DNA from: an uncultured bacterium
GTDB taxonomy: Bacteria > Muiribacteriota > Ozemobacteria > Ozemobacterales > Ozemobacteraceae
Assembly (NCBI GenBank): GCA_964613435.1
Contig: CAZTHA010000001.1
Span: forward strand, 1-43,436
Direction: 5' to 3'
Length of the DNA: 43,436 nt
The notes beneath the pieces are model-generated. The model was not told where the DNA came from. It searched no databases and saw only the letters and a list, made by a program, of their open reading frames with translations. Shown here piece by piece: positions 1 to 43,436 of this stretch. Made by a program: the position numbers and the translations under genes. Within the stretch, counting starts at the first letter, position 1. Each line of letters starts with the position of its first letter.

Positions 1-219
1 CAGGTGCATACGCCCATTTATCAGCATGGTGAATGGGCTTTGAATACGGATGCCTACACTGCGGCTGACTTCAATCAGGCGGCGGCTTCACCCAGCCTAA
101 TGAAATCTCTGACCCTGAGGATTCGCTGGAGCAATTCGATTAAAGCAGATCCTCTCAGTGAAGAAAAGGGATCGGTATTGTGGGTTGTCACTCACAAGGC
201 CAGATTGAAATCAGGATAA
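1..219 (+). CDS. 3' end of an unidentified gene running off the left edge, probably part of the downstream pilin-like gene string
   Basis: Frame 1 is open from base 1 to TAA 217-219, and the next gene's ATG (220) abuts the stop. No diagnostic motif in the ~72 visible residues. Confidence 0.35.
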   Translation, partial: QVHTPIYQHGEWALNTDAYTAADFNQAAASPSLMKSLTLRIRWSNSIKADPLSEEKGSVLWVVTHKARLKSG

Positions 220-996
220 ATGATGTTAAATAAATACGGCAAAAGAAGGTCTGGCTCTGCGGTTGTTGTCGCGTTGGCGATTGCCACGGTCTTGTTGATG
301 GCCGAAGGCTTTTTGATGACGCAGACTCAGCAGCAGATCAAAATGACTGAACAGCAACAAATTCGGCTTCAGGCATGGTTTGCGGCCAGAGGCGTCATGC
401 AGCATGCAATGCTCAAGTGTCAGCTGATGCCGACGCAGCTTTATGATGCAGCCGCCTTTTCAGTCGGAAAAAATCCGCTTTTTGATTTTACCGAGTATGA
501 TTCTGCCCTGCCGGCAATGTTTCCTACGGTTCAGGTCAATTCAAAGTATTTGAAACTTGCTTCAAATCTGAATCCTGGTCCACGCTTTTTGACCACCTTT
601 CCGGGCAGCTATCCGACAACGGAATATGAAAAGTGGACAAAAATTGCCCAGTTTCATGCCAATGACCTGGTTCAGACGTCTAATGTTTCTGCGTGGCCGA
701 AAGACAAGCAGGGTAATGACATTGCCAATCCCTCGCTTTATCTGCACAAATTTTACGCTGACATAAAGTTTACAGCAACCGCTGACAGCGCTATGGCTGC
801 CAATCAGTTCGATTTTCCCAATGGCTACCCCTATGATTTTGATTATTCGGTAGACAATCTCGAAGTGGTGGCTGTGCAAGATCAGAGAAAATACAATGAT
901 GAGGCCGTGCGTCTCACGGTCAAGGGGAAATGTAAATACAGGAATCTTGAATTCGAGCAGACCCTTTCCAACATCATCAGAATCAAGAGAAATTGA
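220..996 (+). CDS. PilX/GspK-like minor (pseudo)pilin, N-terminally membrane anchored
   Basis: N-terminus KRRSGSAVVVALAIATVLLMAEGF is a basic stretch plus hydrophobic helix, followed by RLQAWFAARGVMQHAML. This is the pattern I associate with PilX_N/GspK N-termini. Abuts the upstream stop; TGA 994-996 lies just before the next pilin-like gene. Confidence 0.45.
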   Translation: MMLNKYGKRRSGSAVVVALAIATVLLMAEGFLMTQTQQQIKMTEQQQIRLQAWFAARGVMQHAMLKCQLMPTQLYDAAAFSVGKNPLFDFTEYDSALPAMFPTVQVNSKYLKLASNLNPGPRFLTTFPGSYPTTEYEKWTKIAQFHANDLVQTSNVSAWPKDKQGNDIANPSLYLHKFYADIKFTATADSAMAANQFDFPNGYPYDFDYSVDNLEVVAVQDQRKYNDEAVRLTVKGKCKYRNLEFEQTLSNIIRIKRN

Positions 997-1007
997 CGGG
1001 GATGGCC

Positions 1008-1688
1008 ATGAAAAAACGCAAAGGTTATACGCTGGTAGAAGTTCTTATTGCCAGTGGAGTGTTTACCCTTTTTCTCGGCGCAGCTCTGGGGCTGTTTTTC
1101 TATAGCCAGAAGTCGATAAACAAGGCCAGCTGGATCAACAATGCCACCAGAGATGAAAGTTTGGCGTTAAGACGCGTTTCTGAACTGGCTAAAACCAGCT
1201 CTTATCCTTCGACCACTCTTGAGAACGTTTTGAAGATTGCCGACGGTGACAATACCTATAAAGCCAAGTTGCCCGCCGGTGTCGGCGAATTGGCCGTTTC
1301 GGCCAATACCAGTGCAGACATTCTCGCTTTCCCGGTCTGTACAGAGCAAACATCGAGTGCGGCGGGTTCGGTGCGCTGGGCTAGCTTGTGGCTTGAGCCA
1401 TCGGCCTATACCGGTTACTCTGACCTTTTTCTGCGGGTTTCTCCGCCGGTTGCCTATTCCCCTGGCGCTCCGAATTACGTTGAAGGAATGAGCACCGGTG
1501 CCTATAGTGATTCGCTTGCTGCCAAAGAAAAGTATTCCCTGCTGAAAAATGTCGAAAAGACGGTTATCAACCGTGTTGATAATTCCAGCGATTCGGTTGA
1601 TCTAATATTCACTCTATCTTTTCCAGAAAACAAGAATTTCAAAAAAGAAGTTAAACTGTCGCCCACGCTGAACGTTCTGTTCGAGTAA
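1008..1688 (+). CDS. Prepilin-type N-terminal cleavage/methylation domain protein (type IV pilin or T2SS pseudopilin-like)
   Basis: MKKRKG|YTLVEVLIASGVFTLFLGAAL has a short basic leader, Gly at -1, Glu at +5 and a hydrophobic helix. GGGGA lies about 6 nt upstream of ATG 1008. Alternative starts are ATG 1002 and TTG 993 (ORF-track start). Confidence 0.7.
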   Translation: MKKRKGYTLVEVLIASGVFTLFLGAALGLFFYSQKSINKASWINNATRDESLALRRVSELAKTSSYPSTTLENVLKIADGDNTYKAKLPAGVGELAVSANTSADILAFPVCTEQTSSAAGSVRWASLWLEPSAYTGYSDLFLRVSPPVAYSPGAPNYVEGMSTGAYSDSLAAKEKYSLLKNVEKTVINRVDNSSDSVDLIFTLSFPENKNFKKEVKLSPTLNVLFE

Positions 1689-1776
1689 TTTTGGCCCATT
1701 AGTCACTGCAGGATTTGCCATCTTCGAAGTGTACGGTTATTATTAAAAGATATTGTTGTGCTTTTGAGGAGGGCAA

Positions 1777-3033
1777 ATGAAGAGATTTTTATCGGTTGCC
1801 TTGTTCTGTTTGTTTGCGGTTGCAGCTTCAGCCTCTGAAAATATCAAAGAATGGACCATTCTCGTTTATGCTGTGACTGATTCAGTGCTTAATGAAACGG
1901 TCATGGCCGATATCGATGAGATGGAAACTCTCGGATCGAACGATCAGATCGAAATTTTGATGCAGGTCGACCGAAATGATTATAACCCGGTCAGATATCG
2001 TATCGTAAAGGACGATCGCCCTGGTTTTATTGCGTCAAACATTGTTGGTCATCCCGAAAATGCCGATTGTGGTTCCTGGAAAACTCTCGACGAATTTGTT
2101 GCCTGGGGTTTGCATCGAGCTCCATCACGCAGGGTGATGCTGGTTTTGCATGGTTGTCTGGGCAATCTCGGCTACGGCGCCCCAATCAAGGATCAATTAC
2201 AGGAAGTCTTTTTCGATCGACAATTTTCTGATGTTAAATTCAAGCTTGATAGAAGCAAAATTGCCATTGAAAAGGATAAAGAGAACGGGGCCCGTTATAT
2301 GGGTATCCGTCAGATGGGATTTGCCTTAAAGTCCATTCAGGTTCGCCTTGGTAGAAAAATTGATCTGGTTTGTCTCGATGACAGCTGTGAATGTTCGATT
2401 GAAAAGTTTTTCGAATATAGAGCGTATGTTGATTATTGGGTGGGTTCCGCCGGATTTTTGCCGAGCGATAACTGGCCCTACGAAAAGTTTTTCCGGCCTC
2501 TCAAAACTAACCCTCAGTCTGAGGCCAAAGACCTTGCCATTTATGCAGTAGAGGCGTTCAAGGAACATTATACCCCTTATTGCAATTTGCCCTACGGCTT
2601 TGGGGCAACCTTAACCGCATTTAAACTTGAGCATGGTCAGGAATTGATGGCCTGTCTGAAGCAGCTCTCTGCCGATCTTTATCCGTTGGCAAAGAATCGG
2701 GAAAACTGTGTCAAAATTTTGAATTTAAAAGAAAAGGTTTTGCACTATCTCAGCGGAGATGAAATAGATCTGAAACAATTCGCCGAAGGTCTTTTCAGAT
2801 TGCGACTTTCAGACTCACCTGAGTTTCTGGCCAATTGTCAGAGGCTGGCTGAGATTTGTGAAGAAGTTCGCCTGGCACACTGGGCTGATGGCCGATATTA
2901 CAAAAACGCCAATGGTGTTTCGATGAGTGTTTACAATTACCTCTTCGGTTACGATCTGCAAAAATATCGATTACTGGAATGGGATAAATTCAGTCGCTGG
3001 TCCAAATTTCTGGTCAGACTGGGCAAGTCCTGA
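1777..3033 (+). CDS. Secreted clostripain-like cysteine peptidase (C11 family)
   Basis: Signal peptide MKRFLSVALFCLFAVAASA. WTILVYAVTDSVLNE resembles the C11 signature WT(V/I)xVY(M/L)xxDNNLE. Candidate His/Cys dyad contexts are MLVLHGC and DLVCLDDSCECS. RBS GAGGAGGG upstream of the ATG. Confidence 0.6.
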   Translation: MKRFLSVALFCLFAVAASASENIKEWTILVYAVTDSVLNETVMADIDEMETLGSNDQIEILMQVDRNDYNPVRYRIVKDDRPGFIASNIVGHPENADCGSWKTLDEFVAWGLHRAPSRRVMLVLHGCLGNLGYGAPIKDQLQEVFFDRQFSDVKFKLDRSKIAIEKDKENGARYMGIRQMGFALKSIQVRLGRKIDLVCLDDSCECSIEKFFEYRAYVDYWVGSAGFLPSDNWPYEKFFRPLKTNPQSEAKDLAIYAVEAFKEHYTPYCNLPYGFGATLTAFKLEHGQELMACLKQLSADLYPLAKNRENCVKILNLKEKVLHYLSGDEIDLKQFAEGLFRLRLSDSPEFLANCQRLAEICEEVRLAHWADGRYYKNANGVSMSVYNYLFGYDLQKYRLLEWDKFSRWSKFLVRLGKS

Positions 3034-3061
3034 TTCGTTTTAAGTAAAAATTTAGATTTGC

Positions 3062-4978
3062 TTAACTAATTCTTTTGATCGGACTTAGTTGAAACTGTTC
3101 GCCGTTAAGGCTAAATGCCGTTTCTGCAGAATTTCTTGCCGGTAGAAGCTCGGAAAAAGGCAGAGCGGGCCCGATGACAAGGGTCAGACTATCAATCTTG
3201 TCCAGGAAACATTCATTTTTCTGTCCGTTGATTGTAATCTGCCAATGGTCCGGAGCTGGATTGGCGAGAACTTTGCGATCAAACAACGCCAGGCAGGGTT
3301 TGAAAGTAAGATCTTCGCAGAGCAGGTTGGCGGTAAAACCTTCTATGAAAATTTTGATGTCAGCAATGAAATAGTTTTTCAGGTATTTGACCTGTCGTCG
3401 GTCACAGGCCAGGATAATAGTTTGAATACGATCCGAGAATTGTCGGGCCGAAAGATTTCCAGCCTGTAAATGCTGAACCAGAGCCACTAGTGTGTCGTTG
3501 CCTGGTCGACAATTCATGTAGGTTCGTTCTTCGTTGATACGATAGGCTTGCAAAACCATTTTCTGCCAAAGCTCATGATCATTTTTTCTGAAATAATCCA
3601 AAATTCGGCAATAGCCTTCAATAAAGTCCCTGGCTTTGGTCTCAAGCTCTTGCAGTTGTTCGATCGAAGAAACGGTATGGTTTTTTCGCAGTGTTTTTTC
3701 AATGCTTTCGGTCATGCCATCCACTTTTGATTCGGCGAAGTTATTTGAATCATTGCGCAGTAAGCCCATGGCGGTTTCAAAATCCCCAAAGTTTTGTTCA
3801 AAACAAATCGGAAAAAATCTAAACAATCTGGAAAAATTGAAGACGGCTAAATTCTGGTTTTCCTCGTTCCATGGGGCGGTTGCCTTGAAATTGGGAAACA
3901 TCTTCATTGCCAGTTCGCTGAAGTCGGCTACCATCTGCTCATACTCTTTTTGGCTTATAGGAAGACTTTTGGCTGATTGTTGTGCATTTAGCCCGATCAG
4001 GTCAAGAAAGCGAAGCTCCAGGTGCTCCTTTTTCGAACGGTCGAAGATTCTATAAACTTCCTGGCAGCGGATCTTTTCGCTATTGAAATGGTGGTTGACC
4101 ATGGCTTTCAACAACTTTTTCTGTCCGCTGCCTTCGAGGCCGAAGAAATTGCTGAGCCAGTTTGGCCGATATGACCATTGTGGGGCCCTGCTACGCAGTG
4201 CAAAAACCGTATCATAGTCGATCATATGACCATGGATGGAGATATTCCCCGCAGACCAGCAGCCATGAAGAATTCTTTCAATGAATTTTTCCGCGTCCTG
4301 TTTCCCAAGATCGCGGGCAAATTGCCTGAAAAAATCAGCATTGACCGGTTCGTTGCGGAAAAAAAGATGTGTTGGCCGGTCGAGTTCGCCGTTTTGATCG
4401 AGTCTTACTATGAAACCGCCGGGATACTTGCCCGTGCGCCAGGGAACCTCGATCAATTCCCCGGTATCGATAACCGCCAGAACCGGTGCGCTGCCCGTCT
4501 TGAGATTGCTGCTGATAACATTGGCGCAGATAGCTTCCCATAAAGCACTGACCAGGTCGAGATGGCCATTGGAATGATTTTTATCGCTTGAAGTAGCGAG
4601 AACGGTTTTTCCGATTCCTTTCAGATTGAAGATTTTGCCGTAGTAAACGGCTCTGCCCGAACCTGAATTGCCATTGAGAGACATCTGCATCGGATCGGCC
4701 TGGCGATCGACAAAAACTTTTTTGCACGAACTTTCTTTATCTGGTTGGTTTTGATATTCGAGCTTTAACAAAAGGTGCTTTTCAACAAATTGCCTGGCTT
4801 CTTCAGTTGACATTGGTTTGCCGGCATTATTTTTCAACAGGCCCGGCTGGACGAAAACAATTCTTGCCTGACCCTCTTCTAATTTTCCCGCAAACATTTC
4901 GGCAAAGCAGTTGCTGCCAAGTCTTGCCAAGGCATCGGGAATTGTCTCGATCAAATGATGGCTCTGTTCGTTTGTCAT
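3062..4978 (-). CDS. Divergent SelO/YdiU (UPF0061)-like kinase-fold protein (putative nucleotidyltransferase/pseudokinase) with extended C-terminal region
   Basis: NGNSGSGRAVYYGKIFNLKGIGKT...NGHLDLVSALWEAICANVISSNL..SAPVLAVI parallels SelO GQLGDGRAxLLGE..LKGxGxTPYSR.GDGRAVLRSSIRExLxSEAM..LGIPTTRAL. HGCWSAGNISIHGHMIDYDT parallels HGVMNTDNMSxxGxTxDYGPF. Start taken at ATG 4978 (MTNEQSHH); the track start at 5038 is a TTG. Confidence 0.55.
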   Translation of the reverse strand: MTNEQSHHLIETIPDALARLGSNCFAEMFAGKLEEGQARIVFVQPGLLKNNAGKPMSTEEARQFVEKHLLLKLEYQNQPDKESSCKKVFVDRQADPMQMSLNGNSGSGRAVYYGKIFNLKGIGKTVLATSSDKNHSNGHLDLVSALWEAICANVISSNLKTGSAPVLAVIDTGELIEVPWRTGKYPGGFIVRLDQNGELDRPTHLFFRNEPVNADFFRQFARDLGKQDAEKFIERILHGCWSAGNISIHGHMIDYDTVFALRSRAPQWSYRPNWLSNFFGLEGSGQKKLLKAMVNHHFNSEKIRCQEVYRIFDRSKKEHLELRFLDLIGLNAQQSAKSLPISQKEYEQMVADFSELAMKMFPNFKATAPWNEENQNLAVFNFSRLFRFFPICFEQNFGDFETAMGLLRNDSNNFAESKVDGMTESIEKTLRKNHTVSSIEQLQELETKARDFIEGYCRILDYFRKNDHELWQKMVLQAYRINEERTYMNCRPGNDTLVALVQHLQAGNLSARQFSDRIQTIILACDRRQVKYLKNYFIADIKIFIEGFTANLLCEDLTFKPCLALFDRKVLANPAPDHWQITINGQKNECFLDKIDSLTLVIGPALPFSELLPARNSAETAFSLNGEQFQLSPIKRIS

Positions 4979-5228
4979 GTCATTACCATCGCAGGAATGG
5001 ATTAAAAGCCTCGGTGATGGTTGGCGTGCTCCGACCAAAGTTGATCTGATCGCTCTTTTTGCGGAAATGGGTCAAAAAAGCCCGATTGGCCAGGATTTTG
5101 TTTGGGCAGAAGCCAGAGATGCGCATTCTGCATGGTATTTCAGCTTCTATTTCCAGGAAATCCGCTGGTCATATTTTGATGATCACAGCCGCTATGGCCG
5201 TGTCGTTGCTGTTCGTCCCGCTAAATAA
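4977..5228 (+). CDS. Short ORF encoding only the C-terminal half of a DUF1566 (Lcl C-terminal, C-type-lectin-like) domain; possible gene remnant
   Basis: GWRAPTKVDLIALF...FVWAEARDAHSAWYFSFYF......GRVVAVRPAK matches the DUF1566 pattern (d)WRLPTxxELxxL ... yWsst...nAWyvnF..g......vRcVR. No signal peptide and no N-terminal half of the domain. An in-frame TGA at 4956-4958 precludes extension. Confidence 0.35.
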   Translation: MSLPSQEWIKSLGDGWRAPTKVDLIALFAEMGQKSPIGQDFVWAEARDAHSAWYFSFYFQEIRWSYFDDHSRYGRVVAVRPAK

Positions 5229-5258
5229 GTCTTTTCGATTTAAATTAGAGCAGGTTCA

Positions 5259-6647
5259 ATGGGAAAAATGCTGTTGCTTTCGCCGCCGTTGTATTGCGAA
5301 AGGCATTTGCGGCGAAGTTTTCAACCCCCATTGAACCTGCTTTATCTTTATGCCTATTTAAGGGCTAAAAACCTTGAAGTTGAGCTGTTTGAAGCTGATT
5401 CAATCGAGGATGCGGTTGAAGAAATCCTTGAAAAAGGTGCCGATCTTGTCGGAATCCCCCTTTATTACGCCTCTTTGAATAATGTTTACTCGATTGTTGA
5501 GCAGGTTCGTAATAGGAATTCCACGATAAAATTCGTTGCCGGCGGGCCGTGCCTGACCATGGAGTCCGAACGGATGATGCAGGAGGGCAACTTTGACTTC
5601 GGCGTGATCGGTGAAGGCGAAGAAACTCTGTATGAGCTTTGCGAGGCCTTGACCAAAGGTGTTGCCCCGGATGATATCGACGGACTGGTGTGTCGCCAGA
5701 ATGGCAGAATCGAAGCAAATACTCGTAGAAAGCCTATTTCTAATCTCGACGAACTGCCTTTTCTTGATTTTACGGTTGTTGACAATGATTACTATTTCGA
5801 TTTTCAGGAAAAATCAGGAGTTCCCAAAACTCTTTTTTTGAACAGCTCACGGGGTTGTTCTTTTCGCTGCAGTTACTGCTGTACGCCGGTTCTGTGGCCG
5901 GGGCCGGTCCGTCGCTATTCACCACAACGAATGGTTGATGAAATACGCTATCAGCTCAAAATTTTTCCCGAAGTTGAATTTGGTTTTTGCGATGATTCTT
6001 TTTTTTCAGACCGAAGTTGGCTCGAAAAATTTCTTGAGCTGGTAAAGCCGTTAGAAATCAAGTTTCAGTGCATCGGGCGCGCCGATCATTTGCAGCCACA
6101 AACTATTGCCAAACTGGTCGCTGCGGGAATGACCTACATCGCCTTTGGAGTTGAGACCGGCAATTCCGACCGGCAAAAAAGGCTTCAGAAAAATCTGAAT
6201 TTTAAGCGACTGTTTGCAACAATGCGGGAACTGGCCAAATATGAAGTTAAGACCAAGTGTTTTTTCATGCTTGGTTTTCCTGATGAAACGGTTGCCGAAA
6301 TGGCTGAGACAATCAATATGGCGGTTGAACTTCGTCGTCTGGGAATGGACTATTTCAGTATTTTTCCAGTCAGCGTTTATCCTGGCACCGAGCTGGCGCG
6401 ACAATTTCCGGTGGAATCATTTTCATCGGGTCTGGATGCGCACATGCCTGAAATTATTCGCGACGGTCTCGAGATCGATTTTCAGAATCAGGCCTTGTTG
6501 AAGCAAAGGTTTAATCGGCTTTTAAGTCAGCGGCAAATGATCGAAGCAGTTTCTTATGCCTGGGAAAAAGTCGATCGAGCCGAAAGTATATGTGTTGAAG
6601 AACTTGCGGCGGTTATCAGCGATGCTGCCGACGCAGACAACGGCTGA
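5259..6647 (+). CDS. Class B (cobalamin-binding domain) radical SAM enzyme, paralog 1
   Basis: N-terminal B12-binding-like region (PPLNLLYLYAYLRAKN...VGIPLYY...FVAGGPCLT...FGVIGEGEETL). Radical SAM cluster motif CSFRCSYC (CxxxCxxC, nt 5856-5879) in SRGCSFRCSYCCTPVLW. Clearly paralogous to 7902-9320. Confidence 0.85.
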   Translation: MGKMLLLSPPLYCERHLRRSFQPPLNLLYLYAYLRAKNLEVELFEADSIEDAVEEILEKGADLVGIPLYYASLNNVYSIVEQVRNRNSTIKFVAGGPCLTMESERMMQEGNFDFGVIGEGEETLYELCEALTKGVAPDDIDGLVCRQNGRIEANTRRKPISNLDELPFLDFTVVDNDYYFDFQEKSGVPKTLFLNSSRGCSFRCSYCCTPVLWPGPVRRYSPQRMVDEIRYQLKIFPEVEFGFCDDSFFSDRSWLEKFLELVKPLEIKFQCIGRADHLQPQTIAKLVAAGMTYIAFGVETGNSDRQKRLQKNLNFKRLFATMRELAKYEVKTKCFFMLGFPDETVAEMAETINMAVELRRLGMDYFSIFPVSVYPGTELARQFPVESFSSGLDAHMPEIIRDGLEIDFQNQALLKQRFNRLLSQRQMIEAVSYAWEKVDRAESICVEELAAVISDAADADNG

Positions 6648-6672
6648 AACAGAGTTGCAAAAGGAGAAAAAC

Positions 6673-7905
6673 ATGGTTTCACCCTCGGTAGTGCAGAATA
6701 TTGTCTTTAATAATGCTGATCCAAATGAACCGAGAAGTATAAATCTCTACTTCGATCATTATAAGGGAGAACCTATCTATCGGGTAGTGGCCTATCTCAA
6801 CAATTCAGGCTGCGAATGGTCGGTTAAGACCGGTGGCTGTACCATGTGCGGCACGAAAAATTCCCGCCTCGGCCGAAAAATTTCCGATGCCGAATTTTCA
6901 AATCAATTCGCGCTGATCAGAAAGTATGTAACTCAGTTCAATGCCCAGCTCGATGTTCCGGTAAAATCTTTGCATGTTTATAATGACGGTTTTTTCTTCA
7001 ACGACAACGAAATTTCGCCGGAATCGAGAGAGCAGATTTTTGCCATGGCTACCGATCTGAAAATGCAAAAGCTTGTTGTTGAAACCAACGGAATCGATAT
7101 CGTTAAAGATGACCGGAACAACGACTACCTGGGTAAAGCGGTCAAGCGTCTGGGCGAGACTGAGTTCGAGATAACTCTGGGAATCGAATCGACCAATCCG
7201 CTGATTCGTGCTCTTTACAATAAGCCGGACAGTTTTGAGGATATGCAAAAAAGCCTTGATATCATTCGCAGCAAAGGCGCGACGCTAAAAGGTTATGTTC
7301 TGGTCAAGGGACCGATGTTAACCGAGGCCGAGGCTTATGCCGATTGTGTGGAGACGATCAGGAATCTTGAGTGCTGGAGTGCTGGAAAGCGTTTCAGAGT
7401 CGAGTTTCAACCCGTGTGTCATCTGCCCAATACTTTGCACGAATACCTGATGCAATTGGATCATGCCGATCCATATTTCTGGGAACCACCTTTGTTGAGT
7501 ACGCTTTTTCGGATTCTCGCCAATTTTCCGGAAATGGGCGAAGATCTCTACACCGCTCTTTTCGCACGCATCGATCGGGATTCGCCCTGGGATTTCTGGG
7601 TAAATCGACCTCATGATGACCCGGAAACAACCTACAAACTCTATCTGAAACTTGTCGACCATTACCTTTATCGTCGCCACGAGTCGGTTACCTCGGCTCT
7701 GGAAATAGCCCATGAAGATTTGTGGTTGAAAAGGTGTGAAAGAAAAATAGAGCAATCCCTTGAGGAAAGAGTTGCCATGGTTAAAAAGCTTCTTGAACTG
7801 AGTCGAAAGAATCGGGTTCATTTAAGTGATTATTTAAAAAATAATCTTGCCAATGAAGGTAACTTCTGGGAACGGTGCAGCCGGCATCTCGACAGTCTTA
7901 AATGA
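6673..7905 (+). CDS. Radical SAM enzyme of the Elp3-like / TIGR01210 (RaSEA-like) type with C-x8-C-x2-C motif
   Basis: NNSGCEWSVKTGGCTMCGTKN (Cys codons 6811, 6838, 6847) matches the GCxW....GGCxMCG pattern I recall for TIGR01210-family radical SAM proteins. GIESTNPLIRALYNK resembles the Elp3-type core. Start chosen at ATG 6673 behind AAGGAG (6661-6666); the track start 6556 would overlap the upstream gene by 92 nt. Confidence 0.6.
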   Translation: MVSPSVVQNIVFNNADPNEPRSINLYFDHYKGEPIYRVVAYLNNSGCEWSVKTGGCTMCGTKNSRLGRKISDAEFSNQFALIRKYVTQFNAQLDVPVKSLHVYNDGFFFNDNEISPESREQIFAMATDLKMQKLVVETNGIDIVKDDRNNDYLGKAVKRLGETEFEITLGIESTNPLIRALYNKPDSFEDMQKSLDIIRSKGATLKGYVLVKGPMLTEAEAYADCVETIRNLECWSAGKRFRVEFQPVCHLPNTLHEYLMQLDHADPYFWEPPLLSTLFRILANFPEMGEDLYTALFARIDRDSPWDFWVNRPHDDPETTYKLYLKLVDHYLYRRHESVTSALEIAHEDLWLKRCERKIEQSLEERVAMVKKLLELSRKNRVHLSDYLKNNLANEGNFWERCSRHLDSLK

Positions 7906-9320
7906 TTTCACAACCTGATATTTTGTTGATTGCTTTGCCGCTGCTTTGGAGCGAGAGCAATCTTCCCGACATGAAGCAGCCGCTCAATCTGCTTTATCTG
8001 GCCAGCTGGCTCAATGCGCGCGGGTTGCGGGCGCAGGTCCTTGACGCCGCTTGTGAAAAGCTTTCCTTGCAAAATGTTTTGCGGCATGTTCAGCAAAGAG
8101 GGCCCAGATTTGTCGGGGTTTCATTTTATCAGGCGACCCGCGATACGACCCTGGAACTATGCCGTGAAATTCGCAGAGTAATGCCGCATGTGTGGATAGT
8201 TGGCGGCGGTCCGCTGGCCACAACTTCAGCTGAGAGTTTGCTTGAAAATGGTCTGTTGGATTTCGTCGTCATCGGCGAGGGTGAGCTCAGCCTCGAGGAG
8301 CTTTTGCGCAGCGATTTACCGACCACCAGGCAGGCGAATGTCGATAGTTCTTTAGTGCATGACATTGCTGGTATCGCATTTCGCCAGGCTGATCGGCCAA
8401 TTTTTACCGCTGAGCGTGAGCCGATCTCTGAGCTTGATAGCCTTCCCTATCTTGATTTTGAACTGATAAACATTCATCGCTATTTTGCTTATCATGCTTC
8501 CATCGAAATGTCCGACTGGCTTTTTTTGACCACTTCGCGTGGCTGTAATGCGCGTTGTGTTTTTTGTGCAACCCCAGTGCTCTGGCCGAAGGGCATGCGG
8601 CGTCAATCAGCTAAAAGAGTACTCGATGAAATTCTTTTTCAGCGCCAACGCTATCCGACTTCGCAGTTTGGTTTTATGGATGATTCTTTCTTTTCCGACA
8701 AAAAATGGTTACATGACTTTTGTGACGGTATAAGACCGATGCGGGTCAAATACTGCTGCATCGGTCGTGCCGACCATCTCAGCGAAAAGGATGTGGCGGC
8801 TCTGGCATCGAGTGGTTGCATATATGTGGCCATGGGCATTGAAACCGGGAATCAACTTCGGCAGCGTTCATTAAAAAAGAACTTAAACCTGTCGCGGGTT
8901 AAAAAATCGGTTAAATTGCTCCATGAGTATGGAATTTTCAGCAAGGGCTTTTTCATGCTTGGCTTTCCCGATGAAACCGCCCAGGATATGCTCGAAACTA
9001 TCAATTTTGCCGTTGAGCTCAAGGCTTTGGGTATGGGAGAGTTCAGCTTTTTTCCGGTGTCGATTTACCCGGGTACCGAACTGGCCGAAAAGTTCTCGCA
9101 AAATTTTTACGTTTCGAAAATATATCGACATCATAGCGGATTCAACGATTATGCCGAAGAAAGAATGCGGCGTTATGCCAACATTCCTGGTGCCAACGTA
9201 AATTATATCTTTAACAGTGTTCAGATTGTTAACATTGTTAGATTTGCCTATCGGCAGGTTGAATCGGGCAGGCCCGCCAGCCTCGAAAACCTTGTTGCGG
9301 CAGCTGAAATAGTTGATTAA
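7902..9320 (+). CDS. Class B (cobalamin-binding domain) radical SAM enzyme, paralog 2
   Basis: Same architecture as 5259-6647: QPLNLLYLASWLNARG...VGVSFYQ...IVGGGPLAT...FVVIGEGELSL. Cluster motif CNARCVFC (nt 8544-8567). ATGA start/stop overlap with the upstream gene (7902-7905). Confidence 0.85.
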   Translation: MISQPDILLIALPLLWSESNLPDMKQPLNLLYLASWLNARGLRAQVLDAACEKLSLQNVLRHVQQRGPRFVGVSFYQATRDTTLELCREIRRVMPHVWIVGGGPLATTSAESLLENGLLDFVVIGEGELSLEELLRSDLPTTRQANVDSSLVHDIAGIAFRQADRPIFTAEREPISELDSLPYLDFELINIHRYFAYHASIEMSDWLFLTTSRGCNARCVFCATPVLWPKGMRRQSAKRVLDEILFQRQRYPTSQFGFMDDSFFSDKKWLHDFCDGIRPMRVKYCCIGRADHLSEKDVAALASSGCIYVAMGIETGNQLRQRSLKKNLNLSRVKKSVKLLHEYGIFSKGFFMLGFPDETAQDMLETINFAVELKALGMGEFSFFPVSIYPGTELAEKFSQNFYVSKIYRHHSGFNDYAEERMRRYANIPGANVNYIFNSVQIVNIVRFAYRQVESGRPASLENLVAAAEIVD

Positions 9321-9322
9321 AT

Positions 9323-11002
9323 CTATTCGACTGATTCAGATGCTTTTAAGATTTCATTGGTTCTGGCTATGGCAGCATTGAGATTTGGGTTGACGTTTTC
9401 TTTGCCAATTCGCTCGACAAACCCTGATTTGGTTAAAACCCGCATTGGTTGGGGCTGAACTCCTGAAAGCACCAGTTTCGGCCCACCGGAAAGCTGGTTG
9501 TTTAACAGGCTTTCAAGAACGCGCAGTCCGGTTGCATCGAGGGAACCGACGTTGCGCATTCGCAGAATCATAACTTTCGGTGTTGTAGTGAAGCCGGCCA
9601 GCATCGAGGTAAATTTGTGTGCCGCGCCAAAGAAGAACGGACCATTTACTTCATAAACCATAACCCCTTCAGGAAGTCCCGAAAGGGCAGCGGCATCGGC
9701 GGCGCAAATACGATCGGCAGTTGCTTCGTCGGGGGCCAGAGACTGAACTTCAGCCAGGTCGACCATTCTTTTCATGAACAAAACTGCGGCAAGAACTATT
9801 CCAAGCTGTATTGCCACCGTGAGATCGATCAGGACGGTAAAAGCGAATGTACAAAGAAGAACGCTGGCATCGCTTTTAGTCGTTCCCTGCAAAATTCTTT
9901 TGAAAAGGTGAATTTCGCTCATGTTGTAGGAAACGACCAGCAGTATTCCTGCCAGCACTGCCATCGGCACCAGACTGGCGAGGTTTCCTGCCGCCAGAAG
10001 AATGATCAACAAAGTGACGGCGTGAATCAATCCGGCAAAAGGTGACCTGCCACCGTTTTTAATGTTGGTTGCGGTTCTGGCAATGGCTCCAGTGGCCGGT
10101 ATTCCCAGAAAGAGAGGCGAAACGATGTTTGCTACGCCCTGAGCTACAAGTTCAGCATTTGAACGATGATGGCGGCCGGTCATGCCGTCGGCAACAACCG
10201 CCGAAAGAAGGCTTTCAATGGCGGCCAGCAAAGCTATGGAGATTGCCGGAGAGATCAGGTCTGGTAGAACTTTCCAATCTATTGACGGAAGTTGGGGCAT
10301 TGGCAGGGAACCGGGAATTGAACCAAATCGACTGCCGATAGTTTCAACCGGCAAATCAAATGCTTTTACGGCGGCAGTGACGAGAACCAAAGCGACAACT
10401 GAACCTGGAATTCGCGGGAAAAGCCTTGGAACAGCGAGGATGATGAAAATCGTCGCCAGAGTTATGCCAGTTGCCCAGGGATTGAAGGTTCCGATGGTCT
10501 CGGCATAGGCGGATATTTTGTGCAGGAATTCTGAGGGAACCGAAGTCATTTGCAGTCCGAGGGCGTCGCGAATCTGTCCAGACGCGATTACAACCGCAAT
10601 GCCGCTGGTGAAGCCGACCGTAACCGGGTAGGGAATGAATTGAATGATCGAGCCAAGTCTGGCAAAGCCAAGAATTATCAAGATCAAACCAGCAATCATT
10701 GTGGCAACGGCCAGACCCTCGTAACCAAATTTACTGACGATTTCAAAGACCAGGACGATGAAAGCCCCGGTTGGGCCGCCGATTTGAACTCTGCTGCCAC
10801 TAAGCAACGAAATTATAAAGCCGGCGATAATGGCGGTATAAAGTCCCTGTTCGGGTTTTACGCCTGAGGCAATGGCAAAGGCGATAGCCAGTGGCAAGGC
10901 GACAATGCCAACGACGATGCCGGCGAGAAGATCTTTGAAAAATTGGCTGCGGTCGTAGCCTTCACGTAAGACGGTGATCAACTTGGGTTCGAGCGAGTTC
11001 AT
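9323..11002 (-). CDS. SulP-family anion permease with C-terminal STAS domain
   Basis: FKDLLAGIVVGIVALPLAIAFAIASGVKPEQGLYTAIIAGFIISLLSGSRVQIGGPTGAF is a typical SulP N-terminal core. C-terminal VMILRMRNVGSLDATGLRVLESL is STAS-like. Start set at ATG 11002 (MNSLEPK); the track start is 11068. Confidence 0.85.
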   Translation of the reverse strand: MNSLEPKLITVLREGYDRSQFFKDLLAGIVVGIVALPLAIAFAIASGVKPEQGLYTAIIAGFIISLLSGSRVQIGGPTGAFIVLVFEIVSKFGYEGLAVATMIAGLILIILGFARLGSIIQFIPYPVTVGFTSGIAVVIASGQIRDALGLQMTSVPSEFLHKISAYAETIGTFNPWATGITLATIFIILAVPRLFPRIPGSVVALVLVTAAVKAFDLPVETIGSRFGSIPGSLPMPQLPSIDWKVLPDLISPAISIALLAAIESLLSAVVADGMTGRHHRSNAELVAQGVANIVSPLFLGIPATGAIARTATNIKNGGRSPFAGLIHAVTLLIILLAAGNLASLVPMAVLAGILLVVSYNMSEIHLFKRILQGTTKSDASVLLCTFAFTVLIDLTVAIQLGIVLAAVLFMKRMVDLAEVQSLAPDEATADRICAADAAALSGLPEGVMVYEVNGPFFFGAAHKFTSMLAGFTTTPKVMILRMRNVGSLDATGLRVLESLLNNQLSGGPKLVLSGVQPQPMRVLTKSGFVERIGKENVNPNLNAAIARTNEILKASESVE

Positions 11003-11268
11003 AATTATTCCTGCAGATGAAAAACTTAAATAATTCGGTAAGGTATGGGCTGGGAATTCTATTCCCATAGCAGCTTTCTGTCAAAATCAGGGTTTTTTCG
11101 ATAGAGGCGATATTACAAGAAAATACTACCCATAGCAGCGGCAAAGACCTTTTCTGTTTATTTGCTGAAAAACCCCTGTTTTTTTGCGGATTTTCGTGAA
11201 AATTGATTTGTTTTACGTTTCGACATTTCATATTGATTGGCAATTCTGGAAGGCGTAGAATCAAGATA

Positions 11269-12216
11269 ATGTCAGAAGAATCGTCACTTTTTCCGCTTGG
11301 TTTACCTGATCGGGAGCAGCCTGAATTCTTTGCCCGGCTCCTCTGGTTCGGCCAATTCATCGAAGAGAATTGCCGGCGTAATTGCCAATTTGATTTGAAT
11401 AATTGGCCCAACCCGGTTTGGCAAGCACTGGCCAGAAAACTATTCCTTGGCCTGGAGGACTTTTCAAAAACAAAACCCGAGCCTGGGCAGGTTGTCATCT
11501 TACAATGGTATAACTCCGGCATTCTCGTTAAAACTCCTGAGCAGGTGCTTGGCTTTGATTTGGTGCCAATTCCCCGTTATTACTGCTGGCCTGATGAAAT
11601 GGGTTTGACCGGCCTTCTGGCTGAAGTTATCGATGTGCTTTTCGTTACCCATAATCATGCTGATCACTTCGATTCCGAACTGATCAAGGAATGTAATAGA
11701 TTGAATCGGCCTGTATTCATGCATCCGCAAGCAGTGCCTGCCCATTTAAGCGAAATCGGCAAATTGCCAGATCAAACTTCGATCAGAATTGGTCAGACTC
11801 GGGTAAAAGCTCATCATGGGCGCCATGTCTGGCGAAGCCTTGCCGAAGAGGTCGCGACGAGTGGTTTTGAGGTTGAGCTTGCCGGCGGGTTTCGTTTTGT
11901 TTTCTGTGGAGATCTTGATTACACCGTGGGTTTGACAAATGTGACTGCAGAACCGGACGTTTTATTCATAACCTGGCGCAATCCTGGACCGGCATTTGAA
12001 GATGGTCACCCAGAACAAAGAGGTAACACCGTCGATGCAGTTAACATTGCCATAGAGCAGGTGAAGCCACGCATGATCGTCCTTGAACATTATGCTGAAC
12101 TTGATCATGTCTATCATGGGTTTTCGGCGAGTTACGAATTGGCCTTGCAGCTTATTCGAAGCCTGCCGGTAAAAACCGAGATCCTGTTCTGGGGCGACAA
12201 ATTAGCGCTTAGCTGA
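11269..12216 (+). CDS. Metallo-beta-lactamase-fold hydrolase
   Basis: HxHxDH motif in LFVTHNHADHFD, with later His/Asp residues (KAHHGRH, CGDLDY). Start set at ATG 11269 (MSEESS). Confidence 0.65.
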   Translation: MSEESSLFPLGLPDREQPEFFARLLWFGQFIEENCRRNCQFDLNNWPNPVWQALARKLFLGLEDFSKTKPEPGQVVILQWYNSGILVKTPEQVLGFDLVPIPRYYCWPDEMGLTGLLAEVIDVLFVTHNHADHFDSELIKECNRLNRPVFMHPQAVPAHLSEIGKLPDQTSIRIGQTRVKAHHGRHVWRSLAEEVATSGFEVELAGGFRFVFCGDLDYTVGLTNVTAEPDVLFITWRNPGPAFEDGHPEQRGNTVDAVNIAIEQVKPRMIVLEHYAELDHVYHGFSASYELALQLIRSLPVKTEILFWGDKLALS

Positions 12217-12217
12217 T

Positions 12218-13117
12218 TTAGTTGATCTTTTTCAGTTCGTTCATCAGCTTGATGACTGCGATTTCTTTGGCTTTGGCTTCTATCTCGACGGTTATTTCAA
12301 GGTCTTTCCAGCAGTCGGGAAAATCGGCCGGATCGATAAAATCATGGTGTCGGTGTGGTTTCGCCCCTTGCCAGCCTTCAAGAGGGCTTGAAAGATGAAA
12401 CATCGGTTCCCGGTTCCATGTTTTCAGCGCCTTTTTCGTTGCCTGTTCTATGCTCAAGCCGTCAGTGAGGCAGCGGTGGTGATGAACATCGTATACCAGG
12501 GGAATACTCAGCTGCCGACAAAGAGGCAAGAGTTCTTCGGGGCTGTAGACTTTATCGTCATTTTCAAGGGTAAGCCTGGTTTTCGCTCTTTTTGAAAGGA
12601 GCTGAAAATTTTCAGCAAATCTTTGCAGGGCGGTCTTTTTGTCACCGTATGCGCCGCCGCCATGAATGTTGATGACATCTGCGCCGGTGAGTTCGGCAAT
12701 TTCAGCCTGATACTCAATTTCGGCAATCGAAGATTTTACGACATCAGGGTTCGGCGAGTTCAGCACGACAAACTGGTCTGGATGCAAAGATGCCCGCAAA
12801 GCATTTTCCTGCAAAAAATCCCCGCAGTTTTTAAAGATACTTACAATTTCGTCGCCATCGGGTAGGTCGTTGAAATCATAAGATATTTGCGGATGGGTTT
12901 TAAGCGGCAGAATCTGGCTGACGATGCGAAAGCAACCGATGTTGTTGGCGAGGCAGAATTCAAAAGCCCTAAGCAAGGCTCTGGCATTGGCCAGGCAAAG
13001 GGTTGAAAGCTTTTTCAGCTGCTCCTGTCTGCTAAGAGTCAGCAAATATTTGGCAGTCGTGGTCGCGAACTTAATTGGCTGATCTTTAAAGATGCAGCAA
13101 AGACCGAATTTGATCAT
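12218..13117 (-). CDS. uvdE: UV damage endonuclease UvdE
   Basis: KFGLCCIF start, VINIHGGGAYGDKKTAL, RLTLENDD and VYDVHHHRC follow the conserved UvdE TIM-barrel metal-site blocks. Confidence 0.8.
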   Translation of the reverse strand: MIKFGLCCIFKDQPIKFATTTAKYLLTLSRQEQLKKLSTLCLANARALLRAFEFCLANNIGCFRIVSQILPLKTHPQISYDFNDLPDGDEIVSIFKNCGDFLQENALRASLHPDQFVVLNSPNPDVVKSSIAEIEYQAEIAELTGADVINIHGGGAYGDKKTALQRFAENFQLLSKRAKTRLTLENDDKVYSPEELLPLCRQLSIPLVYDVHHHRCLTDGLSIEQATKKALKTWNREPMFHLSSPLEGWQGAKPHRHHDFIDPADFPDCWKDLEITVEIEAKAKEIAVIKLMNELKKIN

Positions 13118-15546
13118 TTTTCAGGTTTAATCTCGCTTTTCATGATCGAGCTGACCGACTGTTTGAAACTTTCGTCCATGGTTCTGATGTGAACGTCATT
13201 TTGCGGGAAAGGTATTTCGACGTTGTTTTCCCTGAATTTGCGATCAATTTCTAGATTGATTTCGTTGCGCACTTTAAGCATGTTGTCAAGGTCGGATACG
13301 TAGACTCTAAGCTCGAAATCAAGAGAACTGTTGCCGAAATTCATGAATAGAATCTGCGGTTCGGGATTTTTCATGACATACTGGTTTGCCTGGGCGATAT
13401 CTTTCAGTATCGAGATCACCAGTGGCACATCGGAACCGTAAGCCACGCCTACCGGAAGAATGACTCTGGTCTGACGGTCGGAAAGGGTCCAGTTGGTTAC
13501 TGTCGATGAAACCAGATCACTGTTGGGAACGATCATTTCTGATTTGTCGAAGGCTTGAACGACGGTTGCCCGCAAGCCAAGATTTTTTATGGTTCCCCAG
13601 GTGCCGTTGATCTGAACGACGTCACCAATTTTGATAGATCGCTCAAAAAGAAGTATCAGGCCACTGGCGAAATTGTTGACGATATTCTGCAAACCGAAAC
13701 CGATACCGATACCAAAAGCACCCATGAGAACAGCAAGACTTGAAAGACCTATGCCGAGAGTGGAAAGAGCTATAACTGCGCCGATGATGACGAAGGCATA
13801 ATTGATGAGCCGGTTGATGGATATGCCGACCCCGGCCTCGACATTTTTGCGCGGGTAAACTTCATCATCGAGAATGCGTTGAATCAGCCATGAACAGAAC
13901 ATGCTTGCATACCAGAGAAAAATGGCTGTGGCGATAATGCCGAGGGTGATTCTTTCACCCTGAAGATTTATTCCCAGATTTAAAACGCCGGCAATGCCGT
14001 CCTGAAAAGAATCTTTTATTCCCCAGACGGTTTGTAGTCCTGCCAGGGCCATGAAAGCCGACAAAATGTCGACGAGCATTTTCATGCGGTTGATTATCAT
14101 GGCTGCATTATTTCTGACAATTTTGCTCTGGCTGACAAAGCGATTGTCGATTATTGCTTCGGCAAGTCCGCGCAAGATCAGGTTGGCTATCCAGATAATA
14201 AGCAGGAAAAACACGCTTTTGATAGCAACTTCAAGCAGATGATTGGCCAGACCGGCAAACCCGGCAGCCTGAGCCAGAAATACGATCAACATGGTTAAGC
14301 CGCCAGTTTTTACAGCAAGAATGAACCAGATCGATGAATTCTGCATTCGATTGATCCTTGCCCGCCAGAAGCAGATGATTGCCCCAAGCAGACCCACGCC
14401 GGCGACGTAAAGTCGGAAAATCGGCGAAGGCAGGTTTATCAGATAGCAAAGCTGTGAGGTCAAAAATAGTGCTGCTAACAGGTAGATCAGTCGTCGGCGC
14501 CATGGGGTTTCGATGACGCTGGCTACGAGACGCGATCCGGCAATAGCCAGCAATGCCCACATGAATACTCTGACAATATTGGGTAAATCTTCAAATAATG
14601 GATAAAATGCGGCAACTCCAGCCACTATTGCCGCAGAAAAGCGTCGTTCAATGAGAAAACCGAGGCCCAGCTTGCGAGCCTTTTCGATGGGAATGCTGCC
14701 AAATAGCCAGATGAAGAAAAGAACTCCGAGAAACTGCAAACCTAACACCCATCCCTGTGATGAGTAGAAATCAGTTTGCGGGAGTTTCAAGCTGGCGATT
14801 CCGACCCAGAATTCCTGCCACTGCGACTTGTCGAATTGTTTTAGAAACGATGGAGTAAACATCGCCGGTCGAGATCGGCGAAAAAGGTCTTTGCGCATTC
14901 CGGAAATGATCGAATCAATTTCGGCGATGAATTTTTGATGGTCTGAGTTAAGTTCAAGAGCTTTTTTCTGAATTCCCACCAATGGTGATTCGATGCCCTC
15001 AAGCAACTTCTGAGCTTTCTGGATTTTTTTGCCAGCATCTTTAAAAATCGTTTTAAGGGCGTCGTTGTCGGCTGCTTGTGCTTGCTGCAGATTGCTCCAG
15101 GAGCTCTTTTGTGCTTCCCAGGTTTGTCTGAGGGTTTCGATGGCTTTGATATTGCCGGTAATTTTTTCCTGAAGCTTATTGATCCCCTGGTGGCTTTCTC
15201 TGGCTGCAGCCCTGATTTCAGATATTTTGTCAAAACTGTAAACGCCTGAGGTTTTCAATTCGTTGAGATTGCTTCGGTGGGAGTTGAACCGGTTTCTGGC
15301 GTTTGTCACTTCGGTGTCGAGGGTGGTAGAAGCGACCAGTAGCCTGATTTTCTCTGGGAGGTTGCTGTATTCTTCTTCGAGGGCAGCAGCTTTGGGAGCA
15401 ACCGAAGAAACCGAACTGTCTTCGACAACGGTTGAACTGGCCAGTAGGGCTCCGGCAGAGGCATTGGCCGGTTCCTGGGCATAAAGGCAAACATTAACCA
15501 ACAAGGAAAGACAAATAACTGCCAGAAAATTTTTGAAATTTCTCAT
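13114..15546 (-). CDS. Large MscS-family (MscK-like) mechanosensitive channel with N-terminal secreted coiled-coil domain
   Basis: Signal peptide, about 250 aa of coiled-coil-like sequence, then multiple TM helices. MscS core GIGFGLQNIVNNFASGLILLFERSIKIGDVVQINGTWGTIKNLGLRATVV...IVPNSDLVSSTVTNWT. ATG 15546; the track start 15555 is a TTG. Confidence 0.85.
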   Translation of the reverse strand: MRNFKNFLAVICLSLLVNVCLYAQEPANASAGALLASSTVVEDSSVSSVAPKAAALEEEYSNLPEKIRLLVASTTLDTEVTNARNRFNSHRSNLNELKTSGVYSFDKISEIRAAARESHQGINKLQEKITGNIKAIETLRQTWEAQKSSWSNLQQAQAADNDALKTIFKDAGKKIQKAQKLLEGIESPLVGIQKKALELNSDHQKFIAEIDSIISGMRKDLFRRSRPAMFTPSFLKQFDKSQWQEFWVGIASLKLPQTDFYSSQGWVLGLQFLGVLFFIWLFGSIPIEKARKLGLGFLIERRFSAAIVAGVAAFYPLFEDLPNIVRVFMWALLAIAGSRLVASVIETPWRRRLIYLLAALFLTSQLCYLINLPSPIFRLYVAGVGLLGAIICFWRARINRMQNSSIWFILAVKTGGLTMLIVFLAQAAGFAGLANHLLEVAIKSVFFLLIIWIANLILRGLAEAIIDNRFVSQSKIVRNNAAMIINRMKMLVDILSAFMALAGLQTVWGIKDSFQDGIAGVLNLGINLQGERITLGIIATAIFLWYASMFCSWLIQRILDDEVYPRKNVEAGVGISINRLINYAFVIIGAVIALSTLGIGLSSLAVLMGAFGIGIGFGLQNIVNNFASGLILLFERSIKIGDVVQINGTWGTIKNLGLRATVVQAFDKSEMIVPNSDLVSSTVTNWTLSDRQTRVILPVGVAYGSDVPLVISILKDIAQANQYVMKNPEPQILFMNFGNSSLDFELRVYVSDLDNMLKVRNEINLEIDRKFRENNVEIPFPQNDVHIRTMDESFKQSVSSIMKSEIKPEK

Positions 15547-15676
15547 AATCACCAATTCTCTTTTATTTTTTTTCTATGCTAACATCTGTTCTATTTTACT
15601 TCAAATCAAGACCAAAGTTTGGGCATTGGCCTCATTTAGTTCTTGAACAAGAATAATTAAGTCGAGAAACTTCAAT

Positions 15677-16954
15677 TTGGAACCGATTTTGACAAATGCT
15701 GTCGTTTTAAAGAACCCTTGGACTGCAGGAATAATATTTGTTTTTGTCTTCGTTCTGATTTCTTTTCGCAAAATGCATTTGTTGCCGATCGGTCGCCCAT
15801 CGGCAGCGATGCTCGGTGCCGTTTTAATGGTCGTTGCGGGCGTAGTGACTCCAGAAGAAGCTTATCGACTGGTTAACTGGGATACGATCTGCCTGTTGCT
15901 CGGGATGATGATAATTGCGCAGCATTTGCGTGCTGCCGGACTCTTTGCCATATTTATCAGGCTGATTTCGAAAATAGAATCGCCATTTGTATTGTTGATG
16001 GCGATTTCAGCGATTTCTGCCCTGGCATCGGCGGTTCTGGTAAATGATCCGGTTTGTGTCGTCATGACACCACTGGTGCTTGAAATTTGTCGCCATCGTC
16101 GATTGAATCCTTTGCCCTATCTTATCGTTCTGGCAACTTCGGCTAATGCCGGATCAGCCCTGACCTTGACCGGCAACCCACAAAACATGATCATCGGAAG
16201 TTTTTCCGGATTCAACTATCTCGGTTTTATTGCCTTAATGGTTGTTCCTGTTTGTGTGGCGATGTTGGTTAATGCCTCTCTTGCCTGGCTATTTTACCGA
16301 AATAGACTCGAATTGGAAAATGCGCCGGAGATTTTAAGCGAGCCTATGCCTGATTCAGAGGAAGGCGGGAAAACCAGAAGCCTGCGCATTGGCTTGCTGG
16401 GGCTTGGTGTGGCCTGCGCTGGATTTGTCAGTGGTTTTTCCATGGCATTCTCGGCCATGGGTGGTGCGGCCGTCGTAATTACATTTCACCGCAAAGATCC
16501 AACCGAGTTGCTTAATCAGATCGAGTGGTCTCTTTTATTATTCTTTGCCTCTCTTTTTGTGGTTATTGGTGGCTTGCAAACCAGCGGCCTGGCAAAACTC
16601 ATGACCGATTATTCTTTGCAGTTGATTTCGGGTGATCTGGTTAGCCAAGTCTGGATTTTTTCAGGGGTGACTTTGGCGGGATCGAATCTTTTATCCAACG
16701 TCCCCTTCGTTCTGCTCGCCTCGCCAAGTGTTCCGGCTCTGGGAAATCCTGAATTATTCTGGGGGTTGCTTGCCTATGTCAGTACGATTGCCGGTAACAT
16801 GACATTGTTCAGTTCGGTTGCCAACCTTATTGTTGCCGAAACCGCAAAGGACAGATGCAGTATTTCATTTTGGGAATTTGCCCGGTTCGGTATTCCTGCA
16901 ACGCTGCTATCGGCATCTCTGGGAATTCTGATTCTATTGCAAATTTTCAGATAA
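15677..16954 (+). CDS. ArsB/NhaD-superfamily anion/ion permease
   Basis: About 10-12 predicted TM helices. LTLTGNPQNMIIGS and NLLSNVPFVLL motifs are typical of the ArsB/NhaD (P-protein-like) permease family. TTG start per the ORF track, so the start is uncertain. Confidence 0.6.
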   Translation: MEPILTNAVVLKNPWTAGIIFVFVFVLISFRKMHLLPIGRPSAAMLGAVLMVVAGVVTPEEAYRLVNWDTICLLLGMMIIAQHLRAAGLFAIFIRLISKIESPFVLLMAISAISALASAVLVNDPVCVVMTPLVLEICRHRRLNPLPYLIVLATSANAGSALTLTGNPQNMIIGSFSGFNYLGFIALMVVPVCVAMLVNASLAWLFYRNRLELENAPEILSEPMPDSEEGGKTRSLRIGLLGLGVACAGFVSGFSMAFSAMGGAAVVITFHRKDPTELLNQIEWSLLLFFASLFVVIGGLQTSGLAKLMTDYSLQLISGDLVSQVWIFSGVTLAGSNLLSNVPFVLLASPSVPALGNPELFWGLLAYVSTIAGNMTLFSSVANLIVAETAKDRCSISFWEFARFGIPATLLSASLGILILLQIFR

Positions 16955-17191
16955 ATTCCGGCCTTTGCAAAGGTTTTCCAATCAAGCTATTAAAAATAGT
17001 TTTCGCAAGTGCAAAAAAAATAATCATGTACCTTGGAAAATTGAAGTTTTTTCAGTAAAATTAGAACACAGGGTTGAGGTTTGCTGCATTTTGCCAAATG
17101 ACAAGGTAAAGATTAACGAATAGCCGGCAAAGAGCCAGACCTTACCGAAGGAATAAGAAACGACCTTCAGCCAGGAAAGGTGTAGTGAGTA

Positions 17192-18502
17192 GTGAATAAG
17201 AGTCGGCTAACCCGTTTTTTTCATAGATGTTTGTCTGCATTCGTTTTTGTCGGCCTTTGTTTGTTTTTGTGCGCCGGCGTTGCCAATGCCGAGCTGTTAT
17301 TGCAGAAAGAAATCGAAGGAAGAGATTCCTCCCCCTGGGAACGAATCGAGTTGCTGAAAGACAGCAGCCGCAACTTCGTTTACGAAGAATTTCATTACAA
17401 GAGCCGTCGGGTTCACAGCATAACTCAGAAAGCTTTTGGCACAAATACTCCGCATTCAAGCCAGTTTTTGCTCCATTTTGCGCCGAACTGGAAAAGCGCC
17501 ACCCGCCCTGTGCCGATTTTGCTGGTGCATGGTGCTGGCGACAACGCCACGCGTGGTTTTGCCCATCCCTGGGTTTTTGATATTCCTGCCGATGGCAAGA
17601 TTGAAAAGCCTGGTATAATGCAGTATCTTGCCAAAAAAGGCTTTGCCGTTTTCGCCATTACCTTTTCCCATCCGCATGGCGATAATTTTCTTCAGGCACA
17701 GCAGATTGCCAATGCCATCAGCCGTATTCGTCAGGTTACCGGTGCAGAAAAGGTAGACGTTCTCTGCCACAGCAAAGGGGCGATGTCGGTAAGAATTTAT
17801 GCCTCAGATCTTGGCTCCGAATATGCAAAATACAAATGGATCACTTCTTTTCAGAAGGATATCAGGAAAATTCTTTTCGTTGCTTCGCCTTTAAAAGGCA
17901 TTGATACCGCTTTTAGATATTATGCCTACAACTTTACCGTGATGTATCAGGATCTCGCCGCACCCTTGGGCCCAAAAGGCATGACCTGGCAGGGAAAATG
18001 GTTCAAGACCACCGAACATAATGACTGTTTCCCGGGTCAGTTTCAGATGCTCAATAACTGGGCAAAAGACGGTATTCCCCTTAAGCCCCAAAGCAACACG
18101 CCAGATATGAACCTGAGTATGGTCGCTCTGTATTATGGCGGGGTTTCGACTCTGCTTACCTCTGACGGCATCGACAAAACTATACAGAAAGCCGGAGATG
18201 TGATAAACTCACTCTGCCGAAAAGGAATAGATCCGTCGGTGACTTGTCATATTCTTGCCGGAAGCAAGCAGGAAATCGACAAAGTCAAATTCTTCTGGCT
18301 GGAAGTACCCGTAGGAGAATTTGCCGATGCGAGTGACGGAGTTCTGTTTCTGAAGAGTGCCACTTATGAAAAGGGCTTAACGGCCAGGGGCGCAAAAGTT
18401 AAGAGCAAAAAGGTTCTTAAATTGCATCATGTTGGCGTAACCGTATGGCCAGAAGCTCTTGATTACATTTCCGAGGTTTTCAGTGAAAGAAATTCTGATT
18501 AA
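17192..18502 (+). CDS. Secreted alpha/beta-hydrolase, lipase class 2 / PGAP1-like
   Basis: Signal peptide (FVFVGLCLFLCAGVANA). PILLVHGAGDN oxyanion-region pattern. Nucleophile elbow VDVLCHSKGAMS, an HS(M/K)G lipase box with Cys replacing the first Gly. GTG start per the ORF track. Confidence 0.6.
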   Translation: MNKSRLTRFFHRCLSAFVFVGLCLFLCAGVANAELLLQKEIEGRDSSPWERIELLKDSSRNFVYEEFHYKSRRVHSITQKAFGTNTPHSSQFLLHFAPNWKSATRPVPILLVHGAGDNATRGFAHPWVFDIPADGKIEKPGIMQYLAKKGFAVFAITFSHPHGDNFLQAQQIANAISRIRQVTGAEKVDVLCHSKGAMSVRIYASDLGSEYAKYKWITSFQKDIRKILFVASPLKGIDTAFRYYAYNFTVMYQDLAAPLGPKGMTWQGKWFKTTEHNDCFPGQFQMLNNWAKDGIPLKPQSNTPDMNLSMVALYYGGVSTLLTSDGIDKTIQKAGDVINSLCRKGIDPSVTCHILAGSKQEIDKVKFFWLEVPVGEFADASDGVLFLKSATYEKGLTARGAKVKSKKVLKLHHVGVTVWPEALDYISEVFSERNSD

Positions 18503-19004
18503 GAAATATGATAATCGGCGACTTTACTGTGTGGAAGAAGCCAGATACGTTTCTCTCGCCGAGATTCGCGATTTTTTGCAGCGCGGCGACAAGGTGAAGG
18601 TTATCGAGAAAAGTACCGGTAAAGACATCACCAAGTACATTCTCATGCAGGTTCTTCTTGAAGAACGTTACGAATTGTTGCCGACCTACTTTTATCAAAT
18701 GGTTCTGCAGTCACCAAAAGAGGTTGTCGATAATTTTTTCAAGCAATTCTTTCCCTGGATGATGGATATGTATAACAAGCAGCAGGCAGGGCAAAGCGGC
18801 TTTCCTGGAATGGGCTTTCAGAATCCATGGATGAACGCCAATCCGTTCCAGTTTCCCAATCCTTTCATGCCTTCATCAATGGGTCGGTCAGCCGAAGAAA
18901 AAGAAAAACCAGCCAAAAAGAAAGACGCAGATGAAGATCCTGACAAGATGGCAGAGATTCTGAAGCGTTTGCGTGAGCTTGAAGAAAAGCTGCAATCCGA
19001 ATAG
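18483..19004 (+). CDS. phaR: PhaR-like polyhydroxyalkanoate synthesis repressor
   Basis: ILIKKYDNRRLYCVEEARYVSLAEIRDFLQRGDKVKVIEKSTGKDITKYILMQVLLEE matches the PhaR N-terminal DNA-binding signature (IKKYxNRRLYdT..s.Yvtl.di..mv..g..f.V.d.ktGeDlT..iL.qIi.E). Preferred start is GTG 18483, 7 nt after GAGG; the track start 18459 would overlap the upstream gene by 44 nt. Confidence 0.8.
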   Translation: MKEILIKKYDNRRLYCVEEARYVSLAEIRDFLQRGDKVKVIEKSTGKDITKYILMQVLLEERYELLPTYFYQMVLQSPKEVVDNFFKQFFPWMMDMYNKQQAGQSGFPGMGFQNPWMNANPFQFPNPFMPSSMGRSAEEKEKPAKKKDADEDPDKMAEILKRLRELEEKLQSE

Positions 19005-19020
19005 TTCGCTTTTAATGTTG

Positions 19021-19059
19021 AAAAAAGCCGGGGCTTAAATTGTTGAGCCCCGGCTTTTT
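19021..19059. terminator. Bidirectional rho-independent terminator between phaR and the convergent secreted-protein gene
   Basis: AGCCGGGGC (19026-19034) pairs perfectly with GCCCCGGCT (19047-19055). Flanked by an A-run (19021-19026) and a T-run (19055-19059). Confidence 0.75.
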
Positions 19060-19068
19060 CATGAAAGG

Positions 19069-20400
19069 TCACTTTATTAAAGATTCGATTTCTTCCTGAA
19101 GTTTAAGCTGTTTATCGTATACTTTTGTGAAACTGACTCCGATGGTTTTGATCAGAATATTGTCTTTGCTTTCGTATTCATCCTGAATTCTTTGGATTTC
19201 TGCAGGGGCTCCCTCCCCGAACTGGTCCAAATTTATCATTTTGTCATAGTATTCGAGGATTTCCTTTTGGTCACTGGCAAATTTTCCTGAGTTTCTATAT
19301 TCTTCGGCTTTTGCCGCAAGCTTGCTATTTTTGCCCTCATCGTCCGGTTTTGGCGACACTTCTTCCTGGGATAGAGGTTTCTCCGGGTCTGCACCACATG
19401 AGCAGCTTACTTCAGTATAATCATCATTTTCGTGAAATTTGATCTTGTATTCACCTTTTCGTGGGCACTCAACGGGCTTGCGAAGGTATTGTTCCTTTAC
19501 CAGCTTGGCAAGTATTTGATCGAAACTGGCATTCTCGGGAAACTTAAGTCCATCCATAGCTGCCATTTCCAGTGCGCCCATGAGAACTCGCTGATTGGCG
19601 CAGCAGGCTTTTTCAGGACTTGACGGGGTTGTTGTCTTAATTTCTTCGGAGAGATTTTCGACGTTTTTAAGAATCTCAATCATTCCTTCATTGGAATCGA
19701 GGGTTTTCAAAATGTTCTCGGTAAATTTTCTTTCCCAAACCAGACCTTCTTTAACTCTGAATGCAGGCTTTGGCAGGGACTTGAGATAATCGACGACAAT
19801 TTTTTTTGCTTCCGGTTTGAATTCCCCGGCCAGAAAAGTTTTCATTGATTCCAGGGCAATTTCTCGAATGGCGTGACCAATCATGTAGCTGATCAAGGGG
19901 CCGTAGTTTTCAGCGTCATCGCCAAATCGGAAGACAGCAACAAATAGTTTGGCGGCCTTTTCATGATCTCCGAGTTTTGCCTGGTGCCAGGCTCCGGCAT
20001 TGAGATAACGAGCCAGGGTTCTAAGTGTTCTATATGGCGGAACATAGTCTTCAGCCTTGTAAGACTGGTCGGGCATGAAGTTGCAGTCTTTGCATTTGGC
20101 AGCAAATTCAAGCAGATTCATGGTGCGATATGAGTGGGCTTCATGCAGCTTGTTGCGAACTTTTTTCGGAATTTTTTCGAAACTTTCAAGGCTATTGATA
20201 TCTCTTAATTGATCAGCATCTTCTCTGGAGAGGTCTGGCATGAAGCCAATCACCATCATATAGCGCAGAGCGGCATTATCGTCCTTGAAGATTCTCTCTT
20301 CCGGGACTGGTTCGGTGATTTTACCGGCAGCCAATATGCCTGTTGGCACAGTAAGAATCGCGATGCCAAGCAGAACGAAAACAAGTAATGAGCTCTTCAT
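19069..20400 (-). CDS. Secreted protein of unknown function, third gene of the ECF sigma operon
   Basis: Signal peptide MKSSLLVFVLLGIAILTVPTGILAA. Internal CCANQRVLMGALEMAAMDG...LVKEQYLRKPVECPRKGEY resembles the Cys-bracketed globular core of GspG/ComGC-type pseudopilins, but it sits in the middle of a 443-aa protein. Confidence 0.55.
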   Translation of the reverse strand: MKSSLLVFVLLGIAILTVPTGILAAGKITEPVPEERIFKDDNAALRYMMVIGFMPDLSREDADQLRDINSLESFEKIPKKVRNKLHEAHSYRTMNLLEFAAKCKDCNFMPDQSYKAEDYVPPYRTLRTLARYLNAGAWHQAKLGDHEKAAKLFVAVFRFGDDAENYGPLISYMIGHAIREIALESMKTFLAGEFKPEAKKIVVDYLKSLPKPAFRVKEGLVWERKFTENILKTLDSNEGMIEILKNVENLSEEIKTTTPSSPEKACCANQRVLMGALEMAAMDGLKFPENASFDQILAKLVKEQYLRKPVECPRKGEYKIKFHENDDYTEVSCSCGADPEKPLSQEEVSPKPDDEGKNSKLAAKAEEYRNSGKFASDQKEILEYYDKMINLDQFGEGAPAEIQRIQDEYESKDNILIKTIGVSFTKVYDKQLKLQEEIESLIK

Positions 20401-20437
20401 GGAATTGTTCCTTTCGACGGATAAAATTTGGCGAGAG

Positions 20438-20866
20438 TTAAATGTTGTTCAGTTCGCGCGCAAAGCCCAACATTGTTGTACAGGAATTGTCTTGTGCAAA
20501 TGAGAGATTGAAGTCTTCATTTTTAAATTTGATCAGCTTATAAGCTCCCATTTCGAAAATGTCTTCATTTTGGGCAATAATTTCTGCTGGTTGAAGTTCA
20601 GGGAGGGTAGGCAATTCTTCATATGTTGCTTCTGATACAGGCTCTTTCGGTAGGGGATTGGCAGAATAGGCATAGAAAGCAATTGCTGAAGCTATAATGA
20701 TGATAGTGATTGCGGCAATCATCGAAATCGACAATCGGGAAGTCGGGGCAGGCTGATTCCATATCGCCTGCTTTTGCAGTGCGTTGAAAACATCGACTGA
20801 AGGTTCTTCAGTCGGAGCGTTCTCTTCAAGATATTTTTCAAATTGATCCTTATTCATCTTGTCCAT
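20438..20866 (-). CDS. Putative single-pass anti-sigma factor
   Basis: Immediately downstream of and overlapping the ECF sigma gene. One TM helix (SMIAAITIIIIASAIAFYAYSA). Start ATG 20866 (MDKMNKD) or 20857. The call is positional only. Confidence 0.45.
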   Translation of the reverse strand: MDKMNKDQFEKYLEENAPTEEPSVDVFNALQKQAIWNQPAPTSRLSISMIAAITIIIIASAIAFYAYSANPLPKEPVSEATYEELPTLPELQPAEIIAQNEDIFEMGAYKLIKFKNEDFNLSFAQDNSCTTMLGFARELNNI

Positions 20867-21384
20867 GGGATCAACTCCTTCAATTTTGCAATTGCGTAAC
20901 GGTACCTTGATGCAACCGTGGGCAAACTGCATTTTTGCAGTTCGGCAATTTCTTCAAAAGTCATATCGGTCCAAATCTTGAGGACGACGGTTTCTTTTTG
21001 CTCATCAGGTAAACTTTCCAGAGCTTTCTTGATCATCAGCTCATTTTCTATTTTATGGTCAATTCTATTTTGCTGAGTATTCGAGCGATTGGTTTCGTTA
21101 CGGTCCGGTCCGGTTTCTTTTTTGAATTTCAGGGCGGCATTTCTGGCACTGGTAAAGAGATAACCGGCGGGATTCTCGACATTGAAGAACTTGGCAGGTT
21201 CTTTGACCCAGGGCATGAATACTGTTTGCAGGATATCTTCCGCCTCTTCCCGGGAAAGGTCGAACGAGTTTCTCAGATAACGAAACACTGGCCCGGCAAA
21301 GCTTTTATAGATTTGCTCAAACCCTTTTTGCGGGTTTTGGGCAAACAATGCCATCATTTCTTTTGTTTCGTTGCTATTTTTCAT
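20854..21384 (-). CDS. ECF-type RNA polymerase sigma-70 family factor
   Basis: Region 2-like EEAEDILQTVFMPWV...GYLFTSARNAALKFKK. Region 4 HTH LPDEQKETVVLKIWTDMTFEEIAELQKCSLPTVASRYRYAIAKLKE. Confidence 0.85.
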   Translation of the reverse strand: MKNSNETKEMMALFAQNPQKGFEQIYKSFAGPVFRYLRNSFDLSREEAEDILQTVFMPWVKEPAKFFNVENPAGYLFTSARNAALKFKKETGPDRNETNRSNTQQNRIDHKIENELMIKKALESLPDEQKETVVLKIWTDMTFEEIAELQKCSLPTVASRYRYAIAKLKELIPWTR

Positions 21385-21759
21385 AATCTACAAATCAAGA
21401 GTTCAATTTTGCCGGGATTTATTTAACAAAATTTAAAAATCTTTTTTTTTGCAGTCTATGCCAGTTCGGACTTCGATGCAAGCGAATGAATGCCCGGCTG
21501 ATAAAGAGTTTTGATTAGACAATAAGCTTTTGCTGAACCGCAGCATCGCGGTTGGCAAAACCAAAAGACCTAAACGCTTGATTTCTGGTTGAAGAGGGCT
21601 GTTCTAACTCTTGTTTTTAAAAGCCATTTAGCTTTTTCGGTTTGTACGTCAGGCAAGAGAAAAAAATATGAAAAACAAACTGCTTTTTTTGCGGCTCAGC
21701 AATTTGAATTTCTTTGCTGTGGCTGATTGGGAGGTAAAAAAATATTTTTATTTTTTTTG

Positions 21760-21788
21760 TTGACGCAACGCAGCAAAAGTGGTAATAT
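21760..21788 (+). promoter_or_regulatory. Candidate sigma70 promoter of the phasin-like gene
   Basis: TTGACG (21760-21765), 17-nt spacer, TAATAT (21783-21788). Preceded by an A/T tract (21736-21758) and located about 70 nt upstream of ATG 21860. Confidence 0.5.
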
Positions 21789-21859
21789 TATTTTTGTAGC
21801 GAAGCAATCTTAGCCAAAGCAAAATTTTGAAATCAAATCTTTTAACAGGAGAAAATAAA

Positions 21860-22186
21860 ATGACTAACGAAATGAACAAATGGATGGAATTCTCAAACGA
21901 ATACGCTCAGCTTATCAACGAAAATTTCCAGGTAATGAACAAATTCTGGAATGCAACTCTTGAGCAGAACAACGGTTACACCAAAAAGAACATGGAACTT
22001 TTCTTCGACCACATGAACCGCAATGTTGAACTGATGTATGACATTTACAACAACATCACTGGTTCAAATGAAGAACTGCAGAAAATCTACCGCGAAAACA
22101 TCGAAAAATTCAACACCAGATATCAGAAGATCTATGAAGAAACCATCAAAGCTGTAACTCCGAAAACCGCTAAAGCCGGCAAATAA
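21860..22186 (+). CDS. Small helical phasin-like protein (putative PHA granule-associated protein)
   Basis: 108-aa Lys/Glu/Asn-rich helical protein with no TM helix or signal peptide. AGGAG RBS 8 nt upstream of ATG 21860. Tandem TAA TAA stops and a strong terminator. The phasin call rests on composition and size plus phaR nearby, not on a strict motif. Confidence 0.45.
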   Translation: MTNEMNKWMEFSNEYAQLINENFQVMNKFWNATLEQNNGYTKKNMELFFDHMNRNVELMYDIYNNITGSNEELQKIYRENIEKFNTRYQKIYEETIKAVTPKTAKAGK

Positions 22187-22200
22187 TAAAATTTAAAGAG

Positions 22201-22245
22201 TCCGGGGAGCTGTCGCAAAGACGATAGTTCCCCGGATCTTTTTTT
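22201..22245 (+). terminator. Rho-independent terminator of the phasin-like gene
   Basis: TCCGGGGA (22201-22208) pairs with TCCCCGGA (22229-22236). The stem is extendable through G-U pairs to about 15 bp around loop CAAAGA, followed by TCTTTTTTT. Confidence 0.8.
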
Positions 22246-22326
22246 AGTTCTGTTTGAACTACGGATTTTTTAAGAGTATGCTAAGTAGTGATTCCAAGGG
22301 AAAATGATCTTTGAGGAGATAACAGA

Positions 22327-24387
22327 ATGAAATACAATTCAGGTCTGACAAAAATACTCGCGGGTTCATTATTGCTCTTGCTGGTATTTTTCCTGGTAAT
22401 AATTGTCTGCGAAGAAGCCGATGCACGAGCCGGGGGTGGCCATCGCTACTCGGGCGGCAGCAGGTCAAGTTCGAGTTCAAGCTCGGGTTATCGAAGTAGT
22501 GGTAGCAGCAGCTGGGGCAGTTCTTCCCGAAGTAGAGGCAGTAGTGGCGGAGGAGCCCCTGCTGACCCAGTTGTTATTCTTTTTTTTGTCGTCATTTTCA
22601 TTGTAATTGCTGCGCTTAAGCTTTGGATTGCCAACTCTGACAATGTGCCGAGCATACTCAAGATGTTTTTGTCCGTTGATCGTGAGATGGTTTCAACTAT
22701 TCGTGAGGCCAGTCAGATTCAGCCCTCGCGGATGAAATCCGTTTCTCTCGATGCTTTGAAAGCCAGAGATCCCAACTTCAATGAAAGGGTTTTTGCTGAA
22801 CGGGCGAAAAAAGCTTTTGCGGTTATTCAGCAGGCATGGTCTGCCCGTGATTTGGTAAAGGCTGAGGCGTTTTTGTCAGATGGCATTTATGAGCAGTTCA
22901 ATATACAGCTTTCGGAATTGCGCGAAGCTGGCCTGATCGATCATATGGAAGGTCTTAATGTCCGCAATGCTTATGCGGTAGGATTTCAAACAGATAAAAA
23001 CTTCGATGTCATCCATCTGCGAATCGATGCCAGCGCAATAAACTATCGCAAAGATGAGAAAACCGGCAAAGTTGTCGAAGGCAGTCGCTCACCCGAACCA
23101 TTTTCCGAAGTCTGGTCATTTATGAGAAAACCAGGTGCCAAGACCGGTAATAAGGGTGGTTTGCTCGAAGGGCAATGCCCTAATTGCGGCAATCCCATTA
23201 AAATTGGGCGATTGTCAAAATGTGATGTCTGTAATGCCCTGTTACGCTCTGGTGAATATGACTGGGTTCTTGTCAGTATCACCCAGGCCTGTGAATGGGG
23301 CGTTCGCCCGCAGCCAGCGGTGCCGGGCATGGATGAATTGGTGAAAAGTGACCCCGGCTTCAACATGCAGCACCTTAAAGAGCGTGCTTCAGTTATTTTC
23401 TGGCGAAAAATCGAGACTGAAAGAACCGGTAAAATTGATTTTCTGCGTAAAGTTGCTCTAGATGAATTCTCGGAAAATGAAAGCAACTGGTTAAAAGCAG
23501 ACAAATCAGGCGCCCGTCGTTTTTACACTTCCTGTGCCGTTGGGATTATTAATCTTCTGGGAATAGAAGCCGGCGAGGACAAGGACAGGGCAATGGTCGA
23601 GGTTGTCTGGAGCGGAATTCCTTCGACTCAGACAGCCGGAAAAATTCAGCCCTCCTCGGGTGGGCCAATCAATCAAAAGAATGTTTTCATTCTTGTCCGA
23701 AAACATGGCGCTCAGACGAAACTTGAATCGACTCTGGCAAGTGCGCATTGTCCGTCATGTGGTGCTCCCGAACAAACTGGTACCGAAAACGAATGTCAGT
23801 ATTGTGGCGCGGTCATGAATGATGGCAAGGTTGAATGGGTTCTTGAGGCTGTTTGTGATAGAACTGACGATCGGGTAGCCGGAATGCTTATCAGAGCAAA
23901 AAACGCACGCAAAGAAAGCCCTGCTCCTGTTGGGGCAACTTCACCTGCTTCGGCAAAAGTTGAAGCAAAAGAAATCGAAACGGTTATTTCCGGGGTCGAA
24001 CTTATGCGTTACACTATTGCGATGATGATGGCTGACGGCAAGATCGACGCCCAAGAACTGGAAATGATAAAGAGTCTGGCTCAGCGGGCAGATCTTAACA
24101 ACAGCAAACTGCAGCCGATCGTCGACGAATTGAAGCGGGCACCGGATCCTGTGCAATATGCGATCGATATGAGCCTTAACGAGCCCGATCAGGGGCTGTT
24201 GCGACAATTGGCGCGGATTGCCCTGGCGGATGGAAATGTCAGTCCTCAGGAATCGCAGATGCTCAAGAATATCGGTATCAAGATCGGGTTTGCCGCCTAT
24301 GATATCGATCAGCTTATCAAACAGGAAAAGAAGCAGATGTTCCAGGAAGCACAGGAGCTATTGCGTCGTCAGAAAAATCCGAGTTGA
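22327..24387 (+). CDS. Membrane protein with Ser/Gly/Arg-rich linker, two Tim44-like domain + zinc-ribbon modules and a C-terminal TerB-like domain
   Basis: Two hydrophobic helices flank GGGHRYSGGSRSSSSSSSGYRSSGSSSWGSSSRSRGSSGGG. Tim44-like pattern DPNFNERVFAERAKKAFAVIQQAWSARD...EVWSFMRKPG, then CPNCGNPIKIGRLSKCDVCNA. Second copy DPGFNMQHLKERASVIFWRKIE...VFILVRKHG, then CPSCGAPEQTGTENECQYCGA. TerB-like repeats AMMMADGKIDAQELEMIKSL and RIALADGNVSPQESQMLKNI. Confidence 0.6.
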   Translation: MKYNSGLTKILAGSLLLLLVFFLVIIVCEEADARAGGGHRYSGGSRSSSSSSSGYRSSGSSSWGSSSRSRGSSGGGAPADPVVILFFVVIFIVIAALKLWIANSDNVPSILKMFLSVDREMVSTIREASQIQPSRMKSVSLDALKARDPNFNERVFAERAKKAFAVIQQAWSARDLVKAEAFLSDGIYEQFNIQLSELREAGLIDHMEGLNVRNAYAVGFQTDKNFDVIHLRIDASAINYRKDEKTGKVVEGSRSPEPFSEVWSFMRKPGAKTGNKGGLLEGQCPNCGNPIKIGRLSKCDVCNALLRSGEYDWVLVSITQACEWGVRPQPAVPGMDELVKSDPGFNMQHLKERASVIFWRKIETERTGKIDFLRKVALDEFSENESNWLKADKSGARRFYTSCAVGIINLLGIEAGEDKDRAMVEVVWSGIPSTQTAGKIQPSSGGPINQKNVFILVRKHGAQTKLESTLASAHCPSCGAPEQTGTENECQYCGAVMNDGKVEWVLEAVCDRTDDRVAGMLIRAKNARKESPAPVGATSPASAKVEAKEIETVISGVELMRYTIAMMMADGKIDAQELEMIKSLAQRADLNNSKLQPIVDELKRAPDPVQYAIDMSLNEPDQGLLRQLARIALADGNVSPQESQMLKNIGIKIGFAAYDIDQLIKQEKKQMFQEAQELLRRQKNPS

Positions 24388-24400
24388 TAATAATGTCGAG

Positions 24401-24426
24401 CAGAGAACTGAATCAATTCTCTGTTT
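24401..24426 (+). terminator. Weak hairpin after the Tim44/TerB gene
   Basis: CAGAGAA (24401-24407) pairs with TTCTCTG (24417-24423) around a 9-nt loop, followed by TTTG only. Confidence 0.3.
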
Positions 24427-24441
24427 GAACAACTGATTCGT

Positions 24442-24490
24442 AAAAAAAAGAAACGCTTAAGGCATTTATTTATGCTTTAAGCGTTTTTTT
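24442..24490. terminator. Bidirectional rho-independent terminator closing the G3E/ABC/DUF364 operon
   Basis: AAACGCTTAAGGCAT (24451-24465) pairs with ATGCTTTAAGCGTTT (24472-24486), 15 bp with one G-U. Flanked by an A8 run upstream and a T7 run downstream. The minus-strand stop of the DUF364 gene lies in the loop region. Confidence 0.75.
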
Positions 24491-25240
24491 GAATGCGACC
24501 TTTTGTCCGGTAGAAAAAATTTTGCCGTTTTCGCTGCCTTTGATTATACGCAATGCTCTTTTACAGTCTTTGACGACGAAACCGGAAAGATCATCGACGC
24601 CGTAATCAAAAAGAGCAGGCGCAAGAGTGGTTGAGGGTCCGACGATCGTTCGTTTCAAAGCTTTTTTGGATAATTGCAAGTATCTGGGTAAGGTTTTGTC
24701 GATCAGACTTGAACTGCCGATGTAGACGAGGTCACTTTCCGGCAAGAGATAATCGGTTGCAGAAACAGGGAAATCACCTTCCTGAGGAATTTCACCGCTG
24801 ATGATACTCATTTCGCAGATCGGTTCAAGCAGGGTTTGAATATAAGGAAAATGGCCAATAACAGTGACTTTTTTCCCGCGGACTTCGTGCTGACCCATGA
24901 TAAAGGGATCGTAAACCCGGTCTTCTACGTGAAGTGAGTCATGAATCTGAACCCCGTTTTCGCTGGCAATTTTAATGTTATTGAAGTAAGCATTAATGGC
25001 GGCTAGACCAATGGACGCCTCGTAAAAGTTCCAGGCTTTTACGCATTTGGCAAGTTCTTTGAGCTTCATGCCGACCGGGTATTCGGCCAATACCGGTTTA
25101 CGATAATCATAAATGCGATGCTCGGCAATGCCAAGACCATTATTACTACGCACACATGAATAATGAGTTCCTTTGATTACTTCTTCAACTGTCCAGTCTT
25201 CAGGAATTTCATCGATAAGTCGGTCGTAAATTTCCCACAT
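24470..25240 (-). CDS. DUF4213/DUF364 protein (putative heavy-metal chelation, Rossmann-like domain)
   Basis: IYDRLIDEIPEDWTVEEVIKGTHYSCVRSNNGLGIAE and KKVTVIGHFPYIQTLL...LLPESDLVYIGSSSLIDKTLPRYL...IVGPSTTLAPALFDYGVDDLSGFVV fit my recollection of the DUF4213+DUF364 consensus. Start ATG 25240, 2 nt after the upstream TGA; the track start 25354 would overlap by 112 nt. Confidence 0.65.
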   Translation of the reverse strand: MWEIYDRLIDEIPEDWTVEEVIKGTHYSCVRSNNGLGIAEHRIYDYRKPVLAEYPVGMKLKELAKCVKAWNFYEASIGLAAINAYFNNIKIASENGVQIHDSLHVEDRVYDPFIMGQHEVRGKKVTVIGHFPYIQTLLEPICEMSIISGEIPQEGDFPVSATDYLLPESDLVYIGSSSLIDKTLPRYLQLSKKALKRTIVGPSTTLAPALFDYGVDDLSGFVVKDCKRALRIIKGSENGKIFSTGQKVAFKKTLKA

Positions 25241-25242
25241 GC

Positions 25243-26277
25243 TCAAAGTTTTCCTTTGTCTTGAAAGATGTTCATGTCGATTTGCCCGCCTTGCCTTAAA
25301 GCTTTTCTCAGGCGTGAAAAGGTTGAATCCAGTTGTTGTATCGTGTCGAGACAATTTTTTTCATTTGCCGAGGTAACGATAATCTGGCTGACTCCGCCAT
25401 TCTTGATGACGATGCGTTTATCGGCGCTCAGGGCTAGAAGTGGATCATGAGTGGAAATGAAAACTATTTTTTCTTTTCGGGCAAGAATTTCAATCGCTTG
25501 CCGACGATCTATTCCTGCATTTTCAATCTCATCGATCAATACGATTGGTGATGCGCTCATGAACGCGGTGTCGGCAATCATCAAAGCTCTTGATTGACCA
25601 CCGCTGAGTTGGGTTAACTTGGTGCTGAGCTCAAACTTCTCACCTGCCATGCTGTTGGCACAACTAAAGCATCTGTCGATAGCGTCTTCGATGTCATCGA
25701 TGAAGCGGCTTCCTGCATGCATTTCAAGAAATTCTTTTACGGTGAGATCCATTACAAAATTCATGTTCTGGGAAAGTTGGGCAACCAGTTTTCCTTCCAT
25801 GTCAAAGCGTTGCTGCTCTGAGATGCTCTCGCCATCAATAAGTATTTTTCTTCCTGTCGGCGTATCGATGTCAGCCAGGCATTCAATATCGGCCAATAAT
25901 CTGCTTTTACCTGAACCGGTCGGTCCAACGATGCTGATCGTTTCGCCAATAGAAGCCGACCATTCGGCTATTTCCGGCTCACCATTCTTGTTTTTTCCGC
26001 CAATAACAGTAAGTGATGCAATTGTAGATGCGGCTGTTCCGCCCCGGGCGAAGGTTTCAAGAAAAAGGCAGAATTCCCGAAAAATCATATCCTTATCGAG
26101 GCCAAAATCTTCGAGAGTTTCCCTGCTTGTTTTTTCAAGAGCACGGCTAAGGGTTAAATTGATGTCGATGTCGTTGATGCGAAGATTGTGGAAAAAACCA
26201 CGACAAAATGGATGTTCATCAAATATCTGTTTTAAAGGTTGTGAAATTGCCATTTCCAAAAAATTGGGCTGACTCAT
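25243..26277 (-). CDS. Soluble ABC-type ATPase with about 110-aa N-terminal extension and no cognate permease
   Basis: Walker A IVGPTGSGKSRLL, Q-loop region, signature LSGGQSRALMIA, Walker B PIVLIDEIENAGID, H-loop FISTHD. ATGA overlap with the upstream GTPase gene (26274-26277). Confidence 0.8.
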   Translation of the reverse strand: MSQPNFLEMAISQPLKQIFDEHPFCRGFFHNLRINDIDINLTLSRALEKTSRETLEDFGLDKDMIFREFCLFLETFARGGTAASTIASLTVIGGKNKNGEPEIAEWSASIGETISIVGPTGSGKSRLLADIECLADIDTPTGRKILIDGESISEQQRFDMEGKLVAQLSQNMNFVMDLTVKEFLEMHAGSRFIDDIEDAIDRCFSCANSMAGEKFELSTKLTQLSGGQSRALMIADTAFMSASPIVLIDEIENAGIDRRQAIEILARKEKIVFISTHDPLLALSADKRIVIKNGGVSQIIVTSANEKNCLDTIQQLDSTFSRLRKALRQGGQIDMNIFQDKGKL

Positions 26278-26966
26278 TTATTCTTGAACTCCATTTTTTT
26301 CATGGTGCCCATCTGGTATTCTGACCCAATTCGCATTTCTCCGGTGCAATATGAGCAGACCGCCGCCGGGGTGGTAAATCGCAGCTTCATTTCATGAAGA
26401 CTGGAGATATCTTTGGCGGTCATCAGATAACGTGCGAGCAATGAGGCTCCTTGTCCGGTAATTCCATTCACGAAGAAAATTCTGGCCTGGGTGTTGACCT
26501 GCTTGATATTGAAGGCAAAAACCTCCCTTTCTGCCTGAGATACAATGTCTCCCTTGGTGACAACGACAATGTCAGCCATTTTCAGCATTGGTCCTATTTT
26601 TCGGGGGGTATTTATTCCGGCAAGATTATCGATGACGCAAACCGAGAGGATCCCCTTAATATAGGGTGAACAGCGGTTGCATAAACCGGCACTTTCTGAA
26701 ATAAGCATTTTGAAACCAGATTGAACGCCCCATTTAACTGCCTCCTCAATGTTGCTGACGAAAAAATGATCGGGGCATAATTTGCCGGAGAATCCGGTAA
26801 CATTTGCAATTCCCTTTTCATCGTATCTAATGTTGTCAAAAGAAGTCAGACAGTCGAATTTGACGACGCCGATGTCGGTAATCGCGATATTCATGGCGGC
26901 AATCGCCTGTAAAATCACCGAGGTCTTGCCAGATGATGGTGGGCCTGCAAAAGTAATCAGTTGCAT
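26274..26966 (-). CDS. G3E-family P-loop GTPase (HypB/UreG/CooC/CobW-like metallochaperone)
   Basis: Walker A FAGPPSSGKTS. Cys/His motif GKLCPDHFF at the position of the UreG CPH and HypB CH motifs. Switch/Walker B LISESAGLCNRCSP (compare HypB ENVGNLVCP). NKxD-like VVTKGDIV. C-terminal CSYCTG. Confidence 0.65.
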   Translation of the reverse strand: MQLITFAGPPSSGKTSVILQAIAAMNIAITDIGVVKFDCLTSFDNIRYDEKGIANVTGFSGKLCPDHFFVSNIEEAVKWGVQSGFKMLISESAGLCNRCSPYIKGILSVCVIDNLAGINTPRKIGPMLKMADIVVVTKGDIVSQAEREVFAFNIKQVNTQARIFFVNGITGQGASLLARYLMTAKDISSLHEMKLRFTTPAAVCSYCTGEMRIGSEYQMGTMKKMEFKNK

Positions 26967-27151
26967 TTCAATTAATCCTTATCATTAAGCGGAAAATTAA
27001 CAGTTACAAATTTTAAAGTCAATCTGGCCGCAAGATTTTGCCGGAATTTTGTGAAAATTTCCCTTATTGAAAGTCGAAGGAAAATTTAACTGTTTTCGTG
27101 TTTGTTAAGCAGTTGTATAATTGTATTAAAGGTTTTCGACAAGGAAAAAGT

Positions 27152-27871
27152 ATGCAGATCAATGAAAGTGCCGGGCGCGAGGAAAAGGACGTTACCTCAA
27201 GAATAAAGCTGGAACTTAAGACGCCTCTTGAGACTGTTTTCATGTGGCTGGGTTTTTGCAGTTTATTTTTGTTGCTGATCGGTTTTATTGGATATATGGA
27301 AGATGGCTGGACTTCCAAGGTTATGGTAATGGTCTATCTTGGCGTTATATCAGTGGTATTTTTCGGCAGTCTTTATTTCAATACCGACAATTTTTACATT
27401 CTCGACATGGATCGTCGTGAACTTCTGTACCATTTTAAATTCTTTTTTTTGCGAAAGATAACCGTGGCCGCCAGATTCGATGATATCAATGCCGTTACGG
27501 TCAGCGGCAGTTACCATAAAAACAAGCATGATCAATGGTATTCTTATCAGACGGTTTATGTAAATGGTGATGGCAAGGTTTTTCCGTTGAGCGATCCCGA
27601 AAGAGAAGCAATTGAGAAGCAAAGGGAGCTAGCCAATCAAATTGCTGAGTTAACAGGCGCCCAATATGTTGAAAACCCCCCACAAGCCTTTGCTTCAGAA
27701 TGTCGATCGGGTTCGAAATACAGCTTTAGACATCACCAGTGTTCATGGCTTGATTCATTGAAAGAAACGGCATTTGTAATAGTCGGAGTTTTTGGTTTTA
27801 TTGCTTTGGTTGCGACAATAAGTCTGAATAGCGAGCAGATTCTTGATGTAATTAAATCTATATTTAAATAA
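27152..27871 (+). CDS. Membrane protein of unknown function
   Basis: Two N-terminal TM helices (FMWLGFCSLFLLLIGFIGY, VMVMVYLGVISVVFFGSLYF), a soluble middle region and a C-terminal TM helix. Start ATG 27152 behind AAGGAAAAAG; the track start 27098 is a GTG. Confidence 0.5.
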   Translation: MQINESAGREEKDVTSRIKLELKTPLETVFMWLGFCSLFLLLIGFIGYMEDGWTSKVMVMVYLGVISVVFFGSLYFNTDNFYILDMDRRELLYHFKFFFLRKITVAARFDDINAVTVSGSYHKNKHDQWYSYQTVYVNGDGKVFPLSDPEREAIEKQRELANQIAELTGAQYVENPPQAFASECRSGSKYSFRHHQCSWLDSLKETAFVIVGVFGFIALVATISLNSEQILDVIKSIFK

Positions 27872-27893
27872 AAGCAGCTTTTTGCGGCGGCAA

Positions 27894-28712
27894 TTAGTGG
27901 AAAAGTTTTATCAGCACTTTCTTTACGCCTTTGCCACCGCGATAGGTTCCCGCCACTACCTGATTCAGACCGATGAAAATGTCGTAATTCACTTTACCTT
28001 CTTTATCTTCCTGTCCGGAAAGACAAAACAGATGTTCTGAGGTTATCGAGCCGTTCGCACCGTCGTTATTGTGCCATGAAAAGAAGTTGTCAGCTATTTC
28101 AAGGGTGATTTGCGAGCCAGGCCGGACAAATTCTTTAACTGAAGCAAGGACCTTCTCTTTTTCAGGAGGTACCGTATCATCACCGAATACGGTTAAATCG
28201 CCGTTAACAATCTGTGCTTCACTATCGCGACTCTGGGTTGCACCATCACCGCCGAAACCGTTATTGGTTATTGAGTCGCCAATGTTGAGCATGTGCCCTT
28301 CGGTTTTTTCAGCGAAGTGTATCTCGATGCGGGCCTTGGTGAATTCAGTGGTTTTGGGATTCAAAACAAGTTTCAGCAAAGCCTGCCCATTACCGGAAAA
28401 ATTTACCAGTGATATTGCTTCTGGTTGGCGGGTGCCGAAGCAATTGTCGACAAGATCGAGAAGAGAATCATATTCCTGGGGAATTTGCTCGAGGCTAAGT
28501 TCTGACATACCGGCAGGGTCTGGCTCGATGGGCTTTCTGTCCCAGCAATTGTAACCCTCAGGACGAATCGAAGAATTTGATCTCGGAACCGCATCTTCAA
28601 AATTGTCGCAGTCTTCGCATGGCGCAATTTGGGTTTGAGAATTTGCCTTTTCACAAGGCAGTGAAATCATAGCTAAAAGGCAAAGCAAAACCAGCAAGAA
28701 TTTTTTCTGCAT
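27894..28712 (-). CDS. Secreted protein of unknown function
   Basis: Signal peptide MQKKFLLVLLCLLAMISLPC. Cys-rich N-terminal segment. No family recognised. Confidence 0.5.
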   Translation of the reverse strand: MQKKFLLVLLCLLAMISLPCEKANSQTQIAPCEDCDNFEDAVPRSNSSIRPEGYNCWDRKPIEPDPAGMSELSLEQIPQEYDSLLDLVDNCFGTRQPEAISLVNFSGNGQALLKLVLNPKTTEFTKARIEIHFAEKTEGHMLNIGDSITNNGFGGDGATQSRDSEAQIVNGDLTVFGDDTVPPEKEKVLASVKEFVRPGSQITLEIADNFFSWHNNDGANGSITSEHLFCLSGQEDKEGKVNYDIFIGLNQVVAGTYRGGKGVKKVLIKLFH

Positions 28713-28848
28713 TTTTTCCTCCATAAGCAAAAAAGCCGCATTCTCAATCGTTTTAAAAGAAACCCCGACTTTATTTTATCAGAAATTCTACAGACGTATT
28801 CGGTTAAAAATGTTAGAGTTTCTGAAAAATTCTATCAGCAGGGATAAT

Positions 28849-30117
28849 ATGGAAAATAGACTGTCGCTCACTAAAAGAATACTCGTTGGCCTGATCCTGG
28901 GAGCTATTTTCGGGCTAGGACTTACCCTGCTCGGCAAGGGCAGCATAAAAGATGTATGGATAGCAGGAATACTTGATCTTGTCGGCGGAATTTTCATAAA
29001 TTCGATTCGTATGCTTGTCGTACCCATGGTTTTTGTTTCTCTGGTCTGTGGTGTAACCAATCTTGGCGATGTTACCCGCCTTGGACGAATCGGGGTAAAG
29101 ACAATGGCTTTTTATCTTATTACTACTGCAATTGCCATAAGCCTCGCTCTTTCGGTTTCAAGTCTTGTTCAGCCAGGATCTGGACTCAGCTTGGCTGAAT
29201 TGAGCAAGCATGAGGCGAGCATTGGGGCCCGCCAGCCGCTGGTTAAAATTTTGAAAAACATTATTCCAACTAATCCAATTGCCGCGATGGCTGAAGGGAA
29301 TATGTTGCAGATTATCTTTCTGGCTTTGCTGACTGGAATCAGCGCAACCCTGGTTGGCAATAGTGCCCGGCCGGTCGTCGAGCTTTTTCATTCTGCCAAT
29401 TCGGTCATTATGAAGATGATAATGCTTCTTATGCATCTTGCCCCCTATGGCGTTTTTGCCTTGATTGCGCAGACATTTGCTTCTGTAGGCATGGATGCGA
29501 TGTTGCCACTTTTGAAATATACCTTTACCGTTCTTATTGCTCTGTTGCTGCACATGGTTTTTGTATATCTTGGTGCATTGCGGGTTTTGGGCAAACTCAG
29601 TCCGTGGCAATTCATCCGTAACTTCGTGCCGGCCATGAGTGTGGCTTTCTCTACGGCCAGCAGTAATGGAACTTTGCCGGTAACAATCGAGACGGTTGAA
29701 GATCGCTGTGGAGTTTCTGAAAGTGTAGCTTCTTTCACTCTGCCACTTGGTGCGACGATCAATATGGATGGTACGGCAATAATGCAGGGGGTTGCTGTGG
29801 TTTTCATCGCCAACGTTTACGGAATTCCTTTGCCTTTGGGATCATTTTTGACCGTTATTTTGACTGCGACCATGGCTTCGATTGGTACGGCCGGTGTTCC
29901 TGGTGTCGGAATGATCACCCTGTCAATGGTCCTTGAATCGGTTAACCTTCCCGTCGAAGGTATTGCCCTGATAATCGGAGTCGATCGTATTCTCGATATG
30001 GCAAGAACTGTAGTGAACATCACCGGCGATGCCGTATGCACTTTGCTGATTGCCAAATCGGAAGGGGAGTTCGATCAGGAGGCTTACAATGTGCATAGTC
30101 CGGTAAAAACCGGCTAA
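28849..30117 (+). CDS. Dicarboxylate/amino acid:cation symporter (DAACS family)
   Basis: MLVVPMVFVSLVCGV, SSNGTLPVT, LGATINMDGTAI and DRILDMARTVVNITGDA are the conserved DAACS hairpin and TM7/TM8 blocks. Start ATG 28849 (MENRL) or 28810. Confidence 0.85.
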   Translation: MENRLSLTKRILVGLILGAIFGLGLTLLGKGSIKDVWIAGILDLVGGIFINSIRMLVVPMVFVSLVCGVTNLGDVTRLGRIGVKTMAFYLITTAIAISLALSVSSLVQPGSGLSLAELSKHEASIGARQPLVKILKNIIPTNPIAAMAEGNMLQIIFLALLTGISATLVGNSARPVVELFHSANSVIMKMIMLLMHLAPYGVFALIAQTFASVGMDAMLPLLKYTFTVLIALLLHMVFVYLGALRVLGKLSPWQFIRNFVPAMSVAFSTASSNGTLPVTIETVEDRCGVSESVASFTLPLGATINMDGTAIMQGVAVVFIANVYGIPLPLGSFLTVILTATMASIGTAGVPGVGMITLSMVLESVNLPVEGIALIIGVDRILDMARTVVNITGDAVCTLLIAKSEGEFDQEAYNVHSPVKTG

Positions 30118-30134
30118 AATTCGGTTTTACTAGG

Positions 30135-31283
30135 CTAAACGGCTTTTACGACAACAACGGTGAGATCGTCGACAAGCTCTTTGTTCTCGGTGAAATTTCG
30201 ATAATCCTGGTCGAGGGTCTGCAAAAATTCTTTGGCAGAAAGATTTTCCAGGCGTTCAATACAATCCATCAATGAATGGTCGCCAAAATATTCGCCCCTG
30301 GAGTTCCGTCCATCCATCAAACCGTCAGAATAAAAGACAAAGATATCGTTTGTCGCAAAACGAACTTCAATCTGTTTGCAGCTCAAAGAATCCGGTATTC
30401 CTACCGGCGTATTTTCGCCCTTTAATGAAAGCCATTTATTTTGTTGTGTGGAAAACCACAAAATGGGTGTGTGTCCGGCATCGACGAAGTTCATACTGTT
30501 CTTGCTGCGGTCGATGCGGGCATAAACCATGGTGATGAATTTCTGAACCTGTTCCAGGCCTGGGGTAATTATGGTTCTGAAAGACTCCATTATCGCTTGT
30601 GGCTGTTTTTCAGAAGAATCAGTTGCTAAGGCTTTTTGCCAGAGCACTCTTGTTAACTGATTTTTGGCCCCGGCCCCTACCAGAGCAGCATGCAGGCCCT
30701 TGCCCATGACGTCACCAACGACAAGATCGAAGCATTCGTTTGAAAGACTGAAAAAGTCGATAAAATCACCGTCAACATATTTTGAAGGAACTGTCAGCGC
30801 CGCGGTTTCCAGGCCCGGTAAATTTTCCGGTAAGACACCAATCAACAGGCTTTGCTGAATTTCTCCGGCAATTGCCAGCTCCTGATTTCTGGCTTCTTTT
30901 TCGATCTGGGTCAGTTTATATTGTCGATGAGCGTCAGCCAGGACTTTTTCAAGCTGCTCAAGAGAGCACGGTTTGGTAATGAAGCGGAAAATGTTGCCCT
31001 CGTTTACGGCTTTGGTTGCGATTTGAAAATCGCCCTCCCCAGTAAGCATGATGCGAATGCTTTCGGGGCTCTTGGCCAATGAACGATTGAGGAAGGTTAC
31101 TCCGTCCATGCGTGGCATGTTGAAATCTGAAACAATGATTTGAAAATCATTTTGTTTTTCGATGGCTTCCAGTGCCTCATCTCCACTCATTGCTGTGGTA
31201 AGATCCCAATTTTTTCGCAGACCCCGGCTATAAGAAAAAATAATGTTGGGTTCGTCGTCAACCAGAAGGATTTTTGGTTTCAT
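30135..31283 (-). CDS. Response regulator with PP2C/SpoIIE-type phosphatase output (RsbU-like)
   Basis: REC: ILLVDDEPN, IVSDFNMPRMDG, MLTGE, TKPC. PP2C: GDFIDFF, GDVMGKGLHAALVGA, FVDAGHTPIL, FYSDGLMD, DDLTVVVVK. Confidence 0.85.
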   Translation of the reverse strand: MKPKILLVDDEPNIIFSYSRGLRKNWDLTTAMSGDEALEAIEKQNDFQIIVSDFNMPRMDGVTFLNRSLAKSPESIRIMLTGEGDFQIATKAVNEGNIFRFITKPCSLEQLEKVLADAHRQYKLTQIEKEARNQELAIAGEIQQSLLIGVLPENLPGLETAALTVPSKYVDGDFIDFFSLSNECFDLVVGDVMGKGLHAALVGAGAKNQLTRVLWQKALATDSSEKQPQAIMESFRTIITPGLEQVQKFITMVYARIDRSKNSMNFVDAGHTPILWFSTQQNKWLSLKGENTPVGIPDSLSCKQIEVRFATNDIFVFYSDGLMDGRNSRGEYFGDHSLMDCIERLENLSAKEFLQTLDQDYRNFTENKELVDDLTVVVVKAV

Positions 31284-32485
31284 TTTTTTGCTTCCTGCAG
31301 CAGGTTTTCAGCCTTTTTTTGCCAGCCGGCAAAATTCTTTTTGACCTGAACGTCGCGACAGATCTTTTCGTTCAAAGCTACCGGTTCATGGTTGGCCATG
31401 CACAGAAACAAGTTTGCAAGGTAGGTACTTATCAGAACTTTTCCATTGGTGAATTCGAGCTGTTCAGGACGATGGTGGCAGGCAACAGCTTCAACCACTG
31501 AATCGGGCAGACCCCACAAGCCAAGCAAGTAGGCTCCGACTTCGGCGTGAGAAGTGGAAAAACATTGATACTCTGCTTCAGAAAAGGCTTTTTCACTATT
31601 GTTGTCGATTTTGTTCAGAACTTTGTAGAAATATCCCGGATGTTCGAGAAGCAGCAATTTTCCGATATCGTGAAGCATTCCGGCGAGAAATGCCTCCTCC
31701 TGTTCCCGGCCTGATGAATTCAGATCACTTGCAATTTCACGACTCAATTTTGCCGTCATCGAGCTGTGAACCCAAAGCTGGTCGAGGGAAAGTCCAGGGT
31801 AAATGTTGTCTGGAGCTGCGAAAAACAGTTTTACATAACAGACTAAAGATTTGATAACGTTTATACCAAGTAATACGACCGCTGTTTGTGGGCTGGTGAC
31901 CTCTCTTGGCAGGCCGAAAAAGGCGGAGTTTACCAGATGCAATACCCGTGAAGTCATCGATACATCGCGGGCGATGATTTCGCCAATCTCTTCAAGAGAT
32001 ATGAGCGGAGATTCTATTGCCGCAACCAGTTCGTGATAAAGACTGGGAAGGCTGGGTAAATAAGGTATTCCGCCGATTATTTCCTTCAATTCATGGTTCT
32101 TCAGCAATTTGCGTAATCTTGCCGCCTTTTCAATCTGTTCAATCAGTAATTCGCCGCGGAAGGGTTTGGCGAGAAAACGGTGAGCCGACTGTGTGGCTTT
32201 TAGAACCGCCTCTGAATGGCCGTCAGGCTCAGCAGATAAAACAATTCTGATGACTTCCGGATAGATCTGCTGAACGGATCTGATCAGGTCGCTGCCATCT
32301 TCAAGCTGCATGTCGAGTTCGGCAATAATTACATCCGGATGCAGTTGTCGGAGCTTGGTCATGGCTTCCCTGGCGGTAAGGGCAAATGCAATGCTCCAAT
32401 TCGGTTTCAAAGCTTTGAGCATTCGGCGGTGCCCATCCTGGATATTCTTGTCAGGGTCTGCTAGTAACAGGCTGAAGTTTTGCAA
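31280..32485 (-). CDS. Response regulator receiver + HDOD domain protein
   Basis: REC-like N-terminus (LLLADPD, IIAELDM, VLSA, AKPF). HDOD: LPSLPSLYHELVAAIESPLISLEEIGEIIARDVSMTSRVLHLVNSAFFGL and MLHDIGKLLL. 4-nt overlap with the downstream gene. Confidence 0.8.
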   Translation of the reverse strand: MQNFSLLLADPDKNIQDGHRRMLKALKPNWSIAFALTAREAMTKLRQLHPDVIIAELDMQLEDGSDLIRSVQQIYPEVIRIVLSAEPDGHSEAVLKATQSAHRFLAKPFRGELLIEQIEKAARLRKLLKNHELKEIIGGIPYLPSLPSLYHELVAAIESPLISLEEIGEIIARDVSMTSRVLHLVNSAFFGLPREVTSPQTAVVLLGINVIKSLVCYVKLFFAAPDNIYPGLSLDQLWVHSSMTAKLSREIASDLNSSGREQEEAFLAGMLHDIGKLLLLEHPGYFYKVLNKIDNNSEKAFSEAEYQCFSTSHAEVGAYLLGLWGLPDSVVEAVACHHRPEQLEFTNGKVLISTYLANLFLCMANHEPVALNEKICRDVQVKKNFAGWQKKAENLLQEAKK

Positions 32486-32488
32486 TGC

Positions 32489-33370
32489 TTACCTCGCTTC
32501 ATTTTCTGGCCGATTCTGCGGCAGCACCATTATGAATGAGGTGCCTTGCGTTGTCGAAGAAACGCTTATTTTTCCGCCATGCTCATCTTCGATAATTCGC
32601 CTTACCAGACTCAGGCCAAGACCGGTGCCTTTGCCCGGCTCTTTGGTGGTGAAATACGGTTCAAAAATGCGATCGAGGTTGGCACGAGAAATTTCCGGCC
32701 CGTCATTGGCAATTTCTATTTCGATGTTTTCAGCGACAATTCTTGTAACAACCTTGATCTTGCCTCGATCGTATTGCCCGGCCTGGATTTTTTCGTCGAT
32801 GGCGTGGGCGGCATTGACGACAATGTTTAGAAGAACCTGATGCAATTCATCTCTGGAAGCATATAGATAAGGAAGATCCCGTGATAGCTTGAGTTCGAAG
32901 TCGGCGATACGTTTCCATTCGTGGCGCGAGATTGTATAGACCGTGTCGATGCATTTGTTAACATCTACAAGGGAAAAGTTGTGTGGCGACTGATGGGAAA
33001 AGTCTTTCATGGCTAAAACAAGCCGCGAAACCAACGAAATTCCCTCGCCAGATTGTTCGAGTGCCAGTCCGATTTCTTTCTGAAGGTATTCCGAGTCGGC
33101 TTCTTTTTCCAGGTTATGCAGAGCTTGCCACTCGTCAGGCAGAATACTTCTGCCCGTCTCGACACGTTTGAGTATTTCATGATAGGCGTCAAGCAGCCTG
33201 GAAAGGTCTTTGAAGGCGTATTTCAGAAAAGTCAAATTGGTGTCGAGATAATGCATCGGAGTGTTTATCTCGTGGGTGATGCCTGAGATCAAGCCGCCAA
33301 GCAGCTTGAGCTTCTCATGCTTCGATGGGTTTGCAGCTGCCGGCTTTTTGTCATTGTCCAGATGGTTCAA
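32489..33370 (-). CDS. Cytoplasmic histidine kinase (HisKA + HATPase_c) without sensor or TM domain
   Basis: H-box LISGITHEINTPM, N-box LLNIVVNAAHAI, G-boxes DGPEIS and GTGLGLSLVRRII. No hydrophobic helices. Confidence 0.85.
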   Translation of the reverse strand: MNHLDNDKKPAAANPSKHEKLKLLGGLISGITHEINTPMHYLDTNLTFLKYAFKDLSRLLDAYHEILKRVETGRSILPDEWQALHNLEKEADSEYLQKEIGLALEQSGEGISLVSRLVLAMKDFSHQSPHNFSLVDVNKCIDTVYTISRHEWKRIADFELKLSRDLPYLYASRDELHQVLLNIVVNAAHAIDEKIQAGQYDRGKIKVVTRIVAENIEIEIANDGPEISRANLDRIFEPYFTTKEPGKGTGLGLSLVRRIIEDEHGGKISVSSTTQGTSFIMVLPQNRPENEAR

Positions 33371-33491
33371 ATGAATTGTCCTCTTTTGTTTTTTAGCATA
33401 ATCAGTATATCATCACCAGATAGATGGCACAAAGAACTCGGCAAAAGAGTGGCTTCTGAAGATCAAAAGCACTTCTTGATCAACATACCGG

Positions 33492-34862
33492 TTGGGCTGC
33501 CGATATTTTAACGCAGGTTGGAAATTGAAAAGTCACGTCGATCTCACTCAGGGTTCTGAACTCAGGGCCATCGTTGGCATGACCATGCCGATGATGGTCG
33601 GAATGGTTGGCATGGTTGCTTTCAATCTTGTCGACACTTATTTTGTCGGCCAACTTGGTACAGAAGCCTTGGCGGCGATGAGTTTCACTCTGCCAGTGGT
33701 TTTGATGCAGGGTGCCATTTCGATGGGACTTGGTGTGGGGGCATCTGCAGTAATTGCTCGAGCTATTGGTGAAAAGAATCCGCAACGGGTAAAACGTTTG
33801 ACGACTGATGCTCTGATTCTGTCTTTGTTGATCGTAATCATTTTCGTCCTGGTCGGCATGCTCACCATCGATCCGCTTTTTTCAATGCTTGGTGCCGATG
33901 CAGATTCAATCATTCTTATCAGGAGATATATGCGAATCTGGTATCCGGGTCTTGTTTTTGTCGTGATACCCATGGTTGGCAATAATGCGATAAGGGCTGC
34001 CGGCAATACAATTATTCCCAGCGCGGTCATGCTGGTTGCCATTTTTATAAATCTGGTTCTGGACCCGATTCTGATATTCGGCTGGGGGCCCTTTCCGAGA
34101 CTGGAGCTTGAGGGTGCGGCGATCGCAACGGTCGTTGCCCGTTCAGTAACCCTGGTCGTTTCGTTATTATTTCTGCATTTTAAATTTTCCATGCTGACGA
34201 AAAATTTCTCCGGTTTCAAAAACACTCTCGCTTCATGGGCAGAAATTCTTCACATTGGCATTCCGGCTGCTTTTACGCAAATTTTGATTCCACTGGCAAT
34301 GGGGTTGTTGACTCGCATGATTTCAGGGCAGGGAAACGCTGCAGTTGCAGCTTTTGGTGTGTGCTGCAGAATTGAAATGTTTGTAATGTCGCCAATCACA
34401 GCTTTGGCGGCGATAATGACCCCCTATACCGGGCAGAATCTTGGAGCTGGAAAGATCGGGCGGATTCAAAATGGATTCAAGTTAAGCACGTACATTTCTA
34501 TGACGGTTGGTCTGGTTGCCTGGCTGTTTTTTCTGCCTTTGGGAGATTTTTCAGGAAAGCTGTTCAATCAATCAGCTGAAGTATACCTGATCGTAGGTAA
34601 GTATCTAAGGCTCGTTGCCTTCAGTTACGGCCTTCATGGAATTGCAATGATCGTGGCTTCGATATTGAATGCTTTGCATAAGCCGGTGTTGGCATTATTG
34701 GTAAATTTTTGCAAACTTATAGTCATGCTTGTACCATTTTGTTATATCGGGTTGGGCGTAAAGGGTCTTTTGGGAGGCTTTACCGGGATTTCTGCGGCTT
34801 ATTTTTTATCTGGAGCTCTGGCTTGGTTATATCTGTGGTATTTTTTAAAAAAACAGGAGTGA
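33492..34862 (+). CDS. MATE-family efflux transporter
   Basis: GMTMPMMVGMVGMVAFNLVDTYFVGQLGTEALAAMSF is the canonical MATE N-terminus. 12 TM-like segments. Start uncertain: TTG 33492 in the track, with another TTG at 33525. Confidence 0.8.
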   Translation: MGCRYFNAGWKLKSHVDLTQGSELRAIVGMTMPMMVGMVGMVAFNLVDTYFVGQLGTEALAAMSFTLPVVLMQGAISMGLGVGASAVIARAIGEKNPQRVKRLTTDALILSLLIVIIFVLVGMLTIDPLFSMLGADADSIILIRRYMRIWYPGLVFVVIPMVGNNAIRAAGNTIIPSAVMLVAIFINLVLDPILIFGWGPFPRLELEGAAIATVVARSVTLVVSLLFLHFKFSMLTKNFSGFKNTLASWAEILHIGIPAAFTQILIPLAMGLLTRMISGQGNAAVAAFGVCCRIEMFVMSPITALAAIMTPYTGQNLGAGKIGRIQNGFKLSTYISMTVGLVAWLFFLPLGDFSGKLFNQSAEVYLIVGKYLRLVAFSYGLHGIAMIVASILNALHKPVLALLVNFCKLIVMLVPFCYIGLGVKGLLGGFTGISAAYFLSGALAWLYLWYFLKKQE

Positions 34863-34868
34863 AATGCA

Positions 34869-35537
34869 ATGCGATTATTAAAAACCATTGTTCCGATTTT
34901 ACTGGTTCTAGCCTTGTCTTTTCCTGTCTCATCCTTTGCTGAAGATAAGGTCGACCAGTTAATCGAACAGTTACAAGGTAAGTCTCAATATTTCGATGGT
35001 AATGGCGAGTCTTTGGGCTTTTTCGCCTCATGGACGACCAGAAATTATGAAGAAAACGTTCGAATCTATGCGGCCCGACTTTTGGTAAAGGAGCTTAACG
35101 CGGGTAATCGGGACAAAATAGTCATGGCCTTGATTGAAGCCTTGAAAAAGGGGGCCGATGATCGCGATACTGGCGACGGAATCATTTATAATCGCAGCGA
35201 GATAGCACTTTCACTCGCAAAAATTGGCGATGAAAGAGCGATTGAGCCTTTACTGCAAACTCTAATTGGTCGTGATAAATTGCCGATGATAAATTCGAAA
35301 GCTGGTCCAGAAAAGATAATTATCAAAAAAAACTCGACGAATCTTAATATCATCAAGGCTTTGGGGGCCTTTCGTGGTCTCAAGGCTGGCAACGCCGCCG
35401 CTCTTATGGAGCAGTTCCTTATTTTTGAACAGGATGCTCTGATAGCGAAGCATCTTCAGGAAAGCATAGATTTGATCGTTAATCAAACCGATCTTTCTCT
35501 GGAATTGGAACTTTATCTTCGACCGGAAAGGCCTTGA
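34869..35537 (+). CDS. Secreted HEAT-repeat (PBS-lyase-HEAT-like) protein
   Basis: Signal peptide MRLLKTIVPILLVLALSFPVSSFA. Repeats RIYAARLLVKEL...IVMALIEALKKG and IALSLAKIGDERAIEPLLQTL. Confidence 0.55.
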   Translation: MRLLKTIVPILLVLALSFPVSSFAEDKVDQLIEQLQGKSQYFDGNGESLGFFASWTTRNYEENVRIYAARLLVKELNAGNRDKIVMALIEALKKGADDRDTGDGIIYNRSEIALSLAKIGDERAIEPLLQTLIGRDKLPMINSKAGPEKIIIKKNSTNLNIIKALGAFRGLKAGNAAALMEQFLIFEQDALIAKHLQESIDLIVNQTDLSLELELYLRPERP

Positions 35538-35645
35538 TGAAAAGATTTTCTACTCTAAGGCTGTTGAACACGAAGTTTCTGATATGCTAATCTTTATTCA
35601 GGATTCATTTGAACGATCATTGTGCTAATTGCAGGGTAAACTAAG

Positions 35646-36356
35646 ATGAAAATGCTATTACAGGTAAAAGAATTAACAAAGAATTTTGGTGAAGTCTGTA
35701 TTTTAGACAAGCTATCATTGGAAGTGGCACAGGGTGAAATTTTTGGCATTCTCGGTCTCAACGGAATTGGTAAAACGACTCTTTTCAAATGCGTTCTTGG
35801 TCTAATTTCACGCAATCATGGCGAGATCTTTTATGGCGATCGACCGCTTGATCGCAAGATAATTCACGAAAAGATCGGTTATCTTCCTGAGTTTTACCTG
35901 CCGCCGGGAGAATTGACCGGTTTCGAATACCTTCGTTTGTTGAGTCTGGCCGTATCTGGTCCAAAGCCAGACATAGAGGAATTGTTTCGCAAAACCGATC
36001 TGGATTCGGCCAAACCGATTCGAGATTATTCAAGAGGTATGATTCAACGGCTTGGGCTAGCCATTTCACTGTTGAAGTCCCCCGAATTCATCATCCTCGA
36101 TGAGCCCACTCTTGGCCTTGATCCTCTGGCACGGCAGAACCTTCTGGAATGGTTGAAAGAGCTGAATCAGCAGGGTCAGACAATTTTGCTTTCATCCCAC
36201 GACTTTTCTCAAGTTGAAAAGCTTTGCCGAAGAATAGCCGTTCTTCATGACAAAGAAATTCGCTACAGTGGCCGTCTGAATGATTTTTTGCAGAAGCATT
36301 CGGCCAGAAACCTTGAAGAGGCATTTTTGAAAGAAATAGGAGTCAAATATGCGTAA
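35646..36356 (+). CDS. ABC-2-type transporter ATP-binding protein
   Basis: Walker A GLNGIGKTT, signature variant YSRGMIQRLGLA, Walker B FIILDEPTLGLD, H-loop LSSHD. Confidence 0.85.
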   Translation: MKMLLQVKELTKNFGEVCILDKLSLEVAQGEIFGILGLNGIGKTTLFKCVLGLISRNHGEIFYGDRPLDRKIIHEKIGYLPEFYLPPGELTGFEYLRLLSLAVSGPKPDIEELFRKTDLDSAKPIRDYSRGMIQRLGLAISLLKSPEFIILDEPTLGLDPLARQNLLEWLKELNQQGQTILLSSHDFSQVEKLCRRIAVLHDKEIRYSGRLNDFLQKHSARNLEEAFLKEIGVKYA

Positions 36357-37110
36357 AACGATGGCTATGGCTGCTATAACTTTTATGCAGGGCTTCAGAA
36401 CCCAGACGTTTAGAATTGTGGCTCTGGTGTTCGCGGCCCTTTTGACCGTCAGCTATTTTCTTAAGGTCCTTTCGGTGGGCCACAAGGACATAATGTTGCG
36501 TAGCTTCAGTTTGACGGCAATGGAGGTCAGTGGCCTGCTTCTGATTATTTTTGGCTGTATCAATGGTTACTATCGGGAAAAGGAAACGCGCCTGCAGGCT
36601 ATTCATTTAACTTTTATGTCTTATTTTGACCATGTTCTCGGTCGATTGATTGGTAATTGCCTGCTGATAGGTGCCTATGTCGGACTCTCAGCAATTGCCT
36701 GTTCAGGTATCCTTCTGATGGAAGAGGCCTGGCATTTATCATTTTTATTCGGCGCCTGGTCGATAATGCTCAAACTTTTTATCGTTTGCGCTTTCAGTTC
36801 ACTGTTTTCCAACCTTTTTTCATCTCCTGTTTTTGCTTCGCTGATGACTGTTTTTATTGATTTCGCGGCTGAATACGCTTATTTTCCGCTTACCATGATG
36901 AGTCACATTCCGACAATGGTTCCTAACGCCCTTTCCAGGTTTTTTTATCATCTTTTGCCTAACTACGATAAGATAGATTTAAAATACATCGCAGCTCACG
37001 GAACCCTGCCAAAAGCGTCTTATCTTGCTGAAACGGGAATCTACACGTTGCTTTATTTTGCGATAATCTTTTTGATTTCATGGAAAGCGTTTGAACGTCA
37101 TGAACATTGA
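36349..37110 (+). CDS. ABC-2-type permease (6 TM-like segments)
   Basis: 8-nt overlap with the ATPase gene. Polytopic hydrophobic protein. The call is by context. Confidence 0.6.
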   Translation: MRKTMAMAAITFMQGFRTQTFRIVALVFAALLTVSYFLKVLSVGHKDIMLRSFSLTAMEVSGLLLIIFGCINGYYREKETRLQAIHLTFMSYFDHVLGRLIGNCLLIGAYVGLSAIACSGILLMEEAWHLSFLFGAWSIMLKLFIVCAFSSLFSNLFSSPVFASLMTVFIDFAAEYAYFPLTMMSHIPTMVPNALSRFFYHLLPNYDKIDLKYIAAHGTLPKASYLAETGIYTLLYFAIIFLISWKAFERHEH

Positions 37111-37930
37111 GATTTTCATTAACCGATATTACTGGCTGGTTTTTCTCTCTCTGTTGCTGATCAATGTTTCCCTGTCTGTGCACCTTGGCAAGATCGCTCC
37201 CTTTGAAGAGAGAAAACTGTTGTTCGTTCCAGAGCCTGAATATGTCGAACGAATCAGCGGTACTTTTCGAAATCCGGTTGCTTTGATGTTTTATATGAAA
37301 GGCGCCCAGGAGCTGGCTTACAATTCAGCCAAAAAATTCGATCTTCTGATTGCGCTGTTCCGGCTTACTTTGCATTTAGATCCCAAAATTCTGCAGGCCG
37401 CCTTTTTGGGCGGTATGGTCGCACCGGCCCGTTATCGCAATATTCCCAGGGCAATCGAGTTGCTCAAGGAAGCGGAAGCAATGCTGCCCGAAGAATGGCG
37501 CCTGCCCTACTGGATCGGTTTCAATTATCTGCAGATCAATGAATACGAAAAGGCGGCGGAATACTATAAAAAGGCGGCAAAGCTTCCAGGAGCCCTGCCT
37601 TTTCTGGAAACCTCTTCGGTTCATATCTTGAGCCGGGGAAAGAATCTGGCGATGGCCGTGGCAGAGGCTGAGCGTCTTTTAGCCGCCAGCAAAGACCAGG
37701 AAACCAAAGATCTGATGAAGTTGCGACTTGATTGGTTAAGAACGATGCAGTTTCTCGAAGATCGAAACCGCGATTTCAAAAAAAAGGTCGGCAGGTATCC
37801 GCAGCGCCTTCAGGAGCTGGTTGAGCACGGAATTTTAACTGCTCTGCCGCCGGATGAATTTGGCGAAGGATTCTACCTTGTCAATCCAGGCGATTTTGAC
37901 GAGGGTTATATGGTCAGAAGTAATTTCTGA
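37091..37930 (+). CDS. Membrane-anchored TPR-repeat protein
   Basis: N-terminal TM helix YYWLVFLSLLLINVSLSV. TPR-like WIGFNYLQINEYEKAAEYYKKAAKLPGA. Overlaps the permease gene by 20 nt. Confidence 0.55.
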   Translation: MNVMNIEIFINRYYWLVFLSLLLINVSLSVHLGKIAPFEERKLLFVPEPEYVERISGTFRNPVALMFYMKGAQELAYNSAKKFDLLIALFRLTLHLDPKILQAAFLGGMVAPARYRNIPRAIELLKEAEAMLPEEWRLPYWIGFNYLQINEYEKAAEYYKKAAKLPGALPFLETSSVHILSRGKNLAMAVAEAERLLAASKDQETKDLMKLRLDWLRTMQFLEDRNRDFKKKVGRYPQRLQELVEHGILTALPPDEFGEGFYLVNPGDFDEGYMVRSNF

Positions 37931-37933
37931 ACC

Positions 37934-39745
37934 TCAGTCTTTGCTGATTCCCAATTTCCTTGCCAGCTCGCGCGGGTCGGTGGTATTGCTCAGGGCCTCT
38001 TCCTTGGTTATTTTGCCCGACTGCACAAGTTTGAAGAGATCGTCATTCAGCAGTCGATTGCCCCGATTCTGCCCGGTAGTCATGGCGGTTAGAAGCATGT
38101 GGGTGCGACCTTCGCGAATCATGTTACCCATGGCGTAGTCCATTACCAGGATTTCGAGGGCGGGAACCCGTCCTCCGCCGATTTTGCGGCAAAGGGTCTG
38201 GCAGCAGACTCCGAGCAGGTTGTCGGCGAGTCCGGCGCGAATCTGTTCCTGCGCTTCTGCGGGAAACTGATCGACAATTCTGTTGACCGTACTGATGGCA
38301 GTTGAAGTATGAAGTGTGGCGAGCACCAGATGCCCGGTATTTGCGGTTTCCAGGGCCATAGCAATGGTTTCAAGGTCACGCATTTCACCGACGAGCACTA
38401 CGTCTGGGTCTTCACGCAAGGCGGCCTTAAGGGCTCTGGCGAAAGAAGAGGTGTGAACGCCGACTTCCCTTTGGTTCACCAGAGCTTTGCGACTCTGGTG
38501 CACAAATTCGATCGGGTCTTCAATGGTCAGAATGTGGCATTCGCGGGTTCTGTTGATGTGGTCAAGCATGGCGGCCAGGGTTGTACTTTTACCGCTGCCT
38601 GTCGGGCCGGTTACCAGAATCAGCCCTTTGGGAGATTCGGCCCATGATCGCAAAACCGCAGGCATACCCAGGTCTTCGAGGGTAAAAATCGTATTGGGTA
38701 TGTGCCTGAAAACGGCGCTGACACCGTTTTGGTCGCGTAACAGATTGATGCGAAAGCGTGAGTGCTTATCCATAGCGTAGGCAAAATCTTCATCGCCAGT
38801 GGTTTTAAATTCTTCGATTGCTTCATTGCGCATAATCGGCTGAAGAAGCTCGAATACTTCTTCGGAGCCCAGCTTGTTAAAACCGGCAATTGACATGATC
38901 CGTCCATCGATGCGCCAACGCGGTATCTGACCGGCCGATAGGTGTAGGTCAGATCCGCCTTCTTCGACGAGCCTTTTAAGAAGTTCATCGACATGTTTCG
39001 CACCTGAGCGGCCTTCAGCCCTGGTGGCCAGAACTTTTTCTCCGGCGTAGCCCTGCATGATCTTTTGAAAGTAGTCGGTTTCTATGGAAACCGGTTCGAT
39101 TTTCATACTTGGAAGAAGATGGGAAACCGAGGCGAGCAAACTGTCATCCATTCTTTCACAGTAGCCGAGTAAAAGACGGTTTTCTTCTTTCTTCACCGGG
39201 ACAACCCGGTGTCTTTGCATAAACGCTATTGGTATCAGGCCAAGTATTTCAACCGGAGGAACGGGGGCATCGCCACGAAATTCACGATGTGCAGGTGGGC
39301 GCGAGGTCTTTTTTAATCTCTCTGCCAGCATGCGCATCATCGACATGCCTGCTTCAGGAATGGATACGACCACTTTTCTGAAAACTTCCCGGGCAAGTTT
39401 GAGAATCATGGTTTGCCCTTTGGCTACACATGAGGCGGTGCGTTTCTCGTTGAGAATTACGGCCATTTCGCCGACCATTTGCGACGGCTCGAGTCTGGTA
39501 ATTTCAATCTGCTCTTCATCTTCTCCGACTACGACTGCAACCTGACCGGTGATTATGACAAAAAGAAAATCGGCTGGGTCACCGGTCTTGAGAATGAACT
39601 CTCCATCCTCGTATGCTTCGATAGTTCCTGCCTTGCTGATAACCTGGTCCCGTTGTGCGTCACTCAAAGGTTCAAAAAAAGGGTTGGTGTCGAAGGCTTT
39701 GTTTGCCTTGTCGAGAATTTCGGTTGTCCTCTCAAGAATTTTCAT
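37934..39745 (-). CDS. pilT: Cyclic-nucleotide-binding domain + T2SSE_N domain + PilT-type retraction ATPase fusion
   Basis: cNMP domain: FILKTGDPADFLFVIITGQVAVV and phosphate-binding cassette GEMAVILNEKRTASCVA. T2SSE_N-like: LIPIAFMQRHRVVPVKKEENRLLLGY. PilT core: LILVTGPTGSGKSTTLAAML, ILTIEDPIEF, DPDVVLVGEMRDLETI, TGHLVLATLHT, AMGNMIREGRTH. Confidence 0.8.
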   Translation of the reverse strand: MKILERTTEILDKANKAFDTNPFFEPLSDAQRDQVISKAGTIEAYEDGEFILKTGDPADFLFVIITGQVAVVVGEDEEQIEITRLEPSQMVGEMAVILNEKRTASCVAKGQTMILKLAREVFRKVVVSIPEAGMSMMRMLAERLKKTSRPPAHREFRGDAPVPPVEILGLIPIAFMQRHRVVPVKKEENRLLLGYCERMDDSLLASVSHLLPSMKIEPVSIETDYFQKIMQGYAGEKVLATRAEGRSGAKHVDELLKRLVEEGGSDLHLSAGQIPRWRIDGRIMSIAGFNKLGSEEVFELLQPIMRNEAIEEFKTTGDEDFAYAMDKHSRFRINLLRDQNGVSAVFRHIPNTIFTLEDLGMPAVLRSWAESPKGLILVTGPTGSGKSTTLAAMLDHINRTRECHILTIEDPIEFVHQSRKALVNQREVGVHTSSFARALKAALREDPDVVLVGEMRDLETIAMALETANTGHLVLATLHTSTAISTVNRIVDQFPAEAQEQIRAGLADNLLGVCCQTLCRKIGGGRVPALEILVMDYAMGNMIREGRTHMLLTAMTTGQNRGNRLLNDDLFKLVQSGKITKEEALSNTTDPRELARKLGISKD

Positions 39746-39763
39746 TGAAATTTTTCCTCCAGC

Positions 39764-39925
39764 CTACATTCCGCCGGTAGAGGCGAATTCAACGTGATCT
39801 GAAAGGAAAATCATCAAAAGAACCATGGCGACAAAGAGCCCGATCATCACCATTACTGCCTTTTTATGGGCGGCTTTAAGGTCGTATTTGGGTTTTTCCT
39901 GGTCTTTGATCTGGTCTTTACTCAT
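39764..39925 (-). CDS. 53-aa single-pass membrane protein upstream of the PilT fusion
   Basis: MSKDQIKDQEKPKYDLKAAHKKAVMVMIGLFVAMVLLMIFL. GGGAG RBS 5-6 nt upstream of ATG 39925. Ends 18 nt before the pilT-like start. The track's 83-aa version begins in an unlikely leader. Confidence 0.45.
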   Translation of the reverse strand: MSKDQIKDQEKPKYDLKAAHKKAVMVMIGLFVAMVLLMIFLSDHVEFASTGGM

Positions 39926-40119
39926 TCTTGGTCTCCCGGTAGAAATCTTGAAATTTGCCTCATAGAGAATAATGCTTTTGCTAAAAGCATGCAAGCAGGT
40001 GAGATGGTAAAACACAAAATCGGTTAGAACCTTAAAAAAATAGTTTTTTCGAAAGAAACTGTGTAAAATTCATTTAATAAAGTTCGGGCTTGCCTGTTTA
40101 TCAATGGAGGGAATGAACC

Positions 40120-42462
40120 ATGCGCAAAATAATAGCAATAATTGCACTCCTGCTGACATTCACCAGTTGTTTAAATGCTCAGACAAACGATGTAATGCAG
40201 ACAATTTCTGATTATGTCAAAATCTATCATGACGAAACCAATATGCCGCATGTGGTTGCCAGCTCTACCTCTGGTGCGTTTTTTGGCTATGGTTACTGTG
40301 TCGGTCGCGATCGCATGTTTCAGCTTGAAATATTGAGGCGTTCAACCGAAGGTACTTTGGCGGAAGTTTTTGGCGAAGACTTTGTCGAGGCCGATTTTAT
40401 GGCACGTCGCGATGCCGTTTCCTTTTCAGAAATGGAACAGGAACTCGAAAGGTGCAGTGTAAGGTTTAAAACCGCTTTAACGGCATTTACCCGGGGGTTG
40501 AATCGCGCTATCGACGAGGTCAGAAAAGAAAAATTCCGGCTTGATCCGGCTTTTAAACGGACGGGCATCTCCCCGGTCAATTTCAATGAAATCCAGGTTT
40601 TGAACATTTTTGCCGGAACCATGGCTGCGCGATATAATGATTTTTCGCAGGAATTGGATAACCAGCATCTACTGACCACACTGGTCAGGAAATATGGAGC
40701 CAGAACCGCTTCGAACATTTTTGAAGACGTTGTTTTTTATGAAGACGAAAAGGTTTATACAACCCTTGGCGAAATGCCATATTTCAAACCCGGTTATCGT
40801 TATCCATCTGGTTTTACGCCCCATGGACAGTCTGAACAGCCGCTTCATTCGCCGACCTTGCGCAATCGCAAACGAAATGCAATTTTGAAAAGTGCGGGGA
40901 TTCCAGATAAATCCGGCAGCTATGCGGTGGTGATGTCGAAATTGTATCGCGGCGAAAAGAAAGCCTGGTTGCTTGGCGGCCCGCAAATGGGTTATTTCAA
41001 ACCTTCGGCAGTTTACAGCATTGGTATGCATACGCCCGAATTCGATATTGTCGGTAGTACTCCGGTGGGTTACATTTTCGTCATGTTTGCCGCCAACCGC
41101 AACCTTGGTTTTACAGCAACCGCCGGAGTCGGCAATTTGGTCGATATTGTCGCGGCGACCCAGAATCCGCGCCTCGAAAATTTCCTTATCGTTGGCGATA
41201 TGTCGATTGAAAAGAAAAAGCGGCTTGAGCAGATAATGGTAAAGGGCCGAAAAGAATCGATTATGCGGGAAGTCATCGATACGGAAATGGGCCCAATCGT
41301 TGCCGTTGATGGCGATGTCTGGTATATCAAAAATCGTGCCTGGCGAGGCCATGTAATCGAATCTTATCAGGGTTGGTTCGACTCTACTTTTGCCGAAGAT
41401 ATCGGGCAATGGCTTGAATGTTCCGATCGGAATGCGTTGTCAATAAACTGGCTGGCCGCCGATCGCAATGGCAATATTGCTTACGTGCACTGCGGCTTGG
41501 GAAAGAGCCGGCGAAGCTTTGGTGATGACCGCATGCCGGTTTCGCGCCCGAGCGTTTTTCCTGCCCCTGATGCAAGACTTGCCGGAATGAACCCGGCCAC
41601 CGGATTTTATGTGAACTGGAATTGCCCGCCGGTAAAAGGCTATCGTGATGGTGACCTGCAATCAGGTTGGGCAGCCGATCAACGCAGCAAGTATCTGGCG
41701 GATCATGTGTTGATCAACAACCATGCCTGGTCGATCGATTACCTCAAAAAACTCGACCAGGACATTGCCTTTACCGATTTGCGGGCGTACATGTTCAAAG
41801 ATCTTCTGGTAAGTTTCATCGATGTCAGCCTGTTTTCACCGGTTCAGCAGAAAGCCTATCAGGCCATGATCGACTGGAATAATCTGCGTTGTGATGACGA
41901 CGAAGACGGCTTTTTCGATGATGCCGGCGCTGGCGTTTTTGATGCATATTTCAATAATCTTTTCAGTGCCATATTTGCCGAGCCTTTGGGCGAATTTGCC
42001 TGGATGGTGAGTTCTGACCCGACCTGGACCCAGTCAGCCTTGATGGCCAGAGCTATTCTTGGGCAAAGCAACCATGATTATTTTGGTCAAGACAGTTCAA
42101 GAGACCTTTTGACCAGGGTTTTTGTCGAAACCGTAAATAAAATTACCCCTGATGGCTACAATTTGCAGAAATTTCCGTGCCCACCGATGCAGTTTGCCGG
42201 GATTAATCATGTTGGTGCACCGACAATGGTTGCCGAGGCCAGCTTCAGCCCATTTATGAATCGTGGCAGTGATGTGCAGATCATGGAACTTAGCCCCGAA
42301 GGAATAAAGATTCTTGGCTGCATGCCTCCGGGAAACACTTCCCAGGGTGAATTCGCTGAAGACCAGATGCGCGACTTTCGCGATTTCGTTTTTCACCCGC
42401 GGGCATTGACCATGAAGGAAGTTCGCCGTCTAACCGGTAGATTCAGTGTGTTGCGACCTTGA
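40120..42462 (+). CDS. Penicillin-acylase-family Ntn hydrolase (possible acyl-homoserine-lactone or beta-lactam acylase)
   Basis: Signal peptide MRKIIAIIALLLTFTSCLNA. GYGYCVGRDRMFQLEILRRSTEGTLAEVFGEDFVEADFMARR matches the alpha-subunit block (DRLxQMxxxRR...G.LsE.lG). Candidate autoproteolytic nucleophile in DKSGSYAVVMS (compare G-SNxWxV). RBS GGAGGG. Confidence 0.75.
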   Translation: MRKIIAIIALLLTFTSCLNAQTNDVMQTISDYVKIYHDETNMPHVVASSTSGAFFGYGYCVGRDRMFQLEILRRSTEGTLAEVFGEDFVEADFMARRDAVSFSEMEQELERCSVRFKTALTAFTRGLNRAIDEVRKEKFRLDPAFKRTGISPVNFNEIQVLNIFAGTMAARYNDFSQELDNQHLLTTLVRKYGARTASNIFEDVVFYEDEKVYTTLGEMPYFKPGYRYPSGFTPHGQSEQPLHSPTLRNRKRNAILKSAGIPDKSGSYAVVMSKLYRGEKKAWLLGGPQMGYFKPSAVYSIGMHTPEFDIVGSTPVGYIFVMFAANRNLGFTATAGVGNLVDIVAATQNPRLENFLIVGDMSIEKKKRLEQIMVKGRKESIMREVIDTEMGPIVAVDGDVWYIKNRAWRGHVIESYQGWFDSTFAEDIGQWLECSDRNALSINWLAADRNGNIAYVHCGLGKSRRSFGDDRMPVSRPSVFPAPDARLAGMNPATGFYVNWNCPPVKGYRDGDLQSGWAADQRSKYLADHVLINNHAWSIDYLKKLDQDIAFTDLRAYMFKDLLVSFIDVSLFSPVQQKAYQAMIDWNNLRCDDDEDGFFDDAGAGVFDAYFNNLFSAIFAEPLGEFAWMVSSDPTWTQSALMARAILGQSNHDYFGQDSSRDLLTRVFVETVNKITPDGYNLQKFPCPPMQFAGINHVGAPTMVAEASFSPFMNRGSDVQIMELSPEGIKILGCMPPGNTSQGEFAEDQMRDFRDFVFHPRALTMKEVRRLTGRFSVLRP

Positions 42463-42520
42463 CTTGAAAAGCCGGCAGTTTTCGGCTATTACTCTTGAAA
42501 ACTAAGTTAAAGCTGGAATT

Positions 42521-43436
42521 ATGGAAAAAAATGCAAAGATCTATGTGGCCGGCCACCGCGGCCTGGTTGGCAGTGCTTTGGTCAGAAATCTTCGGGCTGC
42601 CGGCTATGAAAACCTGATTTATCGAACTTCGACTGAACTGGATTTGAGGGATTCACACCTTGTAAAAGAGTATTTGTTGAAAGAGAGGCCTGAATACGTA
42701 TTTCTTGCCGCTGGAAAAGTCGGTGGAATTATGGCTAACAATGATTTTCCCGCCGACTTCATCTATGATAACCTGGCAATTCAGAATTCGGTGATCCACG
42801 GTTGTTATCTTGCGGGAGTGAAACGCTTGATGTTTCTTGGCTCTTCTTGTGTTTATCCGCGTGAATGTCCGCAGCCAATCAAAGAAGAGTATCTTCTGAC
42901 CGGCCCGCTTGAGAAAACCAACGACGCTTACGCAATTGCCAAAATTGCCGGCATCAAAATGTGTGAGAGCTTCAATCGTCAGCACCAGACCAGGTATCTG
43001 GCGGTTATGCCGACAAATCTGTATGGTCCATGGGACAATTATGACCTTGAGAGCTCGCATGTTTTGCCGGCGATGTTACGCAAGTTTCATGAAGCCAGGC
43101 AGGATGGCAATCGCCCGGTAAAACTCTGGGGTAGCGGTAGCCCGCGGCGTGAATTCCTTCATGCCGACGATATGGCCGATGCCTGTATTTTTCTGATGAA
43201 TTTGCCTGATGAAAAGCTGTTTGAACAAGGTTTCCCGTTGATCAATATCGGTTGTGGCGAAGACGTCAGTATTAAAGAACTGGCCGAACTAATCGCCAAA
43301 ACCACTGAATTCACCGGACACATTGAATGGGACTCAGAAAAGCCCGATGGCACCCCGAGAAAACTGCTCAATGTCGAACGTCTTACCAGACTTGGCTGGC
43401 AGGCAAAAACAAGCCTTGAAGAGGGCCTTGCCAAGG
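42521..43436 (+). CDS. fcl: GDP-L-fucose synthase (GDP-4-keto-6-deoxy-D-mannose 3,5-epimerase/4-reductase), 3'-truncated by the window edge
   Basis: Not in the supplied ORF track because no stop lies inside the window. My own translation from ATG 42521 gives MEKNAKIYVAGHRGLVGSALVRNL..ELDLRD..VFLAAGKVGGIMANNDFPADFIYDNLAIQNSVIH..LMFLGSSCVYPRECPQPIKEEYLLTGPLEKTNDAYAIAKIAGIKMCES..MPTNLYGPWDNYDLESSHVLPAMLRKFHEA...LWGSGSPRREFLHADDMADA. This is near-consensus Fcl/WcaG, including the SDR YxxxK (YAIAK). Confidence 0.9.
   Translation, partial: MEKNAKIYVAGHRGLVGSALVRNLRAAGYENLIYRTSTELDLRDSHLVKEYLLKERPEYVFLAAGKVGGIMANNDFPADFIYDNLAIQNSVIHGCYLAGVKRLMFLGSSCVYPRECPQPIKEEYLLTGPLEKTNDAYAIAKIAGIKMCESFNRQHQTRYLAVMPTNLYGPWDNYDLESSHVLPAMLRKFHEARQDGNRPVKLWGSGSPRREFLHADDMADACIFLMNLPDEKLFEQGFPLINIGCGEDVSIKELAELIAKTTEFTGHIEWDSEKPDGTPRKLLNVERLTRLGWQAKTSLEEGLAK

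Follow-up and report, generated by a model that had tools for sequence, protein, structure and literature searches.

A three-gene radical-SAM operon of Riflebacteria and its possible role in small-molecule tailoring

HpnJ is a hopanoid-associated enzyme for which a ring contraction has been proposed, BchE is the anaerobic Mg-protoporphyrin cyclase, and enzymes of the SelO/YdiU family nucleotidylate proteins. RaSEA, of the TIGR01210 family, acts in complex with ArcS (PMC11298593), and GrsA and GrsB are B12 radical-SAM paralogues acting on different positions of one substrate (PMC13459092). AprD4, a 1,2-diol dehydratase, binds no cobalamin (PMC12931638), and MgmA is reported to methylate a glutamine of methyl-coenzyme M reductase (PMC11796369).

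The locus analysed here lies in a stretch of 43,436 nucleotides (the window) from an uncultured bacterium and encodes three radical-SAM enzymes, g1, g2 and g3 (the triad). On sequence comparison, no characterised pathway matches the triad, neither that of archaeosine nor any named B12 radical-SAM pathway: every NCBIfam equivalog scores far below its cut-off on g1, g2 and g3, in line with the first-pass annotation, which had recognised no known pathway in this gene set. PADLOC returned only weak matches on the locus, and a literature search gave no paper on TIGR01210 or on radical SAM in Riflebacteria.

Organisation and conservation of the locus

The three genes form a real, tightly packed operon with intact reading frames in the window (Table 1). 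The g2 reading frame spans 6556-7905, with the ATG at 6673 as the likely start, which leaves 25 nt after the g1 stop; an ATGA at 7902-7905 overlaps the start of g3 with the stop of g2. This overlap, together with the 25-nt gap and its ribosome-binding site, both already described in the first-pass annotation, indicates translational coupling. A promoter scan gave no signal above shuffled background.

Table 1 Position of the triad and of its neighbours in the window
Feature	Coordinates	Strand	Description
SelO/YdiU-like protein, kinase fold	3062..4978	-	divergent; 638 aa from ATG at 4978
orf83	4977..5228	+	5'-truncated remnant of secreted Lcl_C (DUF1566)-like protein gene
g1	5259..6647	+	B12-binding-domain radical-SAM enzyme, 462 aa
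AAGGAG ribosome-binding site of g2	6661..6666	+	from sequence; 6 nt 5' of ATG
g2	6673..7905	+	divergent TIGR01210/RaSEA-superfamily radical-SAM enzyme, 410 aa
g3	7902..9320	+	B12-binding-domain radical-SAM enzyme, 472 aa
SulP/DauA-like anion transporter	9323..11068	-	convergent with g3; 2 nt between stop codons

The triad is present in 11 of the 12 other Riflebacteria species loci, with order and orientation kept, and in every metagenome contig of the g2 clade with enough flank. Deletions have disrupted g1 in the twelfth locus, which belongs to the closest relative (L007); g2 and g3 persist there, and the triad is therefore not strictly interdependent. The rearranged locus L018 retains g1, g2 and g3 within 6 kb, and in L004 and L018 the cluster is interrupted by an MFS gene. 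The flanking genes vary, and no extra ORF of at least 50 aa is conserved across the 13 loci. Identities amount to 55-66% for the g1 orthologues adjoining g2 in 11 species, 64-93% for g2, and 50-82% for g3 (12/12 species). Between the window and L007, the g2 protein is 93% identical, as against about 78% nucleotide identity over the block at 6147-12989 (from the 3' end of g1 through g2 and g3 to the downstream region), which points to purifying selection. The arrangement is beyond chance; the genes co-occur outside this genome, and their orthologues map to no known cluster, the two points on which the first-pass annotation had staked its proposal.

With regard to the upstream neighbour, the 83-aa ORF that had been called dubious proves to be a real gene remnant. 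Its homologues comprise 133-259 aa with an N-terminal signal peptide, and their sub-threshold Lcl_C matches span nearly the whole profile. About 180 nt are missing at 4960-4989 of the window relative to L007, and the truncation is identical in L001 and L096, which are identical contigs. In nine other species loci, the Lcl_C-like gene precedes g1 by about 30 nt in the same orientation; the proteins are 68-100% identical, a conservation equal to that of the triad enzymes. The gene is non-adjacent in L014 and L015 and about 9 kb away in L018, where the triad is intact.

The SelO-like gene, whose ORF reaches upstream to a TTG at 5038, adjoins the triad in the window and in 9 of 12 other species loci, whereas at least two species have it at another genomic site. 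The protein exhibits no Pfam match, and the SelO model also misses eight orthologues; one distant sequence homologue bears PF02696. The identity suggested earlier nevertheless finds support at the level of the predicted fold: the AlphaFold model (mean pLDDT 91) has SelO (6EAC) and YdiU as top Foldseek matches (E 3e-13, target TM-score 0.67). The glycine-rich loop, Lys, Glu, HGxxSxxN and Asp pattern of SelO/YdiU is also present, the invariant motifs being GSGRA, KG, E148, HGxxSxxN and D254, whereas the protein exceeds them in length by about 160 residues and has an additional beta domain at its C-terminus. Of the partnership with the triad proposed in the first-pass annotation, the adjacency holds; the link is a lineage-specific synteny, as in distant homologues the partner is a 262-aa methyltransferase-like gene, with no radical-SAM gene beside it.

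The SulP protein comprises Sulfate_transp and STAS domains and scores 517 bits with the DauA model (cut-off 614). Its gene does converge on g3, as had been noted, but tail to tail rather than head to tail. Of the triad loci, only those of the window, L007 and L011 have it as a neighbour, and a functional link is uncertain. At an unrelated locus (L087), a SulP gene precedes a g3-like gene, and a TIGR01210-like gene and a carbamoyltransferase gene are also found there. These SulP positions beside g3 (three loci) and beside the g3-like gene of L087, as well as the MFS insertion, were counted for a small-molecule substrate.

The three enzymes and their nearest relatives

Both g1 and g3 exhibit the N-terminal B12-type domain proposed for them (Pfam B12-binding, 67 and 70.8 bits) and a Radical_SAM domain (75.9 and 70.3 bits), and are predicted from this domain to bind cobalamin. 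Their CX3CX2C cluster motifs comprise C200, C204 and C207 in g1 (nt 5856-5879), all three invariant, and C215, C219 and C222 in g3 (nt 8544-8567). The two proteins align end to end (38% identity, E 5e-111). The full-length homology and shared motifs that had been described therefore hold, but not a simple local duplication: each groups with relatives from outside the triad, within a wider multi-phylum family, in a rough NJ tree. The g1 clade, the g3 clade and the non-triad relatives have 79 positions in common that reach at least 85-90% conservation, and only 19 are conserved in both clades yet differ between them. Solo g3-like paralogues are also present in Riflebacteria genomes.

The top named families are HpnJ (119.7 bits for g1, its best match, and 134 for g3) and BchE (81 and 130 bits). 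They have the N-terminal B12-type domain and the CX3CX2C core in common with g1 and g3, which score 4-5 times below the respective cut-offs (577.6 and 481); no hopanoid or bacteriochlorophyll gene is found in the window or related loci. Among solved structures, AprD4 (PDB 6FD2, E 3.5e-17) is closest to g3 by sequence, followed by MgmA/QCMT (PDB 9CCB, E 1.2e-10); both similarities are remote, and the other genes of these two pathways are absent from the triad locus. As the nearest models are HpnJ and BchE, and the top structural match, AprD4, does not bind cobalamin, the methylase chemistry suggested for g1 and g3 in the first-pass annotation is only a candidate. GrsA and GrsB, compared by description, likewise show how a single pathway can use two related enzymes of the B12-domain radical-SAM type; they differ in being archaeal lipid enzymes that need no TIGR01210-type partner.

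As had been suggested, g2 belongs to a separate, TIGR01210-like lineage. Its Radical_SAM Pfam score is only 22 bits, below the gathering score, and its best and sole NCBIfam match is the RaSEA family TIGR01210 (99.8 bits, E 1.7e-28), under half of the cut-off of 212. Alignments place the non-canonical cluster motif GCEWSVKTGGCTMCG at C47, C56 and C59 (nt 6811-6849). This motif, of the unusual type GCxW(x6-7)GCTMCG, is common to RaSEA, as are the core residues G106, E113, G170, E172, K184 and P214, and both enzymes are encoded beside partner enzymes with which they probably act. In contrast, identity to named RaSEA sequences is 21-23%, the host of g2 is bacterial, ArcS and ArcTGT genes are absent nearby, and a clade-specific helical region replaces the C-terminal PHNCxxCD...CxC cysteine motif; beyond the cluster motif, none of the defining features of RaSEA was found in g2. 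The partners of g2 are two B12-domain radical-SAM enzymes, and no g1/g3-type gene occurs in the flanks of about 140 other TIGR01210-family loci. The g2 model (mean pLDDT 92) retrieves only generic radical-SAM barrels among solved structures. By sequence the clade is very isolated: an exhaustive HMMER search of 1.84 billion representatives recovered it as a single cluster at 50% identity. A lone orthologue, 52% identical and without g1 or g3, occurs in the small-genome MAG of a Nanoarchaeia member, a DPANN archaeon.

No nucleic-acid-binding, RRE or SPASM domain was found in g1-g3 by Pfam. The three proteins are acidic (pI 4.9, 5.8 and 6.6), which is weak evidence for a small-molecule substrate.

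Possible substrates of the triad

We tentatively favour, with a little less than even confidence, a pathway in which g1, g2 and g3 tailor one soluble small molecule in three anaerobic radical steps. The genes form a co-transcribed, translationally coupled operon, and their products would probably act in several oxygen-independent radical steps on a substrate that is soluble and non-polymeric, for example a cofactor or a metabolite derived from an amino acid or sugar. Because 79 near-invariant positions are common to both, g1 and g3 in all likelihood catalyse one kind of radical reaction, each at its own position of a common scaffold. This could be a C-methylation assisted by cobalamin, or a rearrangement or cyclisation of the HpnJ/BchE type. 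By analogy, GrsA/GrsB may serve as a precedent for such a paralogue pair; BchQ and BchR are another precedent for a pair acting on one scaffold. Through its TIGR01210-type Cx8CxxC SAM cluster, g2 would probably cleave or rearrange a bond by a radical route akin to the C-N chemistry of RaSEA. Since the genes are so tightly coupled, the three proteins may form a stoichiometric complex, like that of RaSEA with ArcS.

This small-molecule tailoring is consistent with the occurrence of bacterial TIGR01210-like relatives in metabolite-type clusters. That of Streptomyces pFRL3 comprises a P450, SHMT, GT9 and a carbamoyltransferase; that of a B. thuringiensis plasmid FabZ, KS, FabG, AsnB, a PPTase and ABC; and that of a Fibrobacter MAG DAO, a methyltransferase, a racemase and ETF. 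Conversely, no scaffold-building gene (NRPS, PKS, glycosyl- or prenyltransferase) or dedicated exporter is conserved with the triad, SulP adjacency is limited to 3 of 13 triad loci, and specialised metabolism is seldom conserved vertically across a whole phylum, a pattern that better resembles a housekeeping modification. To our knowledge, which here includes the NCBIfam names, all characterised TIGR01210, TIGR01212 and Elp3 members act on tRNA, and the lone archaeal g2 speaks for a universal substrate, RNA or a nucleotide for instance.

These last observations would also fit an unlikely alternative, in which g2 acts in a RaSEA/MnmL-like manner on a modified tRNA, rRNA or DNA base, and g1 and g3 introduce additional radical modifications into the same nucleoside. 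The GCxW...GGCTMCG motif and the named relatives of g2, all of them tRNA enzymes, argue for it, as do the weak matches of g1 and g3 to MnmL/YtqA (TIGR01212); in the model comparison, Elp3 gives g2 its top query TM-scores (0.49-0.50), with queuine lyase among the top matches. However, ArcS, TGT, PUA or another RNA-binding partner is found in none of the 13 loci, the RaSEA C-terminal cysteines are missing, the proteins are acidic, and bacterial TIGR01210-like genes do not lie beside tRNA genes. We know of no class B radical-SAM enzyme that acts on nucleic acid.

It is distinctly unlikely that the triad modifies a protein or peptide, either the Lcl_C-like secreted protein before its export or another one, with nucleotidylation by the SelO-like enzyme as a possible activating or regulatory step. 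The conserved position of the Lcl_C-like gene and the SelO-like fold of the other neighbour are consistent with it, and relatives of g1 and g3 include MgmA/QCMT (E 1e-10), ApyD (107-124 bits) and the RiPP C-methyltransferase model (85-91 bits); in addition, the TIGR01210-like gene of C. acetobutylicum pSOL1 follows two DUF1659/DUF2922 small-protein pairs. Yet RRE/PqqD and SPASM domains (Pfam) are absent, as are a short precursor-like ORF, a protease and an exporter; the triad stays intact where the Lcl_C-like gene is truncated or displaced, and the SelO-like gene can lie elsewhere, its distant homologues never beside radical-SAM genes.

A membrane lipid is a decidedly improbable substrate, whose unactivated carbons g1 and g3 would methylate, cyclise or cross-link like GrsA/GrsB, HpnJ/HpnP/HpnR or the ladderane enzyme. 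Besides the precedent of the GrsA/GrsB pair, g1 and g3 match HpnJ (120-134 bits) and TIGR04072, the 'lipid biosynthesis B12-binding/radical SAM protein' (98-114 bits), and 42%-identity relatives cluster with a glycerol-(1-phosphate)-dehydrogenase-like Fe-ADH_2, a SPASM radical-SAM enzyme, and MMPL/HAE3 and MFS transporters. Against this, all these family matches of g1 and g3 are far below cut-off, g1-g3 exhibit no hydrophobic segment and a negative GRAVY, the triad has no lipid-synthesis or MMPL gene as a conserved neighbour, and no lipid enzyme is known from the g2 family. Nor would the DPANN archaeon with the lone g2 be expected to make its own lipids.

Finally, inherited clustering of independent enzymes, or decay of the locus in this lineage, would account for the broken g1 of L007, the deletion of the upstream gene and intergenic promoter region in the window with its blank promoter scan, the lone archaeal g2 and the solo g3-like paralogues, but is highly improbable given the intact, coupled reading frames of the window and an order and orientation kept while the flanks turn over, even the rearranged L018 retaining all three genes.

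Based on these observations, g1-g2-g3 is a conserved, apparently vertically inherited module of the candidate phylum Riflebacteria. If the substrate were a nucleic acid, g1 and g3 would be without precedent among known B12-domain radical-SAM enzymes. The triad is a sound, not exceptional, lead for enzyme discovery, one among many uncharacterised radical-SAM clusters.

A conserved, translationally coupled operon of three radical-SAM enzymes

The first-pass annotation had described three tightly coupled radical-SAM genes, here called g1, g2 and g3 and together the triad, and this observation holds: all three ORFs are intact (see table), and they form a translationally coupled, conserved operon. 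ATG 6673 is the most plausible start of g2; it is preceded at 6 nt by AAGGAG (6661-6666) and at 25 nt by the g1 stop, and orthologue alignments open at that residue. The g2 stop and the g3 start share the tetranucleotide ATGA at 7902-7905. Gaps between genes in the window measure 2-30 nt. A regulatory RNA at the locus was rejected, as no tRNA or Rfam match is present in the window, and promoter- and terminator-like sites found in a scan of the window did not exceed shuffled controls.

Features of the triad locus and other genes of the window
Feature	Position	Strand	Description
Clostripain-like gene	1777-3033		secreted clostripain-like protein (Peptidase_C11, 63 bits), adjoins the SelO-like gene
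SelO-like gene	3062-4978	-	divergent neighbour of the triad
orf83	4977-5228	+	83-aa ORF
g1	5259-6647	+	intact ORF, 462 aa
g2	ORF 6556-7905, likely start ATG 6673	+	intact, 410 aa
g3	7902-9320	+	intact ORF, 472 aa
SulP/DauA-like transporter	9323-11068	-	convergent with g3, 2 nt between stops
Tim44-like/TerB gene	22327-24387		686-aa protein with Tim44-like and TerB domains
Possible metal-handling row	24470-26966	-	DUF364/DUF4213 ("putative heavy-metal chelation"), ABC ATPase, CobW/HypB/UreG-type GTPase
Secretion ATPase gene	37934-39745		T2SSE/MshEN secretion ATPase fused to a cyclic-nucleotide-binding domain

With one genome taken per species, orthologues of g2 were found in 12 Riflebacteria species (59-93% identity) and in one Nanoarchaeia MAG (52%), the next matches being archaeal RaSEA-like proteins at about 33-35% identity. 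Named homologues belong nearly all to Candidatus Riflebacteria, Rifleibacterium or Ozemobacteraceae. Orthologues of both g1 and g3 flank g2 in 11 of the 12 Riflebacteria loci. The twelfth, L007, is that of the closest relative (MAG SRP304446_co1_153), in which g2 and g3 are intact (93% and 82% identical to those of the window) and g1 is broken at 9187-9475 by two deletions corresponding to window positions 5170-5682 and 5970-6147. Either real decay or an artefact of the co-assembly could account for this breakage. The C11-like peptidase gene, part of which is deleted, and the SelO-like gene are shortened in L007 as well. Over the block running from the 3' end of g1 through g2 and g3 to the downstream sequence, nucleotide identity with L007 is about 78%, which, set against 93% for the g2 protein, indicates purifying selection.

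The triad is rearranged in one distant member of Riflebacteria (L004 4850-14412, a region that is also L018), where g3 on the minus strand is followed by g2, an MFS transporter gene and g1, all within 6 kb. The triad there lies directly after a folate-type row (DHPS-HPPK-FolC-PTPS), with ProRS downstream. The PTPS gene was considered as a hint of 7-deazaguanine metabolism and dismissed, as it is part of this folate cluster and occurs near the triad in one genome only. In the metagenome collection the g2 clade was represented by only seven contigs, and each of those with sufficient flank carries g1 and/or g3. The flanks of about 140 other TIGR01210-family loci contain no g1/g3-type gene. Two Candidatus Nanoarchaeia MAGs (L005 10001-11293, L006 6061-7353) encode a 52%-identical g2 orthologue with no B12 radical-SAM genes, on contigs that also encode an archaeal-type ProRS and TrmB regulators. 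This solo archaeal g2 implies an old inter-domain transfer and a g2 able to act without g1 and g3. A plasmid or mobile origin of the triad was rejected, since its plasmid homologues are remote only (at best 29-31% identity for g2 and 28% for g3) and the GC content is uniform along the window. The distribution thus marks the triad as a module that is genuine, rare and for the most part restricted to one phylum, and its presence in the 11 Riflebacteria loci and on metagenome contigs answers the earlier concern that the three genes might not co-occur outside this genome.

Family placement of the three enzymes

Both g1 and g3 score above the Pfam gathering thresholds for B12-binding (67 and 70.8 bits, respectively) and for Radical_SAM (75.9 and 70.3 bits). 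The CX3CX2C motif of both is canonical, and its three cysteines are invariant. They fit the architectural definition of class B (cobalamin-dependent) radical-SAM enzymes, with a putative use of cobalamin. AprD4 and ArsL carry this type of domain without binding cobalamin, and most groups of B12 radical-SAM enzymes are unexplored, their reaction not being known (2026 review, PMC12931638). Neither a cobalamin riboswitch nor a cobalamin supply gene was found in the window; the row at 24470-26966 is possibly a metal-handling cluster, with no recognisable cobalamin pathway.

The two proteins align over their full length (38% identity, E 5e-111), and all the shared motifs quoted at first pass are present in this alignment. 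Both are members of one tight B12-domain family, in which 79 positions are kept at 85-90% or more when the g1 and g3 clades are compared together with 57 non-triad relatives; the conserved motifs are SRGCxxxCxxCxxPxLWP, FxDDSFF, CIGRxDH, GxETG, FFMxGFPxE and YxGTE. Only one further conserved cysteine lies outside the SAM cluster, which makes an auxiliary cluster unlikely. In a rough neighbour-joining tree, g1 and g3 are not sisters, and each stands beside non-triad relatives from several phyla, which include solo paralogues within Riflebacteria. The closest solved structures, AprD4 and MgmA/QCMT, are only remotely similar.

The named B12 radical-SAM families tested were HpnJ, BchE, ladderane TIGR04072, ApyD, PhpK, BzaD, MgmA, HpnR and the RiPP C-methyltransferase. 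Both g1 and g3 fall below the curated cut-offs of all of them (281-750 bits), with best scores of 120-134 bits; the best families, HpnJ, BchE, ApyD and the ladderane-type lipid enzyme, are missed by a factor of 4-5. The hopanoid, bacteriochlorophyll, ladderane, BzaD, PhpK and MgmA pathways were rejected on these scores and on the lack of companion genes.

The middle gene had been assigned to a different, TIGR01210-like lineage, and the profile search bears this out: g2 matches NCBIfam TIGR01210 (RaSEA) at 99.8 bits (E 1.7e-28), over residues 28-264 only and under the curated cut-off of 212.15 bits. Its match to Pfam Radical_SAM is below threshold. In alignment, g2 and named RaSEA proteins have in common an unusual cluster motif, GCxW(x6-7)GCTMCG, in which G46, C47, W49, C56, M58, C59 and G60 do not vary among the g2 clade, intermediate proteins and named RaSEA. 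A C-terminal motif, PHNCxxCD...CxC, which we read from the alignment as probably essential to RaSEA, is present in the named sequences P0034, P0036 and P0037 and absent from the entire g2 clade, where RPHDDPETT appears, the cysteines are missing from those columns and a clade-specific helical region takes the place of the motif. Of the RaSEA features compared, g2 shares only the cluster motif, and we do not file it as RaSEA; it is best placed within the RaSEA/TIGR01210 superfamily, outside RaSEA proper.

RaSEA works with ArcS, and arcS and ArcTGT co-occur; its known reaction converts a lysine adduct into an amidine, in the step from preQ0-Lys15-tRNA to archaeosine (PMC11298593). No TGT, ArcS or PUA-type protein was found among the Pfam-annotated ORFs of the window or the conserved ORFs of the 13 loci compared. 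Given also the sub-cut-off score and the missing C-terminal cysteine motif, an archaeosine or 7-deazaguanine pathway was rejected. Sequence searches of solved structures with g2 gave no match, and Foldseek with the g2 model returned only generic radical-SAM barrels, with no pointer to a substrate. When 1.84 billion cluster representatives were searched exhaustively with HMMER, the whole g2 clade came out as a single representative, followed by one outlier at 181 bits and then by about 1,000 TIGR01210-like clusters at 123 bits or less.

Genes neighbouring the triad

The divergent neighbour had been called SelO-like, a label that stands for the fold and not for the sequence. The protein itself matches no Pfam family and no PDB sequence. 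Together with its orthologues (nine sequences in all) it gives no match to Pfam PF02696 up to E 5, nor does an orthologue profile match any PDB sequence. Its AlphaFold model (pLDDT 91), however, retrieves 6EAC, 6K20 and 6LNA with Foldseek (E 3e-13 to 2e-12), with target TM-scores of 0.64-0.69 to SelO/YdiU structures, so that it is SelO-like by predicted fold only. GSGRA, K120, E148, H238-N245 and D254 are invariant; they follow a kinase-like GSGRA/K/E/HGxxSxxN/D pattern and probably correspond to the SelO catalytic residues. In the window the gene adjoins the triad, as it does in 9 of the 12 loci from other species; at least two genomes have it at another site. Distant homologues (28-32%; L094 7213-9923 and L095 7201-9929) follow an overlapping or closely abutting gene of 262-263 aa with a SAM-methyltransferase-like GxGxG motif, and no radical-SAM gene was found beside them. 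The case for the SelO-like gene as an obligate partner of the triad is weakened by this alternative pairing, which appears to be an uncharacterised two-gene module. In Riflebacteria, some SelO-like copies reach 800-980 aa and are possible fusions.

The 83-aa ORF upstream of g1, previously regarded as dubious, is really the 5'-truncated remnant of a conserved secreted-protein gene. It corresponds to the C-terminal part of a protein of 133-259 aa that bears a signal peptide and a domain resembling Lcl_C/DUF1566, and whose full-length gene lies about 30 nt upstream of g1 in nine other species loci. Five homologues score 17.5-21.7 bits against Lcl_C, each over nearly the whole profile (gathering score 34.9), and a 171-aa relative in L004 has a recorded PF07603 match. 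Comparison of window positions 4960-4989 with L007 8803-9009 shows that about 180 nt are missing in the window. The loss takes out the intergenic region between the two divergent genes together with the first SelO-like codons and the stretch of the Lcl_C-like gene that encodes the signal peptide, and as a result the two start codons now overlap (CATG, 4976-4979). The same arrangement occurs in two independent contigs, L001 and L096 (99.9-100% identical).

An all-against-all comparison of ORFs of at least 50 aa across the 13 loci gave only shadow ORFs beyond five genes, namely g1-g3 and the SelO-like and Lcl_C-like genes, and a hidden precursor or partner gene was discarded on this basis. Anti-phage defence was likewise set aside, as PADLOC gave no meaningful match: g1 and g3 have a weak, generic match to the candidate model PDC-M51A (39 and 30 bits), g2 has none, and the SelO-like protein has marginal BrxC and PDC-S26 matches (about 14 bits, E 0.002-0.004).

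Candidate substrates and significance

We infer that the three enzymes would act in sequence on a single substrate, probably as a complex, with g1 and g3 performing one type of chemistry at two sites and g2 contributing a TIGR01210-type radical step. A soluble small molecule is the substrate that we tentatively favour, because the g1-g3 proteins are acidic and have no RNA-binding, RRE, SPASM or membrane features, because in some loci the triad is adjoined or split by a transporter gene, and because bacterial TIGR01210-like genes sit in metabolite-type clusters. Such genes occur with P450, SHMT, GT9 and carbamoyltransferase genes on Streptomyces pFRL3 (L177), with FAS/PKS-like and ABC transporter genes on a Bacillus thuringiensis plasmid, and with DAO, methyltransferase, racemase and ETF genes in a Fibrobacter MAG. 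Against a small molecule, the phylum-wide vertical conservation is atypical of specialised metabolism, the triad has no accompanying scaffold-forming genes, and g2 stands alone in a DPANN archaeon. These same three observations keep a nucleic-acid substrate viable, although we consider it unlikely.

A protein or RiPP-like substrate is rather less credible. One TIGR01210-like gene (L176, a C. acetobutylicum pSOL1-type contig, 4423-7449) follows two tandem DUF1659/DUF2922 small-protein pairs and precedes a small membrane protein gene, possibly as a peptide-modification cassette. At the triad, a RiPP maturation cluster was rejected: there is no adjacent precursor gene (among ORFs of at least 50 aa), protease or exporter, and Pfam detects no RRE/PqqD or SPASM domain in g1-g3. 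A lipid substrate is similarly improbable, given the ladderane and hopanoid scores; on its side, g3-like B12 radical-SAM genes in other phyla (L088 6986-16410, L089, L093 5466-9569) accompany an Fe-ADH_2 protein resembling glycerol-(1-phosphate)-dehydrogenase and a SPASM radical-SAM enzyme, with a Cache protein, an MFS/HEAT protein and an MMPL/HAE3 transporter also in L088, a neighbourhood suggestive of an uncharacterised pathway for lipids or polyols. A further g1/g3 relative (L092) lies with a second B12 radical-SAM enzyme and a Cache/HAMP protein.

That g1, g2 and g3 share no pathway, as the solo archaeal g2 might suggest, is still less probable in view of the conserved operon. A second, independent pairing of both radical-SAM lineages occurs in L087 (6174-13567), where the genes for SulP and a g3-like B12 radical-SAM enzyme (46% identity) are followed by those for a Tll0287-like protein, then a carbamoyltransferase, then a TIGR01210-like radical-SAM enzyme of 322 aa (52 bits). 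A carbamoyltransferase near a TIGR01210-like gene is also seen on pFRL3.

No characterised cluster combining a TIGR01210-type enzyme with two B12-domain radical-SAM enzymes was found in family libraries or the searchable literature, nor do the orthologues map to any characterised cluster there, and the first-pass view that no characterised pathway matches is upheld; its interpretation as a whole is supported in part. No paper in the searchable literature mentions TIGR01210, or Riflebacteria together with radical SAM, and for Riflebacteria with lipid or cobalamin terms the best 20 of 775 matches do not mention Riflebacteria.

To our knowledge, the RaSEA lineage has one characterised function only. 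A more ambitious and doubtful possibility is a heteromeric machine of three radical-SAM enzymes, with a RaSEA-type g2 that would hand its product to cobalamin-dependent g1 and g3 to build a hypermodified nucleoside or cofactor that would be a hallmark of Riflebacteria. If true, this would be the first bacterial function of the RaSEA lineage and, with an RNA or DNA substrate, the first cobalamin-dependent radical-SAM modification of a nucleic acid. The solo archaeal g2, and L007 with its broken g1, can serve as natural controls for a "partial pathway".

Uncharacterised radical-SAM clusters are common. The triad is a well-delimited, conserved and uncharacterised radical-SAM tailoring operon that strictly pairs a very isolated branch of the RaSEA family with two enzymes from a single tight B12-domain subfamily. 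Its value is that of a well-defined lead, not yet a discovery, as the data indicate no specific product. The three-gene set is compact, and its expression could reveal new radical chemistry together with a metabolite or modification typical of this uncultured phylum.

Follow-up and report, generated by a model that had tools for sequence, protein, structure and literature searches.

A G3E GTPase–ABC ATPase pair of anaerobes as a candidate nucleotide-driven module for molybdenum and tungsten trafficking

Introduction

The G3E GTPases HypB, which acts with HypA, and UreG insert nickel into [NiFe]-hydrogenase and urease, respectively. The metals served by G3E metallochaperones are, to our knowledge, Ni, Co/B12, Zn and Fe, without any case for Mo or W; nor do we know of any nucleotide-driven chaperone engaged in the handling of these two metals. 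A nucleotide-dependent metallochaperone role is also ascribed to the COG0523/CobW-type members, and the whole G3E class is defined by the replacement of DxxG by ExxG in the G3/Walker B motif (Chem Rev 2024, PMC11672702). Two DUF364 proteins are relevant to the locus described below. The crystallised Dhaf4260 (PDB 3L5O) was described in 2010, with no mention of GTPase or ATPase partners and with the prediction that a flavin- or pterin-like ligand occupies its pocket (PMC2954201). The sole characterised DUF364 enzyme, Orf5 from a Streptomyces natural-product cluster, is a methyl-azetidine-carboxylate synthase that cyclises a SAM derivative (PMC12930334).

Here we analyse three adjacent genes, G1, G2 and G3, from a stretch of 43,436 nucleotides of an uncultured bacterium of the Ozemobacteraceae (contig CAZTHA010000001.1; hereafter the window). 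An earlier note on this DNA had taken their products for a so far uncharacterised machine, driven by NTP, that acts on a metal or cofactor, and had named no metal. That general idea fits the evidence presented below, while the candidate metal is now suggested by related loci, in which riboswitches, mod/tup, moeA, AOR and nifHDK genes point to Mo/W. On balance, we lean towards the view that the three gene products form a soluble module that traffics metal at the expense of nucleotides and belongs to the Mo/W economy of anaerobes.

Results

Operon organisation and flanking signals

G1, G2 and G3 are carried on the minus strand and constitute a single operon (Table 1), as the earlier note had read from the overlap and the gap at the two gene junctions and from the promoter region and terminator that flank the genes. 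In most related loci G1 and G2 likewise overlap by 4 nt or are only a few nucleotides apart. The open reading frame of G3, taken mechanically, extends to a TTG at 25354; every ortholog as well as Dhaf4260 starts with MWEIYD. G1, G2 and G3 are real genes and not chance open reading frames; homologs number in the thousands, at 57–99% identity.

Table 1. Coordinates of the operon, its signals and the sequence motifs of its products (window numbering)
Feature	Positions	Strand	Remarks
G1	26274-26966	-	230 aa; predicted G3E-class GTPase
G2	25243-26277	-	344 aa; predicted soluble ABC-type ATPase
G3	24470-25240	-	256 aa; start = ATG at 25240
ATGA overlap, G1 stop/G2 start	26274-26277	-	read in sequence; translational coupling
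2-nt gap G2/G3	25241-25242	-	read in sequence
Bidirectional intrinsic terminator	24441-24486	.	common to converging gene 22327-24387; hairpin at 24451-24486
Upstream non-coding region	26967-27097	-	presumed promoter; AAGGA ribosome-binding site
G1 P-loop G8-T15, GPPSSGKT	26922-26945	-	G8, G13 and K14 invariant in 24 diverse members
G1 Cys64-Pro-Asp-His67, putative metal-ligand motif	26766-26777	-	C64 invariant; P65/D66 at least 90% conserved (24 members)
G1 G3/switch II, E91-S-A-G94 (ExxG) and L-C96-N-R-C99-S-P101	26664-26696	-	family alignment
G1 G4 motif T137-K-G-D140, TKxD variant of NKxD	26547-26558	-	aligned with HypB NKxD
G1 C-terminal pair C204-S-Y-C207	26346-26357	-	C204 invariant; C207 at least 90% conserved
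G2 N-terminal helical domain, residues 1-85	26023-26277	-	all-helical in the AF2 model

The terminator hairpin overlaps the G3 stop codon and lies between an A-run and a T-run. It has 14 pairs (15 bp in the earlier note), a dG of -15.7 kcal/mol and a z-score of -4.5; its stability was reached by none of 200 shuffles, and it was absent from the output of a simple consensus scan. The 185-nt promoter region of the earlier note holds if it is measured to the first ATG (27152) of the divergent open reading frame, but shrinks to 131 nt when the GTG at 27098 is taken as its start. No strong sigma-70 site was detected upstream of G1 by a simple consensus scan and no Moco riboswitch by our own Moco model. 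An Rfam scan of the entire window gave no family at or above its gathering score.

The whole 43 kb encodes no permease, no substrate-binding protein and no metalloenzyme client, in agreement with the earlier note, and the window holds no Mo/W gene or riboswitch. A link of the operon to the B12 and radical-SAM genes of the window, raised earlier as speculation, has no support in the data: the distance to these genes exceeds 15 kb, and the 86 related loci show no recurrent radical-SAM family.

The GTPase G1

To judge by its sequence, G1 is a G3E GTPase, as proposed earlier, and belongs to a HypB/UreG-like subfamily of its own. It matches the Pfam cobW family (PF02492) with 35 bits, above the cut-off (20.7), and its E91-S-A-G94 is the ExxG of the class. 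The NCBIfam models place it outside both the HypB and UreG equivalogs (hypB TIGR00073, 46.6 bits, cut-off 121.2; ureG TIGR00101, 22.4 bits, cut-off 204.2), and PRK10463 scores likewise below its cut-off (19 versus 385 bits). The AF2 model of G1 (pLDDT 77.5) is predicted to adopt a HypB/UreG/MeaB-type fold: the best Foldseek matches were UreG 4HI0, HypB 2HF8/4LPS/2WSM and UreG 5XKT (E 1e-9 to 4e-8, TM 0.6–0.7), followed by IcmF, MeaB and SRP GTPases.

The CPDH motif (64–67), which the earlier note had set at the Ni-binding position of UreG and HypB, indeed aligns with the 'CH' metal ligands of HypB from M. jannaschii, and the switch II stretch aligns with the G3-loop cysteine of the HypB sequence ENVGNLICP. 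Within that stretch, E91 and C96 are invariant and G94, C99 and P101 at least 90% conserved in 24 diverse family members. The CNRC (96–99) and CSYC (204–207) pairs noticed previously are present and, like CPDH, invariant or nearly so family-wide, which amounts to five invariant or near-invariant cysteines per monomer; the alignment reveals no counterpart of CSYC in HypB and UreG. T137, K138 and D140 of the G4 motif are invariant in the close set, and distant members carry TRxD or THxD. The CPDH region has a low pLDDT, as is expected of a metal-dependent loop.

Ligands aligned with the Ni/Zn site of HypB, in a protein whose nearest folds are UreG and HypB, would also suit a HypB-like chaperone that supplies some metalloenzyme with Ni, Zn, Co or Fe as a divalent cation, with G2 and G3 as helpers and Mo/W genes as bystanders or merely co-regulated. 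An 80-aa HypA-like zinc ribbon following G2 in six related loci and the triad of C. estertheticum, adjoining a ZnuA/COG0523/DUF1980 zinc-type cluster, point the same way. We regard this explanation as unlikely, since G1 scores far below the HypB and UreG cut-offs and hydrogenase, urease, CODH, nik, cbi and hyp families do not recur among the neighbours in the 86 loci. Moreover, the Rfam scan of 56 loci brought up neither NiCo nor any other cation riboswitch, as against Moco RNAs leading three triad operons, and the window contains no hyp or hydrogenase gene.

The ABC ATPase G2 and the conserved core

G2 appears to be a catalytically complete ABC ATPase. Its match to Pfam ABC_tran (58.9 bits) covers residues 106–250, and Walker A GPTGSGKS (118–125), Q-loop LSQ (168–170), LSGGQ (224–228), Walker B LIDE (247–250) including the catalytic Glu, and H277 of the H-loop are all present and invariant in 35 homologs. 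The structural matches of the AF2 model (pLDDT 83) are ABC nucleotide-binding domains, and a fold search with the whole protein is dominated by this domain. As to the additional N-terminal domain reported earlier, about 100 residues precede ABC_tran and have no Pfam match at E < 0.01. This domain is probably DUF1858-like, with an hhalign probability of 74% (E 2.7e-5) against the DUF1858 domain of an alternative partner protein described below.

Relatives of G1 were counted in at least 587 species genomes of bacteria and archaea, mostly of anaerobic lineages; they span many bacterial phyla, methanogens and Bathyarchaeota. Neighbourhoods were surveyed in 86 related loci, of which 77 had room for a test of G2 and 68 had room on both sides. 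In 75 of the 77, G1 is followed immediately by G2, and the two are fused in P0122, P0124 and L046. The G1–G2 pair is the invariant core of the module, and it is this pair, not the triad presumed by the earlier note, that is conserved as a unit. The module is widespread in anaerobes and so far without a name; our literature search found no published description of it.

The database name of G2, 'ABC transporter ATP-binding protein', and its scores against many transporter ATPase models would fit the ATPase of a membrane ABC transporter with a permease encoded elsewhere, G1 and G3 being unrelated neighbours. We consider this extremely improbable: those scores are all far under the family cut-offs, the near-universal adjacency to G1 extends to fusions in several lineages, the FecCD, Mod and Tup importers adjoining the module in related loci each bring their own ATPase, and the extra N-terminal domain of G2 probably has a counterpart on a soluble partner protein. 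The earlier description of G2 as a soluble, complete and permease-less ATPase is upheld.

G3 and the exchangeable third partner

G3 carries DUF4213 (69 bits, residues 5–85) and DUF364 (108 bits, residues 111–249) according to Pfam, as recognised previously. A full-length match to Dhaf4260 (residues 1–252, E 4.6e-92) identifies it as the ortholog of this crystallised protein, and the triad of D. dehalogenans contains a DUF364 member about 90% identical to 3L5O. Other DUF364 members are only distantly related (25 bits to 3NPG).

Only in about one locus out of two does DUF364 act as third partner. Of the 68 loci that could be read on both sides, 33 contain DUF364 alone and 32 a cytoplasmic DUF1858-SBP_bac_6 protein alone, none has both and three have neither; one Acetobacterium genome carries both partner types in tandem. 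The ORF families found in at least five loci are parts of the module, antisense artefacts, parts of FecCD importers, SAM methyltransferases, NTPase_1 and Mo/N2-fixation genes, and no others. FecCD/Peripla_BP_2 importers, whose usual cargo is chelates or cofactors, stand beside the module in about 30 loci, SAM methyltransferases in about 24, and Riflebacteria loci have an additional TonB-dependent receptor with ExbBD.

This company, together with the SAM-cyclising activity of Orf5 (PMC12930334) and the flavin- or pterin-like ligand predicted for Dhaf4260 (PMC2954201), raises the question of whether the substrate of the module, instead of free metal, is a chelate or cofactor brought in from outside. 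In one version, FecCD/TonB systems would import a Mo/W-metallophore or a pterin/Moco precursor, DUF364 as a SAM- or pterin-binding enzyme would modify or dismantle the carrier together with the methyltransferase, and G1–G2 would extract the metal; in another, DUF364 would make a nicotianamine-like chelator from SAM. Both versions together seem improbable to us. Neither an exporter nor a further biosynthetic enzyme recurs, DUF364 is swapped in half of the loci for a binding-protein fold that is no enzyme, importer and methyltransferase are both missing from many loci including the window, and G3 is remote from other members of its family.

Molybdenum and tungsten context of related loci

The link of the window operon to Mo/W is one of homology and context, because the window itself lacks any Mo/W gene or riboswitch. 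In related loci, Moco RNA (RF01055) heads the operon NTPase-MT-PBP-FecCD-ABC-G1-G2-G3 in L054 (72.8 bits) and L062 (64.6 bits), and MT-FecCD-ABC-PBP-G1-G2-G3 in L045. In L020 it lies upstream of a divergent importer operon adjoining the module, and in L001 it flanks the module cluster. In L046, which combines the fused G1–G2 with DUF364, a divergent TupA-like gene (PBP_like_2) with permease and ATPase is followed by a P3-less 'Tuco-type' riboswitch and then by MoeB/ThiF, AOR and MoeA; the type is assigned by the P3 rule (PMC2408646). Moco RNA was thus seen in just 6 of the 86 loci searched, 56 of them with Rfam and all 86 with our own, weaker model. Of the four leader cases, three come from MAGs of Oscillospiraceae and are hence not independent. 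The Moco riboswitch literature that we searched does not name the module as a regulon member.

Genes of the surroundings point in the same direction. Twelve loci contain modA/modB or tup genes; nifH or nifDK is found in 10 (NifK 674 bits, cut-off 427), HTH_17-PBP_like regulators in seven, MoeA or MoCF genes in L017 and L026 (in the order DUF364-MoeA-NTPase) and AOR in L072. As a raw count, at least one Mo/W marker was present in 25 of the 86 loci. The binding proteins of the module-linked importer match MolA (HI_1472), a protein that binds molybdate/tungstate, with E ~1e-10. In M. maripaludis, a DUF364 gene lies within modABC and is cofit with nifH (bioRxiv 10.1101/2024.03.05.583561). The earlier note had weighed whether orthologs sit inside a maturation cluster that already explains them: such clusters do provide context, but their known functions cover none of the proteins of the module.

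Besides the lack of Mo/W genes in the window and the small number of loci with a Moco RNA, further observations count against the Mo/W reading. The cations Ni and Zn, and not oxyanions, are the known ligands of Cys/His sites of the HypB type. The FecCD/Peripla_BP_2 importers of about 30 loci belong to a kind that usually carries chelates or cofactors, and the TonB-dependent receptor of Riflebacteria would be superfluous for free molybdate. The SAM methyltransferases and NTPase_1 recur but have no place in the Mo/W model.

The nifHDK genes adjoining the module in 10 loci, the five conserved cysteines of G1 and the example of the Suf/SMS complex, which works with a soluble ABC ATPase, might be reconciled with a SufC-like ATPase and GTPase scaffold for a metal-sulfur cluster, either a Mo-Fe-S precursor for FeMo-co (cf. 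NifQ) or the Fe-S clusters of Mo/W enzymes. Such a role is in our view distinctly unlikely, as nif genes are missing from the surrounding 10 kb in most loci, neither a cysteine desulfurase nor a scaffold gene recurs, and Moco riboswitch control is better accounted for by a pterin cofactor pathway than by FeMo-co.

Discussion

Trafficking of Mo or W by a soluble module, the reading we favour, could proceed as follows. Importers (mod/tup or FecCD-type, in the case of the window's organism presumably encoded elsewhere in the genome) would take up Mo or W, and the third partner, here G3, would receive the metal, which would next be bound by a dimer of G1 at its Cys-rich site. Release may be gated by GTP hydrolysis in G1 and ATP-driven clamping of a G2 dimer, with cofactor synthesis as the target, likely MoeA (Moco/Wco), or the FeMo-co pathway in diazotrophs. 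The cargo might be an oxyanion, a thiolated metal, a chelate or a pterin-bound form.

A more specific proposal is put forward only tentatively, and it may well not hold: G1–G2 would be the first dedicated nucleotide-driven Mo/W metallochaperone, in which a HypB-like GTPase holds the metal by thiolates and an ABC clamp delivers it to MoeA (Moco/Wco) or FeMo-co synthesis, while the mutually exclusive partners, DUF364 and DUF1858-SBP_bac_6, might sort Mo from W or serve separate targets.

The module is a concrete candidate for the allocation of Mo/W after uptake, including the separation of both metals in anaerobes. It owes this status to its presence in at least 587 species genomes, Moco riboswitch control in some of them and, in others, a position between mod/tup transporters and MoeA, AOR or nifHDK. 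If the proposal is true, it would give a function to DUF364/Dhaf4260, a structure without one since 2010, and G1 would be the first G3E GTPase to work with an ABC ATPase.

Comparison with known systems

HypB and UreG share with G1 the predicted fold, the P-loop and ExxG, and a TKxD variant occupies the NKxD position in G1; with HypB, the Cys..His motif and a G3-loop Cys at metal-ligand positions are also common, and the zinc ribbon beside some G1–G2 pairs recalls HypA. However, identity to G1 is about 20%, the motif is CPDH instead of CH or CPH (CPH in UreG), and G1 adds a second G3-loop Cys and the C-terminal CxxC. It also has a near-universal ABC ATPase partner, no hyp/ure genes nearby and a context of Mo/W, not Ni. 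The COG0523/CobW proteins (CobW, ZigA/ZNG1, Nha3) have PF02492 in common with G1, which lacks the COG0523 C-terminal domain and is nearer to HypB/UreG in sequence and fold; YjiA scores just 27 bits against the G1 family profile.

SufC/SmsC resemble G2 as ABC ATPases without a membrane domain in a cofactor-assembly complex, and the Foldseek matches of G2 include the SMS complex 9H78, a precedent for the work of a soluble ABC ATPase in cofactor assembly. G2 shows no specific sequence relationship to them, carries the probably DUF1858-like N-domain and has a GTPase as its partner instead of SufB/D-type scaffolds. Dhaf4260 is the counterpart of G3 over its full length, and a congeneric, near-identical copy of it belongs to the same triad. 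Orf5, set beside G3 by description only, indicates that the DUF364 fold can bind SAM derivatives. MolBC-A (HI1470-72), ModABC/TupABC and the Moco riboswitch regulon are recurrent genomic partners or regulators of the module; the transporters among them are membrane uptake systems, whereas the module is cytoplasmic and permease-less.

The operon and its proteins

The three genes on the minus strand lie as the earlier note had described them: an ATGA joins the stop codon of the gene for a G3E-type GTPase (G1) to the start of the gene for a permease-less ABC ATPase (G2), which is followed after 2 nt by the gene for a DUF4213+DUF364 protein (G3). The mechanical reading frame of G3 extends 5' to a TTG, and MWEIYD is the start in all orthologs and in the crystallised homolog. 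The borders had been read as a 185-nt promoter region and a 15-bp bidirectional terminator. The first figure holds to the first ATG of the divergent reading frame and becomes 131 nt when counted to its GTG; the hairpin proved to have 14 pairs, folds at -15.7 kcal/mol (z = -4.5, with 0 of 200 shuffles equally stable) and, standing opposite a converging gene, fits the bidirectional role. That gene, which has this terminator in common with the triad, encodes a 686-aa protein that is rich in Ser and Gly at its N-terminus, has a TerB domain at its C-terminus and also contains a Tim44-like domain and CxxC pairs. The stretch upstream of G1 contains an AAGGA ribosome-binding site, no strong match in a scan with the sigma-70 consensus and no riboswitch according to Rfam or our own covariance model of the molybdenum cofactor (Moco) RNA. 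An alignment of six Riflebacteria-type loci revealed no common operator motif there; at most, two of the six may share a promoter.

Coordinates of the features discussed (window and related loci of other genomes)
Feature	Locus	Coordinates	Strand	Remarks
G1	window	26274-26966	minus	230 aa ORF
G2	window	25243-26277	minus	344 aa ORF
ATGA overlap	window	26274-26277		G1 stop/G2 start
G3	window	24470-25240	minus	256 aa counted from ATG at 25240
Hairpin	window	24451-24486		14 pairs, A-run and T-run at sides; downstream of triad
Converging gene	window	22327-24387		
Three tandem genes	window	5259-9320		about 450-470 aa
Two module systems in tandem	L013, Acetobacterium paludosum	3282-13731		
Moco riboswitch	L001, D. 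dehalogenans	13856-13987		
Methyltransferase	L001, D. dehalogenans	12523-13745		
Methyltransferase	L003	1122-1979		
Methyltransferase	L054	1668-3111		
TPP riboswitch	L048	12947-13056		class 2
TPP riboswitch	L042	2213-2309		class 2
TPP riboswitch	L072	5538-5636		class 2
Triad and zinc-type cluster	L004, Clostridium estertheticum	2992-9161		

The assignment of G1 to the G3E GTPases was borne out by its P-loop, ExxG motif (the G4 motif is a TKxD variant), fold and ligand positions. It exceeds the cut-off of Pfam cobW (35 bits against 20.7) and stays far under those of the NCBIfam models for HypB (46.6 against 121) and UreG (22 against 204). The closest structures to its AlphaFold2 model (pLDDT 77.5, pTM 0.81) are UreG (4HI0) and HypB (2HF8, 4LPS, 2WSM), with TM scores of 0.6-0.7 at about 20% identity. 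In a family profile alignment with M. jannaschii HypB the CPDH motif (C64..H67) falls on the "CH" ligands, as the earlier note had proposed, and C96/C99 on the G3-loop cysteine inside ExxG...CP; the nickel site of HpHypB consists of the CH sequence and the G3-loop cysteine (PMC11672702). Among 24 diverse members, G8, G13 and K14 of the P-loop, C64, P65, D66, E91, A93, G94, L95, C96, R98, C99, P101, D132, T137, C204 and C207 are invariant or at least 90% conserved. The profile scores, fold, ligand alignment and conservation together argue that G1 is a G3E GTPase with a HypB-type site and additional thiolates that forms a subfamily of its own, outside HypB and UreG, from which both the low family scores and a different genomic context set it apart. 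The subfamily is tight: a search among 1.8 billion proteins recovered no more than 405 representative clusters at an E of 1e-3 or better.

G2 is an ABC ATPase, though not demonstrably part of a transporter. Its motifs are complete and all invariant among 35 homologs, and its model (pLDDT 83) has the ABC fold. Its first ~85 residues form a helical domain in the model and have no Pfam match; hhalign related them to the DUF1858 domain of the alternative partner protein described below (probability 74%, E 2.7e-5); a whole-protein fold search was dominated by the ABC domain. G3 comprises DUF4213 and DUF364 in Pfam and, as a full-length ortholog of Dhaf4260 (PDB 3L5O, E 4.6e-92), is a bona fide member of that DUF364 subfamily.

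Distribution of the module and its alternative partners

When each species was represented by one genome, at least 587 genomes contained a relative of G1. The top matches for G1 and G2 are Riflebacteria/Ozemobacteraceae proteins, which makes an origin of the window in this group probable, and G1 homologs of 72-97% identity were found in Riflebacteria, Clostridium, Desulfitobacterium, Desulfosporosinus and others. The 80 loci retrieved for comparison, with the help of an alignment of 11 closer G1 sequences, encode proteins 58-82% identical to G1 of the window and represent Bacillota, Desulfobacterota, Bacteroidota, Verrucomicrobiota, Spirochaetes, Deferribacteres, Myxococcota, Dehalococcoidales and a few Gamma- and Betaproteobacteria, as well as the archaeal Methanomicrobiales, Methanosarcina and Bathyarchaeota. 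The archaeal proteins (loci L016, L021, L024, L028, L031-L033, L039 and L085) share 60-72% identity with the window's own G1, which is of the Riflebacteria type; such a figure is unusually high across domains and suggests lateral transfer under strong constraint.

The conserved unit is smaller than the triad put forward initially. By tblastn, 75 of the 77 loci with room have G2 directly after G1 and in the same orientation (one of the two exceptions is a 15-nt overlap), and the two are fused in the homologs P0122 (613 aa) and P0124 (509 aa) and in several Clostridia. This universal pairing and the fusions contradict the idea that G2 is the orphan ATPase of a transporter, which is scarcely credible. 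The DUF364 protein is the third partner in only 33 of the 68 loci with room on both sides (class 1); a DUF1858 + SBP_bac_6 protein of roughly 400 aa without a signal peptide is present in 32 (class 2), neither in 3, and both together in none. The near-constant G1-G2 arrangement beside a varying third gene points to a GTPase-ATPase pair as the invariant core, joined by one of two alternative partners, a DUF364 protein or a cytoplasmic protein of binding-protein fold. A structure search with the latter gave nothing useful (best E 0.02).

The two classes are not simply interchangeable, as one Acetobacterium paludosum locus carries both systems in tandem, back to back around one FecCD importer, in the orders ABC, G1, methyltransferase (MT), DUF1858-SBP_bac_6 for class 2 and G1, G2, DUF364, MT, NTPase for class 1. 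The DUF364 protein of the D. dehalogenans triad is about 90% identical to Dhaf4260, so the crystallised protein belongs to the module, a membership that its description in 2010 did not note (PMC2954201).

Genomic neighbourhoods and regulatory RNAs

Pfam searches of all large reading frames of the window found no transporter, molybdenum or tungsten (Mo/W) gene, methyltransferase or client enzyme, in agreement with the isolation of the triad described previously. In related loci the module is set within neighbourhoods of Mo/W uptake, biosynthesis of Moco or the tungsten cofactor, and Mo-nitrogenase. All reading frames within about 10 kb were clustered and the cluster representatives run against Pfam; every family present in at least 5 loci was a module part or an antisense artefact of one, or fell into the groups described below (ModA/ModB, nif, regulator and importer families, SAM methyltransferases, NTPase_1 and a HypA-like zinc ribbon). 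At least one Mo/W marker was found in 25 of 86 loci (a raw count). ModA/ModB-type transporter parts occur in 12 loci, NifH or NifDK in 10 (NifK 674 bits, cut-off 427) and an HTH_17-PBP_like regulator in 7, an architecture which we take to be that of the tungstate-responsive TunR family. FecCD and a binding protein of FecCD/ABC/Peripla_BP_2 importers are found together in 30 loci; the binding proteins (PBP) are closest to unliganded structural-genomics entries and also match MolA (HI_1472; E about 1e-10), reportedly the component of a type II importer that binds molybdate and tungstate. The gene orders include FecCD-ABC-PBP-DUF364-MoeA-NTPase_1 on a single strand (L026), a MoCF gene 5' of modABC-FecCD-ABC-PBP-G1-G2-G3 (L017) and c4-G1-G2-modABC-nifHDK plus a gene for aldehyde:ferredoxin oxidoreductase (AOR; L072). 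Independent publications are in line with this: in M. maripaludis, a DUF364 gene that lies within modABC is cofit with nifH (bioRxiv 10.1101/2024.03.05.583561), and transport of molybdate, tungstate and vanadium is among the STRING contexts of DUF364 (PMC2954201).

Regulatory RNAs are the sharpest evidence from the neighbourhoods, although a search of 86 related loci found them in only 6 (Rfam covered 56, our own weaker model all). The Moco RNA RF01055 leads NTPase_1-MT-PBP-FecCD-ABC-G1-G2-G3 in L054 (72.8 bits) and L062 (64.6 bits) and MT-FecCD-ABC-PBP-G1-G2-G3-NTPase in L045 (42.8 bits); it lies 5' of an importer divergent from G1 in L020 (66 bits) and just past the cluster in L001 (71 bits). 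Three of the four leader cases are related Oscillospiraceae MAGs. All five copies keep the P3 hairpin, and P3-containing RNAs are associated exclusively with Moco genes (Regulski et al., PMC2408646). In some genomes, a predicted riboswitch puts the module under Moco repression. The sixth RNA (L046), detected by our own model and then by Rfam (60.3 bits), lacks P3, as does the proposed tungsten-cofactor type (PMC2408646); there a fused G1-G2 with DUF364 diverges from TupA-like PBP_like_2, permease and ATPase genes, the riboswitch, and then MoeB/ThiF, AOR and MoeA.

The D. dehalogenans riboswitch stands 5' of a 101-aa DUF2325 gene, which hints that DUF2325 is also in the Moco regulon. The SBP_bac_6 family includes thiamine-binding proteins. 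TPP riboswitches were noted 0.2-7 kb from three class 2 loci, slightly above chance; they serve ordinary genes (thiC; thiD-permease-thiE; thiG-thiE) in separate operons, and a thiamine link was set aside. A cobalamin link was rejected, as the sole B12 riboswitch (L029) faces away from the importer. The tentative tie of the triad to the B12-binding radical SAM genes of the window was likewise abandoned, since these are more than 15 kb away and no radical SAM family recurs near the module elsewhere. Two of those three tandem genes encode B12-binding and radical SAM domains, with a weak radical SAM match in the middle one.

Proposed function

The core of the module consists of two soluble enzymes, an ATPase and a GTPase rich in metal ligands, and the earlier reading of an uncharacterised NTP-driven metal machine was right in spirit; the related loci now point to molybdenum or tungsten. 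We lean, with modest confidence, towards a role in Mo/W trafficking. The separate steps are much less certain: an imported Mo/W species might be captured by the third partner and the metal bound at the Cys/His site of a G1 dimer, and delivery to MoeA or FeMo-co synthesis might be gated by G1, through hydrolysis of GTP, together with a G2 dimer whose closure is driven by ATP. Against the Mo/W reading stands the window itself, which contains no Mo/W gene or riboswitch. It is also weakened by the fact that HypB-type sites are known for cations and not for oxyanions. A scaffold for a metal-sulfur cluster, of the NifQ or SufC kind, has a small chance of being the answer.

Class I SAM methyltransferases (four mutually unrelated sequence clusters, about 24 loci) and NTPase_1 proteins (13 loci) are not explained by the Mo/W reading. 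The two genes, the latter THEP1-like, are often paired, whichever the partner class and in bacteria as well as archaea; one of the methyltransferases weakly matches TehB, an oxyanion methyltransferase. That the cargo is a chelate or cofactor is suggested by the FecCD importers and, in Riflebacteria, by a TonB receptor. A chelate- or cofactor-processing or metallophore system would agree with these importers and with the SAM chemistry of the sole characterised DUF364 enzyme (PMC12930334); nevertheless, a binding protein replaces DUF364 in half of the loci, and we consider such a system unlikely.

Literature searches (DUF364, DUF1858, Dhaf4260, CobW/nitrogenase/molybdate, G3E/Moco, tungstate GTPase metallochaperone, TunR) found no description of the module, no G3E protein tied to Mo/W and nothing on the G1-G2 pair; no paper was found for PDB 9HRJ and related entries, and database names of the module proteins are generic only. 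We regard the module as a metallochaperone system that depends on nucleotides and is unprecedented in its ABC ATPase partner and, if the Mo/W reading is correct, in its metal.

In Clostridium estertheticum the triad adjoins a zinc-starvation-type cluster of ZnuA, ABC-3, two COG0523 GTPases (one fused to ArsP_1) and DUF1980. A chaperone that delivers Ni, Zn, Co or Fe to some client enzyme would account for the ligand homology of G1 and for a HypA-like partner; no such client or regulator is found among the neighbours, and the chances of this explanation are as low as those of chelate processing. The partner in question, a Cys-rich protein of 80 aa that has a zinc ribbon and weakly matches HypA, is encoded directly 3' of G2 in six loci (L060, L066, L069, L076, L082 and L084), all of class 2, and its arrangement with G1-G2 resembles the pairing of HypA with HypB.
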